Source: a phage. From it: a DNA stretch of 64,000 nt. Below the pieces are notes generated by a model. It saw nothing but the letters and a program-made list of their open reading frames with translations. It was not told where the DNA came from and did no database searches. This document shows positions 1-64,000 of this stretch, in pieces (position 1 is the first letter of the stretch; every line of letters starts with the position of its first letter). The DNA lies in the NCBI GenBank assembly GCA_012401045.1, contig GCA_012401045.1_4704.1. One strand, written 5' to 3'. Made by a program: the position numbers and the translations under genes.

Positions 1-26
1 AATCCGTTCCTTCGCTAACGTTGCTG

Positions 27-434
27 TTAGTTTGGCGCGCCTTCATTTACTTCCTCCTGCCACTTGATAAAATTACCACGCTCGGATCGCAGAACACCAC
101 CCAGATCGTACGATATACCTTTCTCTGTGACAATCCCCCCAATCTGGAGATCAACACGTTCCGTCGTCGGATCGATATACTTGACACGGACTTTCAATTC
201 CACGCGATCGTAATAACGCATTAAATAATCATACAACATCCGGTACGTCGCATCTTCCAATTTGGGTGCGCTATACTGCGACGTTGCAATGAGGTACGGT
301 AGTGAAACGATGGAACCTTGATAGCAATACGACTGGGAATAATTCGATATTGCGAAATTGGTCATTAACCCATCCAGCTTTTTACCCGACGCGGTTAAAA
401 AGCTCGACAGTCCCGGTAACGGATTCGATGCCAT
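27..434 (-). CDS. hypothetical protein (135 aa)
   Basis: ORF track; ATG start; part of compact minus-strand gene block; no recognisable motif. Confidence 0.5.
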   Translation of the reverse strand: MASNPLPGLSSFLTASGKKLDGLMTNFAISNYSQSYCYQGSIVSLPYLIATSQYSAPKLEDATYRMLYDYLMRYYDRVELKVRVKYIDPTTERVDLQIGGIVTEKGISYDLGGVLRSERGNFIKWQEEVNEGAPN

Positions 435-447
435 GAGGAACTCCTCT

Positions 448-897
448 TTAAGCGTAATTCATTCCAACCAATCTATCGTAGTTAGGCATATGCCCTAACT
501 CCAGTTCGACGGGCATGGATACATTGGTGCGTGGTGCGTAAAATGTTCGCGTATGCATATCGATATACCCACAGTCCAAATAAACAATATCGGACAACTC
601 CGTCGGATGTTTAGGTGCGGGAATCTTTAGTCGATTATAACACTCAAGCTGCCACCAGGCATGAAAAAAGTTATTGTAGGCGTACGATTTACTGTTGGCA
701 ATTTTAAGACCGTAGATCACCCATAACGCCGCCATGAAGTTGGTCGCATTAATTCGCATCGGTTGTTCATTATTGAGCATGTACGTGTAGGTAAACAACG
801 GTGTGTTACCATCACCGAAACGTCCGACCAAGGTATTGTTCGTGTGTTCGACCTCAAAGGAAAAATGCTGGCTGCTATTGCCATCAAAATGGATCAT
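448..897 (-). CDS. hypothetical protein (149 aa)
   Basis: ORF track; ATG start; 13-nt spacing to downstream gene. Confidence 0.5.
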   Translation of the reverse strand: MIHFDGNSSQHFSFEVEHTNNTLVGRFGDGNTPLFTYTYMLNNEQPMRINATNFMAALWVIYGLKIANSKSYAYNNFFHAWWQLECYNRLKIPAPKHPTELSDIVYLDCGYIDMHTRTFYAPRTNVSMPVELELGHMPNYDRLVGMNYA

Positions 898-948
898 TCC
901 GTTCTCCTCAAGCTTTTCATTTCATAGAGTGGTGGAAATTCGTAGAAA

Positions 949-997
949 GTTACAAAAATAAAAAAGAATGGGCAGCCCCTCCCCACCCGAAGGTAGG
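949..997 (-). terminator. intrinsic terminator candidate
   Basis: Minus RNA hairpin CCCUACC-UUCG-GGUGGGG followed by U-rich run; downstream of CDS 1016..1480. Confidence 0.5.
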
Positions 998-1015
998 GAG
1001 AGACCGCAAATATAC

Positions 1016-1480
1016 TTAAACCAAAGCTGCGATAACGTCGTTAACATTACGGCCTCGCAACTCTGCCGCTAAACGAATAACTTCATCCAGGGAACGGTTT
1101 GTACGAATCTTGGCCACTTTCCAATTTTCAGGATACTGTTCGAAGTTAAGCAACCAAGTCATTACCTTTGCTTGTTCCATACCGTTGAGTTTGATTGTCG
1201 TGCGCGGATTGGCTTTGAACCACTTCTTGCTCAGCTGCGCCATACGGCGAACAGGGTAAGCGTAAGCGCGAGTCCAGTCTTTGGACAGATTGTCGAGTAA
1301 TTCACAGTAGCTGCTGTCGTAGTCTTTATTGATACGACGTAATAACCAGTTGGCGGTCATCTGATAAAGTTTATCATCTTCACGTAACCGCATACCTGCT
1401 ACTGCTAAATAAATGATAAGACCTGCGCCCAGGATGAGAGACAGGATAAACAGAATTTGGGTTTCTTGTGCTAAAGTCAT
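1016..1480 (-). CDS. hypothetical membrane protein (154 aa)
   Basis: ORF track; N-terminal hydrophobic helix ILFILSLILGAGLIIYLAVAGM; followed by hairpin plus U-run. Confidence 0.55.
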   Translation of the reverse strand: MTLAQETQILFILSLILGAGLIIYLAVAGMRLREDDKLYQMTANWLLRRINKDYDSSYCELLDNLSKDWTRAYAYPVRRMAQLSKKWFKANPRTTIKLNGMEQAKVMTWLLNFEQYPENWKVAKIRTNRSLDEVIRLAAELRGRNVNDVIAALV

Positions 1481-1599
1481 TTTACTATCCTCGGATTTCG
1501 TTAGGATTTAATTTCCAATATAAGGGCAATGTGATATGCCTTATACAGTCGATTGATGTTGTACATCACTTAAGTAATATAGCCGTGAAAAATGTTGGA

Positions 1600-2436
1600 T
1601 TAACGTGTTCTCCTATCACGATGCGTATACGACTGAAGACCGATGTCCATATGCGGTAACGTCAGCGTCTGCCAGATCTGTCGTGCGTAACGATCGAGCG
1701 TATGATCATCAGTAACACAATCGACGGGTTCGATGAGGTGAGTCGTATACTGGCTTTTCTCAGAGAAAGGTTCGATGTTAGCTGTATCGCCTAATCCGCT
1801 TTTCACCGTGAAGACAAGACGTGTGACGATCATCGCCTTATGCTGCTGTTCATTATAACGAAGGCTGCGGTATACGGCATAGCTTCCTCCTTTTAGGCTT
1901 CGGGTATAACGAAGGTCGGAGGTCGTCTCGGAAATCTGATACAGCATCCAGTCCAACGTATCACGCCAGTACGCATCATCCACATCAGGAACCGTAATAC
2001 CGTACCGCGTAGGCAGCAATTCTAAAAGCAATTTATAAAGTCCGCGACGTAAGCCATGCTCTTCTGTTTCCGATAAACCGTTTCCAACATAACGTGAAAT
2101 ACGCGTACGTAAATACGTACGGATGAACATATTCGCCATCAGTGTTTTCACTCTGCTACTGGTATCCTCAAAGCGATCAACGCTGAAACTCGTTTCAATC
2201 AGCCGTCCATTAAAATACAATGCAGCAACATACATCGCGTTATTACTATCACGTTCAATGTTTAAACGACCGCAGATATTAGCCGCATCGTTCATGGTAA
2301 ATTCTAATTTATCGTGTTCGATACGATAGATAATATCCTCTTGGGTTGCCAGGCTCGCAATGCGACGGTAGCCCGGAGAAGTACGTTTTACACTCATAAT
2401 TGTCCTCGTTTTCAATTTTAAGATTGCATGCGGCAT
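1600..2436 (-). CDS. hypothetical protein (278 aa)
   Basis: ORF track; ATG preceded by GGAGG (part of a GC hairpin arm). Confidence 0.6.
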   Translation of the reverse strand: MPHAILKLKTRTIMSVKRTSPGYRRIASLATQEDIIYRIEHDKLEFTMNDAANICGRLNIERDSNNAMYVAALYFNGRLIETSFSVDRFEDTSSRVKTLMANMFIRTYLRTRISRYVGNGLSETEEHGLRRGLYKLLLELLPTRYGITVPDVDDAYWRDTLDWMLYQISETTSDLRYTRSLKGGSYAVYRSLRYNEQQHKAMIVTRLVFTVKSGLGDTANIEPFSEKSQYTTHLIEPVDCVTDDHTLDRYARQIWQTLTLPHMDIGLQSYTHRDRRTR

Positions 2437-2438
2437 AA

Positions 2439-2464
2439 ACCCTCCCCGCCTTATGCAGGGAGGG
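2439..2464 (-). terminator. intercistronic CCCTCCC/GGGAGGG hairpin
   Basis: Between CDS 2480..3118 and 1600..2436; 3' arm overlaps the SD of the downstream gene. Confidence 0.35.
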
Positions 2465-2479
2465 TAGCCATTAAATGGA

Positions 2480-3118
2480 TTAACCTAATTTACCACCGGC
2501 GATGTTGGTGAAATCTTCGCCATCAGGAACTTGCAGTAGGATACGTGCCATGTCCCAGTTGGTTAATGTAATTGCTTTATCATCGATACTCAGTTCTGGT
2601 AGGTCGAGTTCATGATCATCAAACTCGTAGGAAATACTCCACGTTTCATCTGTTTTAGGATCGGTTATCAACACACCGTCTGTTACACGCATGTAGTCCG
2701 GGTGCAGTTCATTACTGAATGTGCTGAACGGATCGGTGTAACATTCAGCATATCCCTCGATCTGCTGACGCTGTGCCTTCGTACGTAATTCAGGGCACGC
2801 CATGATCAGTTGTCGAGATATACCGTTTGCGGCACGGAAGTCTTCCACGGTGTTACATGGCATAACCACATCGTCATGGAAGATGTTCTCCGATTGTCTC
2901 AACAGCGTCTTACGGAGTTCAGCATAGTTTATCTGATTGAATGCGTCGAACGTTGCTAACGATTCAGCGTAAAAATGCTTTACGTGTTCGCTTGCGCCGC
3001 CGAGGCTATTCATCAACTTGTGACCGTACTCCATGAAGCTTTTATCGAGACCGGAGGACATTTCTCCGAACCTCAGTGCACGATAACTGTCTCGTCCACC
3101 TGTAAATATTTGCGCCAT
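2480..3118 (-). CDS. hypothetical protein (212 aa)
   Basis: ORF track; ATG with AAGGAGG SD 7 nt upstream; immediately downstream of the split beta' gene. Confidence 0.6.
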   Translation of the reverse strand: MAQIFTGGRDSYRALRFGEMSSGLDKSFMEYGHKLMNSLGGASEHVKHFYAESLATFDAFNQINYAELRKTLLRQSENIFHDDVVMPCNTVEDFRAANGISRQLIMACPELRTKAQRQQIEGYAECYTDPFSTFSNELHPDYMRVTDGVLITDPKTDETWSISYEFDDHELDLPELSIDDKAITLTNWDMARILLQVPDGEDFTNIAGGKLG

Positions 3119-3133
3119 TACAGGCGTCCTCCT

Positions 3134-5359
3134 TTAGCAATGGTTGTTAGTTGCTTCTATTTCATCAAGATACGGTTCTACGTCATCGCCCTCCACGAAT
3201 TCGTTGAACCAACAGTCAATGGTAGAAATAACCGGCGACTGGTGTTCACATTTCTTAGATACCTTAAAAGGTACGTTATTATCCATCATACCGAGTTCGG
3301 GTCGAAAACGCCCGAAATGTTTCGCAGTCCAAATGTCTGGGACGATATGGTTGTTCATCGTAGTGTTCAGCATGAGTCGCTACCTCATACCCGCAGCTTT
3401 ACCTGCAGCTTCCGGTGTTACCGGAATGTCCAGAATATATCTTATCCATATTCCAAATGGAACGTAGGACTTCCGCGCTGGATCTCGCTTGAGACCACGT
3501 ATTCGTTGAACGTTCTCCTGAACGGAGCTTCGCTGCTGATCGAACATTGTCACGTACGGTAGGCATCCCCGAAGGGATTGTCATTGAAGCCGCGTACATC
3601 CGCTACCTTGTTTCTACCTTATCGGTTCCTCTTACGAGGCGTAGCAGCCTTAGCCCTTCCCAGCAATTCACGGAATCCAAGCTCTTCCTTTCGGAAGGCA
3701 GGGCCTATGATTAAGCGTCACCGTCGCTGTTTATCGACTATATCTTCATCCTCGTTGCGAGGAGTCTCCCGTTTTGGTCTGTGTTTAACAGAGCCTACTC
3801 TACTCGACATCGCGTCTTTCGATAGTCTGTGAGCACACATCTTAACAAACATTCGTGGATTCCTAAACAGGTGAATGTTCTTGTTGAGATGCTTCGCTGC
3901 GGATTATTCCCGTCCTACCTCTTTTACCGTACCCAGTTCATTACGCTGGCCCTCATCTATGTCACCACGATGAGTTGGTGTGTAGTCCGATTACAGAAAC
4001 TTCCCGTCAATTAGAGAGCTTTAACTACGTTCCTGTTACCAGAAACCCGACTCCGACGGCATCAATAAATCAACATAAGTTATTGATTTAATTGAAAAAA
4101 CTGAAGTCGGCATTATAACCTTTGAGGATCATCACGCTTAACCCGATGGTGTTATCCTGCGGATCGCGTTTAACCTTGGTGATTTCAAGACATTGGTTAC
4201 TGCTTCGGTCAAGTGATGGGTTTCGAACAAAGCCGCACACAATCCCATCGAACGGTGTATCAGCAATAAGCTCATCGTGCAGCTCGCTCATCATCGGATG
4301 ATAATTACGGACATGTTCCGCAACGAACGCACGCGCTGCTCTCGGTGAATAACCACGATGGAATAACTTGGATTGGATATGTTCTTTATTGGTTAAAGTA
4401 AATGGTGCGTATGGGAAATGCAGATGATAATAACGATGGTTCGCTGTTATCGAACTGATTACGGTACGCGTGGTGAATGGATGTAATGTACCTAATATGT
4501 TTTTACGTGTAATACCTTTCTTCTTACCGATGAACTCATCGAAAATCGCCGCGTGGTATTGCAGTAGCTTCAATTGCACTTTCGCCATCCAGTTTTCTTT
4601 CTTTCTGGCGCTCAAAGGTGTTGTTGGATGATAGATACTGTTCAACGTACCGATAGCATCGATCGCACCTTCCATTTTGCTATCCGCATAACGACCGGTT
4701 GGCGTATTCTCGATAACGAACATCATGGCCGCAGGAAAGCTGATATACTGACTGAAGAACTTATCACGATGGATACGGATGAATTCTCGTAGCGTGTCAA
4801 CTTTCTCCGTGTTCTTCGGTCCACGTAACGTCGGTCCTTTATACAAGATCTCCATGATGCGATCGAAGTTCTGTATAAAACTATTTACACCGCGACGTAT
4901 CCCGAATACATCGAATTGCTGCTCCAGATAGTTCTTGAGTTCGATGGGTCGTTTTACATTTGGACGGTAACTGGCATCAATGAGCCACGTCATCGTTTCA
5001 AAGCTTTTGATATTCAACTCGCTTGCCAGCACGAGATGGACCAACGGGTTAATGAACGCATCGATTCCTTCAGGAACACGCGCCCAAACCGTCGAACGAA
5101 TCTCCTGTTCTGCCGGGTAGGTCACAACCGTTTTACAGTTTGGACACACCGTGCCGAGTAGCTCACCACGATTGTAGAAACCACAACCACACTGTGGTGT
5201 GATATCCAGCGTATCGCTGGAGTAAACACGGGTGATAAAACTGTTTAATTTCTTCTTCTCTTCGACGACTTTTGTATCGTAATCATTCAACAAAATCGGC
5301 GTAAAAGGAAGTTCTGCGAGCTGTCTATCGAAACTCACGATATCGAGCATGATGGCCAT
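3134..5359 (-). CDS. RNA polymerase beta' subunit, N-terminal fragment (non-virion-type); coding sequence interrupted: exon 1 4104..5359, candidate micro-exon 3714..3726, exon 3 3134..3367 (spliced product about 500 aa)
   Basis: Exon 1 has zinc-ribbon CGCG...CPNC, RKNILG...TRTVIS and ends ...GYNADF (RpoC-like); downstream frame has HIVPDIW...GMMDNNVP; AGGAGA SD before ATG 5359. Confidence 0.7.
3368..3713 (-). ncRNA. group I intron B (candidate, ORF-less, about 346 nt)
   Basis: Minus-strand elements AAUUGCUGGGAAG (P), AUCAGCAGCGAAGC (Q), GUUCAGGAGAAC (R-like), AUAAGAUAUAUUCUGGAC (S); GAAA-capped hairpin; boundaries uncertain. Confidence 0.5.
3714..3726 (-). other. candidate 13-nt micro-exon CGACGGUGACGCU supplying (F)-D-G-D-A of the beta' catalytic loop
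   Basis: Lies between omega-G of intron A and the second intron; in frame with exon 1; P10 pairing CGACGG with guide CCGUCG. Confidence 0.45.
3727..4103 (-). ncRNA. group I intron A (ORF-less, about 377 nt)
   Basis: Minus-strand P AAUUGACGGGAAG, Q AAUCCGCAGC, R CACAGACUA, S AAGAUAUAGUC in canonical order; guide GGAGUCGG pairs exon end CCGACUU with U.G at splice site. Confidence 0.75.
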
Positions 5360-5401
5360 GGGGTATCTCCTACAAATGAAAAAGAACGTTAGGACGTATA
5401 A

Positions 5402-5425
5402 GGGAGGGAGGTTGCCCTCCCTCCC
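5402..5425 (-). terminator. terminator hairpin downstream of chimallin candidate
   Basis: Perfect 10-bp GGGAGGGAGG/CCTCCCTCCC stem with 4-nt loop; U-rich tail on minus strand. Confidence 0.55.
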
Positions 5426-5451
5426 GTCAGATTACATCGAACGTTCTTCCA

Positions 5452-7347
5452 TTAGAACAGATTGAATGCCCCACCCATGTTGTTAACGCCAACATTCGGA
5501 CGATCGCTACGTGCGTAGATGTTACCGGAGATGTTACCCAGACCACGAGCACGTGCTGCCATGTTACCACGAACAGCGGTACCTGCCAGATGCTGGATGT
5601 TCTCAGGACGGATGGTGAAGCCAGCATCAGCAGCGGCTTCGATCAGCGCCTGCAGTGCTAACGGATCGAAGTCGTAACGCATTGCCCAGCCGGTTTGTTC
5701 CCAGCTACCAGACAGAACACGATCGATGATTTCGTGACGAGCGACAACACGCTGAGACATCGTCATATCGGTACGGTCGAAGCTGTCTTCCCAAGCTTCT
5801 ACGGTATCCGGGTTAGTGATGTTCATCATGTACAGATCGTCCATATCACGAATATCGTGACGGTGACCATCCTGGTGGTTGTAGTGACCCAGCGGGATAC
5901 GGTTACCGGTAGCGTAGACCAGCGGTTGGCCGTATTGATATTTCTTGCTGAAGCAACCCAGGGTAACATCATCGAACGCACGGAAGAGGGCTTTGTAACC
6001 TTCGGAGATTTCACGGACTTCACCTTCAACTTTGCCCGTATAGATCTTCTCAGCCGCCGGGATCATACGCAGCAGCCAGCTGTACTCACCTTCTTCCGGT
6101 ACGTCGATAGAAATCAGCAGAGACGGATACAGTACCTGTTGCAGGAACTTGTAAATCTGCTCGTTGGTTTGAGTAGACAGATCCAGCGGTGCGGTAACTT
6201 CCGGATCCAGTACCATCGCCAGAGCACCCGGGTTATGCGGACCAATACCACGGGCAGCGTTGCTGATTAAAGACTGTGCCCACGCCATACCGCTGTTCAG
6301 CGTAGCGATGGTGCCAATCAGACCCAACACGAAAGTGTTCGGTGTGAACGCATCCAGCTCCAGCGGGTAAGCGCTGGTCATCACGTAACGCGGCTGGTAT
6401 TGTACAGTCGGCGGTACCGGATAACCGTTAACCAGAACAGGGCCTTGGTTGAAGGTCGGGTTCTGCGGGCTGTAAGTCAGGTCAATGTAACCGGTGGTGG
6501 CGACCAGACGCTGTTGACTATCGTAATCGCTCATCGCTTGACGGATGCGGTTAGAGATAGTTACAGTGATGTCAGAACGCACAGGGTTACCAACAATATC
6601 GCTGTCCTGCATACCGCTGGTGTTGTACTGAACGCTGCTGATTGGCTGATCGCTTGCCATCATGCCCAGGTTGAACTGCGGCAGACCCAGTTTATCACCG
6701 AGACGGATTTCGATCGCGGTTTGGATTGCGTTATCTGCAGCAGACAGCAGGGTGGTTGCCAGATGCGCAGATTCAGCGGTGATTTCATTGGTCACCACAG
6801 CCAGACCAGCGATACGAACAGTACCGTTAGACTTACCGCCAATAGCTGAGTACATTGCCGCCATGACTTCGTTGATGAACGTACCGTTCAGGTTATCAAC
6901 CCAGGTACGCGGTACCAGAATGTTACCATGCGGACCTTGTTCTTCACGACGCGGCAGCGGAGCCAGACCAGCAACCAGCGGAAGCACATAACCAAAGAAG
7001 TGGTTATGGTCACCAACTTTTGCACCACTCATAACGACCAGGGTCGGATACGGTACGCTGTACTGGTTCGGGTCAACCGCAACAAAGATGAAGTCGTTTT
7101 TGAACTGGGTATCTTCCAGATATTTCTCCATCAGACGACGGAGATTCAGTACCTGCTCGGAGCCAGTATTACGGCTAATACGACGGCTCAGTGTACGGTT
7201 GATCGTACGCATCGTATGAGTTACTTTAGGCTGGCCAGCAAAATCTGCAGCGGTTTCCAGCGCCTCATCAGCACGTTGTGCGGTGCGGGTTTCAGCTGCA
7301 CGAATTTCTACATTATCGTTACCGTTATTACGTACGTCTAAGCCCAT
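5452..7347 (-). CDS. chmA: putative phage-nucleus shell protein (chimallin-like), 631 aa
   Basis: Size and position immediately upstream of beta' gene as I recall for phiKZ gp54/gp55; strong SD AAGAGGAA; TATATTACCT promoter motif 73 nt upstream; no motif-level confirmation. Confidence 0.45.
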   Translation of the reverse strand: MGLDVRNNGNDNVEIRAAETRTAQRADEALETAADFAGQPKVTHTMRTINRTLSRRISRNTGSEQVLNLRRLMEKYLEDTQFKNDFIFVAVDPNQYSVPYPTLVVMSGAKVGDHNHFFGYVLPLVAGLAPLPRREEQGPHGNILVPRTWVDNLNGTFINEVMAAMYSAIGGKSNGTVRIAGLAVVTNEITAESAHLATTLLSAADNAIQTAIEIRLGDKLGLPQFNLGMMASDQPISSVQYNTSGMQDSDIVGNPVRSDITVTISNRIRQAMSDYDSQQRLVATTGYIDLTYSPQNPTFNQGPVLVNGYPVPPTVQYQPRYVMTSAYPLELDAFTPNTFVLGLIGTIATLNSGMAWAQSLISNAARGIGPHNPGALAMVLDPEVTAPLDLSTQTNEQIYKFLQQVLYPSLLISIDVPEEGEYSWLLRMIPAAEKIYTGKVEGEVREISEGYKALFRAFDDVTLGCFSKKYQYGQPLVYATGNRIPLGHYNHQDGHRHDIRDMDDLYMMNITNPDTVEAWEDSFDRTDMTMSQRVVARHEIIDRVLSGSWEQTGWAMRYDFDPLALQALIEAAADAGFTIRPENIQHLAGTAVRGNMAARARGLGNISGNIYARSDRPNVGVNNMGGAFNLF

Positions 7348-7416
7348 TTGGGATTCCTCTTTTCTTAAACTTTATTAAATGACGTCATTGAATCAGCTTC
7401 TACTCGCTCATTCACC

Positions 7417-7428
7417 TAGGTAATATAA
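7417..7428 (-). promoter_or_regulatory. candidate early promoter motif TTATATTACCTA
   Basis: Exact TATATTACCT also at 36381..36392 and 59085..59096, each 70-125 nt upstream of a minus-strand ATG. Confidence 0.5.
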
Positions 7429-7601
7429 CCCTGAAATTTTTTTCAATATTGGTGTAACCACATTGAACGATATAAACCCCTAGGCGAACGCTGCCGAGAA
7501 GCAACATTCTTTCTACATATAATCAGGATATGTCTGTAAACTTTTACTTCTCTTATTGAGAGTAAAGTCATATCCGTTTACTACCTTCTTACGGAGTTCG
7601 T

Positions 7602-8696
7602 ATGTTTCGTGTTTTAAATAACCTCCCGCGAACATCATCGGGTGTGCAGCCCGTCCCTCAGAAAGACTATCTAATACGCGAAGTTCAAAGAAACCTACAG
7701 ACAATCCAGAACCACTATCAAGGTTTTACCTTCGCGGTTCAGAGCGATCACATCCTTGCGTTACTGCTCGCACAGCTCCCTATGAGATACGACATCTCAG
7801 TACAAACTTACTACGATATGATTCTCGATCTTACTCCAGAATTGGGTAATCGTGTTAAGTTGACAACATCAAGATACGCGGGTAAGTTATTCGACGGTGC
7901 TTTCTATCCGGGATTGCACGAAGCTATTATCGCAACCGGTGAAAGTCGTCTTATTTCACGTGACGTTCTTGACAACTGGCGTAATTGGTCGCCGGTTAGA
8001 ATCGTGACACACCCATACGCAAATCTTCGTTACATTCCTCTTCACCGAAAGCAGGTTGAAGAAGGACGAGGTTTTGCGGTCATTATGGTTGATGTACCTT
8101 TATTAGCACTACAGTATCGAATGTGGTCTTTGGTCATGGGTCATAACGTCGACGGTAAATGGGTGGTTAAAGAACCGGTTACAAGCTTCCTTGCGAGTTT
8201 TCCGTTGGTCAACGCATTATATTCACACAACGATGTTGTTATACGCAATCGTTGTTTGTGGGTATCTCCGGCTAAGAATCCACTCAAATCACCAATTTAC
8301 GTTAACGACCTTGATAACGTATTCAGCCAAGTCGTTCTGTCCGTACAGCATCATTTATTACGAAGAAGACGAAGCTACACCGATATGCTTAAACAGATAC
8401 CGAGTTTATACGGGGATCAGTACCAAGCAACCCGAATGGGTTACACCGTCGATCTTCGACAAACCCGATGGGCAAGGGATCTGGGCTGTCTGTCGTTATG
8501 GCAACAACTCGTCACACTACAAAACGTATCTGAAAGCGTCGGGTTCAGCAGCCAGATCGATAACGACCTGTACCGTGCTGCCGACCGTAGTCTAAAAGAA
8601 GGTAACTGGGAGTCCTCTCCGTTACCTGGCGATTTAAGACGTGAAGTTATCGCACAGGTTGCCGACCTCTTAAAAATTCTTCCCGCTGGTGCATAA
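7602..8696 (+). CDS. hypothetical protein (364 aa)
   Basis: ORF track; ATG with ACGGAG SD; lone plus-strand gene ending at a bidirectional hairpin. Confidence 0.6.
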   Translation: MFRVLNNLPRTSSGVQPVPQKDYLIREVQRNLQTIQNHYQGFTFAVQSDHILALLLAQLPMRYDISVQTYYDMILDLTPELGNRVKLTTSRYAGKLFDGAFYPGLHEAIIATGESRLISRDVLDNWRNWSPVRIVTHPYANLRYIPLHRKQVEEGRGFAVIMVDVPLLALQYRMWSLVMGHNVDGKWVVKEPVTSFLASFPLVNALYSHNDVVIRNRCLWVSPAKNPLKSPIYVNDLDNVFSQVVLSVQHHLLRRRRSYTDMLKQIPSLYGDQYQATRMGYTVDLRQTRWARDLGCLSLWQQLVTLQNVSESVGFSSQIDNDLYRAADRSLKEGNWESSPLPGDLRREVIAQVADLLKILPAGA

Positions 8697-8715
8697 TAAC
8701 CTCCCTCCTCCCTTG

Positions 8716-8747
8716 CATCCTCCCAACCCGTAAGGGAAGGGAGGATG
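8716..8747. terminator. bidirectional terminator hairpin
   Basis: CATCCTCCC..CCC-GTAA-GGG..GGGAGGATG between convergent genes 7602..8696 and 8763..10916. Confidence 0.5.
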
Positions 8748-8762
8748 GGGTGGTGGGTTATG

Positions 8763-10916
8763 TTACTCTGCGGTTTCTTGCTTCGGTAAATAACTTGCTG
8801 CGATGTCTTGGGCTAACAATGTATTGTTTTTATTCGAGATGAAAATACCATAACTTTCCATTAACGCGTAATACGAACGCACGAGCGTAGAGATCAATCG
8901 ACGAATATCCATACCTTGAATAAAGATATCAGGAAGCCCGGAGGCTTCGATCACCGGTAATGGTATCGTTAAGTTGCTTATCGTTTTCTTATCGTTACGT
9001 ACAATCCAATCACGGAAACGTTGTTGTAACCCTTTATCCTCCCAGGAATCAATCCAATCGTTAAGAAGCGTTTTGTTCTTCGTCGCCAACGGCACACGAA
9101 CCCCAACATAGGGTGGTTCAGGGCAATGGCCGTACGATTGAGCAAACACCTCTTCCCACATATCGTAAGACTGTTTCGTTACTGCAACATGCGGTTTCAC
9201 TTTAACACGCGTTAAGAAATCAGGATCACCACGTTTCATAGACTCAACGATTTCGTTTTCTAACGAGATAATATCGTCAAGAACCAATCGAATGCTGATC
9301 TTCTCGTTACGTAACAGCTTATCCATGATACCACACATCATGCGTTCAACACGTTTGACGATCATTTTTGGTGCTGACGCATCACGCATAACCGGACCTT
9401 TCAATTCCAGCTTCGGTGGATTGATAGGAACCCCCTCACGCATGGTCATGTAACCGTAATAGTTTTTACCCATCGAGGTTAACGACAGAATCAAGAACAT
9501 ATATTCGTTCTTCATTTCCATCACGTACATATGCTCTTTCGCCACACCGATATTACCAGAACACATCGCCATCAGATGAACCGTAATCTGCGTAACCAGA
9601 TAGATAAGCGTGTTTGCTAAGCGCGTCGAAACTGGATTGATCTCCATATTTCCAAATCGCCACTGAACCCACTCCTGGCAGGTAAACACCGTCGAGTCGG
9701 TATCAGACAACACACCCACTTCACGGATTGCTGATGGGAAAGCATAAACACCAGCCGGTTGGTTCTCGGTACGCCAGAACGCCATAATCAAATCAGCATA
9801 GCTTTGAATACGCTGTAGCATTAATTTTGTCGTTGCTGCAGTAAGACGATAACCAAGCTCATTTCCTTTTTCTAGCGCTACGTAAATCGCTTCCCCATTC
9901 AAGAACTCCGTACATTGTGCTGTAATCCAAGCGACCGTGTTGTTATCCATGGAAGCAATAATGGCTTTAGCCTCTTCCATCGTTTCAACAGGTTCGGATG
10001 CCAGCTCGCATAACGAATCAAGAAAATCTCGAACAAATTCAGGATTAAGCTCACGTAACGAGTACAGGTTATTGCTGTACATGTAGCAGGCACGTTCCAA
10101 CGGTGTTAAACCAGTAATTAACTCCCGGATAGTCAGTTCTTTCTCTGGGTCGAAAGTATATCGATGCAAGCATTTCGATACGTTAGCCCAAACCTCTTCC
10201 GGCGTAGGGTAATGTAGTTTGTATTTTACCATTACCTGTTCAATGGCTTTACGATCGCTGTTGCGGACAATACTCACGATGTTTTCAATTGCGATATCAC
10301 AATCGTAATAATGGAAATTGCCCGCAAGGAAGCGTTCGTTGTTCGCATTGGCTGAACCTGAAGCACAGCGACACGTTGTCGTTAAACTTGGATGCGCAAT
10401 TGGATTATAAAAAGGGTTAAACTTGGACGCCTGGGTTCCTGACAAACTGTTGTTATCTAACTTGGTGTTGGTTTGTCGTTTATCGTGTAACTCAGCTTCA
10501 TCTTTACGTCCGTGTGCTTGCGCTATCGACATTTGTTTCTTTTGTTTCTTACGCAACTTACCGTTTTCAACCGCAAAGTCGCTTAGCACACTGGAACGTG
10601 TTTCACGTGGATAACAGTTAGCCCACACCGGCGTGATAATTAAATTATTTTCTTTAATATCATTGAAGTATTGGCTGAACTTGATGACTTCTTTTTCTCG
10701 ATTTCCTTCGGTGCGCTGTGTTAATACAAGGCAGTCGGGATCAACCATCCCGTATTTTCCACCAGGACGAACCGTATCAAGGACAAACTGCAACGCTTCC
10801 TGCTGTGATATCCCACGCATGCGCATTAAGAACAGGGTATAATCCTGTACCGCTTCTTTGGTCATATCCAACGTACGGCCATATCCGTTTTCATCGTAAA
10901 AGAACGGATTTTCCAT
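8763..10916 (-). CDS. hypothetical protein (717 aa)
   Basis: ORF track; ATG with GGAGGA SD; no motif recognised. Confidence 0.65.
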   Translation of the reverse strand: MENPFFYDENGYGRTLDMTKEAVQDYTLFLMRMRGISQQEALQFVLDTVRPGGKYGMVDPDCLVLTQRTEGNREKEVIKFSQYFNDIKENNLIITPVWANCYPRETRSSVLSDFAVENGKLRKKQKKQMSIAQAHGRKDEAELHDKRQTNTKLDNNSLSGTQASKFNPFYNPIAHPSLTTTCRCASGSANANNERFLAGNFHYYDCDIAIENIVSIVRNSDRKAIEQVMVKYKLHYPTPEEVWANVSKCLHRYTFDPEKELTIRELITGLTPLERACYMYSNNLYSLRELNPEFVRDFLDSLCELASEPVETMEEAKAIIASMDNNTVAWITAQCTEFLNGEAIYVALEKGNELGYRLTAATTKLMLQRIQSYADLIMAFWRTENQPAGVYAFPSAIREVGVLSDTDSTVFTCQEWVQWRFGNMEINPVSTRLANTLIYLVTQITVHLMAMCSGNIGVAKEHMYVMEMKNEYMFLILSLTSMGKNYYGYMTMREGVPINPPKLELKGPVMRDASAPKMIVKRVERMMCGIMDKLLRNEKISIRLVLDDIISLENEIVESMKRGDPDFLTRVKVKPHVAVTKQSYDMWEEVFAQSYGHCPEPPYVGVRVPLATKNKTLLNDWIDSWEDKGLQQRFRDWIVRNDKKTISNLTIPLPVIEASGLPDIFIQGMDIRRLISTLVRSYYALMESYGIFISNKNNTLLAQDIAASYLPKQETAE

Positions 10917-10991
10917 AAATCCTCCAAAAGTTATTTAGTCTGTCTACATCATCTCGTATATCTGTTAAAAAAGAAGGACGGCATAAAAAAG

Positions 10992-11019
10992 AACCGATCC
11001 AGCCGAAGCCAGATCGGTT
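10992..11019 (-). terminator. terminator hairpin flanked by A and T runs
   Basis: AACCGATC...GATCGGTT stem, A6 upstream and A5 downstream; after CDS 11215..11628. Confidence 0.5.
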
Positions 11020-11214
11020 AAAAAGGATAATAACTGACAGAAAGATATCGATGATGTTCGTGAAACAAGATCTTCTCTCGTGTACAATGATGCTAGATCA
11101 GAGGGAGGTTGTAACACGAGAGGTGGTCCGCCAAAGAAGGAATAAAAACACGAACCTATCTTATTTCACTGATGGCACTAACCACTCAAAATATATAGTA
11201 CCGTATGTAAAAGT

Positions 11215-11628
11215 TTACTGATTAATCAAGTCGTTAGCAACAATCTTGGTGTAACCTGCCTGATTAAGAATTTGATTAATTTTCGTCACGTCGGTCGCAT
11301 CCTCAATAACGATGCTGGGTTTATAGATCAGCGTCTTGGTAACGACGATTGTACTCTCCTTAATCCAAGGAATCCCTAGAATCACATACTCACCATCGGC
11401 TGTAATGACCTCGACGTAATTGTATTTCGTCGGATCGTTCGGTACACTAGACGGGAGCCGGGAATAAATCTGTTGGTGAATGGCGTCTACATCACGGCCG
11501 TTACGCACAGCCGTACGATAGTTGTACACGGCACTAATTTCTACTCCGTTGAAGTTAACCCCAAGTTCTGGGGCGTACACATCAAAACTCACAACAGAGC
11601 CAATCTTTTCTAAATCAGAAGCTGGCAT
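11215..11628 (-). CDS. hypothetical protein (137 aa)
   Basis: ORF track; ATG with AAGGA SD; followed by hairpin flanked by A/T runs. Confidence 0.55.
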   Translation of the reverse strand: MPASDLEKIGSVVSFDVYAPELGVNFNGVEISAVYNYRTAVRNGRDVDAIHQQIYSRLPSSVPNDPTKYNYVEVITADGEYVILGIPWIKESTIVVTKTLIYKPSIVIEDATDVTKINQILNQAGYTKIVANDLINQ

Positions 11629-11639
11629 AATAGCATCCT

Positions 11640-12161
11640 TTATTTAAAAATGTATTCATATCCGAAAGTCGTCGCTGACCAGACCCGGATAGATGATAGT
11701 GTTCCGCCACGATAAAACGTTTTTGTGAATTCCATATCCTGGACAACACGATAATAAACACGTCCGATAATACGCACGATAAGGTTTCGTGATAACGATC
11801 TCTCCTCGCAGTATTCATCGATAAAGTCATCGTCGATATCCGATAAGACAACATCCGCAATTTCTTGCAGTAGATTCCTCATCAGCATCTGCCTTCCTTC
11901 GGTACCCCACCCAGACAAACAGTAATCGTCTTCTGCCTGACTATAGATGTCGTTAACCGCCTGTTCGAGCAGTTGCTCAAGATAGTAGTCATCGCGTTTT
12001 ATAACGTGGCGACGGCGCTCAGTGGCGTATTTTTCCATCCTGTGTTTCTCTTGTTCGGCGTATGTATTAACGACGCCACAGTCTTTTCTGGATCGTCCCA
12101 CAATGCACGACGAAAACTGGATACTACCATAACGGTAGGATAGATTTGTACAACCTCCCAT
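11640..12161 (-). CDS. hypothetical protein (173 aa as tracked; true start possibly internal Met near 12038)
   Basis: ORF track; overlaps upstream ORF by about 160 nt in another frame; N-terminal 40 residues look non-protein-like. Confidence 0.4.
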   Translation of the reverse strand: MGGCTNLSYRYGSIQFSSCIVGRSRKDCGVVNTYAEQEKHRMEKYATERRRHVIKRDDYYLEQLLEQAVNDIYSQAEDDYCLSGWGTEGRQMLMRNLLQEIADVVLSDIDDDFIDEYCEERSLSRNLIVRIIGRVYYRVVQDMEFTKTFYRGGTLSSIRVWSATTFGYEYIFK

Positions 12162-12487
12162 CCGTAACGATGTGCGTTAGTCGTACGTCCGACATTGAAC
12201 AGACATAGCTGATTTAAGAAACAGAGCTGCATCTTCGTAAACAACACCATGTCTTCACGTTTAACGTATCCGAGGATATATGCATTCTCGAACGCCTCGC
12301 GTGACAAGACGGGACGATTAAGATACCGTAACGCTAATACCAACAACGTTGTTATGCGCAACGGATCTTCTGGGTCATTCATGGTGCTCAGCTCTGCTTG
12401 TAACCAGTCAGGGATAGTAACCGTCAGACGATAGGTATCTGTTCCACGATCAACCACATTCAATGTTGAAAAAGGCAACATATCCAT
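11999..12487 (-). CDS. hypothetical protein (162 aa)
   Basis: ORF track; C-terminal third overlaps next ORF and is compositionally odd. Confidence 0.4.
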   Translation of the reverse strand: MDMLPFSTLNVVDRGTDTYRLTVTIPDWLQAELSTMNDPEDPLRITTLLVLALRYLNRPVLSREAFENAYILGYVKREDMVLFTKMQLCFLNQLCLFNVGRTTNAHRYGWEVVQIYPTVMVVSSFRRALWDDPEKTVASLIHTPNKRNTGWKNTPLSAVATL

Positions 12488-13025
12488 GAATTCCTTCTAG
12501 CTCGAGGTTGTTCTCGCCGGTCTTCGGTAATAACCCACTGGCCGTTAACATCTGTGTCATCGAGTAGTCAAAGCACGGGAATATCAGGTTAACGGTTTCC
12601 TGGATCGCGTCAACATAACTATAAATGGCTTCATAATACTCACCGTCATGATCTACGCTAACCAGTTCCTGACACAGTTCTTCGCTTATCATTTCATATA
12701 CCGGCGGATACCACGATTGAAATGGTCGCTGCATACGTAACGACCAATACTCGTACGTCGTATACTGAAGCACGTCGTAAGCCGATACGTTAATGCGGTC
12801 GAAGAAAGCATACTTGTCCATATGCTGATACAACATCGCCAGCACGGTTTCCAAGCACACCGATATCCGCACGCCGTCATCTTTCCCGTTAAGAAAATTA
12901 GGTTTCTGCCGATAACGCACAAATGCCGACGGCTTTGATTGCATTATTCCACCACCAACCATAACGTCATACTCGTATCTAACGTAAAATTGAAATGCCA
13001 CCAATCTTCTACACGTGGAATCCAC
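12450..13025 (-). CDS. hypothetical protein (191 aa)
   Basis: ORF track; part of overlapping ORF chain. Confidence 0.45.
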   Translation of the reverse strand: MDSTCRRLVAFQFYVRYEYDVMVGGGIMQSKPSAFVRYRQKPNFLNGKDDGVRISVCLETVLAMLYQHMDKYAFFDRINVSAYDVLQYTTYEYWSLRMQRPFQSWYPPVYEMISEELCQELVSVDHDGEYYEAIYSYVDAIQETVNLIFPCFDYSMTQMLTASGLLPKTGENNLELEGIHGYVAFFNIECG

Positions 13026-13627
13026 GTACGAAGGATTTGGTTAACTTCGCTTCGCATCACCGATAAACGACAACGAAAATCGAACTTCTCATCGTGGCCG
13101 TAGTCTTCATGCATGAAAACTTCATCCAAAACGAACTCAAGTTGCATGTCGACATCACGGCCAGAGATATTCCGTTTGTACAGATACAGTTCAATCGTGT
13201 CGTAAAGCAACGTGTGAATATCATAATTTCCGTTCGGTGAGAAATAAGGTAATCGCTCATCGAGCATCGTAAACAGATATTCGCTGTAGTTTAATAACGG
13301 GATGATGTACCGACGCCCTGTCTGTGGTGTGCGAATATGTATCGAAACCTGACTTGGGCGCGGAATAACCGACGGCTTAGAATCGTCTCTCTGAAATTGC
13401 TCTAAAGATCGCAACAAAGGTGGCCGCATTGTAACTCTCCAACGCCCAATTGTAAGGCCCTTCCAACATGTGTTCCCATACGTGAATAAACTCACTACCG
13501 AAGACAGGCTCCAGCGCCATGGTGAGATTCGTAAGTTCTGACGCAGCCGCATGGTAAGCATCAACATGTCTTTCCATTGACGGATCGTCTTCATTGAAAA
13601 TACGTTCTGTGTCGCCAGCCCGCTCAA
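12944..13627 (-). CDS. hypothetical protein (227 aa as tracked; start uncertain)
   Basis: ORF track; first about 110 residues W/R-rich and overlap ORF 13377..14006. Confidence 0.35.
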   Translation of the reverse strand: MSGLATQNVFSMKTIRQWKDMLMLTMRLRQNLRISPWRWSLSSVVSLFTYGNTCWKGLTIGRWRVTMRPPLLRSLEQFQRDDSKPSVIPRPSQVSIHIRTPQTGRRYIIPLLNYSEYLFTMLDERLPYFSPNGNYDIHTLLYDTIELYLYKRNISGRDVDMQLEFVLDEVFMHEDYGHDEKFDFRCRLSVMRSEVNQILRTWIPRVEDWWHFNFTLDTSMTLWLVVE

Positions 13628-14006
13628 TAAGTTCGGTAATGAGATCTGTCCATGTCTCGTGACACGTCATCATTTCCTGTTCTCGACTTAGTATGCCGAT
13701 GTCTGCGTGGACGCTGGACTCGAACCGGTCTAAAAGGACCCGAAGAACGTGCACCTTGTCGATGTATTTCACCGTTATCCAGGAAAGCGGTTGCCACCGA
13801 CTCAGCATCCATCCGGTACTCGGGAACCCCAAACTCATATAGTACGGGTTGCACCGGACCGAAGACGGAGCGACGTTGTTTAAATCGCTCCTTAAGGGCA
13901 AGGCCTTGTTTAATATAAACGGGTTCATTGGCGAGTTGTTCCGCTTTTCGTTTTGCGTGAGCCAATCGAAGTTCTTCCAATTGCCCAAGCCATTCAAATT
14001 GTTCAT
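13377..14006 (-). CDS. hypothetical protein (209 aa as tracked; start uncertain)
   Basis: ORF track; C-terminal about 100 aa look protein-like, N-terminal part overlaps ORF 13624..14601. Confidence 0.35.
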   Translation of the reverse strand: MNNLNGLGNWKNFDWLTQNEKRNNSPMNPFILNKALPLRSDLNNVAPSSVRCNPYYMSLGFPSTGWMLSRWQPLSWITVKYIDKVHVLRVLLDRFESSVHADIGILSREQEMMTCHETWTDLITELIERAGDTERIFNEDDPSMERHVDAYHAAASELTNLTMALEPVFGSEFIHVWEHMLEGPYNWALESYNAATFVAIFRAISERRF

Positions 14007-14601
14007 CTGTTAGCTCCTGGGGACGTTCAACAATCGCGCCAGACGGGCAGATATTGATCGTAATGTTAATTGACGGCATCGCCATCACTCGAGGATTACT
14101 ATTACGTACGCGGACAACATGTTCGGTTGCTGATTTACGATCGACGCAATACTCTGTTTCTTGGAACTCAAATGCTTTTAACGGCGTTGGTTTTGTTTGA
14201 CGTTTAGGAACGCGGCCAAGATCAACAATATAGGCATAATCGCACACACGTTCTATTCCGTAAATACGGTTATCCGACCAGTTCTTACCAAACAGCTTGT
14301 TGTGATGATAAGACAAATATTCGGTTACCATACCCTGGACAACATCGAAATCTTCTCGAAATTCAGGTTGGTACCAAATCGGGCCGAGAATATCTGCGAA
14401 CGATTCATGACGATATCGAGGATCATGTCGAGTCCAGGTCATTCTCTGGTTAAGATCGAAATCCACCAACAACTCGGTTAATTGCAATTTTTCCTTCGGA
14501 GAAAGCTGGCGTTGATGATGCAAACTCAGACAATCGATAAGCGGTAATGAAACCCACGATGCTAATGTGTACAAATCGATCCTGGCTAATCTCTTGGTCA
14601 T
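13624..14601 (-). CDS. hypothetical protein (325 aa as tracked)
   Basis: ORF track; last about 40 residues Arg/His-rich and overlap next ORF. Confidence 0.45.
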   Translation of the reverse strand: MTKRLARIDLYTLASWVSLPLIDCLSLHHQRQLSPKEKLQLTELLVDFDLNQRMTWTRHDPRYRHESFADILGPIWYQPEFREDFDVVQGMVTEYLSYHHNKLFGKNWSDNRIYGIERVCDYAYIVDLGRVPKRQTKPTPLKAFEFQETEYCVDRKSATEHVVRVRNSNPRVMAMPSINITINICPSGAIVERPQELTDEQFEWLGQLEELRLAHAKRKAEQLANEPVYIKQGLALKERFKQRRSVFGPVQPVLYEFGVPEYRMDAESVATAFLDNGEIHRQGARSSGPFRPVRVQRPRRHRHTKSRTGNDDVSRDMDRSHYRTY

Positions 14602-14692
14602 ACTCTTTTCCTAAGTCCCCATTGTTTATACACACGATATCTGGGAATAGTTAAAATATACGGCGTAAAACGAAGCAGGAGAGTTTCTGACG

Positions 14693-15013
14693 TCATTTTC
14701 TCCCTCTTCGAATACTACCGATACCTCTTTCGTCTAAGACGTCCCAGGCACGCTTTATTTCATCCTCCGTTGCTCTGGTATCTGGAGGGACAACCATAAC
14801 ACAGTCGTGGAACGGCCAATGTGTAGGTCTGGGGTTAGCGAACAAATCATCCCATTCAAATGTCCATTCTTTCTTTGAGCGATTGTAGTAGAGTGTAAGG
14901 TACGTGTTGGTATACGCCGGATAACCGCGCATAACTTCAATATCCTTACGATCTTGCCGTTCCTGATTCCAATCGTTAAACCGCTTTCTTATTTTCTCCC
15001 ACCACTTTCCCAT
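14693..15013 (-). CDS. hypothetical protein (106 aa)
   Basis: ORF track; ATG with AGGAGA SD. Confidence 0.55.
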   Translation of the reverse strand: MGKWWEKIRKRFNDWNQERQDRKDIEVMRGYPAYTNTYLTLYYNRSKKEWTFEWDDLFANPRPTHWPFHDCVMVVPPDTRATEDEIKRAWDVLDERGIGSIRRGRK

Positions 15014-15066
15014 GCTTTCTCCTACACGGCATAAAAGCCTGCCCCGAAGGACAGGCTCGATAGAAC

Positions 15067-15267
15067 TTAACGACCATCCAATTTCAATGAAGGATGGTTG
15101 ACGATATGTGCGTGTTTTGCTGGGTCATATAGCTGATATGGAAAATAGCCATGCCATTGACGGCCTTGGCATTTCGTACACAGGAACTGACCAACACCTT
15201 GTCGATTCTCGTAAGCGAGTTCGGTACTATCAACATGACCGCAACGTTCGCAGATAAACAGCGACAT
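15067..15267 (-). CDS. small zinc-ribbon protein (66 aa)
   Basis: CERCGH...CTKCQG (two CxxC pairs); ATG with GGGGA SD; directly downstream of the tubulin-like gene. Confidence 0.5.
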   Translation of the reverse strand: MSLFICERCGHVDSTELAYENRQGVGQFLCTKCQGRQWHGYFPYQLYDPAKHAHIVNHPSLKLDGR

Positions 15268-15304
15268 AGCGCATCCCCATTCACTTGAACCTTTTGGTTC
15301 GGCA

Positions 15305-16285
15305 TTAGAAAAGCAAGAAACCGCTATTCTTCGCTTCCGCTACAGTTTCGTCACCAACTTTCGGTGCCTGTTGACGCGCGTTACGATGTTCGATGTAACG
15401 TTTCGCTTCGTCAGCGATTTGTTTGATAATACCCCCTAAACGATCGGTACTTAAAACAAACGACGTCGCTTCACGAATTGGGCTGCTTTCAGGCACAAAA
15501 CCATCGCAGCTGTAAATAGCGCTAACGCCCATGACTTTTGTCGCGTCTTTCGGATAAAGCGTACAGAAAGCAATCGGGCTATCGTTCTCTTTCGTCCAAT
15601 CGTATCCCATGAACGTATTCAGTTCGGTGATCGTTGGTTCCAAACCGGTAACACGTGGATGGTTTAAGAAGTTTTCCAGGTCGGCGCTGTCAAGACGACG
15701 GTTCTCGCCAGAAAACAGAACACAAAGCTGGCTAATAACAACCTGCACGTCCAGGTTGACATCCTGCTCCGATTTCCCATTTTCGCCATTCATGTGATAG
15801 CTAACAATCACTGGACGTTTCAACCCTTCTGCAGCCGCCATCAGTCCTTTGAAGGTGCGATCGGCGTTGATCGTTTGACGCTCATCATCGAACGAGGCAA
15901 CGATGCAACACACCACACGTTCACCACGTTCCAGCAGGTTAGCAACCAACGCAGGACCTGCAACAGAACCTGAACCACCGCTCAGACTAAAGACCACGAT
16001 ATTAAATTTACCTGGCGTATGCTTATTCAGAATACCCGGGATTTGTGAACAGATCAGTTCAGCGTTCTCATCACGCTTCTTACCAGAACCGTCTAACTCA
16101 CGACCGGCTGCATCTTTAAAGATGTAAATATGATCGTCACCCAGTGTGCTATCGCGTAGGTTAGCGCGGCTGGTATCGACATACGTCATGCTGTGTAATC
16201 CTTTCGCGACTTCGCCTTCAAATGCTGAGCCGATTTCGCCACCACAACCACCGACAGCCCAAATATGTACTTGGTTCTCTTGCAT
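15305..16285 (-). CDS. phuZ: tubulin/FtsZ-like protein, PhuZ homolog (326 aa)
   Basis: Gly-rich nucleotide-binding loops WAVGGCGGEIGSAF and SLSGGSGSVAGP (tubulin signature-like); size as I recall for phage PhuZ; TAGGAG SD. Confidence 0.7.
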   Translation of the reverse strand: MQENQVHIWAVGGCGGEIGSAFEGEVAKGLHSMTYVDTSRANLRDSTLGDDHIYIFKDAAGRELDGSGKKRDENAELICSQIPGILNKHTPGKFNIVVFSLSGGSGSVAGPALVANLLERGERVVCCIVASFDDERQTINADRTFKGLMAAAEGLKRPVIVSYHMNGENGKSEQDVNLDVQVVISQLCVLFSGENRRLDSADLENFLNHPRVTGLEPTITELNTFMGYDWTKENDSPIAFCTLYPKDATKVMGVSAIYSCDGFVPESSPIREATSFVLSTDRLGGIIKQIADEAKRYIEHRNARQQAPKVGDETVAEAKNSGFLLF

Positions 16286-16349
16286 GTGAACTCCTAACTT
16301 AATATGTATTTAACGTACAATGAATCTTTCTTTGCTAAAGGGGTGACCC

Positions 16350-17192
16350 ATGGGTGCTATTGACTACAGTGTAGATCGTATCTGTCGTACAATACCGGCA
16401 GATATCCTACAGTATTGCTATATCGATCGTTACGACTGGCGTAATCGCTATCCTCGTTCCGTAGAAGACATCATTACCGATTGGGTAATCCGTAAACGGG
16501 TTATCGGCGACATCGATATCTACGGGGGACTACAAACCGTTATTCCCCTTGATGATGCAGGTGTCACAATCGAAGAAGTCACCATTAACTGTTATGTTTT
16601 CCACATTCCGTTGGAAGCCACACAGGGACGTTATATCACGTCCGCATTATCCATTATTTCAGGGAGCGTGAACAACTACGGAATAAACTATAACGGGCAA
16701 TGGGGCGCTTTCAACCAAACCCAATTTCAACGTCAGCTTTGTGGGTGGAACCCCGCAAGCAACACGTTACAGCAAGGGATGAACGCGTTCGGTCCCATGA
16801 ACGTTCTTAGTACAGCCAACGTTGATATCATCGCCCCTAACACCATCATGGTGAACAACGTCACGCCTGTACAATTTCCCCTGAGCCTACGCTGTTTCCT
16901 TGCCCACGATCCGGAACTTACCAACCTCAGCATGGAGGTTTGGAACGACTTCTACAAACTCTGTTTATACGCCACGCAAAGTGACATCTACAACAGAACC
17001 GTTATCCGTCTCGATAGAGGTGTTACAGCACAAGGACAAGAAGTCGGTGCATTCAAGGAATACATCGATCGCTTTGCTGATGCTGAAAACACATATCAGG
17101 AATTCCTGAACGAAACGTGGGCAGGCGTTGCTGCCTGGAACGATCCGCAAACTAAACGTCGCGCCATTCGACTACAAACCGGTTACTTCTGA
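16350..17192 (+). CDS. hypothetical protein (280 aa)
   Basis: ORF track; ATG with AAGGGG SD; followed by hairpin 17205..17229. Confidence 0.6.
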   Translation: MGAIDYSVDRICRTIPADILQYCYIDRYDWRNRYPRSVEDIITDWVIRKRVIGDIDIYGGLQTVIPLDDAGVTIEEVTINCYVFHIPLEATQGRYITSALSIISGSVNNYGINYNGQWGAFNQTQFQRQLCGWNPASNTLQQGMNAFGPMNVLSTANVDIIAPNTIMVNNVTPVQFPLSLRCFLAHDPELTNLSMEVWNDFYKLCLYATQSDIYNRTVIRLDRGVTAQGQEVGAFKEYIDRFADAENTYQEFLNETWAGVAAWNDPQTKRRAIRLQTGYF

Positions 17193-17719
17193 TTAACGAC
17201 AGCTTCCTCCCTCGGTGTTTTCGAGGGAGGTATTTGCCGTTTAAACACTTTCAGCACGTTCGCAAATTCAGCGGCAATAATACAGGCCGAGGTTGATAGC
17301 TTATTACTGAAAATGAGATCGTCCGGTAAACAATCGAACTGAATACCGTATTGCGTCTTTGTCTCATCAACGATCAATGACGGTGTCGATCTTGTCTTCG
17401 CGATGTCGGTGATATACAAACGTAGAAATAATTCACCGTCTTCGCTATCCATAAAACGATAGGCGTTACCAGAAAACGCAACACATGGCGTAACGATAAA
17501 TTGAACACGATCGTCGGTCGGATGGATATTTAACCAACGTTCGATATCATTACTACTCACATTTCGCATATTTACTACGGTAAAAGCAAATAGCGTATCG
17601 TGATGTTTGGAATAATGCAGCACGTACGCCGCACCTTTCTTTTTGTGAATCCCTTCAATGTATTCTATTGTCGTATAGCCGGATTTATATAGCTTTACTT
17701 GCGGTTTATCACTCATCAT
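17183..17719 (-). CDS. hypothetical protein (about 178 aa; start moved to internal ATG overlapping upstream stop, ATGA)
   Basis: ORF track 17183..17800; tracked N-terminus overlaps upstream gene by 85 nt; Met at 17719 gives ATGA coupling. Confidence 0.45.
   Translation of the reverse strand: MMSDKPQVKLYKSGYTTIEYIEGIHKKKGAAYVLHYSKHHDTLFAFTVVNMRNVSSNDIERWLNIHPTDDRVQFIVTPCVAFSGNAYRFMDSEDGELFLRLYITDIAKTRSTPSLIVDETKTQYGIQFDCLPDDLIFSNKLSTSACIIAAEFANVLKVFKRQIPPSKTPREEAVVNQK
17205..17229 (+). terminator. terminator hairpin
   Basis: CCTCCCTCG-loop-CGAGGGAGG right after plus-strand CDS 16350..17192. Confidence 0.5.
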
Positions 17720-18015
17720 AACAACCCTTCCCGTTTCATCGCGGCACGCATACTTGCGTAAAGCGCATTCTTCATTGCACCCGGACGCAACGGATAACAA
17801 ATCTCATATCGACGTCCTTGTTTTACAGCAATTTTCCTTCCATTCAGAAACAACGTGCCATTATCCAGCAACAACTCACCTTGTAGTACCATGAGTCCTG
17901 CTTTAACATGACGTCCTTCTTCTTTCGTTAAGACCTTATAGCCGTGTTTATCCAATAACCACAATTCGTAGATACCATGCGCAGCCTTCGGCATTACTTT
18001 CTTCTTCGTCGTCAT
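17716..18015 (-). CDS. hypothetical protein (99 aa)
   Basis: ORF track; ATG with AAGGAGG SD. Confidence 0.6.
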   Translation of the reverse strand: MTTKKKVMPKAAHGIYELWLLDKHGYKVLTKEEGRHVKAGLMVLQGELLLDNGTLFLNGRKIAVKQGRRYEICYPLRPGAMKNALYASMRAAMKREGLL

Positions 18016-18027
18016 GGAAGATCCTCC

Positions 18028-18402
18028 TTAAACTCCTTGTCGGATCATCACCAACCGGAGCATGTTGTATTCCAATGTAGCGCTTTCTAATTCGAATTCA
18101 TATCGATACCAGAAATTCGGCTCTAATTGACCTACAACACATTTACGAACATCTGTCTGCACCTTCCTCGACAACACCTGTAACAGTTGTGTTATCTCCG
18201 GCTTGAAGTAATGCGCCAAACCTAACTGATCAGAATAAAACAGGCCACAATCAAAGATGGCCTGTAAAATAACATATTCAACCATCAGGTGACGCGCATC
18301 GGGGTCAGGGAATGGCGAACGTAAAGCGAGATCTAACACATCGACGATTGGGCCGACATAAATGGCGGCACGGTACTCACGAATAACACTGATGTTATCC
18401 AT
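18028..18402 (-). CDS. hypothetical protein (124 aa)
   Basis: ORF track; ATG start; 12-nt spacing to neighbours. Confidence 0.55.
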   Translation of the reverse strand: MDNISVIREYRAAIYVGPIVDVLDLALRSPFPDPDARHLMVEYVILQAIFDCGLFYSDQLGLAHYFKPEITQLLQVLSRKVQTDVRKCVVGQLEPNFWYRYEFELESATLEYNMLRLVMIRQGV

Positions 18403-18415
18403 GATAACCTATTCG

Positions 18416-19240
18416 TTAACTGTCGCTTTCTGACGTATCGACGTAGTTGAAAATACGATCCCGTAAACACTCGTAACGAGGCAACGCGCTAAGAATGATC
18501 ATCTTCAACTGCATCGCGATCGATACACGTTCTTCATCCGATGCATCGTCTCCCCATTTACCCGGCTTAACCTGAATGGGTTCGTGCGGATCCTGCGGGA
18601 ATATAAAGCTTAACAACAGATAATCCGTGCGGAACTCCCACACTTCTCGACCGTCGTTATCGGTTTCCTTACGCAACGTGAAGAGTTGACGTTCGGTGGT
18701 TGGATCCAACATCAGCGGTCGGCCACGAACAATCTCCAGTTTACGTGGGCTGACGAACGTCGTACGTTCAGGAAGGTATTTTTCAACATCATCCGTATCC
18801 AACAAGAACAAAATGATGTCGTCGAAATACTTCGGTGCGTACGTGTGTATCGGTTCACCGTCGCTATACGAAGAGATCTCTTGAAGTATTGGTGTCTTAC
18901 ACGAAAAGTTCTGGCATGAGCCGCGGGTGATCGGTAAGGTGGTCCATTGATGTTCTGTAGACAATTCAACAGGCACTAACGGATAGTCATCAATGAAAAC
19001 CACACACGTTGTACTAATGGGTATTCTTCCATCATTACCGGGTTCAAAAACCAAACGTATCTTACCGGTAATCAACGCCATCTCATCTGGCATTAAATGG
19101 CTTGCTGAACGGGCAAGTCTGAAACCGGCCGCCTGTTTATAAGGTTCGGGTTTATAGCCACGGACAATAAGAGAGACATCCGCAAGTTCAACGCTCACGA
19201 ACGCATCTTTGGTGTCTTCATTGTTCGTCGTTAACGTCAT
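18416..19240 (-). CDS. hypothetical protein (274 aa)
   Basis: ORF track; ATG start. Confidence 0.6.
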   Translation of the reverse strand: MTLTTNNEDTKDAFVSVELADVSLIVRGYKPEPYKQAAGFRLARSASHLMPDEMALITGKIRLVFEPGNDGRIPISTTCVVFIDDYPLVPVELSTEHQWTTLPITRGSCQNFSCKTPILQEISSYSDGEPIHTYAPKYFDDIILFLLDTDDVEKYLPERTTFVSPRKLEIVRGRPLMLDPTTERQLFTLRKETDNDGREVWEFRTDYLLLSFIFPQDPHEPIQVKPGKWGDDASDEERVSIAMQLKMIILSALPRYECLRDRIFNYVDTSESDS

Positions 19241-20255
19241 TGTTCATTTTCTCCATTGCAACGAATCGTTCAAGCTCGCGTAATAAACGCTCTTTTAACG
19301 CAGGATCAACTTCCGGAGCATGTTTATCGCGATACCATTCGGTCCCGTTGTATTGCAGGCTAACATGCCATGTTCCTAACGGGCTTTCCTCTGCAGCGGC
19401 GATGAAATTCTTAACGCCGGTTTTGGTAGGATACTCCATGATAGGAATAGCCTGCTTCAGATCCATTACGGTAAGATCCTGGAAGTTATAATCCAGGAGC
19501 GTTAATGCACGTTTGTCGCGTAACAGTAACCCGCAATCCAAGATAGTGAAATCGATACCCCAAAATTGTAGCTTACCGCCCGTACTGATAGGAATATGAC
19601 CGCGATAAACCGCGAGATAAATCTCACCTTTATCGGTTTCTTTATTGTATCCTGCGATGAATGCTGCGGTAATTAACGGCTGATCGCCTTTCGCAAAGAA
19701 AACAGGATGCGTACGATAAAGCCAATCATTACGGATTAAATCGGATACCTGACCTAAACGTGCCGTGGGCACCATTGTCGATCCTAAGTCACTATTACTA
19801 ACTTCGAATTGGTAATATTCAAACAGAACACCGTCGACTTCTTCTTTAGCGTATGGTTCACGATCCGGATTAGCGAGTATATAACGCAACTTATTATCGA
19901 TTTCGGCTACGCGTTCCTCATGGGTATCCATAAGGCTAGTGACGACGAAAGCAGCCAGATTACGTACGCTAAGGAACACGTCGTCTTTCTCCTGGTCGCT
20001 TAGTCCTTCTTCATCTGCTAGCGTTGTCCAATGCAGTGGTCCCTCCACCATTTTCAACCATTTGTCTTCACGCTCTGGGTAAACAAAGGGCTTGTGTACA
20101 GGAACGCTGGTATGCTGCACACGCAATAGTAACGAACAAGGGGATTGCATTATCGACTCCCATGGCACTATACCACTCGTGACAGCGATGACGTGACGAT
20201 TAAGAACAAGAGAAGCTGAATAAGTAATGTTATCTAATCCTGGTAATTGATCCAT
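19218..20255 (-). CDS. hypothetical protein (345 aa)
   Basis: ORF track; ATG with AAGGA SD; preceded by about 300-bp AT-rich intergenic region. Confidence 0.65.
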   Translation of the reverse strand: MDQLPGLDNITYSASLVLNRHVIAVTSGIVPWESIMQSPCSLLLRVQHTSVPVHKPFVYPEREDKWLKMVEGPLHWTTLADEEGLSDQEKDDVFLSVRNLAAFVVTSLMDTHEERVAEIDNKLRYILANPDREPYAKEEVDGVLFEYYQFEVSNSDLGSTMVPTARLGQVSDLIRNDWLYRTHPVFFAKGDQPLITAAFIAGYNKETDKGEIYLAVYRGHIPISTGGKLQFWGIDFTILDCGLLLRDKRALTLLDYNFQDLTVMDLKQAIPIMEYPTKTGVKNFIAAAEESPLGTWHVSLQYNGTEWYRDKHAPEVDPALKERLLRELERFVAMEKMNNDVNDEQ

Positions 20256-20504
20256 GATAGAAATCCTTAGTATGTTTGATATGTTGTTTAATTAACATAT
20301 TAAGTTTAAAAGAGGTTATGTTTTACGTATTGTTAATAACGTATTCTTATCTCTATTAAGTTATGTTCTATCTAAAGATAGTAAACAGATATAATGCTCC
20401 CCACCTCCCCATTCTCCCAAGTAATACTGGCCTACCGGCTCTCTCCTTTTTAAGGGAGAGAGTAAGCATTCAGTATTGCTCAAATGAATAAGCAAAACAG
20501 TATA

Positions 20505-20528
20505 AACTTACCGTCTCGAGTTATCTCG
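20505..20528 (-). terminator. palindromic terminator hairpin
   Basis: CCGTCTCGAG-TTAT-CTCGAGACGG; U-rich on minus strand; after CDS 20564..20917. Confidence 0.5.
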
Positions 20529-20563
20529 AGACGGCGTAGTAGTATCTGTTTATCTCTTTTATG

Positions 20564-20917
20564 CTAACAGCCTATTTCTGCATGAACCTTTAACGATTCG
20601 AATACATCTTGCTTCTTTATCATCGTCTTGTATAAACGTGATTGAGCAATGATCTTTATCCATTGTTGTGGATCGCGTAAATTCACATTTTCAAAACGGG
20701 GTGGGGTATTATCTCCGTCGAGTCGGATATACCCTAAGAGCAATCCTTCATGGTCTCCTCGACGGATTTCGATATGCGGTTTGAGGAAGACATGATTGTC
20801 TGGTGGATACCAGCTTACGGTGTAGTAATGGTTTCCTGAAACAACGAATTCGTGAACGGCTTTTGTCTCATCGTCAATGACCGCATTTACGCTGGGAATC
20901 ATTAATTTTTGAAGCAT
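20564..20917 (-). CDS. hypothetical protein (117 aa)
   Basis: ORF track; ATG start; followed by palindromic hairpin. Confidence 0.5.
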   Translation of the reverse strand: MLQKLMIPSVNAVIDDETKAVHEFVVSGNHYYTVSWYPPDNHVFLKPHIEIRRGDHEGLLLGYIRLDGDNTPPRFENVNLRDPQQWIKIIAQSRLYKTMIKKQDVFESLKVHAEIGC

Positions 20918-21501
20918 GGGACATAAACCTCCATCAACATCGCATAAAGCGCACCAAGCCCATGCAGGACTTGGTTAGGTGCAAAGGTCGGAGTGTAGCA
21001 TACTTGTTCGGTTGGTGCTTGTTGACGTAAGTCTAACGGATCTCCGTTGATAAGCATCTGCAGGAGATCAGCATCATCTTGCAATGTGTCTTCATCGATA
21101 TACGCATCAACACAAAGCAGTCGGTGTAACTGTTCTGGTTTAATTGAAATACCTACAACCATGCAGTTGTTGTAGGTGGCGTTGTCCAGAAAGAAGTGAA
21201 TGACGCCCGCTTGAGGATCGCCACCGTAGTGGAGCCAACGCGTAAAACCAGCCGACATCATCCATAGCGGGTTGTGTTGTAACGCACTGACGACGCGGGT
21301 CTCGAAATCCAAACCAAACTTCTGGAAGATTGCGCCCATCTGGAAACGATCTTCATCGAGACGGTAACGGAATATACAGGCATCCGATCCCGTTGAGTTA
21401 TCATACACCGAAAGATACCCACGATGGATTTCCACGGTAACATTGTTGTCGTCAAGCGTGGCGCTCGCAACGCCGTTAGAAAAGGTTGGAACAAAGCTCA
21501 T
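20902..21501 (-). CDS. hypothetical protein (199 aa)
   Basis: ORF track; ATG start overlapping upstream stop. Confidence 0.55.
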   Translation of the reverse strand: MSFVPTFSNGVASATLDDNNVTVEIHRGYLSVYDNSTGSDACIFRYRLDEDRFQMGAIFQKFGLDFETRVVSALQHNPLWMMSAGFTRWLHYGGDPQAGVIHFFLDNATYNNCMVVGISIKPEQLHRLLCVDAYIDEDTLQDDADLLQMLINGDPLDLRQQAPTEQVCYTPTFAPNQVLHGLGALYAMLMEVYVPCFKN

Positions 21502-22049
21502 CTTGTAATCCTTAATTTACCTGAATGAATTATCGTTGATGGGTCCACGACGCGACCGTATTTCGCGTTACGTAATACACGATGCCCAAAGAAGTCAGCG
21601 GTTTCCAAAACAACCGTGTAACAACCCAGCTGATGTTGATGTCCCCAAAACCGTTCAATGGGAATCCAGCAGGGCGACATGCCTTTGTGTCGCCAATCCG
21701 TAACACAGCCGAATTCAGCAAACTGTTCAGTAAACCACTCGTCAATGTCGGTATCCGTAAAGAGAAACACGTGGTTTTTAACCAGATAAGCGAACCCAGG
21801 ATAAAAAAGCTGAGGGTCATCTGGGTCACGGAGATAAACACGAAGTTTGTCTAGCGTACCCTCGACAACGATTGTATCGGGTAATCCTGGCGGCGTGAAC
21901 CGAAGTTGGAAGTTATCCTCGTTTGCCGAGGCGTTAACCAAATACCCCAGTTGAAGGGGTCGATGCAATTCGAAAAGGTTAAACGTTAATGCATATTCGA
22001 TATACTCTAATCCTATATTCATGTCTGACCTATGTGGTATGGACGGCAT
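21498..22049 (-). CDS. hypothetical protein (183 aa)
   Basis: ORF track. Confidence 0.55.
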   Translation of the reverse strand: MPSIPHRSDMNIGLEYIEYALTFNLFELHRPLQLGYLVNASANEDNFQLRFTPPGLPDTIVVEGTLDKLRVYLRDPDDPQLFYPGFAYLVKNHVFLFTDTDIDEWFTEQFAEFGCVTDWRHKGMSPCWIPIERFWGHQHQLGCYTVVLETADFFGHRVLRNAKYGRVVDPSTIIHSGKLRITR

Positions 22050-22154
22050 TGCATTGCCTTCCGCGAGTGTAATCAGGAAGGTAATGTAGGTTTATTTTAA
22101 TCTCCATTTCGCGATGATATGACAGTCTTTATTACGTTTACCATCTGAGGGAGC

Positions 22155-23399
22155 ATGCTCATGTCTTCTATTTTACAGGTGTTTAATGCGCATGCGGAAG
22201 GCATTGACATCGACGAGTATTTTGTTAATCAGGTTATCCGTTACGCGACACGCTTCCGTACGCAAGACCAAGAACACATGCGTTTTTTCGGTGGGGTTCT
22301 GTTAGGTGTACAGAAAATCCGATTCACAACAAGACATAACGATACATGGTTTTCAGACGTCTTGATGATGGATGAAGAAAGCTTACGACGCGATTTGAGT
22401 AAACTACCCTTCTACAATACGCAGACCAACCGTGTTGCCTCAAACGCCTTTAACCTAAGTTGCTGTTGGTTGCTTTATGCGATCTTCCACAGCAAACAAA
22501 TCAAAAAAGAAAAGGTTCGTGAAGCCGGGATGCTTGCAGCAATGCAAGTCCTCCATTATAAATTCATTTGCGGTCTGGTAGCACGACGTTATCCTTATAA
22601 CGCCGATCCGGCTATCGCCATTAAGGCGTACGATGAGTTAACCCTCAAATCAGGCATCAAGCGCATGAATAGCTGGAATGAGTACATCGACGAACGCTGT
22701 AACGCCATCATTGCGCGCAATAGCACGCATTTCAGTCGCTGGTCAACCCTGGAACCAGATAGTGTCGCCGAACGTTTTGTGCGTGATGTGAATACCGGAA
22801 TCCGTAAGGTTATCAACCGTATCACCGATACGTACTATGCGATGTATGAAGAGGGTAAGAAGATAGGCACGTCCTCTCAAACTGTAGAATTAGACGACGG
22901 CCTCGCTGTTCGCGATATCAAACGCAACGAAACCACTTATCGTCAATATCTGTTCGAAATCGCTTATGACCGAACAAGTTTCGTTAAACGTGAACTCATG
23001 GTCGTCATCCTCGACGTGCATCATACTACCAATCTTTTATCCCTTGAGCGAGCGTTAAGCTATATCAGCGCTAACGTAGAACGACCGACAAGAGACGGAA
23101 AACAGGTCTCTCAGATGTTGCGGCTTGTAATGGAGCATGCTATCGAGTATATCATCTTGAATAAGGTCGATATGCGCGATCTTACGTTCTTATTCTACAT
23201 GCGTAACGTGTACACGTCCAACCGTACCAGCAACCCGAAACTGTTAGAACTGCGTAAACTTGGCTCTGAAGTCATTAAGAAAGCAACCAACGCGAGAAAC
23301 GACGCTGAAGCTGCAGCGACACGTACCGGTGTCTTTCTGTATATCCTGCTTCGTGTGTTTAGCCGTAACTATTACGTTCGACGTGCGATGTCACGTTAA
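22155..23399 (+). CDS. hypothetical protein (414 aa)
   Basis: ORF track; lone plus-strand gene; TTTATTAC motif about 25 nt upstream. Confidence 0.6.
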   Translation: MLMSSILQVFNAHAEGIDIDEYFVNQVIRYATRFRTQDQEHMRFFGGVLLGVQKIRFTTRHNDTWFSDVLMMDEESLRRDLSKLPFYNTQTNRVASNAFNLSCCWLLYAIFHSKQIKKEKVREAGMLAAMQVLHYKFICGLVARRYPYNADPAIAIKAYDELTLKSGIKRMNSWNEYIDERCNAIIARNSTHFSRWSTLEPDSVAERFVRDVNTGIRKVINRITDTYYAMYEEGKKIGTSSQTVELDDGLAVRDIKRNETTYRQYLFEIAYDRTSFVKRELMVVILDVHHTTNLLSLERALSYISANVERPTRDGKQVSQMLRLVMEHAIEYIILNKVDMRDLTFLFYMRNVYTSNRTSNPKLLELRKLGSEVIKKATNARNDAEAAATRTGVFLYILLRVFSRNYYVRRAMSR

Positions 23400-23417
23400 C
23401 AATGTAACGGTAAAACT

Positions 23418-23684
23418 TTACTGACGTTGGTTATTATTTGAAGCATAGGGCTTCACCCAGGAGTACCATCCCTTTAAGTCGTTTATCCTCTCCTGGTTAA
23501 CTGTCGTTCTCTCACAGTGCTCGACAGACCAAAAATGCTCAGGCCTCATAGCCTCCTCTGGGAATGGAACCCAGAGGAGGACTATGTTTGCCTTAAAATT
23601 CAACGCGACCTTTTGTCGTAAACAATACACCTCTTTGCCAACAGAAAAGATCCTCCGATTGAGCGCAAACACGAATACCCGCAT
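23418..23684 (-). CDS. hypothetical protein (88 aa), doubtful
   Basis: ORF track; overlaps 23593..23913 by 92 nt. Confidence 0.3.
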   Translation of the reverse strand: MRVFVFALNRRIFSVGKEVYCLRQKVALNFKANIVLLWVPFPEEAMRPEHFWSVEHCERTTVNQERINDLKGWYSWVKPYASNNNQRQ

Positions 23685-23913
23685 CGAATAGATGTTTTGT
23701 TCTAGCGCTTAAACAATCAGGATCTTCTACATACAACAGAAGACGTTGGCATTTATTTTGAATGCGTTCGACAAGGATGTTCTTATCGCTTAAAATAAAA
23801 TGCGCGTTATCTGTTAAGTTATCGTCGGTTTCCAGCTGCTTGACAAGTTTGATTAAAATACGTAATTGCTCAAGTGTGTCATGATCAAGTGAATCACCCA
23901 TGGCGTACCTCAA
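23593..23913 (-). CDS. hypothetical protein (106 aa)
   Basis: ORF track; ATG start. Confidence 0.45.
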   Translation of the reverse strand: MRYAMGDSLDHDTLEQLRILIKLVKQLETDDNLTDNAHFILSDKNILVERIQNKCQRLLLYVEDPDCLSARTKHLFDAGIRVCAQSEDLFCWQRGVLFTTKGRVEF

Positions 23914-23986
23914 CGTTATACGTCGTTTGTATTATAATACGCTATCGTCTCCCCGCCAGTATTAACGGGGAGTCTGCAGACTACTC

Positions 23987-26218
23987 TTAGAAAAAACCGC
24001 CCGGGCGGTATTGACCCATCGTCATCCACGCATTACGAGAAATATTCCGTTCATTCGAAGAGCGGCTTATTTGACGATAAGTATTCGCTCGTTCCTCCCT
24101 TGCTTTCGTGATCATCGCATCAATAGAAACAGCCGCTGAATCCTCCCCACGTATTTTTCCTTTATACGTAAGAAGCTCTGCCTCCAATCGATCCAAGATA
24201 AGGCCGTTGGTTTCGGTCTTAAGCAACTCATAGATTTCAGCAACGCGTTGACGTAGCTTCGCCTGCTGTTGGTTAAGATACGCTTCATACGGATCGATTT
24301 CACCCGTTACAGATGCTGGTAAACGACTCATGACTTTAAGTGGATCGATACCGTAATGGATCTGTTTCTTAGCACGCTTGATGAACCACATCGCTAACAT
24401 CCATGCGAACGTCATGTCATCGTGCATTCCATCCTGGTGATCGACACGCCCATCTTTGATAACCAATCCGAGGATCTCGGAACACAGCATCTTGTCACGT
24501 AACTGCCCGCGGGTTTCTACAATACCTTCCATCAAGATGTCGGAATACAACTCCATACGTTTGCGCGCATCCGTTGTGAAGCCTAAATGCCGTTTACGTT
24601 GAGCATACCAACTTTCATCACGCATGCTCAATGGTAATTTCAGGTCTTCGAACATCGCTGGATTATCAGCATGCCTGTCTACAATCGTGTTGTATACGCG
24701 TTTGAACACGTCGATGCCCGCTTGCCGCAAGAACTCTTCAATTGCGTCTAACAGCATGATTGCACTGCTTTTACGTTCAGGAATCAACGTAACGTTCTTA
24801 AAACGCATCATGAAGTTGGCCATCCAACGAGCAAAAGAAAGCAGACTCAGTTTATTAAAACGTCCTGTCGCAACAACTTCTGCTGTTTCTACATCCACCA
24901 TCACCAAACCGATAGCGTCACGACCTATTGCATCGCTGGTGTCTAAACCAGCAACCACCTTATTGTTCTGCATGTATGTCTCGATTTTACCTCGAGGTAT
25001 ATACCAGTTAATGCAGTAGCCTTCAGGTGAGATCTCGATATGGTCGATTTCACGTTGTCCCGCCATGATCATCTCAACCATCTCAGCGGTTAACGGGCTT
25101 TCTGCTGAACCGTTGGTCCAGATGTTCATGTAGTCGCGGTCTTTCTGAAGTTTATCACCTTCCGTTTCGTTCATGGTTTTTGCTAACCATTCATCACTGA
25201 AGCCCAGCTGAGCGTGGTTCCATTGTGCCCCGATCCTGACGGTTGCTTTGCTGAGCTCGCACGGCACGTTGTTCAATACCGTCTGATGCAGATGCTTTTC
25301 ATTACGGCAGTCAAAGAAACTTTCAGAGAACGGCGCTGAACGCATGAAAACTTCATAAGCCCATTTGCCTTCGCGTTTATCCAATTCACCTGCTGTTGTC
25401 GTATAGATGATACTCGTCAGGTCGCCGTTGCTTAATGCTTCATCGCGTGCCGCACCCATCGCACCGATACCAGCAGGAACAATGATTTCGATGTATTTCG
25501 TAAACGCGGTTTCGTCGCTATGAAATAGCGGGGTTGTTAGACCACGGCCGATGTTTGTTGCTTGTTTCTTATCCGAACGTGGAATCTTTACCGATAACTT
25601 GTTCTTGAAACGTGTGTAGGTTACGTTCTCTTTGTTCGATGAATCACGGCTATCCAGCGTCCAGAGATACGCAGGCAGCAGATCACGTATACTACGCACA
25701 TCTTCTACTGTTTTCGTACGGGCATCACCGTCTTTTGTTAACTGAATAACCTCGGTGTTTCGACTACGAACATAGGTTAGATAGCAGAACAATCCTAACA
25801 TGGTCATGGATTTACCCGTCTGACGTATCTGTATCTGATACCAGTTCGTTCGGGTAAATATTCCCCAGAGCATCGGAATGTTACCGCGGTTAGCACGGAA
25901 TGAAATTTTGTTATCACCCGCTTTAGCCGGAACACGCATCACTTCACGGAAGAAGTACCATGGATTAAGATAGCATTCCGCACTGATCATCTGAATCTGT
26001 TCTGACGTCAAATTCGGTGCGTGGGGATCAACACCAATCAATCTTGGGTTTAATAACGCCATGAAAAACGCAGAGTTCCGGACACCGAATTCACGACGAT
26101 ATAAGATCGCTAAATCACGCCAACTTGTGTTTGTTGTTTCCCAGTGTGGAACAGCCTGAGGAAAATAATCCCAATCTTCCTCAAACAAGATGATTTTCTT
26201 CGGATCGACAATCGACAT
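23987..26218 (-). CDS. terL: terminase large subunit (743 aa)
   Basis: Walker A-like IRQTGKSMTM in N-terminal half; acidic nuclease-type motifs VVAGLDTSD and HQDGMHDD in C-terminal half; GGAGGA SD. Confidence 0.75.
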   Translation of the reverse strand: MSIVDPKKIILFEEDWDYFPQAVPHWETTNTSWRDLAILYRREFGVRNSAFFMALLNPRLIGVDPHAPNLTSEQIQMISAECYLNPWYFFREVMRVPAKAGDNKISFRANRGNIPMLWGIFTRTNWYQIQIRQTGKSMTMLGLFCYLTYVRSRNTEVIQLTKDGDARTKTVEDVRSIRDLLPAYLWTLDSRDSSNKENVTYTRFKNKLSVKIPRSDKKQATNIGRGLTTPLFHSDETAFTKYIEIIVPAGIGAMGAARDEALSNGDLTSIIYTTTAGELDKREGKWAYEVFMRSAPFSESFFDCRNEKHLHQTVLNNVPCELSKATVRIGAQWNHAQLGFSDEWLAKTMNETEGDKLQKDRDYMNIWTNGSAESPLTAEMVEMIMAGQREIDHIEISPEGYCINWYIPRGKIETYMQNNKVVAGLDTSDAIGRDAIGLVMVDVETAEVVATGRFNKLSLLSFARWMANFMMRFKNVTLIPERKSSAIMLLDAIEEFLRQAGIDVFKRVYNTIVDRHADNPAMFEDLKLPLSMRDESWYAQRKRHLGFTTDARKRMELYSDILMEGIVETRGQLRDKMLCSEILGLVIKDGRVDHQDGMHDDMTFAWMLAMWFIKRAKKQIHYGIDPLKVMSRLPASVTGEIDPYEAYLNQQQAKLRQRVAEIYELLKTETNGLILDRLEAELLTYKGKIRGEDSAAVSIDAMITKAREERANTYRQISRSSNERNISRNAWMTMGQYRPGGFF
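23991..24008 (-). terminator. intrinsic terminator overlapping terminase 3' end
   Basis: GC palindrome CCGCCCGGGCGG followed on minus strand by U6; encodes last residues RPGGFF. Confidence 0.55.
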
Positions 26219-26230
26219 ATAAACTCCTCC

Positions 26231-26257
26231 GATGGAGGGTGCCGAGCACCCTCCATC
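26231..26257 (-). terminator. intercistronic hairpin
   Basis: GATGGAGGGTGC-CGA-GCACCCTCCATC perfect stem, directly followed by terminase SD. Confidence 0.4.
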
Positions 26258-26268
26258 GTTGTATTACC

Positions 26269-28002
26269 TTATGCGACTTTACTAATAACGACTGCTGTGA
26301 TACCGAGATGTAGGTCGACGCCATTCTGTACTTTAATCCAGCGGATATACAGGTTAGCGTTATCCTGTCCCGTACCACCTGGGACGTTATTGTTCCTATT
26401 CCATTGCGAGATTTCGAAACGTTTCTGCACGTTAGGACCAACCATGATTTCAAAGTGGGTCGGTTCTGGTGCTTTCGATTCCGTTTTCTCAAGATAGAGC
26501 GGATGTGTCGCGTAGTAAAGTTGGTTCAACCATTCACCCAGATCTGAGTGTTTGTTCGTCAAGTCAACATACGCGTTACCAGCAACATCGTAAGTAAACA
26601 ACGCTTTCGTGTTACGACCGTACACATCCGTTGTCGTCGGCGTTGTTTGCGAGCTGAACGTTACTGTCCAGTAATCACCGGATGTTGCCGAACCTGCTTG
26701 CAATAGCGTCATTCGAATAGTCTGCGTATGACGTACGCGTTTGTAAACGGTAGGATCGACTTCATCTAACCAGATGTTGTACGCAAATTCCTGAGGTTGT
26801 CCGTATTTCTTCGGATTAAACTCAGGGCTGTTCAGTGCCAATTGTACTTTATCGGTTACGTTGTAGTAACGTTCACGGTCGACGTTGTACAACCAGAACA
26901 CCAGCTCGTATCCCACAGCATCAGATACCCATTGCGGATAGCAGAACAGTTTAACACTGTAAGCCCCTTTCGCTTCTTTAGAAACGACGGTATAAGGCAC
27001 ACTGATGTGTTTCACCGCTCCTGGTAACGCGTAGGATGTGTCCTCATCGTCGTCCAGGTAGTAGTGTAACGCCAGCGGATGTTTGCTGTTGATGACCTGG
27101 GACGTGAAGACGTTAAGGCCGTCCAACACAACCTTGTTACCAGTAACCGGCCAATGTTTAATGGAACCATCACTGTAAGTGACTTCAGCCTGAAGGTCGA
27201 CGGAATCCAGGTTGACGTTGATCGGTAACTCAAGCAGTTTGGTATCGCTGCTGCTCAGCCACGTTGATTTCAGTCGTACCCCGTCTTCCAGAATATATTT
27301 AATACCCTGGTCTGGGGTGCGTACATAGTCAGTGATACGAACGATCATGCGTTTCATGGATAGCGGCTGCGGACCGTCACCATAACCTACTACCATCACC
27401 TGCTCAAAATCTTCGACAGGCTTAATGCAGTAACCTTCACGAGGTGCCCAGATAGCTTTATTCGTTCCGTCTTTGTAAGCGATAAGCTGACACGGAATGA
27501 AATCGCTGATCTTATTCCCGCTGTTGTCATACATCGCACTGATGATTTCGCCTTTGGCGCTGATATCAGAACCGCGGAACACTGCGATACGTCGAATATC
27601 CGAGCCATGCAGATGGAAACGACGATCGATGTTCATTGTAGCAGGGATCGTGTTCGTATTAATCAATACACGCCATGTATCGTACGACCACGTCGGGTCA
27701 ATACCTTCAAAGGTTGTCGTCCCATCGCCCTGACCATCGAACGGAGCAGACAGCTGACCGATAAGTTTAAGGGTACTTAGTTTTGTGCGATCGTCTACGG
27801 CGATAACACGGTACACCGCATTCGTATCCCAGTCTTCAACTTTATCGTCCACGTTGGGGACGTAAAGTTTCCAGTCTTCTTCAACGCCATTATAGATCTC
27901 TTTATACGCATAGGTGGTATAGCGTCTGTCGAGATCCTGAATAGCGAGTTTATCCGGATGCTGTTGTGCATAAAGCACCGGATTGGTAATCTCTCTTCCC
28001 AT
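26269..28002 (-). CDS. putative virion structural protein (about 577 aa; track start GTG 28008, ATG 28002 preferred)
   Basis: ORF track; AAGGTGA SD before ATG 28002; in operon with terminase and neighbouring large genes. Confidence 0.55.
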   Translation of the reverse strand: MGREITNPVLYAQQHPDKLAIQDLDRRYTTYAYKEIYNGVEEDWKLYVPNVDDKVEDWDTNAVYRVIAVDDRTKLSTLKLIGQLSAPFDGQGDGTTTFEGIDPTWSYDTWRVLINTNTIPATMNIDRRFHLHGSDIRRIAVFRGSDISAKGEIISAMYDNSGNKISDFIPCQLIAYKDGTNKAIWAPREGYCIKPVEDFEQVMVVGYGDGPQPLSMKRMIVRITDYVRTPDQGIKYILEDGVRLKSTWLSSSDTKLLELPINVNLDSVDLQAEVTYSDGSIKHWPVTGNKVVLDGLNVFTSQVINSKHPLALHYYLDDDEDTSYALPGAVKHISVPYTVVSKEAKGAYSVKLFCYPQWVSDAVGYELVFWLYNVDRERYYNVTDKVQLALNSPEFNPKKYGQPQEFAYNIWLDEVDPTVYKRVRHTQTIRMTLLQAGSATSGDYWTVTFSSQTTPTTTDVYGRNTKALFTYDVAGNAYVDLTNKHSDLGEWLNQLYYATHPLYLEKTESKAPEPTHFEIMVGPNVQKRFEISQWNRNNNVPGGTGQDNANLYIRWIKVQNGVDLHLGITAVVISKVA

Positions 28003-28004
28003 TA

Positions 28005-30599
28005 TCACTCACCTTTGATTGTGTAAAACTTCGTGAAGTCCACGCGATCTTTCAAGAACTCACGACTGACGCGTTCTAAGAACCGCAGTTGTTTAACCGT
28101 AACTTCAAGCGGCGTCCAACTGTCGTGTGGATGAATAGAGACCATCCGCCAATCGTAATTACGTAACGCAGGATCGTAGTCATAGAACCATTTATACGGC
28201 TCCATGAAATCCATCAACTTAACGTCCTGCATATCAGGATCGGGATCGATAACACCGTTGATAAGATCGTACGTTACCGCCATCAGCGTTGGACTGATCA
28301 GCTGATATTTGTTTTCGATTGTGACCGGCGTATCGTACTTCACGCGAGGGAAATACAACGACATATAGTCTTCAACGCGTTTGTCGGTTTCAAGACTCTT
28401 ATCGCGTAGGTAATACGTGTCTGTATTAACCAGACCACGGATGGGGGCAATAACACGGTAGATCGCATAAGGCACCCCATCGTTGACTTTGATGTCGGCA
28501 GGGTATTGCGTGTCCTCTGCGGTAACCACTTCGCTACGATCGTAAATACGTCCACCAACCACAATACGAACAACATGGTCGTCACGAACATTAAACACGT
28601 CGTCGTAAGAAAGCTGATTATGCATCGTCCAACCGGTATCGTAAACGGTTTCACCGGTTAAGTCCGTACGTGGAAAACCAGTACATCTCACGGTAACCGT
28701 GTGCGTGTTCCCTTCACTGAAATACCGTTTCGCGTTGATCATGATCGTTGGCCATTTTACGATATAATCGATATCGCGTACCAAGCTGTAGCTTTTGGTT
28801 GCTCGCTCGTCACCTAACCATACTTCGATTTGACCAGGTTCGAAAGGCAGCGGATATTCAACATCAATACCCGTCGTAACATCCAACCATACGGTGTGGT
28901 TACGATGTTGTATTGTGGTCTTATACGCTAAGAAGTAGGTGTCGAACAATACTAAACCGGTTTGCTTTCTTCCATCCAACGACCATTTTATTACCCCGTT
29001 CTCTTCCGTTACCACAGAAGCATCGTCGGTAACATCCTTCCATGTGTTCGCGACAGGTTGTCCGTTACGAAGATTTACGCTATAACAGCGGTAACTCGCC
29101 CATTCACGGATTGGGACGTCGGCAACACCCATCACGTAATCAAGCGTTCTCCCACCAACACCCGATCGACCCTCAACATAGGACGTGGTTTCATATTGCG
29201 GATAAAAATGTCGGCCTGCCGGATGTTGCGTGATACCCAATAATAGACCGTCACTGTCGTACTCAAAGAACGTCGCATTTGCACGTAAACCCCATGGTAC
29301 TTCAGCGGTAGGGGTACCCATATCGTCAGTAACGCGTTGTGGACTATCTGCAACCAGTTTTGCCATCGCGTTATACCCGTAAGCGGAGGTCACCATGTCG
29401 ATCGTGATATTGCTTTCCTTATTACGCATGATGCGTGTATAATCACTGGCTTCAAGCGTGCGTGCAAAGAACTCGGGTATATTAGCGTTCTGTTCTAACA
29501 TCGCACCGACGATGATGTCGTCTGGAAGTTTATACAATTCGTGGATGCGGTTATGTTCAAAGGTTAACTGCGTTTTCAAACCGCTATCACGGACAACCAC
29601 TTCCAGGGTTAAATCACGAAGCGATTCTGCTCCATCAACCCGTTCAACGAAGTAGCTGACATAATCAACAGGAATCCCGTAATCACGATGTGTGAGCATG
29701 CGGATACTATTTTCCTGGTTGGTGTGGTAATAACGTCCTTTTCCGTTAGGCCCTTTCACGTAGATATCAACGTCATCACGATACCGGATTTTAGTATCCG
29801 CTTCATCTTTCGGCGGATGAATAAGATACTTCACTTTTTTGTCCAGATCGCTGTTGTACGTTTTAAGATCTTCTACACGGAAGCTGTACCGATGAACAAC
29901 GGTACCATCATAGACGACCTGAATGCTATCACCGATCTTAAAACTTGACGGTGGAATGTCTTCAACCGCTTCACCATTGATACTGCAGTGCGTCCAGCCG
30001 ATACCGGTTTCCTGAATCTTTTTACGCCAGGCGTATAGCTGACGCTGCCACTGTAGAACCTGTGTCGAGCTGGTTACAATCCCCCCAAGGACATGCACTT
30101 CACGCCCCGTCGGTTTCGTGTATGACGGATAGCCTTCTGCGAAGTCGGCGTTGAGATAGGTGCGCCAGTAATAATCACCAACGCCAAGGTCAGCGATATT
30201 CGGTTGGTCGAGCACACAGACCAGCATCGTTTCGTTTTCCAGATTACCCGTCCACGTTAATGTCAACGGGAATTCTTTACCGTCCTCGGTATAGATATTG
30301 TAATACGATCCCTTCACCTCACAGAACTTGCTGAGTTCTCGCCACCACAACCGACCCGCCCCGACATTAAAATCCTCCCCCATATGTCGTCCAATAACAA
30401 ACACATGGAACGTATTGGTATCATCAGGAAGATTGAATGTACGATGCCAAGCCGTAAAGTTTTTTACTGCGCCGGTCTTTCCGGTAATACGACGCATCTT
30501 GATACGATGCTGGTTGTCCATTAATGGACGGCAGTTCACATTCAGCGCAGCATGATTTATCAAGTATTGCGCTGTAGGATTAGAAGCGTTCAACACCAC
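28005..30599 (-). CDS. putative virion structural protein (864 aa)
   Basis: ORF track; GTG start with GGAGG SD 6 nt upstream; large gene between terminase and sheath candidate. Confidence 0.55.
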   Translation of the reverse strand: MVLNASNPTAQYLINHAALNVNCRPLMDNQHRIKMRRITGKTGAVKNFTAWHRTFNLPDDTNTFHVFVIGRHMGEDFNVGAGRLWWRELSKFCEVKGSYYNIYTEDGKEFPLTLTWTGNLENETMLVCVLDQPNIADLGVGDYYWRTYLNADFAEGYPSYTKPTGREVHVLGGIVTSSTQVLQWQRQLYAWRKKIQETGIGWTHCSINGEAVEDIPPSSFKIGDSIQVVYDGTVVHRYSFRVEDLKTYNSDLDKKVKYLIHPPKDEADTKIRYRDDVDIYVKGPNGKGRYYHTNQENSIRMLTHRDYGIPVDYVSYFVERVDGAESLRDLTLEVVVRDSGLKTQLTFEHNRIHELYKLPDDIIVGAMLEQNANIPEFFARTLEASDYTRIMRNKESNITIDMVTSAYGYNAMAKLVADSPQRVTDDMGTPTAEVPWGLRANATFFEYDSDGLLLGITQHPAGRHFYPQYETTSYVEGRSGVGGRTLDYVMGVADVPIREWASYRCYSVNLRNGQPVANTWKDVTDDASVVTEENGVIKWSLDGRKQTGLVLFDTYFLAYKTTIQHRNHTVWLDVTTGIDVEYPLPFEPGQIEVWLGDERATKSYSLVRDIDYIVKWPTIMINAKRYFSEGNTHTVTVRCTGFPRTDLTGETVYDTGWTMHNQLSYDDVFNVRDDHVVRIVVGGRIYDRSEVVTAEDTQYPADIKVNDGVPYAIYRVIAPIRGLVNTDTYYLRDKSLETDKRVEDYMSLYFPRVKYDTPVTIENKYQLISPTLMAVTYDLINGVIDPDPDMQDVKLMDFMEPYKWFYDYDPALRNYDWRMVSIHPHDSWTPLEVTVKQLRFLERVSREFLKDRVDFTKFYTIKGE

Positions 30600-31527
30600 G
30601 GCATGCCTCCAGGAGGTATTTCATGTTGGCTTGGAAATCATTGACGTCACGCGCCATACGACGCTGATCCGCCATGAGACGAGCCAACACGGTATCACGG
30701 TAACCACGATCGTGGTCAGCAGCAGAGCATAAAAGAATAAATGTTGGTGGATGCTCTAAAGCAATCCCAGCAACTTCTTTACTATAACCCCCAACCCAGC
30801 TGTAAGCGGTGATTTCAAACAACAACGCTTGGGTTAACGTGTTCAAACGGGGACTAATATTACTTTCTTTTAATGCTGTTACGAAAGCTGCCATGTTAGG
30901 GATATAACCCAGGTTTTCGGTTACGATACCGATGCTCGCAAAATCGTAACGAAGCGTTGTCTGGATGGTGCGCACCATAGTTAGTCTTTCATTATTTGTA
31001 AGGCTATCTTTAAACAGGCAAAGATAATACCATGCTGTTATGATGGCAACATCACGACGTTGTTGAAGGTCCAGCCCTAAACGTTGTGTGATTTGTCCGC
31101 TAATCCAATCACAAAAGACACGCATCGGGATAGGGCCAAGACGTTCAAAAGGACGTGTGCCCAAGGATTCCCATCCTACCTGAAGATACGCACGTGATTG
31201 AAGAAAGTTATATTCACGTTCGTTAACAACGGTAGTACGCGATCCTGGGCGTGAAGTATCTGTTGGGGTGCGCGCGTAAGCGCGTTGGTCGATAACAACG
31301 CGCTGTCCGTCCATCACTGTTTTAATGACCAACGGATGACCAAAAGAAGGGATATCGTCCAACGTATTTTTGTTGCCGATGACTTCGAGAACGGGAGTGT
31401 TTACGCCACTTTCTTCACCGGGTGCACTTAACAATCCGCCGACGTAAGCAACTTCGATAGCGGTTCGGATACGGTCAATGCCTTTTAGTTTTGTTCCAAC
31501 AGTTGTGTCGTAAGGAGAGATGAACAT
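30580..31527 (-). CDS. hypothetical protein (315 aa)
   Basis: ORF track; ATG with AAGGA SD; ATATTAC motif about 63 nt upstream. Confidence 0.55.
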   Translation of the reverse strand: MFISPYDTTVGTKLKGIDRIRTAIEVAYVGGLLSAPGEESGVNTPVLEVIGNKNTLDDIPSFGHPLVIKTVMDGQRVVIDQRAYARTPTDTSRPGSRTTVVNEREYNFLQSRAYLQVGWESLGTRPFERLGPIPMRVFCDWISGQITQRLGLDLQQRRDVAIITAWYYLCLFKDSLTNNERLTMVRTIQTTLRYDFASIGIVTENLGYIPNMAAFVTALKESNISPRLNTLTQALLFEITAYSWVGGYSKEVAGIALEHPPTFILLCSAADHDRGYRDTVLARLMADQRRMARDVNDFQANMKYLLEACRGVERF

Positions 31528-31589
31528 ATGTAATTCCTTTATTACGGCATATAAGAAAACGGGTTAAGCACACAGATTTACGCATAATT

Positions 31590-31597
31590 GTAATATT
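31590..31597 (-). promoter_or_regulatory. weaker promoter-like variant AATATTAC
   Basis: About 63 nt upstream of CDS 30580..31527 in divergent intergenic region. Confidence 0.3.
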
Positions 31598-31670
31598 TTA
31601 CGTTATGCCTATGACATTGTGTCACGTGTGCAATTATGTCATACAATTTCCTTAAATTAAGGAGAGTTCC

Positions 31671-33743
31671 ATGAGGCTTAAGAATAGCACGCCTCGCGCG
31701 ATTTTTACGGGCTTTAAAGAGGGTCTTACCACGGATCCGGTTACAGCCCCAGAGATCACGCCCATTCACCTCCCGTATGTTTTCATTCAGGGTGGTCGTG
31801 GTAAAGAGGACACCTTGCTGTTAACAGGGGACGCCCTGTCTACAGTCTACGGTGAAGATATGCTGAACTACCGCAGTAAGTACGCTTCTCCAGCAACACT
31901 GATTGCTCGCCAGGCGGCTTCTACAGGTAGCGCGATCTTCACAAAACGTTTGGTTGCGCCGGATGCAACGGCAGCACGCATCCGTATCGGTGTTGAAGTG
32001 GTCGCCGATAAACTGGTCGTTTACCAGCGTAACGCTGACGGGTCCTTTATGAAGGACACCGACGGCAACAAAATCCCTGACGGCGATAAAACCGTTGACG
32101 GGGTGAAAATGCGTTGGATTGTTAACCACGACAAAGATGCCGTAGCGCCTAACGCCTTCGGTAAAGATGAAGTGGTTATCGGACAAATGACCGCAGCTGA
32201 TGGTACCCAGAGCAACTACTATCCTATTCTGGATGGAATGGTGAGCTGGCGTGGTGCCGAAGGGGACAACATCGGCTTACGTCTGGAAGCACCGACCGCG
32301 CTGAGCAGCAACCCTACCCGTACCGATATCATCGAACGTATCGGTGCTTTCCTGTACCGCATTCAGTTCGTGGAACGTAAGTCTTCACGAACTGCGCCGA
32401 CGGTCATTCGTACGATCAGCGGTATGGAACAAGAAACCTTCGCGTTGCAGGAAGGTGTTATCCAGCCTGATGACGAAACCGATCTGTCCTTCGGTAAAGT
32501 GGTCGTTGATGCCTACGAGTATAATGAAACGGGTAACACCCCGATCTTTGCTCCGATGGATCAGATGCATCTTTATCAGAAGAACATCGATGAAGTCGTC
32601 AAGAAGCTGTACGAATCTGAAAGCAAAGTTAACAAAGATCTGTTAACCGACGTTGAATTCGTCGAAGGTCAGATGAACATCTTCACCGGTGTCGATTACA
32701 ACGGCATCCCGTATCAAACCATCGAAGTTCTCGATGCGGATCAGGGCGGCGTCATCTTTGATGGTACCAGCACCTTCTACGCAATTGATGGTAGCGACGG
32801 TGACGTCGACTGGGATACCTTCGACGCGTTAGCGAAACAGCAGTTCGAATCGTTCGGCAGAATGGGCGAAGATCTGGAAGACATGGCTTTCTATCCGTTC
32901 TCCATCGTGTATGACATTGGTTACAAAGTCGACACGAAGAAAGCGATGGCAAACGTCTTGTCTCTGCGTCCGGATGTCATGATCATTGCGTCAACCCATA
33001 CCTGGAAGGGTGTGGAACTGAATGTCGATGAAGAAAGCTCCATGGGCGCGATGCTGCGTAACTACTATCGTCTGCATCCAGAAAGCGTGCTTTACAATAC
33101 CCCGGCTTGCCGTGCTGCGGTATTCATGCAATACGGTGAAAGCATCGAAGCGCCAAGCCTGGGTAAAGTTCCGTTGACGCTGGAAGTTGCTAATAAACTT
33201 GCAACTTACATGGGTGCTTCGGATGGTGTTATCCGCGGTACCCGCATCGATAACAACCCCGGTAACGTTGTCACAACGATGCGTAAAATCAACAAGACGT
33301 ATCGTAACGCAACGGTCCGCGATCGTGATTGGGAAAACGGCTTGAACTATGTTCAGACCTACAACCGTAATTCCAACTTCTTCCCGGCTTGGGGCACGAT
33401 CTACAATAACGACCGTTCGGTATGGCGTTCGTTGATCAACGTGATCATCGGTTGCGATCTGACTCGCGTGTGCTATCGTCTCTGGGCAGAAACCACCGGT
33501 ACTACAGGAATGGATGAAACCCTGTTCCTGAAACTGATGGGCGAACGCTTCCTGGAATACACCACGGGCCGTTACAACGACCATGTGACTGTTAAGGGAC
33601 GTTTCTACCTGGATAAAGAAGACGGTTACAACGGCTTCAGCTATCACGGCGATATCAGCCTGATCGGCGATCCAGGCATGACCGTGGGTACGTTTACCAT
33701 CACCGGGCTGCGTCGTAACACCGAAGCAGCAGAAGCGGCGTAA
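31671..33743 (+). CDS. putative tail sheath protein (690 aa)
   Basis: Very strong SD AAGGAGA; size and sheath-then-tube order near terminase as I recall for phiKZ gp29/gp30; no motif confirmation. Confidence 0.4.
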   Translation: MRLKNSTPRAIFTGFKEGLTTDPVTAPEITPIHLPYVFIQGGRGKEDTLLLTGDALSTVYGEDMLNYRSKYASPATLIARQAASTGSAIFTKRLVAPDATAARIRIGVEVVADKLVVYQRNADGSFMKDTDGNKIPDGDKTVDGVKMRWIVNHDKDAVAPNAFGKDEVVIGQMTAADGTQSNYYPILDGMVSWRGAEGDNIGLRLEAPTALSSNPTRTDIIERIGAFLYRIQFVERKSSRTAPTVIRTISGMEQETFALQEGVIQPDDETDLSFGKVVVDAYEYNETGNTPIFAPMDQMHLYQKNIDEVVKKLYESESKVNKDLLTDVEFVEGQMNIFTGVDYNGIPYQTIEVLDADQGGVIFDGTSTFYAIDGSDGDVDWDTFDALAKQQFESFGRMGEDLEDMAFYPFSIVYDIGYKVDTKKAMANVLSLRPDVMIIASTHTWKGVELNVDEESSMGAMLRNYYRLHPESVLYNTPACRAAVFMQYGESIEAPSLGKVPLTLEVANKLATYMGASDGVIRGTRIDNNPGNVVTTMRKINKTYRNATVRDRDWENGLNYVQTYNRNSNFFPAWGTIYNNDRSVWRSLINVIIGCDLTRVCYRLWAETTGTTGMDETLFLKLMGERFLEYTTGRYNDHVTVKGRFYLDKEDGYNGFSYHGDISLIGDPGMTVGTFTITGLRRNTEAAEAA

Positions 33744-33758
33744 TGAGAGGAGTCCATA

Positions 33759-34649
33759 ATGCGTCCTGATAATACCCTACTCGGTGAACAGGGTGTTGGT
33801 GCTCTTAGCAACGCGGCTATGGTCGATATTCGTGCAGGTGCCCAAAACGGGTACATCAGCAATATCGGTACGTACGTTGCTAACGCCAACTACATTCCGA
33901 ACCAAATGTTCTGTCTCCTGCTGGAGGCACCACGTGGTTTCAACTATCTACCTAACCCGGATGTACAGATTGGTTATCTGAAGGCGTTGGTAGAAGAAGT
34001 TGCGCATTCGATTACCGGTCTGCAACGCGGATTGGAAGTTGAATTCGTTAGCGTCCCGGTTTCTGGTTCCGGTGAAATCCAGGAAGAAGTCTCTGACGTT
34101 AAACGTCCTCGCTCTAACCCGACTTTCGGGATCTATGAGAAAGAAGGTCGTTCCGTTAGTTACTTCCTGGAACAATGGATCACGTATCTGTTGATGGATC
34201 CGGATGCCAAATACCCGATGTTGTCGTCTATCGTATCCACTGGTGGTCCAACCGACCTGCTGGCGGATTATCGTAGCGCAACAATGCTGTTCGTTGAGCC
34301 AGACCGCCAACACAAAAAAGTGGTTAACGCCTGGCTGTGCACGAACATGATGCCTCACGGTACCGGTGACTGGACATCACGTCGTAACAAGAACGATGCG
34401 CCAAACGTGGTAGAATTGAGCATTCAGTTCACAGCGTTAACACAGACCAACTACGGCGTGCGTGCTTTTGCACAACGTCTGCTGGATAAGATGAACCTGC
34501 TCAAAGTGAACCCGGATTTCCGTCCGGCTTATCTGAGCGACATCGATCCGGCTGTGGCAGCGCAGAAGGTTGGCTACACCTTCGACTTTGATAACAACGA
34601 TACCTTTGAGGTACCGAATACTTATCAAAACGTAACACCTCGCGTGTAA
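33759..34649 (+). CDS. putative tail tube protein (296 aa)
   Basis: Strong SD GAGAGGAG; 15 nt after sheath candidate; followed by bidirectional terminator. Confidence 0.4.
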   Translation: MRPDNTLLGEQGVGALSNAAMVDIRAGAQNGYISNIGTYVANANYIPNQMFCLLLEAPRGFNYLPNPDVQIGYLKALVEEVAHSITGLQRGLEVEFVSVPVSGSGEIQEEVSDVKRPRSNPTFGIYEKEGRSVSYFLEQWITYLLMDPDAKYPMLSSIVSTGGPTDLLADYRSATMLFVEPDRQHKKVVNAWLCTNMMPHGTGDWTSRRNKNDAPNVVELSIQFTALTQTNYGVRAFAQRLLDKMNLLKVNPDFRPAYLSDIDPAVAAQKVGYTFDFDNNDTFEVPNTYQNVTPRV

Positions 34650-34672
34650 CGTAAAAAAAAAAGCATATTAAC

Positions 34673-34713
34673 CTCCCTTCCTTCCCCGGCCTTGACGGCT
34701 AGGGAAGGAAGGT
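34673..34713. terminator. bidirectional terminator
   Basis: CCCTTCCTTCCC...GGGAAGGAAGG stem, A10 upstream and T-rich downstream; between tube candidate and 34725..35264. Confidence 0.6.
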
Positions 34714-34724
34714 TTATGGTTTAT

Positions 34725-35264
34725 TTACTGTTTGTTCGTGGCTTCACGAATGAAAATGACATCAGGATATTCTTGAGATTCAATGAATTCAGGATTACGA
34801 TAACGACGAATATGACGCATCGTTGTACAAGCAAGTTTGTAAAGATGTTCCTCCTCACGTTGTGTTAATAACATCAGTTGCGCGTCTGGAATCACGAATG
34901 GGAGTCTTTCATTCACGTATTCCCGAAGGTCATCGAGATCATCGTGATGAATGCCCTCTGAGAGCTTATATAACGCTTCCAGCAATTCTAATCCACCGAA
35001 CTGGTAACTTCCTATTGTCGTCTTAAACAATGCGCCAGAACGCGTGGTGGATGCTCTATCGGCGACATCGTATTGTTCTAACATATATCCGTAGACCATG
35101 CTACGTCGATCCAGTGTATCCGTAACGAGATTACGCCACCGTTCCAGTCTTTCGAGCGCTTTGTCGATAGAGTAAACGATCATGCCATGTTCATCCAACT
35201 CTTCCGCAATACCCAATAGTTCATTGTTGTTAGGTTTTGCTGCACCGATAAGAAAAACACTCAT
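34725..35264 (-). CDS. hypothetical protein (179 aa)
   Basis: ORF track; ATG with GGAG SD; start overlaps upstream stop. Confidence 0.55.
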   Translation of the reverse strand: MSVFLIGAAKPNNNELLGIAEELDEHGMIVYSIDKALERLERWRNLVTDTLDRRSMVYGYMLEQYDVADRASTTRSGALFKTTIGSYQFGGLELLEALYKLSEGIHHDDLDDLREYVNERLPFVIPDAQLMLLTQREEEHLYKLACTTMRHIRRYRNPEFIESQEYPDVIFIREATNKQ

Positions 35265-35677
35265 TACTCAAACTCCTTATTCCAAAACTCGATTAATGAA
35301 TCGAGCTGTTCCTTACTGGTTATCTCACCTCCCCTAACAAAATGAAATCGTTCTTGAATGGCGATCTTTTCAAGGATATCGGTAAGCAAATGACGGTGAC
35401 AGAAATTTCCTGCAGGACAATAACACCCTAACACCACAACCGGATGGGAGAATAAAGCCAACCATTCCGGTGTATGATCAACAAAGCTTTTGCGCATAAG
35501 CGCGTAGTAGCCTGTGGTATATTCATCCTCGGTTAACGTTTTTGATTTGATTCCTGTAACAAGTTCCCATGAAGGTGCGAAGAGTGGGTTACCTGTTTTC
35601 ACCGTCGTGTCCAGTAGGAACGCTCGTGTGTCTGAAAGCCAACGATATTTGGCTAATTGAAGGGTGTATAAAAACAC
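35264..35677 (-). CDS. hypothetical protein (137 aa)
   Basis: ORF track. Confidence 0.5.
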   Translation of the reverse strand: MFLYTLQLAKYRWLSDTRAFLLDTTVKTGNPLFAPSWELVTGIKSKTLTEDEYTTGYYALMRKSFVDHTPEWLALFSHPVVVLGCYCPAGNFCHRHLLTDILEKIAIQERFHFVRGGEITSKEQLDSLIEFWNKEFE

Positions 35678-35780
35678 AGCGCTAACCCCAAAGGATAAAA
35701 ATAAAACCTTGACATAACCACCACCGCAACCCCATACAGGGCTACGGTGGGGTCATACAGAGAGACGTGTTAAGTTACAA

Positions 35781-36260
35781 TCAGTCTTTCAGCAGCTCAG
35801 CTGCATACGCACTGATGTTGTCGCGAATATGCTTAACCTGAGTTGTTGGGAAAGATTTCTTATACGCGGTGGTCAGGCGTCCGTAAACCTGTTTCTTCTC
35901 GTTAGAGCCGAAACCAACTTCAGCGCTACGTTGAACCGTTGCGGACACAACGTCTTTGCCCAGCGGCAGGGTTACAGAAACAACGTCAACCTGCTTGTTA
36001 TCCGCCATGAACTGCGCGCCAACGCGACCTACCGCCAGACCATGAGCCAGACCGATATCGGTGGTCAGTTTCTGTGCTTTTTCCAGGATTTCTTTTTCTT
36101 CCGGCGTTACCAGAGTACCCAGGAAATCACTGCCTAACTTCTGGCTACCAGATTCGTCCAGTTTAATACCAGCGGCGATTTTATCAGAAAGAGCCTGAAC
36201 TTCCGGACGTACGTTAGAAGTGGTTTCAGTCGCTACGGTGGTTTCTACAGCTTCAGACAT
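35781..36260 (-). CDS. hypothetical protein (159 aa), probably abundant early protein
   Basis: ORF track; TGGAG SD; TATATTACCT promoter motif about 124 nt upstream. Confidence 0.6.
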   Translation of the reverse strand: MSEAVETTVATETTSNVRPEVQALSDKIAAGIKLDESGSQKLGSDFLGTLVTPEEKEILEKAQKLTTDIGLAHGLAVGRVGAQFMADNKQVDVVSVTLPLGKDVVSATVQRSAEVGFGSNEKKQVYGRLTTAYKKSFPTTQVKHIRDNISAYAAELLKD

Positions 36261-36380
36261 GTTAATACTCCAATTAGTTTTTTCGATCGATCAAAAGGAT
36301 AAAATCAGAAGATTCTTTCTTCATAGGGAAAACACAAGTCGGTTAAGGTTTACTTCTTAAACTCCTTGCGTTCTATCAGT

Positions 36381-36392
36381 TAGGTAATATAG
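36381..36392 (-). promoter_or_regulatory. candidate early promoter motif CTATATTACCTA
   Basis: Second copy of TATATTACCT, upstream of CDS 35781..36260. Confidence 0.5.
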
Positions 36393-36395
36393 ACC

Positions 36396-37196
36396 TCAAC
36401 TTTTTTCCAATAATGCTGCAACGTTCCGCGCGAAACGAATTACCTTGTAATTGCGGGTCTGTTTGATATCTTCTTCCCCATCACTGTCACCTTCAGACGG
36501 ATCTTCCCACATGAAGTCTTGTTCGTCCGCTTTCTGTAAGTAGCGGTATAACTGCACCATGCTGCGTGCGGTCGGAGAGATAGCGCGAAGCTCATCCAAT
36601 TCTTCATCCGTGAGCAGAACATGCGGTGAACGCAGTGGTTCCATTGTTGTATTACACAACAGACGAATCAGCAGATCGACGCACGGAATAACCGAACCTG
36701 GTGAGGCGATTTCTGGGTGTAATGTATAACCCCAATATACGGTGTTAAAATACGTCAAAACAGCAGGTAGTGACGGATGTTCCATCGCACGGCCAATTTG
36801 CTGTCTTACGATAGATGCACGATCGTTCAATACATCGAAAGTAATCTGCTGCGGTTCCATAACCGCAAGTGAAATACCGTATGCGTCAGCCACACCCAGG
36901 ATTTCATGAAGGGCCGAACGTTCTTCTTCGGTGGATATTGTCCCGATTGCCTTACGCCCTGCAAGGTCAATCAGCATCGGTGAAACAGCTTCTTTAACCG
37001 CATTAAAAGAAGCCTGGTAAGCGTGTTTGTGAATATACAGTGTCCACGCTAATGCGCGCTCAGCCGCATGAAGCAGATCGACATAAGACAGTTCTTGATG
37101 GCATGGGCCATACACACTCACAGCAAGCTTGGTGGCTTTCTCAGAGGCTTGCATAATAACATCTGGTGATTTAGGCATATCGCGTTCTTCTTGCAT
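36396..37196 (-). CDS. hypothetical protein (266 aa)
   Basis: ORF track; ATG with AGGAA SD. Confidence 0.6.
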   Translation of the reverse strand: MQEERDMPKSPDVIMQASEKATKLAVSVYGPCHQELSYVDLLHAAERALAWTLYIHKHAYQASFNAVKEAVSPMLIDLAGRKAIGTISTEEERSALHEILGVADAYGISLAVMEPQQITFDVLNDRASIVRQQIGRAMEHPSLPAVLTYFNTVYWGYTLHPEIASPGSVIPCVDLLIRLLCNTTMEPLRSPHVLLTDEELDELRAISPTARSMVQLYRYLQKADEQDFMWEDPSEGDSDGEEDIKQTRNYKVIRFARNVAALLEKS

Positions 37197-37299
37197 CTTT
37201 TAAATTCCTACTTAACAATAAAGTTCATATACGGCGTATGTATCCGTAGAATAATGGGTTCTGGTAAGATCTTACATCAAAATGACGGCATAAAAAGTA

Positions 37300-37325
37300 C
37301 CTCCTTACCCATGTGGGTAAGGAGG
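37300..37325 (-). terminator. intrinsic terminator candidate
   Basis: CCTCCTTACCC-ATGT-GGGTAAGGAGG; U5 on minus strand; about 150 nt after CDS 37479..38288. Confidence 0.5.
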
Positions 37326-37478
37326 TTCGTCCATCACGACGAAAGGACGTTATGTGACGCGGTGTCCATAACGGCCCTGGTAGCAGGCATCAAAGATAAC
37401 AAAAAGGATGTAAGTTGAGCTAAACCACCTAAATACGGTAACGATTACTTCCGTACACAATATAACGCAACATCTTTT

Positions 37479-38288
37479 TTACCAATGATTAAAGCTGCCC
37501 GCTTTAACGACATCACAACGTAGGTGGTTACGTAACTGATCCAGGAAGACAACCGGACTGTCGCCAGACAACATAGCCAGCGCGTGTTGGCCACCGGAAC
37601 GAACAACAAGCTCATCGACCATTGGTGCTGTAATCGGGAGATCATACGCATCCATGATTGCTTTGGCTTCCTGTTCTACGTCTTTCTGGAACCCTTCCAT
37701 CGTCGGAGAGTCATATTTGGTTGCAAACTCGATCCCAGGCAAGTTAACGTAATCGTAAGTCATGACACGGGTCATAACACGACGGCGCTCACGTTGCCAG
37801 ATCTGAGGATCGGTTAACGCGCGAACCGAAAAACACACGTTCACCAACGGCGTTTCAAAATCTTTACGTAATGGATCACCGTACGGCCCGCAAGGAATAA
37901 CATCCCCCATCACCATCACGACAGGACGACCACGACGATCGCGTCCCGCTTCTTCTAACCAAATCTTAGAAAAGCAATGGCTTACCTTCGTTTCTTCGAT
38001 TCGTAACGCTCGCTGCAAAAAGCTGGTTGCATCCTGACCGATCTCTGGTTTAGGGTGACCGTATTCACCTTTCAACGAACGATTGCGTGCGTTTGTTTGC
38101 AGTAAGCTGTTTTCCAGAAACAGCGGTTTCGAACGCTCAAGTTCGTAATATTCTTCGGTATTGTTAAAACAGTTAAATCCGCCGATAACACAGGTGTAGG
38201 CACCGTCAGCATTAGGACGGATAATACCTTTCTTATTCACACCAAGATAACTGGTGCAAACAAGATTACTAATTGGTGGTTGCATCAT
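37479..38288 (-). CDS. hypothetical protein (269 aa)
   Basis: ORF track; ATG-ATG start. Confidence 0.55.
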   Translation of the reverse strand: MMQPPISNLVCTSYLGVNKKGIIRPNADGAYTCVIGGFNCFNNTEEYYELERSKPLFLENSLLQTNARNRSLKGEYGHPKPEIGQDATSFLQRALRIEETKVSHCFSKIWLEEAGRDRRGRPVVMVMGDVIPCGPYGDPLRKDFETPLVNVCFSVRALTDPQIWQRERRRVMTRVMTYDYVNLPGIEFATKYDSPTMEGFQKDVEQEAKAIMDAYDLPITAPMVDELVVRSGGQHALAMLSGDSPVVFLDQLRNHLRCDVVKAGSFNHW

Positions 38289-38366
38289 AACCCCTTTATA
38301 AGCAACTGAATGAAAAAAGCGTTACATTCCCGCTTTTACGTCAGAAGGTGACGCGTAAGCGTTATA

Positions 38367-39098
38367 TCACCATTCATACGATCCGGCGCACTGATGCCCC
38401 AACAGTACCAACGCGTCGTCTTTGGCAGCTAGGTATTTCTCTAACGTTATCCGTGAAACAGACACATTAGAGAAATCCATCACACCTAAGCGATGATCGT
38501 AATGGTTAATTTGCATCCGGTAATAACCTTTCTTTACCACCAGAAACTCGCCTTGACGCAACCATAGCGGAACGTTATCAACCTCCGCATGGATATAAAA
38601 CACCGGACATTCTGTCGTAACGGAGTTTTCCTTCCCATCGCTATCTGTAATCTTCCCTTTGGGAACAGCCGCGATAAAACATTCTCCGATACGCTCGGTT
38701 TGATACCCGTTTGGATAGCGCGGATCGTGAAATAACCAGTGCTCATCGCTAATATCAACATCGGATAATAACGTACGATGTGGACGTAAGGCGATATCAA
38801 ACGGAACACGATAAATAACGTACCCGCCTAACCAATGGGCTAAGTGACCGCCAGAAAAATACTGCTTGATTGCGGTACTGTAACCGTATATACAACCCAT
38901 CAAACTGCTGGACACACAGATCCTTGGAAACGACCCGTCTTCCATACGCAAGGTACGTTGAGGGATACGTGGCATCATCGTTTTCAGTTCGGTATCGGTG
39001 CTAATATGCAATAAACCGAAAGGAAGCGTTTTGCTCGGCACCCACGCACAACGTTCCATAATCGCTCTTGGGACAATAGTCTCGATAGACGATAACAT
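38367..39098 (-). CDS. hypothetical protein (243 aa)
   Basis: ORF track; ATG 1 nt after upstream stop. Confidence 0.55.
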   Translation of the reverse strand: MLSSIETIVPRAIMERCAWVPSKTLPFGLLHISTDTELKTMMPRIPQRTLRMEDGSFPRICVSSSLMGCIYGYSTAIKQYFSGGHLAHWLGGYVIYRVPFDIALRPHRTLLSDVDISDEHWLFHDPRYPNGYQTERIGECFIAAVPKGKITDSDGKENSVTTECPVFYIHAEVDNVPLWLRQGEFLVVKKGYYRMQINHYDHRLGVMDFSNVSVSRITLEKYLAAKDDALVLLGHQCAGSYEW

Positions 39099-39099
39099 A

Positions 39100-39810
39100 T
39101 CACCCCCTCAGAATCGCTTCTGTTTCGCTGATCGTATCCGCAGGATAAACCAAACTACTATCGATTGCGTTATTCACGTAACCACCCATTAAGTTGGTGA
39201 TGGTGTTTGTACCACTATCGATAATGTTTCGTAATCCGATATCGATGGCTTTTAACGTGCTGCGTTCCTCATCCGAAAGCAAACGCCATGCTCGACGACG
39301 ATCGTTGGGGTCACGTGTGGTGATAGAAGCCAGAACAGAATAGATGCTGCTATCCGCATTCAGTTTAACGCCTGCCAATTTCGCTGACGTGTAGAGCAGC
39401 TGATATTTTTCTTTCTCAGTGTACCACCATGGCACTTTACCGAGCGTATAGATCTCGTTATACATCAGCCATGGGAAAGAGTTTCGCATCACGACATCGG
39501 TTGACACCAACACCGTGTCACCGGGAAGAAACACAAACTCATAAAACGGCTGGCCATCCATGGTAATTTCACGGATGTCAGACGGGTCGATATGGAGCTG
39601 GGTCAATGCGTGGCTGACACCATACTGACCATCGGGAAGAATAATCGGGCAGCACGCACAAACCCGGTTCTCACTCCCGATGATAGATAAACCCAATCCC
39701 TCGTAACGGACGGGTGTCAGAATCGAACACCCGCCACGAGTAACAACAGATTTATCTTCTTGTATGTCCCAGTCCGCAAGCACCGCAGCACCGTTGCGGA
39801 CAAGCGCCAT
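39100..39810 (-). CDS. hypothetical protein (236 aa)
   Basis: ORF track; ATG immediately after upstream stop (coupled). Confidence 0.55.
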   Translation of the reverse strand: MALVRNGAAVLADWDIQEDKSVVTRGGCSILTPVRYEGLGLSIIGSENRVCACCPIILPDGQYGVSHALTQLHIDPSDIREITMDGQPFYEFVFLPGDTVLVSTDVVMRNSFPWLMYNEIYTLGKVPWWYTEKEKYQLLYTSAKLAGVKLNADSSIYSVLASITTRDPNDRRRAWRLLSDEERSTLKAIDIGLRNIIDSGTNTITNLMGGYVNNAIDSSLVYPADTISETEAILRG

Positions 39811-41334
39811 TTACACCTCGCTAATCTGGATAACGTAAAGCTGCTGGGCCACGTAATCGGTGGTCAGATGCATCGTTGCGATGGTCGCTGCTTCGAACAC
39901 CGTGAGTTCAGGACGTTCACGCATAATCAAATCGATCTCATCGATGAGACGGTTAACGCCTTGAGCGTCTTCGTGATGCATGGTTTTCACGTACAGCGTA
40001 CGGAAATACTGCTGGAAGTTAGCTACGTCGGTATCGGTAAGGGTAGCAACTTCACCACGTACGATTTCCATAACCTTCTTACGGGTATCTTCATCGAGGT
40101 CCACTGTAATCAGGTCAGCAAATACGCCCTGCAATGCCAACGCGTATGCACGTAAGCGGTTTGCGGCCTGCTGACTGGCTTTCATGTTGATGTAGTTACG
40201 GTAATGCTGCATGAAGCCTGCACCGTTAGCCAACAGCTCATCTTTACTGATGAGTTCACGTTCTAACAGGACAGCTGCGGTCAGTGCTTCCGGCGAACCA
40301 CCTTCTTGCAGATAACCCATGTAGACATCTGCGTTAACGAAAATCGTCATCGTTGACGCATCTTCAGCACGTTGAATCTGAGAAGCCGACGGTGCAGAAA
40401 GAATCAGCTCACCACGCTCCATACGCAGGATACGATCACGACCGACGCGGGCCATCCCGTTGATCGCCGCAGCGCGAGCTTGTTGCATTTTAGCGCGGTA
40501 GTTTTCAAGCATCATGTCGTTGCCGTCCTGGATATCTTCCAGCAGGTTAACGGCCCACATATAGCAGAGGAATGCAGGAGTTGCCGCAGCGCGGGAACCG
40601 TGGAATGCAACGTTATCGCTATCCGGATATGTAATCAGATAAGCGGTGTTGTTCGAAGAAGGAGCGGAACCACGGAAGAAATAGTTGTAGATGTCTTCCA
40701 GTGCCTGATCGCTCATCCCTTCCGTTGCTTGCTGTACAAAACGATCCAGGTTTTCATTACCGGTATACAGCAACGTACGCAGCTTATCGCCGGTGATAAA
40801 CGCAAGCTTTTCGGTTGGGGTGAAATCGTTATTAATCGAAATCAAGCCATTGAGATCGTAATCGCTAACTAAGGCCTGGTATTCTTCGGAGTTATAAAAC
40901 TCAGGGTAGTAACTCAGACTTACTGTCGGGATCAGTTTCGGTGCCAGGATGATCGAATCGATGCGTTTTTCCAGTTCCGGGTACAGTGCACGGCATTTCG
41001 GCAGGATGGTATTACGCGCCAACTCTTTGGCATACACCACTTTTTCCACCACGTCTTGAACTGCGGTCTGTAAAACTTCATCGTGGATATAAACCTCGCG
41101 TTCGCTGGCAGGTGCTACAGCGCCATCTTCGGTTTCATCAAGTGTTTCAGCAACAACCATACGTTCAGCACTAAGCTGCACCAACGCATCTGCGTCTTCC
41201 GGTGGCTGGTTCCAATGCATGGTTTCACAAACCGCGGCTAACGGCGTGCCCGGAATGGCTGCGACGATTTGATTACGTTTGATAAACCCTTCGACAATGG
41301 GCTCAACAGCATAGACGGTTTTATTGGTGATCAT
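39811..41334 (-). CDS. hypothetical protein (507 aa)
   Basis: ORF track; ATG start. Confidence 0.6.
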   Translation of the reverse strand: MITNKTVYAVEPIVEGFIKRNQIVAAIPGTPLAAVCETMHWNQPPEDADALVQLSAERMVVAETLDETEDGAVAPASEREVYIHDEVLQTAVQDVVEKVVYAKELARNTILPKCRALYPELEKRIDSIILAPKLIPTVSLSYYPEFYNSEEYQALVSDYDLNGLISINNDFTPTEKLAFITGDKLRTLLYTGNENLDRFVQQATEGMSDQALEDIYNYFFRGSAPSSNNTAYLITYPDSDNVAFHGSRAAATPAFLCYMWAVNLLEDIQDGNDMMLENYRAKMQQARAAAINGMARVGRDRILRMERGELILSAPSASQIQRAEDASTMTIFVNADVYMGYLQEGGSPEALTAAVLLERELISKDELLANGAGFMQHYRNYINMKASQQAANRLRAYALALQGVFADLITVDLDEDTRKKVMEIVRGEVATLTDTDVANFQQYFRTLYVKTMHHEDAQGVNRLIDEIDLIMRERPELTVFEAATIATMHLTTDYVAQQLYVIQISEV

Positions 41335-41567
41335 TACTGCGCTCCCTCCAACGCATTACTACCTACGGGTTCTTTGGTTTCCAGACGGCTGTTTAAGCGC
41401 GCAGCAACCGCATCTTCCAATCCCAACGGCATAACCTTTTTGTTCACGTCAGGATCGGCGGCATCATTACCAACGGTTTGACGTACGACCTCAGCAACCA
41501 ACGTTACCGCGTTCGTCAGCGCAACAAAGCTCGCTGCCCGAGCCGTGTTAAGTTGTTCTTGGTTCAT
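41334..41567 (-). CDS. hypothetical protein (77 aa)
   Basis: ORF track; ATG with AAGGA SD. Confidence 0.45.
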   Translation of the reverse strand: MNQEQLNTARAASFVALTNAVTLVAEVVRQTVGNDAADPDVNKKVMPLGLEDAVAARLNSRLETKEPVGSNALEGAQ

Positions 41568-41598
41568 TCACTTTTCCTTTTAATGTCAGAGCATCGCA

Positions 41599-41618
41599 TT
41601 CTTGACGTACGTCAAGAA
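41599..41618. repeat. 20-bp perfect palindrome TTCTTGACGTACGTCAAGAA
   Basis: Read directly; in intergenic region between beta-like gene and CDS 41334..41567. Confidence 0.6.
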
Positions 41619-41643
41619 GGTACTGCGTTCAGCGAAATAAACG

Positions 41644-41667
41644 AGCAGGGGCATGAAGCCCCCTGCT
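41644..41667 (-). terminator. terminator hairpin after beta-like gene
   Basis: AGCAGGGGC-ATGAA-GCCCCCTGCT; U-rich tail on minus strand. Confidence 0.5.
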
Positions 41668-41668
41668 C

Positions 41669-44600
41669 TTATTTAGCGTCGTTAAAGTAAATATCAACAG
41701 CTCGTTCCGTTGCGTAGAGGAGACCAAGATTCACAGTCCCAACCACTTCCGGTGAACCGATGATACGGTTAGCGATACTGGTGCCACTGAAGATAGCATC
41801 AAGGGTGTGCCCGTCTTCGGTTTTGTTCACACCATGACCCACGGAAGAGACAACGGATTTCGCTTGAGCTGCGAAGGTACCTTTATCGCCCATCCCCGCA
41901 CCAAGGTCGTAACGCATGAAAATACGGATTGCGATCTGGTTCTCGCCTAACGGATTACCGTCTATTCTCACGTTACTGTTATTGATACGCCCCGTAGCTG
42001 CTTCGTTGAGTTTCAGTTCCTTAACGCGTTTAGCTCGCGCTTTATCTGCATCACCGACGAGCGCCGCCATGGTTTCACTCATATCCTCAATCTGAGCGCG
42101 GTACAACACATCGATCTGTACAACTTCACCATGAACGTCAGCACGTGGGTTATACTGACTCATACGACGTAATGCTTCAACGGCTTCCTGACTCTCATCA
42201 CTCAGATCGGTCGCAATCGGTTCTTCCAGTGTTGCAAGGATCGTTCGTGGTTCAACATGATCGCCGATTTTCACGAGACCACGAATGTTGAGATGGGCGT
42301 CAACGATGAGCGTACGGCTCTTAATCGATGGTGTTACGAGACGATCGGCAAGATTGTCGAAGATATACGAACTGTCCTCGTGAGTCTCTGGAATATCCAG
42401 AATACCGACAAGAGACAGAACACCTGCGCGCCAAACAACCTGACCTGGGTTCCACCAATCGCGTTTAAAATAAAGACGATGGAAGACCACCACATCCTGA
42501 TCCTTAACGCGATCCCCGACTTTATAATCGGTAATAAGATCGTGAGGATAATACTTACCTGGTCCTTTCCCGATTATCGTGCCGAGTTGGAAAACCTCTT
42601 CTCCTAACTCTGGATCGTCGTATTGTATCGTAAGCGCAGTTTTGGTGACCTTCTTAACAACACCATCGCCTTGGGCAGCTGCTGCGAAGAGCTTACCAAC
42701 ACGATGCGCGATAACGGTCTCACCGCCGGTGCGCCACGGTTGTACATCGTAACCCTCAGCGGCAATCATGCGGTTGTGTTGGATCCCGACGAAGACCAGA
42801 CGTTTTCCATCATCACGGTCTACGGCTGGAACAGCTAACGCCGACGTACTCATTACCGATGAGATACCGTCTGTCTTTTCATCGAATGGTCGTGTTTCAC
42901 CATACACCGACACGATATTAGCATTAGGTGCAAGGTAAGCTGAGATACCCACATCCCCACTATCTTTCGTACCCTCTGACACAATACCAACATCGGACTT
43001 GTCGTATTCACGATCACGTGCGCGTCGAAGCGATGTCTTTGAACGACCCCCGATACCGGTCATCGTTGCTTCTTCACCCTGCTTGATATCCAGCATCGGG
43101 TTGGTTTCATCGATCACGATGGACGCGCTGTCGTCGAGAATTTGGTTCCAGACGCTTACCGGACTGATTGAGATTTTCTGGCGATTTCCTTGACTGCTGT
43201 TCTCATTCTGACGAATAGCGCCAACCAGATCCTTATACACCAATTCAGCGAACTTATCGTACGTTTTAAAACGTTGGTAGTTCACATCGTTGGTGTTAGG
43301 TGCCCAGTCATCCAGAAGCAGTTCAACAGCACGCAGTAACAACATGGCGAAATCGGTAGGTTCTCCCATGTTCTGTAGCAACGTACGGCTTACCGGATCA
43401 ACGAAAAGACGCTCCATGAGTTCAAGTTCGCGTAAATGGCGAACCTTAAGTCCAGCACCATCAACAACGTTAAAATAGATATCTCGATTGTCGAAAGCAC
43501 CGCGAGCGTAACCGATGTAGTTACGGTATTCGTTAAACCCACCCAGCAACAACGTCGTCATGCGATCGTCTTTACTGAAGATCAAACTTTCGTCATCAAA
43601 GCTCACCGCGAATTCATCGGGTGCTAATCCCATACGAGAACCGCGAGGTACCGTACGATAGTTCGCTTTAAGATGTTCTAATAACGGGGTAAGTCCACCC
43701 AGATAACTTAGAACGACACCAACCGGAATACGTACACCCATGAATTCAAGATCGGCGGCTTCGATCGGCATCTTAGCCGCATTGATACCGAAGAAATCAG
43801 GGAACGTCCCTACAGGTGTTGGTGTTTGTCCTGACTGACAGATATAGAGCTGATTGCGTTTATCGATTGCTAAGAATTCACCCAGCGTGTTACGCGCAAA
43901 CGTCAGGAGCCCTTCGGCTAACTGTTCGTTGAACCGATCTTCCCCGATGAACTCCGGCAATGTCTTTGTATCGAGACGTATATCCCAATCAGCAAATTGG
44001 ATTTGGGTATAGTTGCGTGCAAGCACAGCGAAGTAATACGGGACTTTGACGGCCGGATCAAAGACGTTACCACGTTTTAACGTGGTTAAGGGTGAGGACT
44101 TATCGTAATACATCGCTGTAAGTTGGCGTGTTAACCAACGACCGGCGTTATTAACGACACGCTCTGAACGTTTAACAAACACCTTACCGTAGGCGGTACT
44201 CAACGCAACTTCGGATGATGATACCTTTCTAATAGGTTTATCAACACGTTGTTTACGCATCCGGTATTTGATGCCGTTAACGACATAAATGCCGTCCTTA
44301 CGAACCTTCGGCAACATCACCGGGAACGTGGTTGGGACACCGCCTACAGGGGCCAGTTTAATCGTGATAACTTGATAATCCCCCATCACGTCAACAACAT
44401 CTTCAACTTTATATCCCGTGACAGGGTAACCTGCCTGTTGTACGGCAACAACAGCGGCTGCGATGTCCTTTTGCATCACGTGTTCAACGTAATGTTTATC
44501 CCACACCGCAAGCGTCGATTTACATAGGCTCTTATCGACGATAACATCCGCTTCCGGCATAACCTTTGCTGGCGCTAATTTCGCGGCTTTTGGTTTAACT

Positions 44601-46015
44601 TCAACATACTCAGCAAGTGTTAATCCAGAACCGTCGGGTGCTTCGATTTCATGGATGGCGTCGGCATTACGCATCGCTGCTTTATATTGGACACCGCTTA
44701 ACTGACCCGCATCCGCCAGATCGCTCGCGCGCACCAACACCGCATCCGATAACGACTGAATATATTCACCGTGTGTTTTTGGTAACGTTGCCGCGTCAAA
44801 GACATCAACCTTTTCTTCTTCGGTATCGTCGGTAACGACCTCGAAGAGATCGTCGGTAATGTCCTGATCTTCATCGGGTTGGAAATCCGGCTGTACTTCT
44901 ACCCCGGGTACTTCACGGACATCTTCGAACGAGCGTTCTACAATGGCGTTCCACGCATCAGCGTCATCGTCTTCATCCGACCCACCAACCAACTCCGCTT
45001 CTAACTCATCGGGATCAAGAACAGTGGCCAGATCCTCACCGTTAGGAAGCACGACGTCGCGATCATCGTACTCTGCATCCGGGCTGTCCGCAAGAATATC
45101 TCGCTCTTGACGAAGAACCTGTTCCTCTTCTTGTTTCTGTTCTTCTTCATTCGCGCTCTGCGACCATAGACGTGTTACCGCCATCATCCAACGACGCTGG
45201 AAGGTTTCGAGTGTCGTTTTATCGAGTTCTTCCCCTTCCTTTACAAGCCCGGTACGCCATTCTTCCAACAGGCCGAGATTCAGCGTAAAGAAGTACACGC
45301 CGTCTGTAAATACAACGTTAAGCTTATCCAGCGTGGCTCTGTCTAACGAAGCCATCGTGCTGTTCTCACGATCGGTTCCCAGCCAGCGGAAGAAGTCAAA
45401 GAACGACAGCTCCTCCGGCGTAGCGAAATTCATGAGGTTGTTACGGGTCGGTGCCTGTTGCGTGGTACGCATCAACGAAATCTTCGGCAATGTTGACGGT
45501 ATACGGAACAACAGAAAGTGTTGGCGATCGCTTTGCTGCGCGATTTCGTTGGCTTTCGACCAAATTGTTTTACGTACGTTGAACCATTCATCATACCAAC
45601 GGGTGAGCGTTGGACGATAGATGTACATGTGGTTAAGATGTGCGTAGTTAGCAACGATCTGAGCGTTGATGTTTTTCTCCACCGTACTTAGATCGGTAAC
45701 CAAACGAAAACGACGATGTGACGCACGATAATCCAATTTCGCTCGTGGGAGCTGGAATCGCTGATCACGTCGAGGTGCACCCTGTTTGGTTGCGAGATCA
45801 TCAGCAAACGAAATCCATAGTTGAGCACTTTCTTTACTCAACATGTATTCGTTTTCTGGAGGACCTATCAATGAAGGATCCGTTGCGGTGTAATGATAGA
45901 CAGCATAACGTGGCAGCTGCAATAGCTGCACTAAACGTAATCTCGGTGACAATAGCTCTTGGTAGCGTCTGACGCCAAACTGTCGGTAGTAATCAAGGTA
46001 TTTAAGTTTTGCCAT
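41669..46015 (-). CDS. RNA polymerase beta-like subunit with long N-terminal extension (1448 aa), probably virion RNAP
   Basis: RpoB-like motifs: GIGGRSKTSLRRARD...DVGIVSEG...GDVGIS (fork/Rif region), LAVPAVDRDDGKRLV, VKIGDHVEP, GMGDKG near C-terminus; coupled 3 nt after beta' paralog. Confidence 0.6.
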   Translation of the reverse strand: MAKLKYLDYYRQFGVRRYQELLSPRLRLVQLLQLPRYAVYHYTATDPSLIGPPENEYMLSKESAQLWISFADDLATKQGAPRRDQRFQLPRAKLDYRASHRRFRLVTDLSTVEKNINAQIVANYAHLNHMYIYRPTLTRWYDEWFNVRKTIWSKANEIAQQSDRQHFLLFRIPSTLPKISLMRTTQQAPTRNNLMNFATPEELSFFDFFRWLGTDRENSTMASLDRATLDKLNVVFTDGVYFFTLNLGLLEEWRTGLVKEGEELDKTTLETFQRRWMMAVTRLWSQSANEEEQKQEEEQVLRQERDILADSPDAEYDDRDVVLPNGEDLATVLDPDELEAELVGGSDEDDDADAWNAIVERSFEDVREVPGVEVQPDFQPDEDQDITDDLFEVVTDDTEEEKVDVFDAATLPKTHGEYIQSLSDAVLVRASDLADAGQLSGVQYKAAMRNADAIHEIEAPDGSGLTLAEYVEVKPKAAKLAPAKVMPEADVIVDKSLCKSTLAVWDKHYVEHVMQKDIAAAVVAVQQAGYPVTGYKVEDVVDVMGDYQVITIKLAPVGGVPTTFPVMLPKVRKDGIYVVNGIKYRMRKQRVDKPIRKVSSSEVALSTAYGKVFVKRSERVVNNAGRWLTRQLTAMYYDKSSPLTTLKRGNVFDPAVKVPYYFAVLARNYTQIQFADWDIRLDTKTLPEFIGEDRFNEQLAEGLLTFARNTLGEFLAIDKRNQLYICQSGQTPTPVGTFPDFFGINAAKMPIEAADLEFMGVRIPVGVVLSYLGGLTPLLEHLKANYRTVPRGSRMGLAPDEFAVSFDDESLIFSKDDRMTTLLLGGFNEYRNYIGYARGAFDNRDIYFNVVDGAGLKVRHLRELELMERLFVDPVSRTLLQNMGEPTDFAMLLLRAVELLLDDWAPNTNDVNYQRFKTYDKFAELVYKDLVGAIRQNENSSQGNRQKISISPVSVWNQILDDSASIVIDETNPMLDIKQGEEATMTGIGGRSKTSLRRARDREYDKSDVGIVSEGTKDSGDVGISAYLAPNANIVSVYGETRPFDEKTDGISSVMSTSALAVPAVDRDDGKRLVFVGIQHNRMIAAEGYDVQPWRTGGETVIAHRVGKLFAAAAQGDGVVKKVTKTALTIQYDDPELGEEVFQLGTIIGKGPGKYYPHDLITDYKVGDRVKDQDVVVFHRLYFKRDWWNPGQVVWRAGVLSLVGILDIPETHEDSSYIFDNLADRLVTPSIKSRTLIVDAHLNIRGLVKIGDHVEPRTILATLEEPIATDLSDESQEAVEALRRMSQYNPRADVHGEVVQIDVLYRAQIEDMSETMAALVGDADKARAKRVKELKLNEAATGRINNSNVRIDGNPLGENQIAIRIFMRYDLGAGMGDKGTFAAQAKSVVSSVGHGVNKTEDGHTLDAIFSGTSIANRIIGSPEVVGTVNLGLLYATERAVDIYFNDAK

Positions 46016-46018
46016 GGG

Positions 46019-47707
46019 TTAGGCTCCACGAGGTCCCGTTAAGTTGCGTAATAGGAACGCAACCGTATCGTAACCAATATCGATGTTGAATTTATTTTTA
46101 CCACTTACCCAGAAAGCTCGCTTCTTGTGCGAGTTGGTAATTTCGTCAATAGCTTCCATGGAATAAAGAACGTTAACCGAGACCGTATCACCATCAAAGT
46201 CCCCACCAAGTCCGGCGAGGTATGGCGCAGGGACAATAGTCGTTTCTACGAACGAAGCATTAGGTAACCAGTCGGGGTATTCCCATGCGATAAATCGTTC
46301 ATCCGTTATTGGTTCCCAGTTACTATCCAGTTCGGTTTTCGGTTTTGCGGCGACGGTTGTACGTGCGTAACAGGTTAACGGGATAACGGATTGCATACCT
46401 GATACCGGATAACGTGTTACCATCGCAGCCAGGTTATTCCAGTACTTATATCCGGCAATATAGATAAGCTCGGTGTAAGTAATGGGGTGAACATCCGCGC
46501 CAGGTTTATTCAACATCTCCGGGGGTAATTCACTCATGCCACGGAATAACCGAAACGAATCGTTGTTCACATAGACGAGGCAAAGATATCGTCCATTGAC
46601 CATGATAGGCTCGTTACGCACGCCAGGATCGCTTAAGGTGTTCAGTAAACGTTCTATTCCGTCCCATGTTGTAAAGTCATCGATGGTGTCTGGATCAAGC
46701 GTGACGCGCTCACGTTCCATCGTTTCGGTATCAGTAAGTTCAACTTCTGTAACATCACGGACAAATATTTCCTGCAAAATACCGGTACGTAACGCATGTT
46801 GCGTTACTGGGAGAGCGGCTTTACTCATCTGGTATAACCCTAACTGAACCGCGGTACAGGAAGGCTGGTTAGGCGACCCTAATACCTCCGTTGTGGGGTT
46901 AATTGCCGAAATAACGTTACGGGTTGAGTTCCAAACGCGACGTGAACCAAACTTACCTTGGAAGATCCCTTTCTTACCCTGGAACATATCCAACAGTAAA
47001 GCGTAGATATCGTTGAATGTTCTCTGTAAGCTCCAGCGCTGGCCGTCGTAAACGGGATCGGAATAATCTTTTAATCCATCAGGGACGGTGTTAGAAATTG
47101 CAAGGAAACGACGATACAACTCCGTGATTTCTTGCTCGCTTTCATACCCACCTTCTTTTACTTCTATTTCACGTAAGCCTGCAGGCAATACCAGTAAGTG
47201 ACGGGTCATCGCTTTGAACATGTTCTCTTCGACAACTTTAATTCGTAGCTCTCGTTGAGCTGAACCCGTTGAAACGAACTTGATATCCGCGACGTGTTGT
47301 GCAAAGAACCCGTATCCTGTTTGTCCTGTTAATGCATCAGACGCAACGAAGTCGCGTTGTTCGGGATCCCACCGAGCGTACGCCTTCCCCGACATGATAT
47401 CGCCATAGAGGTGTTTTAATCGAATGAGACGGTCGTAAATGACAGGATGCAGGATTTCAACCTTGCATTCAATCACCGCAAATCGACGGTCTCGATCTTC
47501 ACTACCCGCACTACCAAAGATGGTGTAAGAATAGAAACCATCATCGTGGAAATTACCGGTGCTTGGGTCACGAATGCTCATGCTCGTGATCTTGGGGAGA
47601 AAACGTAACTGCTGTTTATCGAGGTGTAAAATACTAATATTAAACGGCTCTCTGACTTTAGCCATGGAGACACTCCTCTTTACCACCACCGGCTGCGGCG
47701 GTATCAT
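46019..47707 (-). CDS. RNA polymerase beta'-like subunit, N-terminal fragment (562 aa as tracked; alternative start ATG 47665 with AGAGGAG SD)
   Basis: LGGDFDGDTVSV catalytic-type motif about 55 aa from C-terminus; RFAVIECKVEILHPV near N-terminus; no zinc ribbon. Confidence 0.55.
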   Translation of the reverse strand: MIPPQPVVVKRSVSMAKVREPFNISILHLDKQQLRFLPKITSMSIRDPSTGNFHDDGFYSYTIFGSAGSEDRDRRFAVIECKVEILHPVIYDRLIRLKHLYGDIMSGKAYARWDPEQRDFVASDALTGQTGYGFFAQHVADIKFVSTGSAQRELRIKVVEENMFKAMTRHLLVLPAGLREIEVKEGGYESEQEITELYRRFLAISNTVPDGLKDYSDPVYDGQRWSLQRTFNDIYALLLDMFQGKKGIFQGKFGSRRVWNSTRNVISAINPTTEVLGSPNQPSCTAVQLGLYQMSKAALPVTQHALRTGILQEIFVRDVTEVELTDTETMERERVTLDPDTIDDFTTWDGIERLLNTLSDPGVRNEPIMVNGRYLCLVYVNNDSFRLFRGMSELPPEMLNKPGADVHPITYTELIYIAGYKYWNNLAAMVTRYPVSGMQSVIPLTCYARTTVAAKPKTELDSNWEPITDERFIAWEYPDWLPNASFVETTIVPAPYLAGLGGDFDGDTVSVNVLYSMEAIDEITNSHKKRAFWVSGKNKFNIDIGYDTVAFLLRNLTGPRGA

Positions 47708-47910
47708 CTGAACACACGAGAGACGTAATGGGTGATGGCGTCACCCATCGCTTCCTTGCTTGAGGCGAGGAAGTTATTAGGTTACGTACCTGCCTGATTT
47801 TATCAGGTGGGCGATGTGTGAAGTTACGCTTCAACATTATCAATGCCGAAGGTAAACTTCGTGCATCACGTTCCAACGTAACATGGGAACGTATCGAACT
47901 GGAGGTATAC

Positions 47911-50900
47911 ATGGTAGATAAAACCCGTGTTGAGGGTGATGATAATTGGGACAACTGGGATGAAGACTTCTCCCTGGATCTCGATTTTAACGAACCCAAA
48001 GACGATCGTAAACCGATAACACGCTTTGCGATAGGAGCGGTTAAAGGTGCTGCTGAGGATCTTACTTCCTACGAAAGAATGAAGGAGATCGCCAGAAACG
48101 CATTGCCTAAGGGCTACAGCGACGGTATGGATCTTATTGATTCCGCCGTCGGATCCACGAAGGAACTATACAATGAAGCCGTTCGTGACGTTCTTCCTAA
48201 GGTCCAAAGCTCAAAACGGTTAGCCGCACAACTGACCAAGAAATACCGTGCGAGCATGCCCGATTTCTCGAAGAAAATTCTTGAGCAATGGGAGCGAGAA
48301 GCCAAGGAAGAAGACGAACGTAAACAAGCTGAAGAAACCCTTCGTCAACGCATGGCGAGCGCGGGGGACGATGAGATCGCCCGCAAGGTTGCCGAGGCAT
48401 TAGGCGAATCAGCAAACCAAAGCGCGGATCAGTTCGCTGAACAGCAAGCGAAAGAGAGTATCCGTGACGATATCGCTGACAAACGGTACGCTGTAACCAA
48501 CAAACAAATGAGTGCGATGCAAGAAGGCGTCGCCAAGATGGTTGGTTTCAACAATGAATTCGCTGCACGCTACATGCGTAAAAGCCTGGAACTGAAATAT
48601 CGTTCCTTAGCGATTCAACGTGCAAGTTTTGATCAGCATAAAAAGTTAGCCGAAGTCTATATCGGTTTATTACAAAACATCCAGAAGAATACGGCTTTAC
48701 CTGATGCGGCTAAAGCAAAAATGTCGGAAGAATTCCGCCGTAGCGCGTACCAACGTTTCTTTGGTAATGCGTTAGATGCGATGAGTTCTTTCGAGAACCG
48801 TTTCTTTGCCGATGTTAAGAAAAACCTTGCCACCAACGCATTAGGTGCTTTAAAAGGCGTCGTGTCTGGCGCAAACGATGCGTTATACGGTTTAAACGAA
48901 GCACGTGACTCGATATCCATGATGGATGGGATGGGGTCAGATGGCGATATTAAGGAAATGCAAGGAAAGATGTTGGGTCAGTTCATTGGCTCAACTGTCG
49001 CACCATGGATGGCTAATAAAGGCAGGATGGCGTTACGCGATTTAGCAAAACGTCACCCCAATGCTAAATTCGCTAGCGCGTTAAAAGCCGTGGATCAAGG
49101 TGGTGAGGCTGCCGCTTACACAACGCGTAATCTCGGTAAACTGCTCCAGGAAGATATTCGTAAGAACGAATTCAATCTTAGCGATCCGTTTTACAAGCAA
49201 TTGTTACGCGGTGCAGGGCGTTGGGCGTTCAACATGGACAGCGGACGTAACTTCCGCGTGATGAACGACACCGCTGAAACACTGGCAGAGCAAACATCTT
49301 TCGACGGTTTAACCTACCGCAGCATCAACGAGGTTATTCCAGGCTTTCTTGCACGCATTCTGAAAAGCAGTGAAGGCATCCGCACCGGAAACAGCGATCC
49401 TGACTACGAGGTCTATGACGGCATCAGCGGGCAATTCGTGTCTCAGCGCACGCGTGAGCAAAGCGTCAACGACACGCTGTTTAACAAACGTTCATTTGGT
49501 TATTACGCCAGCCGTTTCAACGAGGTTATCTCGGTCATCGATCCCGATAAGCAATTATCGGAAAAAGCCAGGAAGGCACTGGCTAAACAGTTGGCACGAG
49601 ATAGCGACGCGAACATCGCATTCGACCCGGCTCGTTTTACGGATGAAAGCAACTTCGATCGTAGTATCGACCGTGACGCTATTAAGGAACTTTCCACGTA
49701 CTTTCGTGACCGTTACGGTATTCGTGACGATATCAACGATAAGGGGGAACGTCATCAGGTCATTGGAAACCGCGGGCAATATTACACGGAACGTAACCGA
49801 GCCGATCTTCGTTACGGTAATCTGAAATCTTTACAACCGGATATCCAGCGTAACCTTAACCTGCTGAAACGTACTGGTGACGTCCAATATCTGGAACGGA
49901 TCGGGATTGTAACGAGAAATAGCGACGGAAGTTACTCGGTTAATCACGATAGGTATTTCTCTGAAATCGATCGGTACATCGACCGGCCGGAGTACGCTGA
50001 CCGCGGCGATGTTAATACGCGATTAACCGCTCAGGAAACAAGAGCGCTGGCGCTGGGTTATCGTGACGCAAAACCATCAGCTGGTGACGTCCAAAATGTC
50101 GGCCTGCCGAACATCGGTCGTAAGGCTGCTGGAACAGTAACCGTTGATGAAAACATCGGCTACGATAAATGGTGGAACGACACAGGTGTTATCACCACAT
50201 CGCTTGAAGAACAGAATCGAGCGTGGCAAGAGCTTTATCTCGAGGCGTTGTCCGAAGCATCCGAACAACGTGTTGAAATGCTTGCGCTGCTGAAAGCCAT
50301 TTCTGAGAAAGACTGGTCTAATAACGTTTCGCTGGATGGTGAAGATGTACCTGAAGGTACAGCACCCATTTCATTTATCGATCGTGCCAAACAAAAACTC
50401 GGCGGACGCAACCTGTTTAAAGGCGGCCGCAATCTCCTCTGGAAAGGAATTAAAAATACCGCACGTTTAGGTGTTAAAGGCGCACGCTGGGGTGCAGAAC
50501 GCACGTTGGGTAGTTTGGTAAATTCTGGCCGACGCATTATCAATTTCAACCGCTTCGTGTTCGGCGCATTATCCAAGGTTGATCAGGTTCCGTTTGACAT
50601 TTACGTTAAAGGGGAATCCCAACCACGCATATTGGTTGCTAAACTTCGTCAGGGGTTATACTTCGATGAAGCGACAGGAAAAGCCGTAAAACGGATGAAG
50701 GATATCAAAGGCCCACTCGTTGATGCGGATGGAAACATCGTAATCAGCAACGAGGATATCGAGAAAGGGTTGGTCACTCGCGCTGGTCGTGCCTTTGAGA
50801 ATTCAGGACTTAAAGCATGGGCACGTGAAGGTCTTAATGGAATAACGACGGCATTAAGTCTCCCACGGATGTTAAAACGCGGTGCGGTTGAGATCTACAA

Positions 50901-53900
50901 ACAGCTTGACAAAACACCCGACGTTTACGTCAAGGGAGAATCAACGCCTCGTCTGTTGTCCATGGTGTTAGCAGCGGGTGGGTATTTCCGTCGCTCGGAT
51001 GGACAAGTCATCAAAAATCTTGAAGACATCGATGGTGATGTTGTTGATGCACAAGGTAACGTCGTACTTACGCTTGCCGACATGCAGAAAGGACTTGTCG
51101 ATAAATACGGTAAAGCGATTCGTCGTTTAAAAGAAAAGCTCATCAACTTCGGTGTAAAAGCTTTTACGTTACCGTTAACGTTGCTACGTAAGACAAAGGA
51201 CATCCTTAAAGCCCTTCCAGGTAAAACCGTTAACGGTCTACGGCGGATGGGATTAAATTTCCAATCACCTGACGCGTTACTGGTGGGAACAACGTCGAGC
51301 ATGGTAGATCGCCTCGATGCTATTTACCAGCTTCTTGACCAGCGTATGCCGGGAGGTGATAAGGATTACCGCGATTGGAATGGCGATGGTGTTCGAGAAG
51401 GATCGTTGGAAGACCTGAAACGTAAGCGTGAAGCCAAGGAAAACGGTAAGGATGACATCGGCAAAGATTCCAATAAAGGAGAAGAAAAGGAGAAGAAACG
51501 AGGGTTACTCGGAAGCCTTTTCGATATGCTCGGTGATACCGCAATAGGTAAACGTCTCATGGCGAGTCCGCTTGGAAAAATTCTGGGTGGTCTTGGGGCG
51601 GTGTTAAGCGGCGGTGCGTCGTTAACTGGGTTGTTGGGCAAAGGTCTCATTAGAGGAACCGGCGCGCTGGTCAAGGGAGGACTAAGTGCGGCAGGATGGT
51701 TAGGACGTGGTGCGTTAATGGCGGGTGGGGCCGCGTTGAACGCCGTTGGTGGGTTATCGGGATTAGGTGCATTCCTCATCTCACCTGTTGGGCTTGCTAT
51801 CGCTGGCGGTGCGTTGGCTGCTTATGCTGGATGGAAGATCTATCAGCATTTCGCCGAGAAGCCTGACCCGATGCAGAAGCTCCGTCTTATTGCATACGGT
51901 GCAAAAGGGGACGATAAAGACTTCAATAAGAAGCTGCTTGCGACAGAAACATACCTCACCGACCATGTGGTTATGACCGGGGATACCATCGGATTCGATC
52001 CGAAAGCCGACTCGGAAAAGATTCTCGAAATCTGGGAATTGTCTCTGGAAGATTCCGACCGAATGAACGAATGGAAACGCTGGTATCTGCATCGTTTTAT
52101 TCCTGTTTTCGCTCGCGCGTACAAACTCTGGAAAGAGCATATGCCGGACGAGAAGAAATACATGGAAATGGATAAATATCCGAACGGTGAGAACAAAGTG
52201 AAATGGTCGGAAGCGTTTATCTGGCCTTCCGATAGTCCTGATGGTCCGTATTACGTCGAAGCTAACCCGTTGGGTTCTTCTGGTGCGACGCGTTATATTG
52301 CTGGTCAAGACGTCAAAACCTTGATGCTGAAACAACTCGAAGCCATCAAGAAAGAGTACCAGAATCAGATTAAGCAATACACTCATGATGAGGCTATTGC
52401 TGATTGGTCACGGATGTCTGACACACAACGTAAATCCGTTGCGCCTAACGCATTACGTGGTCAGAAAGCGTCATTACGTTTTAACGATAAACGTTACAAC
52501 AGCGCTGGTGCTAAAGGACGACAGAAACTGGATGCAACCGCGGTTATTGAAAGCGTAGACCGCCGTGGTAGGAAATGGGTTGCCGGTGGATACATCGATG
52601 AACTCACCAGTCTTCGTGTTCGTGCGTACGGTATTAAGGTTCCGTTGTTAAGTCAGATAAAAGTGCTGATGGAACTTGAAGACGCTGTAGAACCTGGCGT
52701 TGTCGCTGAAGGTAAAGGTGTTAAATACGGTGGCGATCTTGTCGCGCTCTACAAGAAATTCGCGACGAAGTTCGGAAGAGACGTTAACAGCAAGCATGAT
52801 CAGGATATCTGGTTTGCTTGGATGAACAACCGTTTCCTGCCCGTCTTTTTAACCTATTACCAACAAGTTAGCGACATGGGCGGTCAAGGACTTCTGTCCG
52901 ACGTGGTACAGAACCTGAAAGACAGCCAACGCTGGGAAATCGGTGAAGCACTTGTCGCAACGCAATACCGTGATGAGAAAGGTACACTGCAGCCTGTATG
53001 GTCCTGGAATAGTTGTGGTTTCTCCGGTACTGAAGCTAACACCACCAGCAGTTCAACAAAGAGCCAACTCGATCTGTTAAAAGAATATGCGGATAAAGAG
53101 AAGGTTCGTGAGAAGAACGCGGAAGCATCGCAAGAGGATACCGATAAATTATCGAAGATCCAAGAGCTGATGATGAAGCAGGCTGGGTACGAGAAGAAAG
53201 ACGGTGTCTGGCAGAAGAAATCTCGCATTACCGGCGGGATGAGTAACTCCGAAGCGAATTACAACCCCAATAGGAATAAGGTCGGTGAAAGCAGCTTTAC
53301 GGCTTCGGCTACTTCCAATGCGGGATTAGGGTCAACCGGCGATCTTACCGGATTGCCTAACATGGGCTTACAGAAACCTGCAATGGGACCAGGTCCTGAA
53401 GCTGGACGTCGTGCGCTTGTTAAATCCGCTGTAAAACGCGGCATTACCGATCCGATGGAAATGGCGATGTTCCTTGCGAACATCGAACATGAATCGGGGA
53501 ACTACACTCACGTACGTGAGGGGAACTATAAGACACCAGAGCGTCTTAAACAGGTCTTCCCTTACAAATTCCGTGATGTGCAGGATGCCGCACAGACGAT
53601 CAGCATGGGTCCGGAAGTGGTATTCGAACGTGTGTATGGTAATCGTAAAGATCTCGGAAACACACAGAAAGGAGACGGGGCGAAGTATTTAGGACGTGGC
53701 TTCATTCAGGTTACCGGTAAAGCTAACTACGCTCGTCTGTCCAAGACCTTGAATAAGGATCTTGTCAGCGATCCGACCTACCTGGAAACGCCGGAAGGTG
53801 CAGCGGAAGGTAGTGTCGCATGGTGGCTCAACCGAGGTAACGTATTACGCGATCCCGCAAAACGGGGTGACGTACGCCAAGTTCGTTATCTAGTTAACGG

Positions 53901-54576
53901 TGGCTATAACGGATTACGTGATGTTGAACAACGTTCTGCATATTGGATTCAGGCAGCTAAGAATGGCACCCTGAAGAAAATGATGGACGAGTTATCAGGG
54001 TCAACATCAGACGATCAAGCTGAAGGACCGACCACTGCCGAACAGGTGAAGAACGAAGCAGCACAAGAGGCAAACGGAACACCTGCTGTAAGCAACGATC
54101 CGCAAGCCCCAGTATCTTCTACCACCCCTGAAGCTAAACCGTCTGCGGCTGCCGGGACGGCCCCAGCACCTGGGGAAGCATCACCAACGCCTGGAAGTTT
54201 CGAAACAGCAAAAGCCGCGGCAGGACAACCGACATCAACTCCAGCACCTAGCGATTTGCCGTCAAACCCAGGCGCAAATCGAGGGATATCGGTTCCGAAT
54301 ACACCTGCACAGGTTGCGCAGTCTGCGACACAAACGTCGGCTGCAAGTGAGAACTTCTACGGTAGCGCAGGTGAAATTCTCCGACAGCAGCTGACCACAC
54401 AGCAGAACATCGAGAAGAACACCGGTAGAACGAATGAACTTATTTCGGAATTAATCCAAGCCGTTAAGGGTTCTTCTATCGGTAAGGGTTCTGCAAGTCC
54501 TTCTCAACAACAGACGATGTCACTACCTAATCGTCCGCAAGGAATCTCTCCAACACGGACAAGGTACGCACAGTAG
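47911..54576 (+). CDS. giant virion-associated protein with C-terminal GH19-like peptidoglycan hydrolase domain (about 2221 aa; track start GTG 47818)
   Basis: GH19 motifs FLANIEHESGNY, YLGRGFIQVTGKANY, SVAWWLN near 53400..53965; Gly-zipper hydrophobic segment; ATG 47911 has GGAGG SD. Confidence 0.7.
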   Translation: MVDKTRVEGDDNWDNWDEDFSLDLDFNEPKDDRKPITRFAIGAVKGAAEDLTSYERMKEIARNALPKGYSDGMDLIDSAVGSTKELYNEAVRDVLPKVQSSKRLAAQLTKKYRASMPDFSKKILEQWEREAKEEDERKQAEETLRQRMASAGDDEIARKVAEALGESANQSADQFAEQQAKESIRDDIADKRYAVTNKQMSAMQEGVAKMVGFNNEFAARYMRKSLELKYRSLAIQRASFDQHKKLAEVYIGLLQNIQKNTALPDAAKAKMSEEFRRSAYQRFFGNALDAMSSFENRFFADVKKNLATNALGALKGVVSGANDALYGLNEARDSISMMDGMGSDGDIKEMQGKMLGQFIGSTVAPWMANKGRMALRDLAKRHPNAKFASALKAVDQGGEAAAYTTRNLGKLLQEDIRKNEFNLSDPFYKQLLRGAGRWAFNMDSGRNFRVMNDTAETLAEQTSFDGLTYRSINEVIPGFLARILKSSEGIRTGNSDPDYEVYDGISGQFVSQRTREQSVNDTLFNKRSFGYYASRFNEVISVIDPDKQLSEKARKALAKQLARDSDANIAFDPARFTDESNFDRSIDRDAIKELSTYFRDRYGIRDDINDKGERHQVIGNRGQYYTERNRADLRYGNLKSLQPDIQRNLNLLKRTGDVQYLERIGIVTRNSDGSYSVNHDRYFSEIDRYIDRPEYADRGDVNTRLTAQETRALALGYRDAKPSAGDVQNVGLPNIGRKAAGTVTVDENIGYDKWWNDTGVITTSLEEQNRAWQELYLEALSEASEQRVEMLALLKAISEKDWSNNVSLDGEDVPEGTAPISFIDRAKQKLGGRNLFKGGRNLLWKGIKNTARLGVKGARWGAERTLGSLVNSGRRIINFNRFVFGALSKVDQVPFDIYVKGESQPRILVAKLRQGLYFDEATGKAVKRMKDIKGPLVDADGNIVISNEDIEKGLVTRAGRAFENSGLKAWAREGLNGITTALSLPRMLKRGAVEIYKQLDKTPDVYVKGESTPRLLSMVLAAGGYFRRSDGQVIKNLEDIDGDVVDAQGNVVLTLADMQKGLVDKYGKAIRRLKEKLINFGVKAFTLPLTLLRKTKDILKALPGKTVNGLRRMGLNFQSPDALLVGTTSSMVDRLDAIYQLLDQRMPGGDKDYRDWNGDGVREGSLEDLKRKREAKENGKDDIGKDSNKGEEKEKKRGLLGSLFDMLGDTAIGKRLMASPLGKILGGLGAVLSGGASLTGLLGKGLIRGTGALVKGGLSAAGWLGRGALMAGGAALNAVGGLSGLGAFLISPVGLAIAGGALAAYAGWKIYQHFAEKPDPMQKLRLIAYGAKGDDKDFNKKLLATETYLTDHVVMTGDTIGFDPKADSEKILEIWELSLEDSDRMNEWKRWYLHRFIPVFARAYKLWKEHMPDEKKYMEMDKYPNGENKVKWSEAFIWPSDSPDGPYYVEANPLGSSGATRYIAGQDVKTLMLKQLEAIKKEYQNQIKQYTHDEAIADWSRMSDTQRKSVAPNALRGQKASLRFNDKRYNSAGAKGRQKLDATAVIESVDRRGRKWVAGGYIDELTSLRVRAYGIKVPLLSQIKVLMELEDAVEPGVVAEGKGVKYGGDLVALYKKFATKFGRDVNSKHDQDIWFAWMNNRFLPVFLTYYQQVSDMGGQGLLSDVVQNLKDSQRWEIGEALVATQYRDEKGTLQPVWSWNSCGFSGTEANTTSSSTKSQLDLLKEYADKEKVREKNAEASQEDTDKLSKIQELMMKQAGYEKKDGVWQKKSRITGGMSNSEANYNPNRNKVGESSFTASATSNAGLGSTGDLTGLPNMGLQKPAMGPGPEAGRRALVKSAVKRGITDPMEMAMFLANIEHESGNYTHVREGNYKTPERLKQVFPYKFRDVQDAAQTISMGPEVVFERVYGNRKDLGNTQKGDGAKYLGRGFIQVTGKANYARLSKTLNKDLVSDPTYLETPEGAAEGSVAWWLNRGNVLRDPAKRGDVRQVRYLVNGGYNGLRDVEQRSAYWIQAAKNGTLKKMMDELSGSTSDDQAEGPTTAEQVKNEAAQEANGTPAVSNDPQAPVSSTTPEAKPSAAAGTAPAPGEASPTPGSFETAKAAAGQPTSTPAPSDLPSNPGANRGISVPNTPAQVAQSATQTSAASENFYGSAGEILRQQLTTQQNIEKNTGRTNELISELIQAVKGSSIGKGSASPSQQQTMSLPNRPQGISPTRTRYAQ

Positions 54577-54587
54577 TCATTAGTTAA

Positions 54588-54606
54588 GGGCGGGAATCTC
54601 CCGCCC
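54588..54606 (+). terminator. terminator hairpin after giant virion gene
   Basis: GGGCGGGA-loop-TCCCGCCC followed by TCTTCTT. Confidence 0.5.
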
Positions 54607-54625
54607 TCTTCTTGAGGAATGTTAC

Positions 54626-56767
54626 ATGGGTATTCTTGTTCAAAACGCCCTAATCACCAAACAAGCGTTTTTATTACCAGGCGATAGCAGCACTCTGAGC
54701 GCCGACATGATTAAAGCGAGACATACACCGTATTCCTACGATAACGTCGATGATACCACCTTAGGTGGGAACTGGGTGCTTAACCCGCCGCCGCAATATA
54801 CAAAATTTGCCGACATCAAAGAACGCCGACGTGCGGTTATGCCGGGATCAACGGGCATGGGTCGAGGCTATAGTGAAAGCATTAACAGCTTTAAAGAGGT
54901 CGTTACATTACGATTCGGTAAACCTCGCTTTACAGGCGCAAGTATCTTCTTTACTGATTTCTACGATGCGGATGTTGCCGTAACGGTTAAAACCGGTCGC
55001 GATCCCGGTATTCTTTATTACGCAGCCAAAGCGTATACCACCGTTCTTTCTTACCTCACACCTCTACCCTACTTGTATATGGTTGGACGTATCGGTCGAT
55101 ATTTCCTGGGTAAGCCTACCAGTCAATATTACTATCAAGTACCAACCATGCACGTGTATTGGGCGTCTTTCCAAACACTGGTAAACCAAACAGCGATAAA
55201 CATGGGTCTTATCGCCGGTGCCGGTAAAGATAAAGGCTATGTGGAAGAAGGGGGTACCGTACTCCACCAATATTCAATCGGTGGTCAGAACGTTGAAGAA
55301 TTCATCAACTACGCCTCTAAGACGCTACCGGGGATTTATAAGAAAGGTGGTGGGATCGATATCTACCAGATCGCAACACGACGTCAGCGCATACAGAACG
55401 CATGGGTACGTCGTATTCAATCCATGATGGAAAACGATTACTCGTCTTACGAGGAGTTCTGGAACGATCTTGATAAACGACTTGATAGCGGAGCATTTCC
55501 ATCGGATGTAACCGGCCGTACGTTAACGCAGTATCTCGCCGACACGCAGAAGTCTGCTGTTTACAGTGCGACAGCTGGTGATAATAAACAAACGATGGAC
55601 GACCTTTTATTCGGAAGGGCCTCATACACCAACAAGGACGCTGATGCCAACTTCAATGTCTCTGCAGTCACCTCCGACGGCGGTACGTCAACACAAAGTC
55701 AGGGTACAACAGCCAATGTCGGTAATTCGACATCAGGGACAACGCAAGCTTCAACAGCAGCATCGACGGCTGGAGGTGCGAACGTACAGAGCAAAGGAAT
55801 CGGGCAAACGAACGCAGCCGAAGAAGCTACATTTCTTGATCTGATGGATGCTGAACTGGCTGACGGTGCCCAGTTTATCAGTTTTCGAGTCGATTCTGTC
55901 ACCAGTGTAACCGAAACGTTTTCAAACAGCGCTTCAGAAAGTTCTATTGCACAGACGATGAATAGCCGTGCACAAGCGAACATCGAACGTCGTTTCACCC
56001 TTTCCGGTGGTAATACAGGTTGGGCTGTACTAGACGAAGCAATCAAAGCCGGTTCCGATCTCGTCAACGGTGCTATTTCCGGGATGGGTCTGGATGGTAT
56101 TTTTGGGGCCTTCATGGGTTCCGGCTTCGCTGACATTCCGAAATTCTATTCTGGATCGTCAGTAAGTCTACCGCGCGCCGATCTGACGATGGAATTGCGT
56201 TCCTGGAGTGGGGATCGTTGGTCGATCTTTACGAACCTCATGGTGCCTCTTTTAGCTATCCTTGCAGGTGGTTTACCTCAGGCTACCGGTAAATCGTCCT
56301 ACGGGATGCCGTTCATGTGTGAATGTTATATCCCTGGTAAAGTCCAGATTAAAATGGGTCTTATCGACAACATCACTGTGACGCGTCACGTTGGAAACGT
56401 GCCATCAACACGTGAGCGGTTACCGTTGGGTATCGATGTCAGCTTCAGCGTTTATGACCTGTCGTCCATCGTCGCCATGCCGATCACAACGACGGCCGCA
56501 TCGATCGCAAAATTGGATCCTCGTGGCTTCTTAAGTGATCTTCTTGCTGACGATACCCCACTCAACAACTATCTTGCTGTATTATCAGCATTGACGCTTA
56601 CGGAACAAGTTTACATGATTCCTGATTTAAGTCGTCGCATGCATAAAACCATGGCTGATATCGATAGTTTCTGGAGCAAAGGTAATTTTGCTAGCTGGTT
56701 GTCTGACACCATGCCTGGCAGGATAGCATCAGGGCTGTTATGGAAACGTACAGAACGTCCGTTCTGA
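54626..56767 (+). CDS. putative virion protein (713 aa)
   Basis: ORF track; GAGGAA SD; Ser/Thr/Gly-rich low-complexity linker; follows giant virion gene. Confidence 0.6.
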   Translation: MGILVQNALITKQAFLLPGDSSTLSADMIKARHTPYSYDNVDDTTLGGNWVLNPPPQYTKFADIKERRRAVMPGSTGMGRGYSESINSFKEVVTLRFGKPRFTGASIFFTDFYDADVAVTVKTGRDPGILYYAAKAYTTVLSYLTPLPYLYMVGRIGRYFLGKPTSQYYYQVPTMHVYWASFQTLVNQTAINMGLIAGAGKDKGYVEEGGTVLHQYSIGGQNVEEFINYASKTLPGIYKKGGGIDIYQIATRRQRIQNAWVRRIQSMMENDYSSYEEFWNDLDKRLDSGAFPSDVTGRTLTQYLADTQKSAVYSATAGDNKQTMDDLLFGRASYTNKDADANFNVSAVTSDGGTSTQSQGTTANVGNSTSGTTQASTAASTAGGANVQSKGIGQTNAAEEATFLDLMDAELADGAQFISFRVDSVTSVTETFSNSASESSIAQTMNSRAQANIERRFTLSGGNTGWAVLDEAIKAGSDLVNGAISGMGLDGIFGAFMGSGFADIPKFYSGSSVSLPRADLTMELRSWSGDRWSIFTNLMVPLLAILAGGLPQATGKSSYGMPFMCECYIPGKVQIKMGLIDNITVTRHVGNVPSTRERLPLGIDVSFSVYDLSSIVAMPITTTAASIAKLDPRGFLSDLLADDTPLNNYLAVLSALTLTEQVYMIPDLSRRMHKTMADIDSFWSKGNFASWLSDTMPGRIASGLLWKRTERPF

Positions 56768-56780
56768 TATTCACCGCATA

Positions 56781-56818
56781 AACCCCTCTCCCTTCCCTGA
56801 TGGGTTGGGAGAGGGGTT
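56781..56818. terminator. bidirectional terminator
   Basis: AACCCCTCTCCC...GGGAGAGGGGTT 12-bp stem between convergent genes. Confidence 0.55.
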
Positions 56819-56821
56819 ATG

Positions 56822-57889
56822 TTAACCCAACGTCACCGTCGGTAAATCAGGATAAAGTTTCTTCAAGCCTGCCATCGTGGTGGCAGTTGTATAATTCTTA
56901 CCCATCGCAGCAAGAGATGCGTATTTCCTACTGCGGGAGAAAAGAGAATAGAACCCACTGGATGTTTCCATCCACATCGTGAGGAGTTCTGCATCATTAC
57001 CGTGATAGTTCGTTTTACTCCATCCTGGTTTAAACGCATCAGCAAAATCAATTAAACGCGATGCTTCAGCGTCGTATTCTTTAAGGGTAATATACGATGG
57101 GATACGGTAGTTACGAAACAATAACGTAATGAGTTCAGGGACAACGCTACGGGCACGTTCAGCAGTAATAAGTTCGGTGATAACGGCAGCTGTACGGAAA
57201 TCGCCGTTAAGGCCAACGCTGCTTAACGATTCCGCTAAAGTGGTTGCCATCGCCACTTTATCCTCCGCTGATCCAGAGTCATACAGACTACGTACGTCGA
57301 TATAGTTGCCCGCTAATGCGGCTTGACGAATCAACGATGTGACAACCGTCCGGTTCGTCTTATAGTCGTTGTAGCTGAATTCGGTTCGCGTTTTCCCTTG
57401 ATCGTCGAGATACCGATCAACAATCGTCGACAGTTTATAATACTCGTCGCCAGACATCAGACTATCGAGAAGCTTAACGTTTCCATCTTTATCAATAAGC
57501 TTCCCTAACGCACCATTGGATTGCTGGTTAATGGTACTGTAAATCTGGTCTTTTACTTGCGATAGAATGTTATCGGTTGACGATATATTCAGGCCAGTAA
57601 CATCTTTGATCTTATTCATCAACGCGTTTTCATTCAGGGAGATTTTGCCTCCGCTGATATCGATGAAAGAATTAAGATCGCTTATGGAAATCAGGTTTCC
57701 TGTTAACGCCGATAATGTACTATTGATACTGTTCGTAATACTGCTGCGAAAACTGGTTAACGCATCCGCCGCTGAAACAGCGGTACCGCTAACCGCTTTA
57801 AGGAGCGTATCACGCCCTGTCGAAAAATCGCTGGTGATGGTTTTGATCTTGGACGTATCTATACTCGGCAGTTTGTCGTAAAGACTCAT
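56822..57889 (-). CDS. hypothetical protein (about 355 aa; track start GTG 57940)
   Basis: ATG 57889 with AGGAGG SD 6 nt upstream; tracked N-terminus lies in a terminator hairpin. Confidence 0.55.
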   Translation of the reverse strand: MSLYDKLPSIDTSKIKTITSDFSTGRDTLLKAVSGTAVSAADALTSFRSSITNSINSTLSALTGNLISISDLNSFIDISGGKISLNENALMNKIKDVTGLNISSTDNILSQVKDQIYSTINQQSNGALGKLIDKDGNVKLLDSLMSGDEYYKLSTIVDRYLDDQGKTRTEFSYNDYKTNRTVVTSLIRQAALAGNYIDVRSLYDSGSAEDKVAMATTLAESLSSVGLNGDFRTAAVITELITAERARSVVPELITLLFRNYRIPSYITLKEYDAEASRLIDFADAFKPGWSKTNYHGNDAELLTMWMETSSGFYSLFSRSRKYASLAAMGKNYTTATTMAGLKKLYPDLPTVTLG

Positions 57890-57927
57890 CACGTCCTCCT
57901 GAAAAAGAAAAAAGAAATACGGCATAA

Positions 57928-57955
57928 AGCCTACCCACACAATGGTGGGTAGGCT
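57928..57955 (-). terminator. intrinsic terminator candidate
   Basis: AGCCTACCCAC-ACAATG-GTGGGTAGGCT; long U-rich tail on minus strand; after CDS 57972..58484. Confidence 0.6.
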
Positions 57956-57971
57956 AAGATCAACATCGATG

Positions 57972-58484
57972 TTAAACTTCTTCGTTTTCTGAACCTAATG
58001 ATTCAGCATCTGGATCGTCAACAGGAATGGTTGCATCAAAATACCGTTTCGTATGCGTGGTTGTATATCCTACGCTATCTGTGATGGAAATCGTAAACGT
58101 GACTTCCCTTGCACGGATTAAGCGTAGTTTATTCATGAAGTTACGGAACGGCATCGATCCCCGATTCAACTCCTTAATGACGTTTCCCCGAATACTGGAA
58201 ATGTCTTTATTCGTTTTATCAGGGTGTCGTTTCTTCACATCACGCATATGTCGGGTAATATACGAATTGAGCTGATTTGCGCCGATCCCTCTCTCCGTAT
58301 AAATCTGCAACAGGAACTCCGTAAGGAAATCCTGTCTACCCGTAGGCGTCCAGAAATTGTTACCGTGATTGTAGTTAGTCGCTCGTCCTCGATTGCTTTG
58401 AGGATTTTCATCATCGCTTTCATCACGACGCTTAAGCGGATTAATGCGTGCGCGGAAAGAGACTTCATTATATTTATTTGTCAT
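57972..58484 (-). CDS. hypothetical protein (about 170 aa; track start TTG 58529)
   Basis: ATG 58484 overlaps upstream stop (ATGA coupling). Confidence 0.5.
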   Translation of the reverse strand: MTNKYNEVSFRARINPLKRRDESDDENPQSNRGRATNYNHGNNFWTPTGRQDFLTEFLLQIYTERGIGANQLNSYITRHMRDVKKRHPDKTNKDISSIRGNVIKELNRGSMPFRNFMNKLRLIRAREVTFTISITDSVGYTTTHTKRYFDATIPVDDPDAESLGSENEEV

Positions 58485-58996
58485 AATACACCAGTGTACT
58501 GACTGAGTGCGAAGGTTAGGAGTTCGCAACAGTCTCTCGCTAGTTTCCTTGTTTTGCGTAATCCATAAGCCGCATCCAAATCGTCACGTTCCGCCAGCGC
58601 GTCTAACCACGTCGCAAGTATGCGTCCATACTCGATAACGTCACGCATGAGAACGTCGAACCGGATAACACGACCATCGGCATCAGCAAGCCAACGATTG
58701 AACGTGATTTGTGGTGCTAGTATTGCATATGTTCTCTCCTCTAATGCGATTATGTTTATGTTGCCTTCGTTATCGAACGCTTGATGCCAACGGCGAAGGT
58801 CAAGCATCAACGACTCAGCGTCCATATACCACAACGGTAAATACGTTTTACGTGCAACGCGTATATCGTAGATGTTGTGAACCCAGGACGTTGTTTTGTA
58901 AAGCAACAAGAGTTCGTTTAACCGTTGCCTATCATCTTGAAACGTCTTCCTTTTATAACGTTGGAACGCACGCCTCAAGAAAAAGCGATGTAACAT
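58481..58996 (-). CDS. hypothetical protein (171 aa)
   Basis: ORF track; ATG with AGGTGA SD; TATATTACCT promoter motif about 92 nt upstream. Confidence 0.6.
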   Translation of the reverse strand: MLHRFFLRRAFQRYKRKTFQDDRQRLNELLLLYKTTSWVHNIYDIRVARKTYLPLWYMDAESLMLDLRRWHQAFDNEGNINIIALEERTYAILAPQITFNRWLADADGRVIRFDVLMRDVIEYGRILATWLDALAERDDLDAAYGLRKTRKLARDCCELLTFALSQYTGVL

Positions 58997-59084
58997 GGCA
59001 TCACCTATGTATCATTCTTGCAGGCATCAATGAAGCCATCACAAGAAGGTAACGTTATACGTCGCCTTCATGACTGTCATCATG

Positions 59085-59096
59085 AAGGTAATATAG
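59085..59096 (-). promoter_or_regulatory. candidate early promoter motif CTATATTACCTT
   Basis: Third copy of TATATTACCT, upstream of CDS 58481..58996. Confidence 0.5.
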
Positions 59097-59129
59097 TCCT
59101 GTTATTTTTTTCAATACGGAGAATGTAAA

Positions 59130-59759
59130 ATGAGCGAATATGGTGTTGCCCCCGTAGATGATGAACCGCAAGAAGCACCTGATAAATTCGAGGTCCGTCT
59201 TGACGAAACCCGTAATATCCGCCAACGATTTATTCAACGCCTTGAAATGCTGTTAGATAGCGAATTCAAAGATTTCGAGCTTAATCCTGGCGCTGATAAC
59301 AAAGCCATCGTCGACGTCGAAAACGTCGACCGAATAGGTAAGCTGTTGTTGAAATCGTTGGGCGATAACGACAAAGTCGACTTAACGTTGAAACGTATCA
59401 GTGCCGACCAGGCCATGAATGACAGCGCACTGAAAACAGCACAAGCCCTAACCGAAACCATGCTGCGCCGCTTAGGTCAGATGGATCAACATCCTCTCGC
59501 AGCAGGGGCTGTTTATGAAGGCGAAGTCGTGAAGCCAGTCACGCCTGAAGAACGTGATCGTCGACTTGGTTTTGCGTCATTGGAAGAGTTCGATAGCAAG
59601 GAGTTCTCACCAGGCGTTCTCATCCAGGGACGTGTCGAAGAAACCAGCGATGCTTTCTATGCTAGAATGGCTCAACTGACGGCGTCGGTTCGTGAGGAGG
59701 TATCTCAGAAGATGGCTGCAGATCATCAGTCTTCGGAGGCGTCACACGAGGAGGAATAA
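59130..59759 (+). CDS. hypothetical acidic protein (209 aa)
   Basis: ORF track; ATG with ACGGAGAA SD. Confidence 0.55.
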   Translation: MSEYGVAPVDDEPQEAPDKFEVRLDETRNIRQRFIQRLEMLLDSEFKDFELNPGADNKAIVDVENVDRIGKLLLKSLGDNDKVDLTLKRISADQAMNDSALKTAQALTETMLRRLGQMDQHPLAAGAVYEGEVVKPVTPEERDRRLGFASLEEFDSKEFSPGVLIQGRVEETSDAFYARMAQLTASVREEVSQKMAADHQSSEASHEEE

Positions 59760-60450
59760 AATAACTGAACCATTTTATTCCAAAGAACCGCATGAACATC
59801 ACAGGCGCGTTAGAAAGTTCGATTGCTTCGTAAAGTTTGTCATAAGCCAGATCGGAATCAGGGATGGTTTCACTGATTCGTCTGGCTACAACCAATACGT
59901 TACAAATCGGATTGTCTTCTAACAGCATCTGATTGGGGAGGTGCCAGCGTTTGAAATCGTAAAAGAACATCGCATTATACGTCTTACGGATTTCTGACGG
60001 ATGCAGTGTGGCCGGATGACGGTAAATAATCTCAACGCTATCTTGCGCGCCGAGGTATTGCTGGATGCCTTCTTTTAACGCAATTGCAGCATCTCCCACA
60101 AATTCAAACGGGTACGTATTCACATGAACCGAAAAATCCGGTGCGGCAATCCCTGTCAAGCGGTCTTTCATGTAGTCCGCAACCACGTAACATAATCGCC
60201 ACATCAACTCCGTCGGAATACATTTATCAAGAATGGTTTCATCGATATTTGCCAACGCACCCTTAAACTCTTCGTAAGTGTAAGTAACACCCGCCTGCTT
60301 TTCCGGCTCCAGGTTATAGGGTCGGTAATGCCATTTCTTCCCCCACTTTCTGATAGCCTCAGGATCCAACGTTGTTGCTACCGCCATTTCGATATCAAGC
60401 AGCGCCTCGAGTTCTACGTACACCGTCACTAACGCCGCATTTCCAGTCAT
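59662..60450 (-). CDS. hypothetical protein (262 aa)
   Basis: ORF track; 3' end overlaps convergent gene by about 98 nt. Confidence 0.5.
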   Translation of the reverse strand: MTGNAALVTVYVELEALLDIEMAVATTLDPEAIRKWGKKWHYRPYNLEPEKQAGVTYTYEEFKGALANIDETILDKCIPTELMWRLCYVVADYMKDRLTGIAAPDFSVHVNTYPFEFVGDAAIALKEGIQQYLGAQDSVEIIYRHPATLHPSEIRKTYNAMFFYDFKRWHLPNQMLLEDNPICNVLVVARRISETIPDSDLAYDKLYEAIELSNAPVMFMRFFGIKWFSYFIPPRVTPPKTDDLQPSSEIPPHEPTPSVEPF

Positions 60451-61154
60451 CGTTGCTCTCCAGCTTCACCGGTTAACATCTGCATATCGGGAGACGTTTT
60501 AATTTTCTTCTCGTACTCTTTTGTTTGTTTGAATACCAACTCACCGATTTCTTCCAATTCTTCAACGGTGACGGTATGCAAATAAAGCAACGGAATAATC
60601 CAGGTATTCGCACGAAGCATATCCCGAATATCATCAACGGTGGGTAATTCCGTAAAGAACTGTTCGTCTACCGCGAATAAATCCCGGGCGATACCATCCA
60701 CCAGTTTATGATTGCTTTCATGGATCCATGCAAAACTTCCAGCAAGATGATCGATAAGCATATCGATGTCATCGACCGTTGAGAACACTGTACGCCGAAC
60801 GTGCGTTGTGAGGTCCATCGTAAAACCCATTAACGAAGGGGTTTCCTCAGAACGGAGTTCACGCCAAAGACGGATCATGTTTTCAGGGATAAACAAATCA
60901 TGGATGAACGTCACACTGAATTTCGTAACCCAGTCACGAATTGTTGCACCTTTGGAATATTGTTGCGGTGGGGAATACAAATACACCCAACGTTTTGTGT
61001 ACGCGATAACTTCCTTTCGCATCGCCGCATCTAAAACAAGCACGTAACGATCGGAAGCAAGCTCTTCTAATAAAAGCTCGAACGCAGTATCACTCTCTGG
61101 GGAGAACGATCGTTTTATTTCTGCGATACGTCGTGATAACCGACCACGTAACAT
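60447..61154 (-). CDS. hypothetical protein (235 aa)
   Basis: ORF track; 4-nt overlap with downstream gene. Confidence 0.55.
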   Translation of the reverse strand: MLRGRLSRRIAEIKRSFSPESDTAFELLLEELASDRYVLVLDAAMRKEVIAYTKRWVYLYSPPQQYSKGATIRDWVTKFSVTFIHDLFIPENMIRLWRELRSEETPSLMGFTMDLTTHVRRTVFSTVDDIDMLIDHLAGSFAWIHESNHKLVDGIARDLFAVDEQFFTELPTVDDIRDMLRANTWIIPLLYLHTVTVEELEEIGELVFKQTKEYEKKIKTSPDMQMLTGEAGEQR

Positions 61155-61156
61155 AA

Positions 61157-61831
61157 TTAGCCCTCATCAAGGTTATTCTGGAGATGCATCGCGGTGAGGA
61201 TAACGCCAACCGCCGAAACCGATTTTGCCTTGCTGTCTTCAGGGAGCTGCTCCAAGCTTACGGTACCTGTTTCTAACAGCATGCGGTTCATTGCGTTGAA
61301 CTTCTTATCGTCACCACCACGAGCCTGCATCAGCTCTCGGTTCACGTTCGGCATCGACCGTCCTAACGTCGCTTGCATTTCCGGCTGGCTCCAAGTGGAA
61401 CCTTTACTATCACCCGTCGGCTGATTGGTGAGCTGGTCCTTGGTGTTGTTGTTTTTCGGAATCGAAATTTTAGCACTCAACGTTTCGGCTTGTCGGCGGT
61501 TTGGAATCAGGTACAATCTGGTTGGGCGGTCACGAAGCACCAATTGCCCTGTTTTCTGGTCGGTGAGATAAATGCGTTGGAAGAAAGGGAAACCGTATTT
61601 CTTACCGACTTCCAACGCACGTTTTATCGTCACCTCGTTTTTGTTCATGTTGGGTACCCAGATGGGTAGAATCTCTTTCTTATCCCGACATAAACGCATA
61701 TAGGCATCAAACGTCTCATCATCGATTTCAGCAAAACGTTTTTTGTAAATAGCGTAAGTCGGGCTCGATTCACCCACCAGGTCTTTGATATACCCAAGAA
61801 TGAATTTTTCTGCTGCAGCGCGGTTGGACAT
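61157..61831 (-). CDS. hypothetical protein (224 aa)
   Basis: ORF track. Confidence 0.55.
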   Translation of the reverse strand: MSNRAAAEKFILGYIKDLVGESSPTYAIYKKRFAEIDDETFDAYMRLCRDKKEILPIWVPNMNKNEVTIKRALEVGKKYGFPFFQRIYLTDQKTGQLVLRDRPTRLYLIPNRRQAETLSAKISIPKNNNTKDQLTNQPTGDSKGSTWSQPEMQATLGRSMPNVNRELMQARGGDDKKFNAMNRMLLETGTVSLEQLPEDSKAKSVSAVGVILTAMHLQNNLDEG

Positions 61832-61840
61832 AAACGTCTC

Positions 61841-62182
61841 CTATTGTCGTGTCTGTTGCGGAAATACCCGAAACACCTGGACAATGATGTTCTTGTCCTC
61901 GCGGTTGGCGATGTCGATCATGTGTTTTGTTCCAGGACTTTTGAAATCCCAGAACGCAATTAAATGCGTAATGACATCGCCCATCCACTCATTGCGTCTG
62001 AATCCAGCACCTTTACGATAAGGACCATCCCAATCGGCAGGAAACGTGGTGTATTTAAACCCGTAATCCTTCGCGTAGCGGCGCACATGCAAATCAGCGC
62101 CTGAATGCGCACCGCCAGCAATGAGATGAACTTTGTCGTGAGGAAGGTTGTGTAACATCTGGTTCATACGCTTTTCGAACAA
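61841..62182 (-). CDS. hypothetical protein (113 aa), possible Rossmann-like nucleotide-binding fold
   Basis: ORF track; HLIAGGAHSGADLH Gly-rich loop; assignment tentative. Confidence 0.45.
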   Translation of the reverse strand: MFEKRMNQMLHNLPHDKVHLIAGGAHSGADLHVRRYAKDYGFKYTTFPADWDGPYRKGAGFRRNEWMGDVITHLIAFWDFKSPGTKHMIDIANREDKNIIVQVFRVFPQQTRQ

Positions 62183-62235
62183 GGGATAATCATCCCAGTA
62201 GCGTGATCCCGATACCCCTACACGATAGGGTTCGC

Positions 62236-62556
62236 TTATCTTCCACCGCGCAATGACTTTACGTTGCGTGCGATAAAGGGTGCAACGTAATCACGGAAAT
62301 TATGGATCCATCCTTTAATGGGTTGGTTGTCTAGTAAGCACTCACGTACCGAAAACGTACTTACTTCTAATACACCAAACTGTAGTCGCCAATAGCGATT
62401 GATTTCAGCTTGGGTATGTTCTAATGTCATGTACTCAGGAACACGAGCCAATAGGTCGTGTTTAAATTGCTCAGCAATCGCTGGTTGATGTGACGCAATT
62501 GTCTGCGTGATAACATCAATCAGTTCATGTGCATGCTTGATAGCAGGTGCGGTCAT
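62236..62556 (-). CDS. hypothetical protein (106 aa)
   Basis: ORF track. Confidence 0.5.
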   Translation of the reverse strand: MTAPAIKHAHELIDVITQTIASHQPAIAEQFKHDLLARVPEYMTLEHTQAEINRYWRLQFGVLEVSTFSVRECLLDNQPIKGWIHNFRDYVAPFIARNVKSLRGGR

Positions 62557-62568
62557 TTATTTAGCCTT

Positions 62569-63993
62569 TTATTTTTTACTCGGACGATTCAATGCGGGTA
62601 CCGGGTTCTTTGGTTGCTTTGTCTTTTCATCCATCCAGTACGGGAAGTACTCACCAGTACGCATACGCAATAAGTCCATTGTGGACAGGAACGGCAGCGG
62701 GTTAGGATCGTCCAGATACGTCCAGTAACCACGCGTGTTTAACAATACATCCCAATCGAAACCTTTTGCTTTAAGATCGTCGTACAGTTCCTGTGGGGTG
62801 CAATACAGCTGTGGGTTTTCGTAAACCTCTTGACGCCAGAGATTATGCATTTGACACAGCTCCGACGTAATTTCCAGAGCACGCTGTAAATACTCATCCT
62901 CTTCGCAGAGTGAACGAATGGTCGTACGCTGCAACGCAACATCCGGATAAATATCCAAATATACCGTTGAAGCACCATCAGCTGACTTACCACCTGACGC
63001 ATGCATACCCCAACCACGCATCCAATCTTTATCACGCAGGTAGTGGTATTCCGTTAATGATGGTTTAACCCCTTCGCTCTGACTAACCACAATCGGGAAC
63101 GGTAAGCCGGTGGGTCCGTTTTTAGCGCGCATGTTAAAGACTTGAATCAACTGCAGATCGGTATCCCCGATAAGGTTGTCACCAGGCCCACGCGGATAAA
63201 GGACGCGTTTATCCGCGTTCTGAAGAATCGTCAGTTTATCGATTTTCCAGAGGTTATTCGTATAAAACGTGAAGCGTTCCGGGACGTTCTTAAACTTCTC
63301 ATCGCCCTTAAACCCTTTCAGTTTTCGTACCGGTTGCTGTCCCGGCATACCACCAACGTTTACACCGTCACCAAGGTGGGCGGTCATGGTAATGTAGATA
63401 CCCGCCGACGCTGTGAGTACTGGCATCTGTGATAGAATCTGGCTTTTCGCAGCTGCTGAACGCATCGCTTCAGCATTCAGTTTTGCGCCACCCGCGGTTT
63501 CTTTATCGAACAGTGCATCAACGGCATCGATTGGTAATCCAGAGAAACTGTCGATGAGTACAACGGTCGGCAACCACCAGGTATAGTTCTCACCATGTTT
63601 ATTAATAAACGGAACGGCTTTGCGTTGAGATTTATCTTTGACCTTATCGTCACGGAATTTCTTAATCGCATCAAACCAAATGTTACCGCTCATCTGAACA
63701 GCATCGGTGATAAACACACGTTCTTCTTCGAAAAGATCAACACCTGCGATATTAGACATGTTCATCGCAAGCGTTAAGATACGTGTTGTCGTTAACGACA
63801 TTTCGGTGTCGTAAACGCTACTATTGCTGTTTGCGTAACGATCGATAACGCGTAACAAGCGAAACATTATGAACGTGGTTTTGTTCATGTTGCCGCGAGC
63901 GCCTGCGCCCTCAACAAGCATCATGCCGCCGTTACAAATGCTTTCACCGTGTTTACCGATATAGTACCGACCGCCAGATGTGGGAATATCCAT
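62569..63993 (-). CDS. RecA/UvsX-like ATPase (474 aa)
   Basis: RecA-core-like GGMMLVEGAGARGNMNKTTF (Walker A-like) and hydrophobic strand ending in Asp, TVVLIDSFSGL (Walker B-like). Confidence 0.5.
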   Translation of the reverse strand: MDIPTSGGRYYIGKHGESICNGGMMLVEGAGARGNMNKTTFIMFRLLRVIDRYANSNSSVYDTEMSLTTTRILTLAMNMSNIAGVDLFEEERVFITDAVQMSGNIWFDAIKKFRDDKVKDKSQRKAVPFINKHGENYTWWLPTVVLIDSFSGLPIDAVDALFDKETAGGAKLNAEAMRSAAAKSQILSQMPVLTASAGIYITMTAHLGDGVNVGGMPGQQPVRKLKGFKGDEKFKNVPERFTFYTNNLWKIDKLTILQNADKRVLYPRGPGDNLIGDTDLQLIQVFNMRAKNGPTGLPFPIVVSQSEGVKPSLTEYHYLRDKDWMRGWGMHASGGKSADGASTVYLDIYPDVALQRTTIRSLCEEDEYLQRALEITSELCQMHNLWRQEVYENPQLYCTPQELYDDLKAKGFDWDVLLNTRGYWTYLDDPNPLPFLSTMDLLRMRTGEYFPYWMDEKTKQPKNPVPALNRPSKK

Positions 63994-64000
63994 TAAGCAA

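What the first reader, a model, noticed from the sequence alone, without database searches (positions are those of the whole stretch)
41669..47707. Second multisubunit RNAP gene set (beta'-N paralog plus beta-like), adjacent to the giant virion protein
ORF 46019..47707 carries GGDFDGDTVSV but no zinc ribbon, so it is a beta' N-fragment paralog of the intron-containing gene at 3134..5359. The translationally coupled 1448-aa ORF has several RpoB-like motifs. Two beta' paralogs imply two distinct phage RNAPs. Position next to the giant virion gene suggests this set is the virion-packaged enzyme, and the intron-containing one next to the shell gene the non-virion enzyme.
Basis: partly seen in the sequence, partly recalled or inferred. 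Interest (0 to 1): 0.5.

Follow-up and report, generated by a model that had tools for sequence, protein, structure and literature searches.

The report
Virion RNA polymerase genes, Goslar-like phage
These two genes encode the β'-N and β-N pieces of the RNA polymerase that nucleus-forming jumbo phages pack into their virions to start early transcription; this is a well-described system, and near-identical proteins of E. coli phage Goslar have already been found in virions by mass spectrometry.

Summary
Window 46019..47707(-) and 41669..46015(-) are two real, closely coupled genes (stop TAA, 3 nt, ATG). The window is a Goslar-like E. coli chimallivirus, 96-98% nt identical to NC_048170.1.

- **562-aa protein:** an RNAP β' N-terminal fragment with an intact DFDGD loop and no zinc ribbon. 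Its family profile hits AR9 β'N at E=1.5e-22 and E. coli β' 211-356.
- **1448-aa protein:** an RNAP β N-terminal fragment. Its profile hits Thermus β at E=1.2e-18 in four colinear blocks. It sits behind a roughly 450-aa N-terminal extension specific to the virion enzyme.
- **Orthologues:** Goslar gp205/gp207 (99.4-99.6% aa), phiKZ gp180/gp178 and SPN3US gp240/gp241, in conserved synteny.
- **Packaging:** published Goslar virion proteomics gives about 7-14 copies per virion for these subunits, against fewer than 1 for nvRNAP β'N.

Extras:
- The window holds two more vRNAP subunits, β'C (39100..39810) and βC (61157..61831).
- Both vRNAP genes here lack the group I introns that relatives carry at two catalytic-site codons (D^F of DFDGD; DD^GKR).
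- The 5' exon flank of the first site is the most diverged stretch against Goslar.

Interest is low.

The parts
46019..47707 (-). vRNAP β' N-terminal subunit. Orthologue of Goslar gp205 plus its exon 2, phiKZ gp180 and SPN3US gp240. Probable true start at 47665 (548 aa). DFDGD codons at 46201..46187. No zinc ribbon and no intron.
   Evidence: phrog_2986 E=4e-179. Profile A2 against the PDB hits β' chains only, best E=1.5e-22. 99.6% aa identity to spliced Goslar gp205, two substitutions. 37% identity to phiKZ gp180. SD before M15.
41669..46015 (-). vRNAP β N-terminal subunit, 1448 aa. Orthologue of Goslar gp207, phiKZ gp178 and SPN3US gp241. Residues 1 to about 290 form a conserved vRNAP-specific α/β domain. 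Residues about 290-440 are an acidic linker (34% D+E). Residues from about 530 to 1448 match bacterial β from Thermus residue 118 to about 872. The catalytic DD is at 1068-1069.
   Evidence: phrog_3148 E=0. Profile A1 against the PDB hits Thermus β at E=1.2e-18 in four colinear blocks. 99.4% aa identity to Goslar gp207. 31% identity to phiKZ gp178 over 1-1435. AF2 of residues 1-300 gives pLDDT 92.9. Composition.
46016..46018 (-). 3-nt spacer between the TAA of β'N and the ATG of βN. GGAG lies 8 nt upstream of the ATG inside the β'N coding end. The arrangement fits translational coupling or co-transcription.
   Evidence: Sequence read directly.
41643..41668 (-). GC-rich hairpin (9 pairs, 7 GC) followed by a T-rich tail, immediately after the βN stop. 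Probable operon terminator, also annotated as a terminator in Goslar.
   Evidence: Terminator scan. Goslar annotation at the homologous position.
46198..46199 (-). Unoccupied group I intron site A, between codons D503 and F504 of DFDGD. Occupied in Goslar (2044 nt with HNH/NUMOD1 gp206), in IMG/VR contig L006 (510 nt, too short to hold a homing-endonuclease ORF; ORFs not listed) and in phiKZ (with gp179).
42808..42809 (-). Unoccupied group I intron site B, between D1069 and G1070 (DD^GKR) of βN. Occupied in IMG/VR contigs L004 (about 1.6 kb with a 403-aa ORF) and L006 (about 0.46 kb), and in PhiPA3 (gp210 endonuclease intron).
   Evidence: PMC11620839.
39100..39810 (-). Candidate vRNAP β' C-terminal subunit, 236 aa. 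Identical to Goslar gp210; orthologue of phiKZ gp176 and SPN3US gp244.
   Evidence: 100% identity to Goslar gp210 and 28.6% to PHIKZ176 at E=7e-26. phrog_2926. Listed as a vRNAP subunit in the Goslar virion MS and by Thomas 2016. Homology to β' could not be shown here.
61157..61831 (-). vRNAP β C-terminal subunit, 224 aa. Identical to Goslar gp196. It continues β where the 1448-aa protein stops.
   Evidence: phrog_3233 E=1e-65. 100% identity to Goslar gp196. A profile of 7 orthologues hits E. coli β 1162-1310 at E=1.6e-3, and 14 of the 15 listed hits are RNAP β. About 13 copies per Goslar virion.
47818..54576 (+). Divergently transcribed giant virion protein, 2252 aa. Orthologue of Goslar gp204 and phiKZ gp181 (tail-associated endolysin). 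This is syntenic context, not an RNAP part.
   Evidence: phrog_3201 and endolysin phrogs. tblastn to PHIKZ181. Same arrangement in PhiPA3 and SPN3US.

Best explanation
The two ORFs are the β'-N and β-N subunits of the virion RNA polymerase (vRNAP) of a Goslar-like E. coli chimallivirus.

**How it most likely works (by orthology and the literature):**
- The genes are co-transcribed as one unit, ending at the hairpin at 41643-41668. By analogy with phiKZ this happens in the middle or late phase, driven by the non-virion polymerase.
- Their products assemble in the cytoplasm with βC (window 61157..61831), β'C (39100..39810) and a β'-middle subunit encoded outside the window (Goslar gp78). The result is a five-polypeptide, α/ω-less, rifampicin-insensitive enzyme.
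- About ten copies are packed into each capsid.
- They are ejected with the DNA into the early-infection vesicle and transcribe the early genes there, including chimallin and the nvRNAP genes.

**Shown here:** subunit identity, catalytic motifs, domain coverage, orthology, synteny and the absence of introns.

**Inferred from orthologues and papers:** assembly, packaging, ejection and early-gene specificity.

The roughly 290-aa N-terminal α/β domain plus acidic linker of βN is specific to vRNAP β proteins. Its proposed role in targeting the complex into the head (Thomas 2016) is untested.
For: - **Phage identity:** 96-97.8% nt identity to Goslar over 56.7 kb.
- **β' assignment:**, with single-sequence support.
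- **β assignment:**
- **βC continuation:**
- **Orthology and synteny** with phiKZ gp175-gp182, PhiPA3 gp208-213 and SPN3US gp239-244.
- **Goslar virion LC-MS/MS** lists gp78, gp196, gp205, gp207 and gp210 as vRNAP. Estimated copies per virion are 13.6 (gp207), 12.8 (gp196), 8.4 (gp210) and 7.4 (gp205), against 0.49 for nvRNAP gp247.
- **phiKZ:** mCherry-gp180 is incorporated into virions at about 10 copies, enters the cell with the DNA, and co-precipitates gp178, gp80 and gp149 (PMC10612078).
- **SPN3US:** an amber mutation in gp241 removes all vRNAP subunits from heads (PMC5105663).
- **Catalytic residues conserved:** the D491, G492 and D493 columns of DFDGD are invariant in the 10-orthologue alignment, and the first Asp varies only between D and H. 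D1068, R1072 and K1378 are invariant in β.
Against: - No proteomic or transcriptional data exist for this exact phage.
- Pfam RpoB/RpoC models do not reach any threshold on these proteins, so the assignment rests on family profiles.
- The Goslar virion preparation also contained some non-structural proteins (chimallin, PhuZ), so detection alone is not proof. The roughly 15-27-fold excess over nvRNAP β'N is what carries the argument.
- The fifth subunit (β'-middle) is outside the window and was not seen.
- The β' homology of the 236-aa protein could not be reproduced.
Confidence: 0.95

Rival explanations
1. The roles are reversed: this set is the non-virion (middle/late) polymerase, and the intron-containing gene next to the shell gene belongs to the packaged enzyme.
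For: Nothing positive. Sequence alone cannot say which paralogue is packaged, and the Goslar virion MS did detect a trace of nvRNAP β'N (about 0.5 copy).
Against: - The window proteins are orthologous to phiKZ gp180/gp178, not to gp55/gp123 (separate PHROG families 2986 vs 2987).
- The Goslar orthologues are 15-27 times more abundant in virions than gp247.
- phiKZ gp180 is packaged and gp55 is nuclear.
- The gene next to chimallin is the gp55 orthologue in the phiKZ gp54/gp55 arrangement, as I recall it (own knowledge; the window and Goslar arrangement is).
Confidence: 0.02
2. The proteins are polymerase-derived but now mainly structural or assembly factors of the head (scaffold or inner-body-like), with catalysis dispensable.
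For: Nicking of phiKZ gp178 disrupts capsid assembly (PMC11620839). The genes lie in a head/ejection-protein module next to very abundant virion proteins gp208/gp209. βN carries a large non-polymerase N-terminal domain.
Against: - The catalytic DFDGD, the β DD and the β lysine are invariant or nearly invariant across hundreds of divergent homologues. That pattern indicates selection on catalysis.
- Early phiKZ transcription is independent of the host RNAP and precedes nvRNAP synthesis.
- A copy number of about 10 per virion is enzyme-like, not scaffold-like.

A dual role remains possible and is compatible with the best explanation.
Confidence: 0.03

Closest known systems
Escherichia phage vB_EcoM_Goslar gp205 (plus exon 2) and gp207 (NC_048170.1)
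   Same: 99.6% and 99.4% aa identity. Same order, spacing, terminator and neighbours. The Goslar proteins are annotated and quantified as vRNAP subunits in virions.
   Different: - Goslar's β'N gene is split by a 2044-nt group I intron carrying the HNH/NUMOD1 ORF gp206, inserted between D and F of DFDGD. The window gene is continuous.
- The five codons around the site differ synonymously: GGT GGG GAC TTT GAT in the window against GGC GGT GAT^TTC GAC in Goslar.
- The 500 nt 5' of the site are about 10% diverged, against 2.6% on average.
Pseudomonas phage phiKZ gp180 (β'N) and gp178 (βN), the experimentally characterised vRNAP
   Same: Same subunit boundaries, same gene order (gp181<-|gp180->gp178->gp177->gp176->gp175), DFDGD in gp180, and a long N-terminal extension in gp178.
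   Different: Only 37% and 31% aa identity. phiKZ gp180 carries the site A intron with gp179, which the window lacks.
Salmonella phage SPN3US gp240/gp241/gp218/gp42/gp244
   Same: A five-polypeptide vRNAP defined genetically and by MS. gp241 (βN) has a roughly 400-aa non-β N-terminus, and gp244 is the small β'C subunit. The gene order gp239-gp244 matches the window.
   Different: 29-34% identity. No introns at these sites in SPN3US.
PhiPA3 gp211/gp209 (βN) with intron endonuclease gp210 (Birkholz et al. 2024)
   Same: The intron sits immediately after the conserved DD of β, the position I call site B, which is occupied in two Goslar-like IMG/VR contigs.
   Different: The window's βN is the intron-minus allele. 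It reads DDGKR where PhiPA3 reads DD^MKR and the family consensus is DDPKR.
Bacillus phage AR9 non-virion RNAP (PDB 7S00/7S01), phiKZ nvRNAP, and bacterial/cyanobacterial RNAP β and split β' (γ)
   Same: Same catalytic core. β' is split just after the DFDGD-bearing double-psi β-barrel, as in cyanobacteria and plastids. The β conserved blocks are colinear.
   Different: - No α or ω subunits.
- No β' zinc ribbon.
- β is split after the GDKG/NPLG block.
- βN has an extra N-terminal domain.
- The enzyme is packaged in the capsid.
- The searches returned no chain of the virion enzyme; the best hits were the AR9 non-virion enzyme and cellular RNAPs.

Membership tests
Multisubunit RNAP β' (N-terminal part, double-psi β-barrel A) | Catalytic Mg-binding loop NADFDGD | tested here: met
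   GGDFDGDTVSV at residues 501-511. D491, G492 and D493 (548-aa numbering) are invariant in 10 orthologues, and the first Asp varies only between D and H.
Multisubunit RNAP β' (N-terminal part, double-psi β-barrel A) | Profile-level homology to conserved β' regions | tested here: met
   All 60 listed PDB hits (of 103 matched) are β'/γ chains, a few labelled β by their depositors: AR9 β'N at E=1.5e-22 and E. coli β' 211-356 at E about 6e-12.
Multisubunit RNAP β' (N-terminal part, double-psi β-barrel A) | N-terminal zinc ribbon (CxCx12CxxC) | tested here: not met
   No such motif; there are four scattered Cys, and no Cys column is conserved in that segment of the 10 aligned orthologues. The nvRNAP paralogue keeps CGCx12CPNC. 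This looks like a lineage-wide loss and not a disqualifier.
Multisubunit RNAP β' (N-terminal part, double-psi β-barrel A) | Pfam RNA_pol_Rpb1 domains above the gathering score | tested here: not met
   No Rpb1 hit for the 562-aa protein at E<=1. The family is too divergent for Pfam.
Multisubunit RNAP β | Colinear homology to conserved β blocks (fork, DDANR block, GDK..HGNKG block) | tested here: met
   Thermus β at E=1.2e-18, with blocks 118-136, 394-464, 532-656 and 822-872 in order. The 48 best of the 51 PDB hits are β chains; the remaining 3 have E>=0.07.
Multisubunit RNAP β | Active-site acidic pair and lysine conserved | tested here: met
   D1068 is invariant, D1069 is present in 30 of 35, R1072 is invariant, and the D1377/K1378 pair of the GDKG block is invariant.
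Multisubunit RNAP β | Pfam RNA_pol_Rpb2 domains above the gathering score | tested here: not met
   Zero Pfam families for the 1448-aa protein.
Jumbo-phage virion RNAP (phiKZ gp180/gp178 type) | Orthology to the experimentally defined vRNAP subunits, distinct from the nvRNAP paralogues | tested here: met
   tblastn to phiKZ gp180 at 1.8e-95 and gp178 at E=0. Separate PHROGs from the nvRNAP β'N.
Jumbo-phage virion RNAP (phiKZ gp180/gp178 type) | Conserved module: giant tail lysin <-| β'N -> βN -> gp177-like -> β'C -> head protease | tested here: met
   The same order is seen in Goslar, phiKZ and SPN3US, and in PhiPA3 as far as the gp177-like gene where the fetched stretch ends.
Jumbo-phage virion RNAP (phiKZ gp180/gp178 type) | Full five-polypeptide set encoded | tested here: inconclusive
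   Four are in the window: β'N, βN, βC and the β'C candidate. The β'-middle subunit (Goslar gp78) lies outside the 64-kb window.
Jumbo-phage virion RNAP (phiKZ gp180/gp178 type) | Physical presence in purified virions and ejection with the DNA | not testable with these tools
   Shown for Goslar proteins 99.4-100% identical, for phiKZ and for SPN3US. Not measured for this phage.
Jumbo-phage virion RNAP (phiKZ gp180/gp178 type) | Transcribes early genes independently of the host RNAP | not testable with these tools
   Literature only.
Group I intron-interrupted RNAP gene | Intron_gpI structure inside the coding sequence | tested here: not met
   No Rfam Intron_gpI hit at gathering score anywhere in the window. 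Relatives L004, L005 and L006 each give hits at sites A and/or B. Both ORFs are continuous.

The most novel reading that the evidence does not exclude
The intron-free vRNAP alleles of this phage may not be simply 'never invaded'. They could be survivors of an ongoing homing-endonuclease contest among co-circulating Goslar-like phages, fought at the codons for the two catalytic aspartate clusters.

- The five consecutive synonymous changes straddling site A (GAC TTT GAT where intron-bearing alleles read GAT^TTC GAC or GAT) would then make the site a poor target for the gp206-type HNH enzyme.
- The mosaic, hyper-diverged 5' exon flank would record repeated co-conversion.
- This would parallel the PhiPA3 gp210 versus phiKZ interference competition.

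Separately, the confidently folded N-terminal α/β domain of βN has no close solved relative. It could be the capsid-targeting or ejection module of the enzyme.
Probability: 0.3. Interest if true: 0.4.

Novelty: already known. Interest (0 to 1): 0.12.

Why it matters
As a discovery it matters little. Two multisubunit RNAPs, one packaged in the virion, are a hallmark of phiKZ-like and chimallivirus phages, and the near-identical Goslar proteins are already annotated and quantified in virions.

The value here is confirmation and cleaner annotation:
- correct subunit names (β'N, βN, βC and β'C instead of "RNA polymerase beta subunit" or "hypothetical");
- the probable start codon of β'N;
- the finding that four of the five vRNAP genes lie in this window.

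The modest new point is comparative. Four Goslar-like genomes show every combination of empty, endonuclease-less and endonuclease-bearing group I introns at two catalytic-site codons of the vRNAP genes. That makes this clade a natural system for studying intron homing and inter-phage interference in E. coli.

Tried and rejected
- **Pfam** on both proteins gave no RpoB/RpoC hit. Family profiles were needed instead.
- **Single-sequence phmmer of the 1448-aa protein against the PDB** gave nothing meaningful.
- **The search for homologous proteins** returned only 3 close relatives for the 1448-aa and the 236-aa proteins. It was replaced by the exhaustive HMMER search and by orthologues taken from annotated phage records.
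It was rerun with the C-terminal 999 residues.
- **β'C candidate (236 aa).** A 20-sequence profile found no significant PDB hit (best E=0.93). The β' homology of this subunit therefore remains unverified here.
- **Test for a shared co-converted flank.** I asked whether intron-plus and intron-minus alleles form two clean haplotype groups in the 5' exon flank. They do not; the four genomes are mutually mosaic. I do not claim a simple co-conversion tract.
- **G1070 as an escape substitution.** I asked whether G1070 next to site B is a unique escape change. It is not; it occurs in 4 of 35 family members.
- **Sigma-70 promoter scan** of the region was no better than shuffled sequence, as expected for a phage that uses its own polymerases.
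- **RNA-derived assembly.** I considered that the missing introns could reflect an assembly built from spliced RNA. I rejected this because the nvRNAP intron is retained and intergenic DNA is present.


Full report
**What the window is.** The 6-kb region is 96% identical at the nucleotide level to Escherichia phage vB_EcoM_Goslar, the only phage in the collection that matches at this level. Across 56.7 kb of alignable window the identity is 97.4% (1488 mismatches). The annotated Goslar neighbourhood is colinear with the window and includes chimallin, PhuZ, terminase, tail sheath and head protease. The window therefore comes from a Goslar-like, nucleus-forming jumbo phage (a chimallivirus). It is not Goslar itself, nor either of the two further Goslar-like contigs found in IMG/VR, which are 95.6-98.1% identical.

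**The observation.** Both ORFs exist as described, on the minus strand. The 562-aa ORF carries GGDFDGDTVSV at residues 501-511. It has four scattered cysteines and no zinc-ribbon motif. Exon 1 of the paralogue at 4088..5359 keeps CGCx12CPNC, the spacing of the E. coli β' zinc ribbon as I recall it (own knowledge), and ends in ...NADF. The upstream gene stops at TAA (46021..46019). Three bases later the 1448-aa ORF starts at ATG 46015, with GGAG 8 nt upstream. A strong hairpin with a T-rich tail follows the second stop directly (41643..41668), and the same feature is annotated as a terminator in Goslar. The first ATG of the 562-aa ORF has no Shine-Dalgarno sequence. M15 (47665) is preceded by AAGAGGAG and is the start used in Goslar, so the protein is probably 548 aa.

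**β' identity of the 562-aa protein.** Pfam is blind to this protein, but PHROGs places it in phrog_2986 at E=4e-179. The single sequence already finds the β'N subunit of the AR9 non-virion polymerase in the PDB at E=4.6e-4. A profile built from ten annotated orthologues (phiKZ-type KTN4, PhiPA3, SPN3US, Simmy50, RSL2, JM-2012, PALS_2, Miami, pVa-21) finds only β'/γ chains. These include AR9 β'N at E=1.5e-22, plastid and cyanobacterial β'/γ at about 1e-14, and E. coli β' 211-356 at about 6e-12, plus the DFDGD segment. The protein ends about 50 residues after DFDGD. This is the split shared with nvRNAP and cyanobacterial β' (PMC7598289). Paralogy with the 4088..5359 product shows only at profile level (phrog_2987 at E=1.5e-5). 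BLASTP between the two is not significant.

**β identity of the 1448-aa protein.** PHROGs places it in phrog_3148 at E=0. An exhaustive HMMER search with its last 999 residues found 2215 cluster representatives, most of them 1300-1500 aa long. A 35-sequence profile hits only RNAP β in the PDB (Thermus β at E=1.2e-18). The match falls in four colinear blocks: Thermus β 118-136, 394-464 (fork), 532-656 (the DDANR block) and 822-872 (the GDK/HGNKG block). D1068, R1072 and K1378 are invariant. The protein thus covers β up to about E. coli residue 1105.

**The rest of β is also in the window.** ORF 61157..61831(-) is 224 aa, 100% identical to Goslar gp196, and falls in phrog_3233. A seven-sequence profile of it aligns to E. 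coli β 1162-1310, including the GEME region, at E=1.6e-3, and 14 of the 15 listed hits are RNAP β.

**Which polymerase is this?** The proteins match phiKZ gp180 (37% identity, E=1.8e-95) and gp178 (31% over 1-1435). The whole phiKZ gp175-gp182 module is syntenic with the window, as are PhiPA3 gp208-213 and SPN3US gp239-244.
- In phiKZ, gp180 carries DFDGD, is present at about 10 copies per virion, enters the cell with the DNA, and co-precipitates gp178, gp80 and gp149. The paralogue gp55 goes to the phage nucleus (PMC10612078).
- In SPN3US, an amber mutation in gp241 removes all vRNAP subunits from heads. It also revealed gp244 (the phiKZ gp176 homologue) as the missing β' C-terminal piece (PMC5105663).
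- For Goslar, a 2026 preprint reports LC-MS/MS of purified virions and names gp78, gp196, gp205, gp207 and gp210 as the five vRNAP subunits.
- Its Table S4 gives mid-estimates of 13.6, 12.8, 8.4 and 7.4 copies per virion for gp207, gp196, gp210 and gp205. The nvRNAP β'N (gp247) is at 0.49.

These Goslar proteins are 99.4-100% identical to the window's. The 236-aa protein at 39100..39810 is the gp210/gp176/gp244 orthologue. I could not confirm its β' homology myself.

**How it most likely works.** This part is inference from the literature cited above. The two genes are expressed as one unit after the nvRNAP becomes available. Their products join βC, β'-middle and β'C in the cytoplasm into an α/ω-less core. 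About ten complexes are packed per capsid and ejected with the genome into the early-infection vesicle. There they transcribe early genes, including chimallin and the nvRNAP genes. After that the genome moves into the phage nucleus and the nvRNAP takes over.

**Introns: what differs from the relatives.** In Goslar the β'N gene is interrupted by a 2044-nt group I intron (Rfam 67.7 bits) that carries gp206, an HNH_3/NUMOD1 endonuclease. It is inserted exactly between the D and F codons of DFDGD. The 5' exon ends in U and the intron ends in G. Splicing it out in silico gives a 562-aa protein with two substitutions relative to the window.

phiKZ has an intron (with gp179) at the same position. IMG/VR contig L006 has a 510-nt intron there, too short to hold a homing-endonuclease ORF. 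The window and contig L004 have none.

A second site lies immediately after the conserved DD of β (window D1069^G1070, nt 42809/42808). It is occupied in L004 (about 1.6 kb with a 403-aa ORF) and in L006 (about 0.46 kb). It is the site of the PhiPA3 gp210 intron, whose endonuclease nicks phiKZ gp178 and gives PhiPA3 a competitive advantage. The window has neither intron, and Rfam finds no group I intron at gathering score anywhere in it.

Around site A the window differs from Goslar at five consecutive third-codon positions. Both intron-free alleles read GAC TTT GAT, while all three intron-bearing alleles read GAT^TTC GA(C/T). The three most diverged 300-nt windows of the whole 56.7-kb comparison are 46201-46700, the 5' exon flank (about 10% against a mean of 2.6% and sd of 1.7%). 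The four Goslar-like genomes are mutually mosaic there and do not fall into two haplotypes. I therefore read this as a recombination or homing hot spot, without claiming a particular history.

**Verdict.** The feature is the already described virion RNA polymerase of chimalliviruses, in a close relative of a phage where it has been measured. Novelty: already known. Interest: low. The intron presence/absence mosaic at catalytic codons is a modest comparative curiosity.

Noticed in passing
window 3134..5359 (minus strand), especially 3413..4094: The nvRNAP β'N gene seems to hold two group I introns in tandem. Rfam Intron_gpI matches 3727-4094 (49.3 bits, E=3e-11, just under the gathering score of 50) and more weakly 3413-3723 (20.9 bits, E=0.011). 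Exon 1 ends ...NADF. The codons GAC GGT GAC (DGD) sit at 3725-3717, exactly between the two hits, and are followed by stop codons. This suggests a 9-12-nt mini-exon. Goslar's HNH ORF gp186 (a 1065-nt block) is absent at window 3729/3730.
   Followed up: partly
window 61157..61831 (minus strand): A fourth vRNAP gene lies in the window: the β C-terminal fragment (224 aa, 100% identical to Goslar gp196). A 7-sequence profile aligns to E. coli β 1162-1310.
   Followed up: yes
window 39100..39810 (minus strand): This is the orthologue of Goslar gp210, phiKZ gp176 and SPN3US gp244, reported as the small β' C-terminal vRNAP subunit. Its β' homology could not be reproduced by profile search, and structure prediction failed for lack of an admissible deep alignment.
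   Followed up: partly
window 46201..46700: This is the most diverged stretch of the whole window against Goslar (about 10% vs a 2.6% mean). It directly flanks the empty intron site in DFDGD. Five consecutive synonymous differences straddle the site, and the four Goslar-like genomes are mutually mosaic here.
   Followed up: partly
L004 10903..12484 and L006 7510..8019, 11379..11872 (IMG/VR Goslar-like contigs): Relatives carry group I introns, with or without endonuclease ORFs, at two catalytic-site codons of the vRNAP genes, in every combination: window -/-, Goslar +/-, L004 -/+, L006 +/+.
   Followed up: partly
[not shown]
   Followed up: partly
window 39811..41334 and about 41334..41567 (minus strand): Between βN and β'C lie the orthologues of Goslar gp209 (phiKZ gp177-like, 507 aa) and the small gp208. 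Both are reported at more than 200 copies per Goslar virion and have no known function.
   Followed up: no

What the first reader, a model, noticed from the sequence alone, without database searches (positions are those of the whole stretch)
53400..53965. GH19-type peptidoglycan hydrolase domain embedded in a giant virion protein of about 2220 aa
The C-terminal region carries the GH19 hallmarks FLANIEHESGNY (catalytic Glu region), YLGRGFIQVTGKANY and SVAWWLN. It is followed by a Pro/Ala/Ser/Thr-rich tail (about 54000..54350). Giant virion proteins of phiKZ-like phages carry a cell-wall-degrading domain for entry; as I recall the phiKZ one is a lytic transglycosylase, so a GH19 module here would be a domain swap.
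Basis: partly seen in the sequence, partly recalled or inferred. Interest (0 to 1): 0.5.

Follow-up and report, generated by a model that had tools for sequence, protein, structure and literature searches.

The report
Cell-wall-cutting module in giant tail protein
A 2,221-residue tail protein of a Goslar-like E. coli jumbo phage carries a lysozyme-type (GH19) cell-wall-cutting domain where phage phiKZ has a lytic transglycosylase; this is real, but the same gene is already annotated in Goslar and the GH19 version is common in related phages.

Summary
One ORF (47911..54576, 2,221 aa) contains all three quoted motifs. Residues 1826-2030 (nt 53386-54000) form a confidently predicted GH19 endolysin-type fold. 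The two catalytic Glu (E1861, E1870) and the water-positioning Thr (T1935) are present. A disordered Pro/Ala/Ser/Thr tail follows.

The protein is the ortholog of phiKZ gp181 by scaffold similarity and gene order. phiKZ gp181 and SPN3US gp239 carry a Pfam SLT domain at the same position, and nothing aligns between the window protein and phiKZ gp181 after residue ~1730. Among 94 scaffold homologs, 56 carry a phiKZ-type SLT module and 8 carry GH19. Others carry M23, CHAP or VanY. GH19 versions sit in several separate scaffold lineages, so the lytic module behaves as an exchangeable cassette.

It is not new. The window is 97% identical to phage Goslar, whose 98.6%-identical protein is annotated "putative chitinase" (COG3179) and was detected in virions at about 3-8 copies. 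Roughly 96 of 239 phage records with this scaffold carry the GH19 version, including phage EL and the Ea35-70 group.

Most likely role: a tail-borne muramidase that opens the peptidoglycan at infection. "Chitinase" and "tail fiber" are probably misnomers. Interest is low.

The parts
47911..54576 (+). Gene for the giant tail protein (2,221 aa plus stop; an alternative GTG start at 47818 gives 2,252 aa as annotated in Goslar). Ortholog of phiKZ gp181, SPN3US gp239 and Goslar YP_009820915.1.
   Evidence: PHROG_3201 E=9.5e-292
48013..49989 (+). Most conserved N-terminal scaffold region (aa 35-693). It aligns with phiKZ gp181 aa 46-704 at 24% identity.
   Evidence: 239 phage records match the N-terminal 700 aa
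50575..51165 (+). Two tandem ~80-aa repeats (aa 889-970 and 998-1085; motif D-x-YVKGE..P.L...G.Y...G..I....DI.G.VVD..GN.V). The repeats are also present in phiKZ gp181.
   Evidence: local alignment score 180 against shuffles 28 +/- 4.7; phiKZ HSPs
51556..51834 (+). Glycine-rich hydrophobic stretch (aa 1216-1308) with 2-3 membrane-span-like segments, preceded by a highly charged stretch.
   Evidence: Kyte-Doolittle windows up to 1.91; 22-27% Gly. Low AF2 confidence.
51871..53193 (+). Two predicted folded alpha/beta domains (aa 1321-1491 and 1561-1761) that are weakly similar to each other (shared W..W...RF.PVF motif). Conserved in phiKZ and SPN3US; no PDB fold match.
   Evidence: AF2 pLDDT 70-94; internal alignment score 69 against shuffles 33 +/- 4.8
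53206..53385 (+). Ser/Thr/Gly/Asn-rich linker before the enzyme domain (aa 1766-1825), predicted disordered.
   Evidence: AF2 pLDDT below 50; sequence
53386..54000 (+). GH19 endolysin-type muramidase domain (aa 1826-2030). Catalytic codons: E1861 at 53491-53493, E1870 at 53518-53520, T1935 at 53713-53715. Other active-site residues: H1860, Y1909, Q1933, V1995, N1996, R2008.
   Evidence: 14 synonymous against 1 non-synonymous codon difference from Goslar
54013..54360 (+). Pro/Ala/Ser/Thr-rich disordered tail (aa 2035-2150).
   Evidence: 52-62% PAST; AF2 pLDDT about 27. The tryptic peptide AAAGQPTSTPAPSDLPSNPGANR from this stretch was found in Goslar virions.
54367..54573 (+). C-terminal helix (aa 2153-2187) and a short basic end; conserved within the Goslar clade only.
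54626..56767 (+). Downstream neighbour (713 aa). Ortholog of Goslar gp203 (77.4 kDa), a modelled component of the tail tube initiator complex, and of phiKZ gp182 by position.
41669..47707 (-). Upstream neighbours: two virion RNA polymerase beta-subunit genes (1,448 aa and 562 aa), giving the same gene order as phiKZ gp178/gp180-gp181 and SPN3US gp241/gp240-gp239.

Best explanation
The region encodes a catalytically intact GH19 endolysin-type muramidase module. It is held between two disordered linkers near the C-terminus of the giant tail protein of a Goslar-like chimallivirus; this protein is the ortholog of phiKZ gp181 and SPN3US gp239. A few copies per virion travel with the tail. I infer that they sit in or at the base of the tail tube in a tape-measure-like position. 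When the tail contracts the protein is expelled into the periplasm. There the GH19 module hydrolyses the MurNAc-beta-1,4-GlcNAc bond of the murein locally, so that the tube and DNA can pass. The glycine-rich hydrophobic stretch may help cross or gate the inner membrane. In phiKZ and most relatives the same job is done by an SLT-type lytic transglycosylase module, which cleaves the same bond non-hydrolytically. The two module types have replaced each other several times on this scaffold. Shown here: domain identity, intact active site, orthology, synteny, and variability of the module. Taken from the literature: virion presence and copy number of the ortholog, tail dependence in SPN3US, and muramidase chemistry of GH19 endolysins. 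Inferred: location in the tube, ejection, and the role of the hydrophobic stretch.
For: Domain identity. PHROG_181 endolysin scores 1e-53. PDB phmmer hits are GH19 endolysins at 1e-23 to 4e-19, with GH19 chitinases only at about 1e-3. The AF2 model has pLDDT 90.8. Foldseek top hits are 7R6S, 9EOI, 4OK7, PWe2, TseP and KTN6 gp46, with TM about 0.7 against about 0.5 for chitinases.

Active site. E48, E57, Y96 and T122 of the domain are invariant in 61 homologs, and Q120 and N183 are nearly so. All nine PaGH19Lys active-site residues are matched, one as I to V (alignment with PMC12329726).

Selection. The GH19 domain differs from Goslar at 14 synonymous and 1 non-synonymous codon.

Orthology and synteny with phiKZ gp181 and SPN3US gp239.

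Virion location. The Goslar ortholog gave 34 peptides and an estimate of 3.4-8 copies per virion, was labelled 'Tail protein', and a peptide from the C-terminal tail was detected. SPN3US gp239 is called the tape measure protein and is absent from tailless particles. The downstream gene encodes the tail tube initiator.

Chemistry. PaGH19Lys is a muramidase with no chitinase activity.

Module exchange. Of 94 scaffold homologs, 56 carry SLT and 8 GH19, with M23, CHAP and VanY in others. P0018 (GH19) groups with P0047 and P0049 (SLT) at 100% bootstrap. P0018 and P0049 share conserved flanks on both sides of a non-alignable module.
Against: No activity data exist for this protein or for any GH19-type member of the family. 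The Pfam GH19 score is below the gathering threshold. Neither the Goslar nor the phiKZ whole-virion cryo-EM paper models or even mentions this protein, so its place in the tail is unresolved. Those papers assign the central spike to other proteins, so the older 'cell-puncturing needle' picture does not hold. The AF2 model of the C-terminal half shows several globular domains rather than one long helix, which is atypical for a classical tape measure. A folded GH19 trimer would be a tight fit in a tube lumen. The MS copy-number estimate is stated as rough (about +/- 50%).
Confidence: 0.75

Rival explanations
1. It is a chitinase, as the Goslar GenBank record and several RefSeq records of relatives name it. 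It would degrade chitin or a chitin-like polysaccharide rather than murein.
For: Weak Pfam 'Chitinase class I' hit. COG3179 'predicted chitinase' in the Goslar annotation. GH19 chitinases appear among the weaker PDB matches.
Against: The best sequence and fold matches are all to the endolysin subfamily: E 1e-23 against about 1e-3, and TM 0.7 against 0.5. The characterised close structural relative PaGH19Lys has no activity on chitin and is a muramidase. The domain contains the three-helix insertion typical of endolysin-type GH19. The host is E. coli, which has no chitin.
Confidence: 0.03
2. It is the phage's endolysin, acting from within at the end of infection, as homologs in Aeromonas, Vibrio and Klebsiella jumbo phages are annotated. 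It would not be an entry enzyme.
For: Annotations such as 'putative endolysin' on homologs. The module's closest relatives outside the family are small free-standing endolysins.
Against: It is a 2,221-aa structural protein found in purified virions at a few copies. In SPN3US its presence depends on tail assembly. It is syntenic with tail and baseplate genes. A 250-kDa protein with about 1,800 residues of conserved non-enzymatic scaffold is not what lysis requires. A secondary contribution to lysis cannot be excluded.
Confidence: 0.07
3. There was no swap. The GH19-like and SLT-like modules are the same ancestral lysozyme-superfamily domain that diverged in place beyond recognition.
For: GH19 and GH23/SLT belong to the same lysozyme-like superfold (established knowledge). 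The modules occupy the same position in the protein, about aa 1830-2040.
Against: The window module is 30-46% identical to free-standing GH19 endolysins and shows no detectable similarity to the phiKZ module. Scaffolds that are 49-62% identical (P0018 against P0049 and P0047) carry GH19 against SLT between conserved flanks. Unrelated folds (M23, CHAP, VanY) occur on the same scaffold in other members. Monophyly of the GH19-bearing scaffolds had 0% bootstrap support.
Confidence: 0.05
4. The module is a catalytically inactive structural or murein-binding domain that only anchors the tail protein to the cell wall.
For: No biochemical data exist for this protein. The Pfam score is sub-threshold.
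Against: Every catalytic and active-site residue defined in characterised GH19 endolysins is conserved. The domain is under strong purifying selection. The SLT counterpart in phiKZ gp181 is reported as highly active, at 60,000 U/mg (review PMC5380687).
Confidence: 0.05

Closest known systems
Escherichia phage vB_EcoM_Goslar protein Goslar_00232 (QBO64023.1 / YP_009820915.1; 'putative chitinase', RefSeq 'tail fiber protein')
   Same: Same gene: 96.7% nucleotide and 98.6% amino-acid identity over the full length, with the same neighbours. It is annotated with COG3179 and was detected in virions as 'Tail protein' at about 3-8 copies.
   Different: There are 32 substitutions, only one of them in the GH19 domain. 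Goslar's record starts at the upstream GTG (2,252 aa). The window phage lacks the 2,045-nt group I intron region found in the adjacent vRNAP gene of Goslar.
Pseudomonas phage phiKZ gp181 (2,237 aa), structural peptidoglycan hydrolase
   Same: Orthologous scaffold: aa 35-693 and 887-1730 align at 24-25% identity. Same gene order next to the vRNAP beta genes and gp182. Similar length. The muralytic module sits at the same relative position, followed by a low-complexity tail.
   Different: The phiKZ module is Pfam SLT (PF01464, 28-33 bits, above threshold) at aa 1885-1978. Here it is GH19. There is no similarity after aa ~1730. The expected chemistry differs: a lytic transglycosylase would give a 1,6-anhydro product, whereas a GH19 enzyme is an inverting hydrolase.
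Salmonella phage SPN3US gp239 (2,372 aa, 259 kDa), called the tail tape measure protein
   Same: Homologous scaffold (E=2e-18 and 1e-9) and the same synteny. It is a virion protein that is absent from tailless particles.
   Different: It carries an SLT module (38.7 bits, aa 1983-2071). The tape-measure role is an assignment made in those papers and has not been demonstrated by length-change experiments, as far as I could read.
GH19-type members of the same family in cultured jumbo phages (Pseudomonas phage EL, Erwinia Ea35-70/RAY group, Ralstonia RSL2, Aeromonas PS1/D3, Klebsiella Miami/N1M2, Vibrio pTD1)
   Same: The scaffold segment plus GH19 module is covered at 80% or more in 96 phage records, at 27-32% identity. 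They are annotated 'lysozyme domain protein', 'chitinase', 'endolysin', 'structural lysozyme' or 'tape measure protein'.
   Different: They are only distantly related in sequence, belong to other genera, and infect other hosts.
Free-standing GH19 endolysins: PaGH19Lys (PDB 9EOI), SPN1S endolysin (4OK7), KTN6 gp46 (8P8E)
   Same: Same fold (TM about 0.7), about 28-30% identity, and the same catalytic Glu/Glu/Thr and cleft residues.
   Different: They are proteins of about 200 aa that act from inside the cell at lysis. Here the module is embedded at aa 1826-2030 of a 2,221-aa virion protein between disordered linkers.
Other virion-associated lysins (T4 gp5 lysozyme, T5 Pb2 tape measure with muralytic region, T7 gp16 SLT)
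   Same: Same functional logic: a tail- or core-borne murein-degrading module used at entry (review PMC5380687).
   Different: No sequence relationship to the scaffold. The enzyme families and the positions in the virion differ.

Membership tests
Glycoside hydrolase family 19, endolysin subfamily | Significant sequence similarity to family members or the family HMM | tested here: met
   phmmer against PDB: 9EOI 1.2e-23, 7R6S 1.2e-22, 4OK7 3.7e-19. PHROG_181 1e-53. Most of the 120 best relatives carry precomputed PF00182. However, Pfam PF00182 itself scores 18.2-23.3 bits, below its 25.5 gathering score.
Glycoside hydrolase family 19, endolysin subfamily | Bilobal alpha-helical GH19 fold with a deep cleft | tested here: met
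   AF2 model with pLDDT 90.8 and pTM 0.86. Foldseek top eight hits are GH19 endolysin-type structures, TM 0.61-0.74; chitinases score about 0.5.
Glycoside hydrolase family 19, endolysin subfamily | Two catalytic glutamates 9 residues apart plus a Ser/Thr that positions the water (E49/E58/T130 in SPN1S numbering) | tested here: met
   E1861, E1870 and T1935 are present. They are invariant in a 61-sequence alignment and were mapped on the 9EOI alignment using PMC8547705 and PMC12329726.
Glycoside hydrolase family 19, endolysin subfamily | Muramidase activity on peptidoglycan (inverting hydrolysis of MurNAc-GlcNAc) | not testable with these tools
   Needs the expressed protein and muropeptide analysis.
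phiKZ gp181 / SPN3US gp239 giant tail protein family (PHROG_3201) | Homologous scaffold of about 1,700 aa | tested here: met
   PHROG_3201 9.5e-292. BLASTP to phiKZ gp181 5e-45 and 2e-36. BLASTP to SPN3US gp239 2e-18.
phiKZ gp181 / SPN3US gp239 giant tail protein family (PHROG_3201) | Conserved gene order: divergent from the vRNAP beta-subunit genes and followed by the gp182-like tube-initiator gene | tested here: met
   Goslar gp203 assignment
phiKZ gp181 / SPN3US gp239 giant tail protein family (PHROG_3201) | Muralytic module near the C-terminus | tested here: met
   A module is present at the equivalent position, but it is GH19 rather than the SLT of phiKZ and SPN3US. The family as a whole is variable at this site.
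phiKZ gp181 / SPN3US gp239 giant tail protein family (PHROG_3201) | Low-copy component of the virion tail | not testable with these tools
   Known only for orthologs: Goslar MS and SPN3US tailless mutants.
Tail tape measure proteins | Protein length determines tail length; the protein lies inside the tail tube | not testable with these tools
   Not modelled or mentioned in the Goslar or phiKZ cryo-EM papers. No deletion or duplication experiments were found.
Tail tape measure proteins | Predominantly long alpha-helical, extended architecture with hydrophobic segments | tested here: inconclusive
   A hydrophobic Gly-rich stretch is present at aa 1216-1308. However, the AF2 model of aa 1022-2221 shows several compact domains and long disordered parts rather than one extended helix. 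The N-terminal 1,021 aa were not modelled.
Lytic transglycosylase (Pfam SLT / GH23) | SLT domain match | tested here: not met
   No SLT hit in the window protein at E<=0.1 for the whole protein or E<=1 for the isolated domain. phmmer with the phiKZ SLT module does not hit the Goslar clade.

The most novel reading that the evidence does not exclude
The muralytic module of the gp181-family giant tail protein is a recombination cassette bounded by low-complexity linkers. It has been replaced repeatedly and independently across chimalliviruses, with SLT, GH19, M23, CHAP/lysozyme-2 or VanY modules found in different members. The GH19 modules found on unrelated scaffolds appear to be each other's closest relatives, which would mean exchange among jumbo phages rather than repeated capture from endolysins. 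If the choice of module tracks host murein chemistry or periplasmic lysozyme or transglycosylase inhibitors, it would be a host-range determinant. As far as I could find, this pattern is not spelled out in the papers I could search.
Probability: 0.4. Interest if true: 0.35.

Novelty: already known. Interest (0 to 1): 0.2.

Why it matters
It matters mainly as annotation hygiene. Names such as 'chitinase', 'tail fiber protein' and 'endolysin' on this family are misleading. The protein is best described as a tail-associated, tape-measure-like giant protein with a GH19 muramidase entry module.

There is a modest practical side. The SLT module of phiKZ gp181 is reported as one of the most active muralytic domains (PMC5380687). 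A GH19 endolysin showed about 10,000-fold the activity of hen egg white lysozyme (PMC12329726). The isolated module (aa 1826-2030) is therefore a reasonable enzybiotic candidate against E. coli.

The family-wide module exchange is a tidy example of non-orthologous domain displacement. It also gives natural boundaries for engineering. Finally, the location of this 250-kDa protein is still missing from both published whole-virion structures.

Tried and rejected
1. Pfam alone gave only sub-threshold GH19 hits and NCBIfam gave nothing. I considered 'not really GH19'. I rejected this after the PDB sequence search, the homolog annotations, the fold search and the catalytic-residue mapping.

2. My first phiKZ fetch took the wrong region. 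The phiKZ loci did not appear in the script sandbox, so the gp181 sequence was pasted in.

3. A first bootstrap used a Kimura distance that produced NaN at high divergence and is disregarded. It was redone with a Poisson distance. The trees are neighbour-joining on very divergent sequences, and deep branches are unreliable. Only the well-supported local groupings are used.

4. An iterated HMM search for a family-wide conserved C-terminal end found only the Goslar clade.

5. The GH19-module tree has only 15 sequences, because most small endolysins lack the helical insertion and were filtered out. The apparent clustering of the giant-protein GH19 modules is therefore only suggestive.

6. A 57-sequence alignment failed, so a 22-sequence one was used.

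7. A fold search with the C-terminal-half model returned only GH19 hits. The two other folded domains have no listed PDB match.

8. Literature searches for a structural placement of gp181 or its Goslar ortholog found none. Neither whole-virion paper mentions it in the main text. A search for phage EL gp183 was uninformative.

9. The older description of gp181 as a 'needle-like cell-puncturing device' (review) is not adopted. In the Goslar structure the spike and spike cap are other proteins.

Full report
What is there. The window holds one very long ORF on the + strand, 47818..54576. The likely start is the ATG at 47911, which has a GGAGG 7-8 nt upstream and gives 2,221 aa. Homologs at 48% identity are 2,222-2,225 aa long and align from residue 3-4. 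The stretch after the domain is 52-62% Pro/Ala/Ser/Thr over aa ~2035-2150, nt 54013-54360.

Where the window comes from. The gene is 96.7% identical in DNA and 98.6% in protein to Goslar_00232 of Escherichia phage vB_EcoM_Goslar, a nucleus-forming jumbo phage. That protein is annotated 'putative chitinase ... conserved domain COG3179' in GenBank and 'tail fiber protein' in RefSeq. The whole 30-kb neighbourhood is colinear with Goslar at 97% identity, with one exception noted below.

Is it GH19? Pfam's Glyco_hydro_19 model matches only a 40-residue core. It scores 18.2 bits for the whole protein and 23.3 bits for the isolated domain, below its 25.5-bit gathering score. NCBIfam finds nothing. 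Taken alone this would be inconclusive, but every other test is clear.
- PHROG_181 ('endolysin') matches at 1e-53.
- A sequence search of the PDB finds the GH19 endolysins PaGH19Lys 9EOI (1.2e-23), 7R6S (1.2e-22), PWe1/PWe2 and SPN1S 4OK7 (3.7e-19). Classical GH19 chitinases score only around 1e-3.
- Most of the 120 closest relatives in the 5.8-billion-protein collection are small proteins of 150-270 aa that do carry PF00182, often with a PG_binding_1 domain.
- An AlphaFold2 model built on 61 of these has mean pLDDT 90.8 and pTM 0.86.
- The model's best eight Foldseek matches in the PDB are GH19 endolysin-type structures (TM 0.61-0.74). GH19 chitinases follow at about 0.5.

Active site. The GH19 Engineering Database paper gives the catalytic pair and the water-coordinating residue of the endolysin subfamily as E49, E58 and T130 in SPN1S numbering (PMC8547705). 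The PaGH19Lys paper lists the active site as H50, E51, E60, Y103, Q127, T129, I187, N188 and R197. It shows that E60Q nearly abolishes activity. It also shows that the enzyme is a muramidase cleaving MurNAc-beta-1,4-GlcNAc and has no activity on chitin (PMC12329726). Using the HMMER alignment to 9EOI, these residues map to H1860, E1861, E1870, Y1909, Q1933, T1935, V1995, N1996 and R2008 of the window protein. All are conserved, with one I to V change. In the 61-sequence alignment E48, E57, Y96 and T122 (domain numbering) are invariant, and Q120 and N183 are nearly invariant. Against Goslar the domain shows 14 synonymous but only 1 non-synonymous codon difference. I conclude that this is an intact GH19 endolysin-type module and that its expected activity is muramidase. 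'Chitinase' is a name inherited from the family's plant members.

The protein that carries it. PHROG_3201 matches at 9.5e-292. BLASTP to phiKZ gp181 (2,237 aa) aligns aa 35-693 and 887-1730 at 24-25% identity, with E=5e-45 and 2e-36. The gene order is the same in all three phages. The gene lies divergent from two virion-RNA-polymerase beta-subunit genes and is followed by a ~700-aa gene. SPN3US gp239 (2,372 aa) is also homologous and syntenic.

Along the window protein I find the following parts:
- a conserved N-terminal region;
- two tandem ~80-aa repeats, aa 889-970 and 998-1085 (score 180 against 28 +/- 5 for shuffles);
- a very charged stretch followed by a Gly-rich hydrophobic stretch with 2-3 membrane-span-like segments, aa 1216-1308;
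- two confidently predicted folded domains, aa 1321-1491 and 1561-1761, which are weakly similar to each other and have no listed PDB match;
- a disordered Ser/Thr/Gly linker, aa 1766-1825;
- the GH19 module, aa 1826-2030;
- the disordered PAST tail, aa 2031-2150;
- a terminal helix.

The enzyme is thus an independently folding bead between two flexible linkers.

Is it a virion protein? For the Goslar ortholog, yes. In the supplementary mass-spectrometry table of the 2026 Goslar virion structure preprint, YP_009820915.1 ('putative chitinase', 248,684 Da) was identified with 34 peptides and 24.5% coverage. It is labelled 'Tail protein' and estimated at 3.4-8.0 copies per virion. One listed peptide, AAAGQPTSTPAPSDLPSNPGANR, lies in the PAST tail, so the C-terminal tail is present in particles. 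That sequence is identical in the window. The downstream gene product (Goslar gp203, 77.4 kDa; window 54626..56767) is modelled in that structure as part of the tail tube initiator complex, and the next gene is an inner-baseplate component. In SPN3US the homolog gp239 is called the tail tape measure protein and is missing from tailless particles of a gp64 amber mutant (PMC5105663, PMC5694885). Neither the Goslar preprint nor the phiKZ 'structural atlas' mentions or models the protein in the main text. In Goslar the spike and spike cap are other proteins. The old 'cell-puncturing needle' assignment quoted in reviews is therefore unlikely, and a symmetry-mismatched or disordered position inside the tube is plausible but unproven. 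The AF2 model of the C-terminal half is not a single long helix, so I treat 'tape measure' as a working label only.

The domain swap. phiKZ gp181 has a Pfam SLT domain above threshold at aa 1885-1978 (28.4 bits for the whole protein, 32.9 for the isolated domain, against 21.3). SPN3US gp239 has one at 1983-2071 (38.7 bits). The window protein has no SLT match. Past residue ~1730 it shows no similarity to phiKZ gp181.

To see how general this is, I searched with the scaffold only (aa 1-1730) and obtained 94 homologs of 1,500-3,000 aa. phmmer with the two modules finds the phiKZ-type SLT module in 56 of them and the window-type GH19 module in 8. Precomputed Pfam hits show Peptidase_M23 in 3 and CHAP and/or Phage_lysozyme2 in 7. 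VanY appears in several, mostly together with SLT. About 15 have no recognised module.

On a neighbour-joining tree of the N-terminal scaffold, the GH19 bearers fall in at least four places. The bootstrap results are as follows:
- Goslar clade: 100%.
- P0018 (GH19) grouped with P0047 and P0049 (both SLT): 100%.
- P0043 (GH19) inside an SLT group: 91%.
- Monophyly of all GH19 bearers: 0%.

P0018 and P0049 are 49% identical over their first ~1,200 residues and 40% over the last ~150. Their enzyme modules, lying between these conserved parts, do not align. This is a cassette-like replacement, not divergence in place. In a small tree the GH19 modules of the giant proteins group together, with one 272-aa protein among them. 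That hints at exchange among jumbo phages, but the sample of 15 sequences is too small to be firm.

How common is the GH19 version among cultured phages? 239 records in the phage collection match the N-terminal 700 aa at E<=1e-8. For a query spanning the last scaffold domain plus the GH19 module (aa 1560-2035), 96 records cover at least 80%. Both counts include GenBank/RefSeq duplicates. The 96 include Pseudomonas phage EL ('putative phage-related lysozyme domain'), the Erwinia Ea35-70/RAY group ('putative lysozyme domain protein') and Ralstonia RSL2. They also include Burkholderia FLC phages, Aeromonas PS1/D3 ('chitinase', 'putative endolysin') and Klebsiella N1M2 ('putative structural lysozyme') and Miami ('tape measure protein'). 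The GH19 form is thus a frequent, already annotated state of this family.

Mechanism proposed. A few copies of the giant protein are built into the tail together with the tube-initiator and hub. On contraction the protein is released into the periplasm. The GH19 module, on its flexible linkers, hydrolyses glycan strands locally. The hydrophobic Gly-rich stretch may insert in the inner membrane. The SLT modules of phiKZ-like relatives cut the same glycosidic bond by a different chemistry, which explains why the two are interchangeable. The steps after 'built into the tail' are inference by analogy with other virion-associated lysins (PMC5380687) and with phiKZ gp181. My recollection of Briers et al. 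2008 (a paper I could not read here) is that the isolated gp181 domain (aa 1880-2042) is strongly muralytic and that its C-terminal tail enhances activity.

Verdict. The feature is already known: it is the annotated Goslar gene, and its type is common in the family. The only mildly new element is the explicit picture of repeated cassette exchange at this site. Interest is 0.2.

Noticed in passing
window 46019..47707 (- strand), breakpoint between 46198 and 46200; Goslar locus L001 8245-10289: The window is colinear with Goslar except that a 2,045-nt Goslar segment is absent. That segment holds the annotated group I intron (Goslar_00229) and a 490-aa ORF (Goslar_00230, similar to phiKZ ORF179). 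As a result the virion-RNA-polymerase beta-subunit gene, which is split in Goslar, is one uninterrupted 562-aa ORF here. This is an intron-less allele, and it gives the exact insertion boundaries in Goslar.
   Followed up: partly
window 50575-50820 and 50902-51165: Two tandem ~80-aa repeats inside the giant protein (D-x-YVKGE...G.Y...DI.G.VVD..GN.V...KGLV), highly significant against shuffles. They are also recognisable in phiKZ gp181 and in the family consensus. Function unknown.
   Followed up: partly
window 51871-52383 and 52591-53193: Two confidently predicted folded domains upstream of the GH19 module look like an old internal duplication (shared LR..AYG and W..W...RF.PVF motifs). They are conserved in phiKZ and SPN3US and have no listed PDB fold match.
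   Followed up: partly
window 51556-51834: Glycine-rich hydrophobic stretch (aa 1216-1308) with membrane-span-like segments, preceded by a stretch with 53% charged residues. It is reminiscent of the hydrophobic segments of tape measure proteins that are thought to enter the host membrane.
   Followed up: no
proteins P0018, P0047, P0049 (homologs found): Three full-length homologs of the giant protein come from NCBI assemblies named as Burkholderiaceae isolates (Caballeronia arationis, Paraburkholderia adhaesiva, Paraburkholderia sp. HC6.4b). The contigs are 144-493 kb long, which suggests jumbo-phage genomes carried in or co-assembled with bacterial isolates. One is mis-named 'cell pole-organizing protein PopZ'.
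   Followed up: no
window 47818 versus 47911: The Goslar record starts the giant gene at an upstream GTG (2,252 aa). The ATG 93 nt downstream has a strong Shine-Dalgarno sequence and matches the N-termini of the 48%-identical homologs, so the annotated start is probably 31 codons too long.
   Followed up: partly
phiKZ literature (PMC13250141): In the phiKZ whole-virion structure the endolysin-type lytic transglycosylase gp144 is itself a structural component: six copies link the neck whisker collar to the sheath. phiKZ virions would therefore carry two SLT-type enzymes. According to the Goslar preprint, Goslar has no identified homologs of the phiKZ whisker-ring proteins gp144 and gp34.
   Followed up: no
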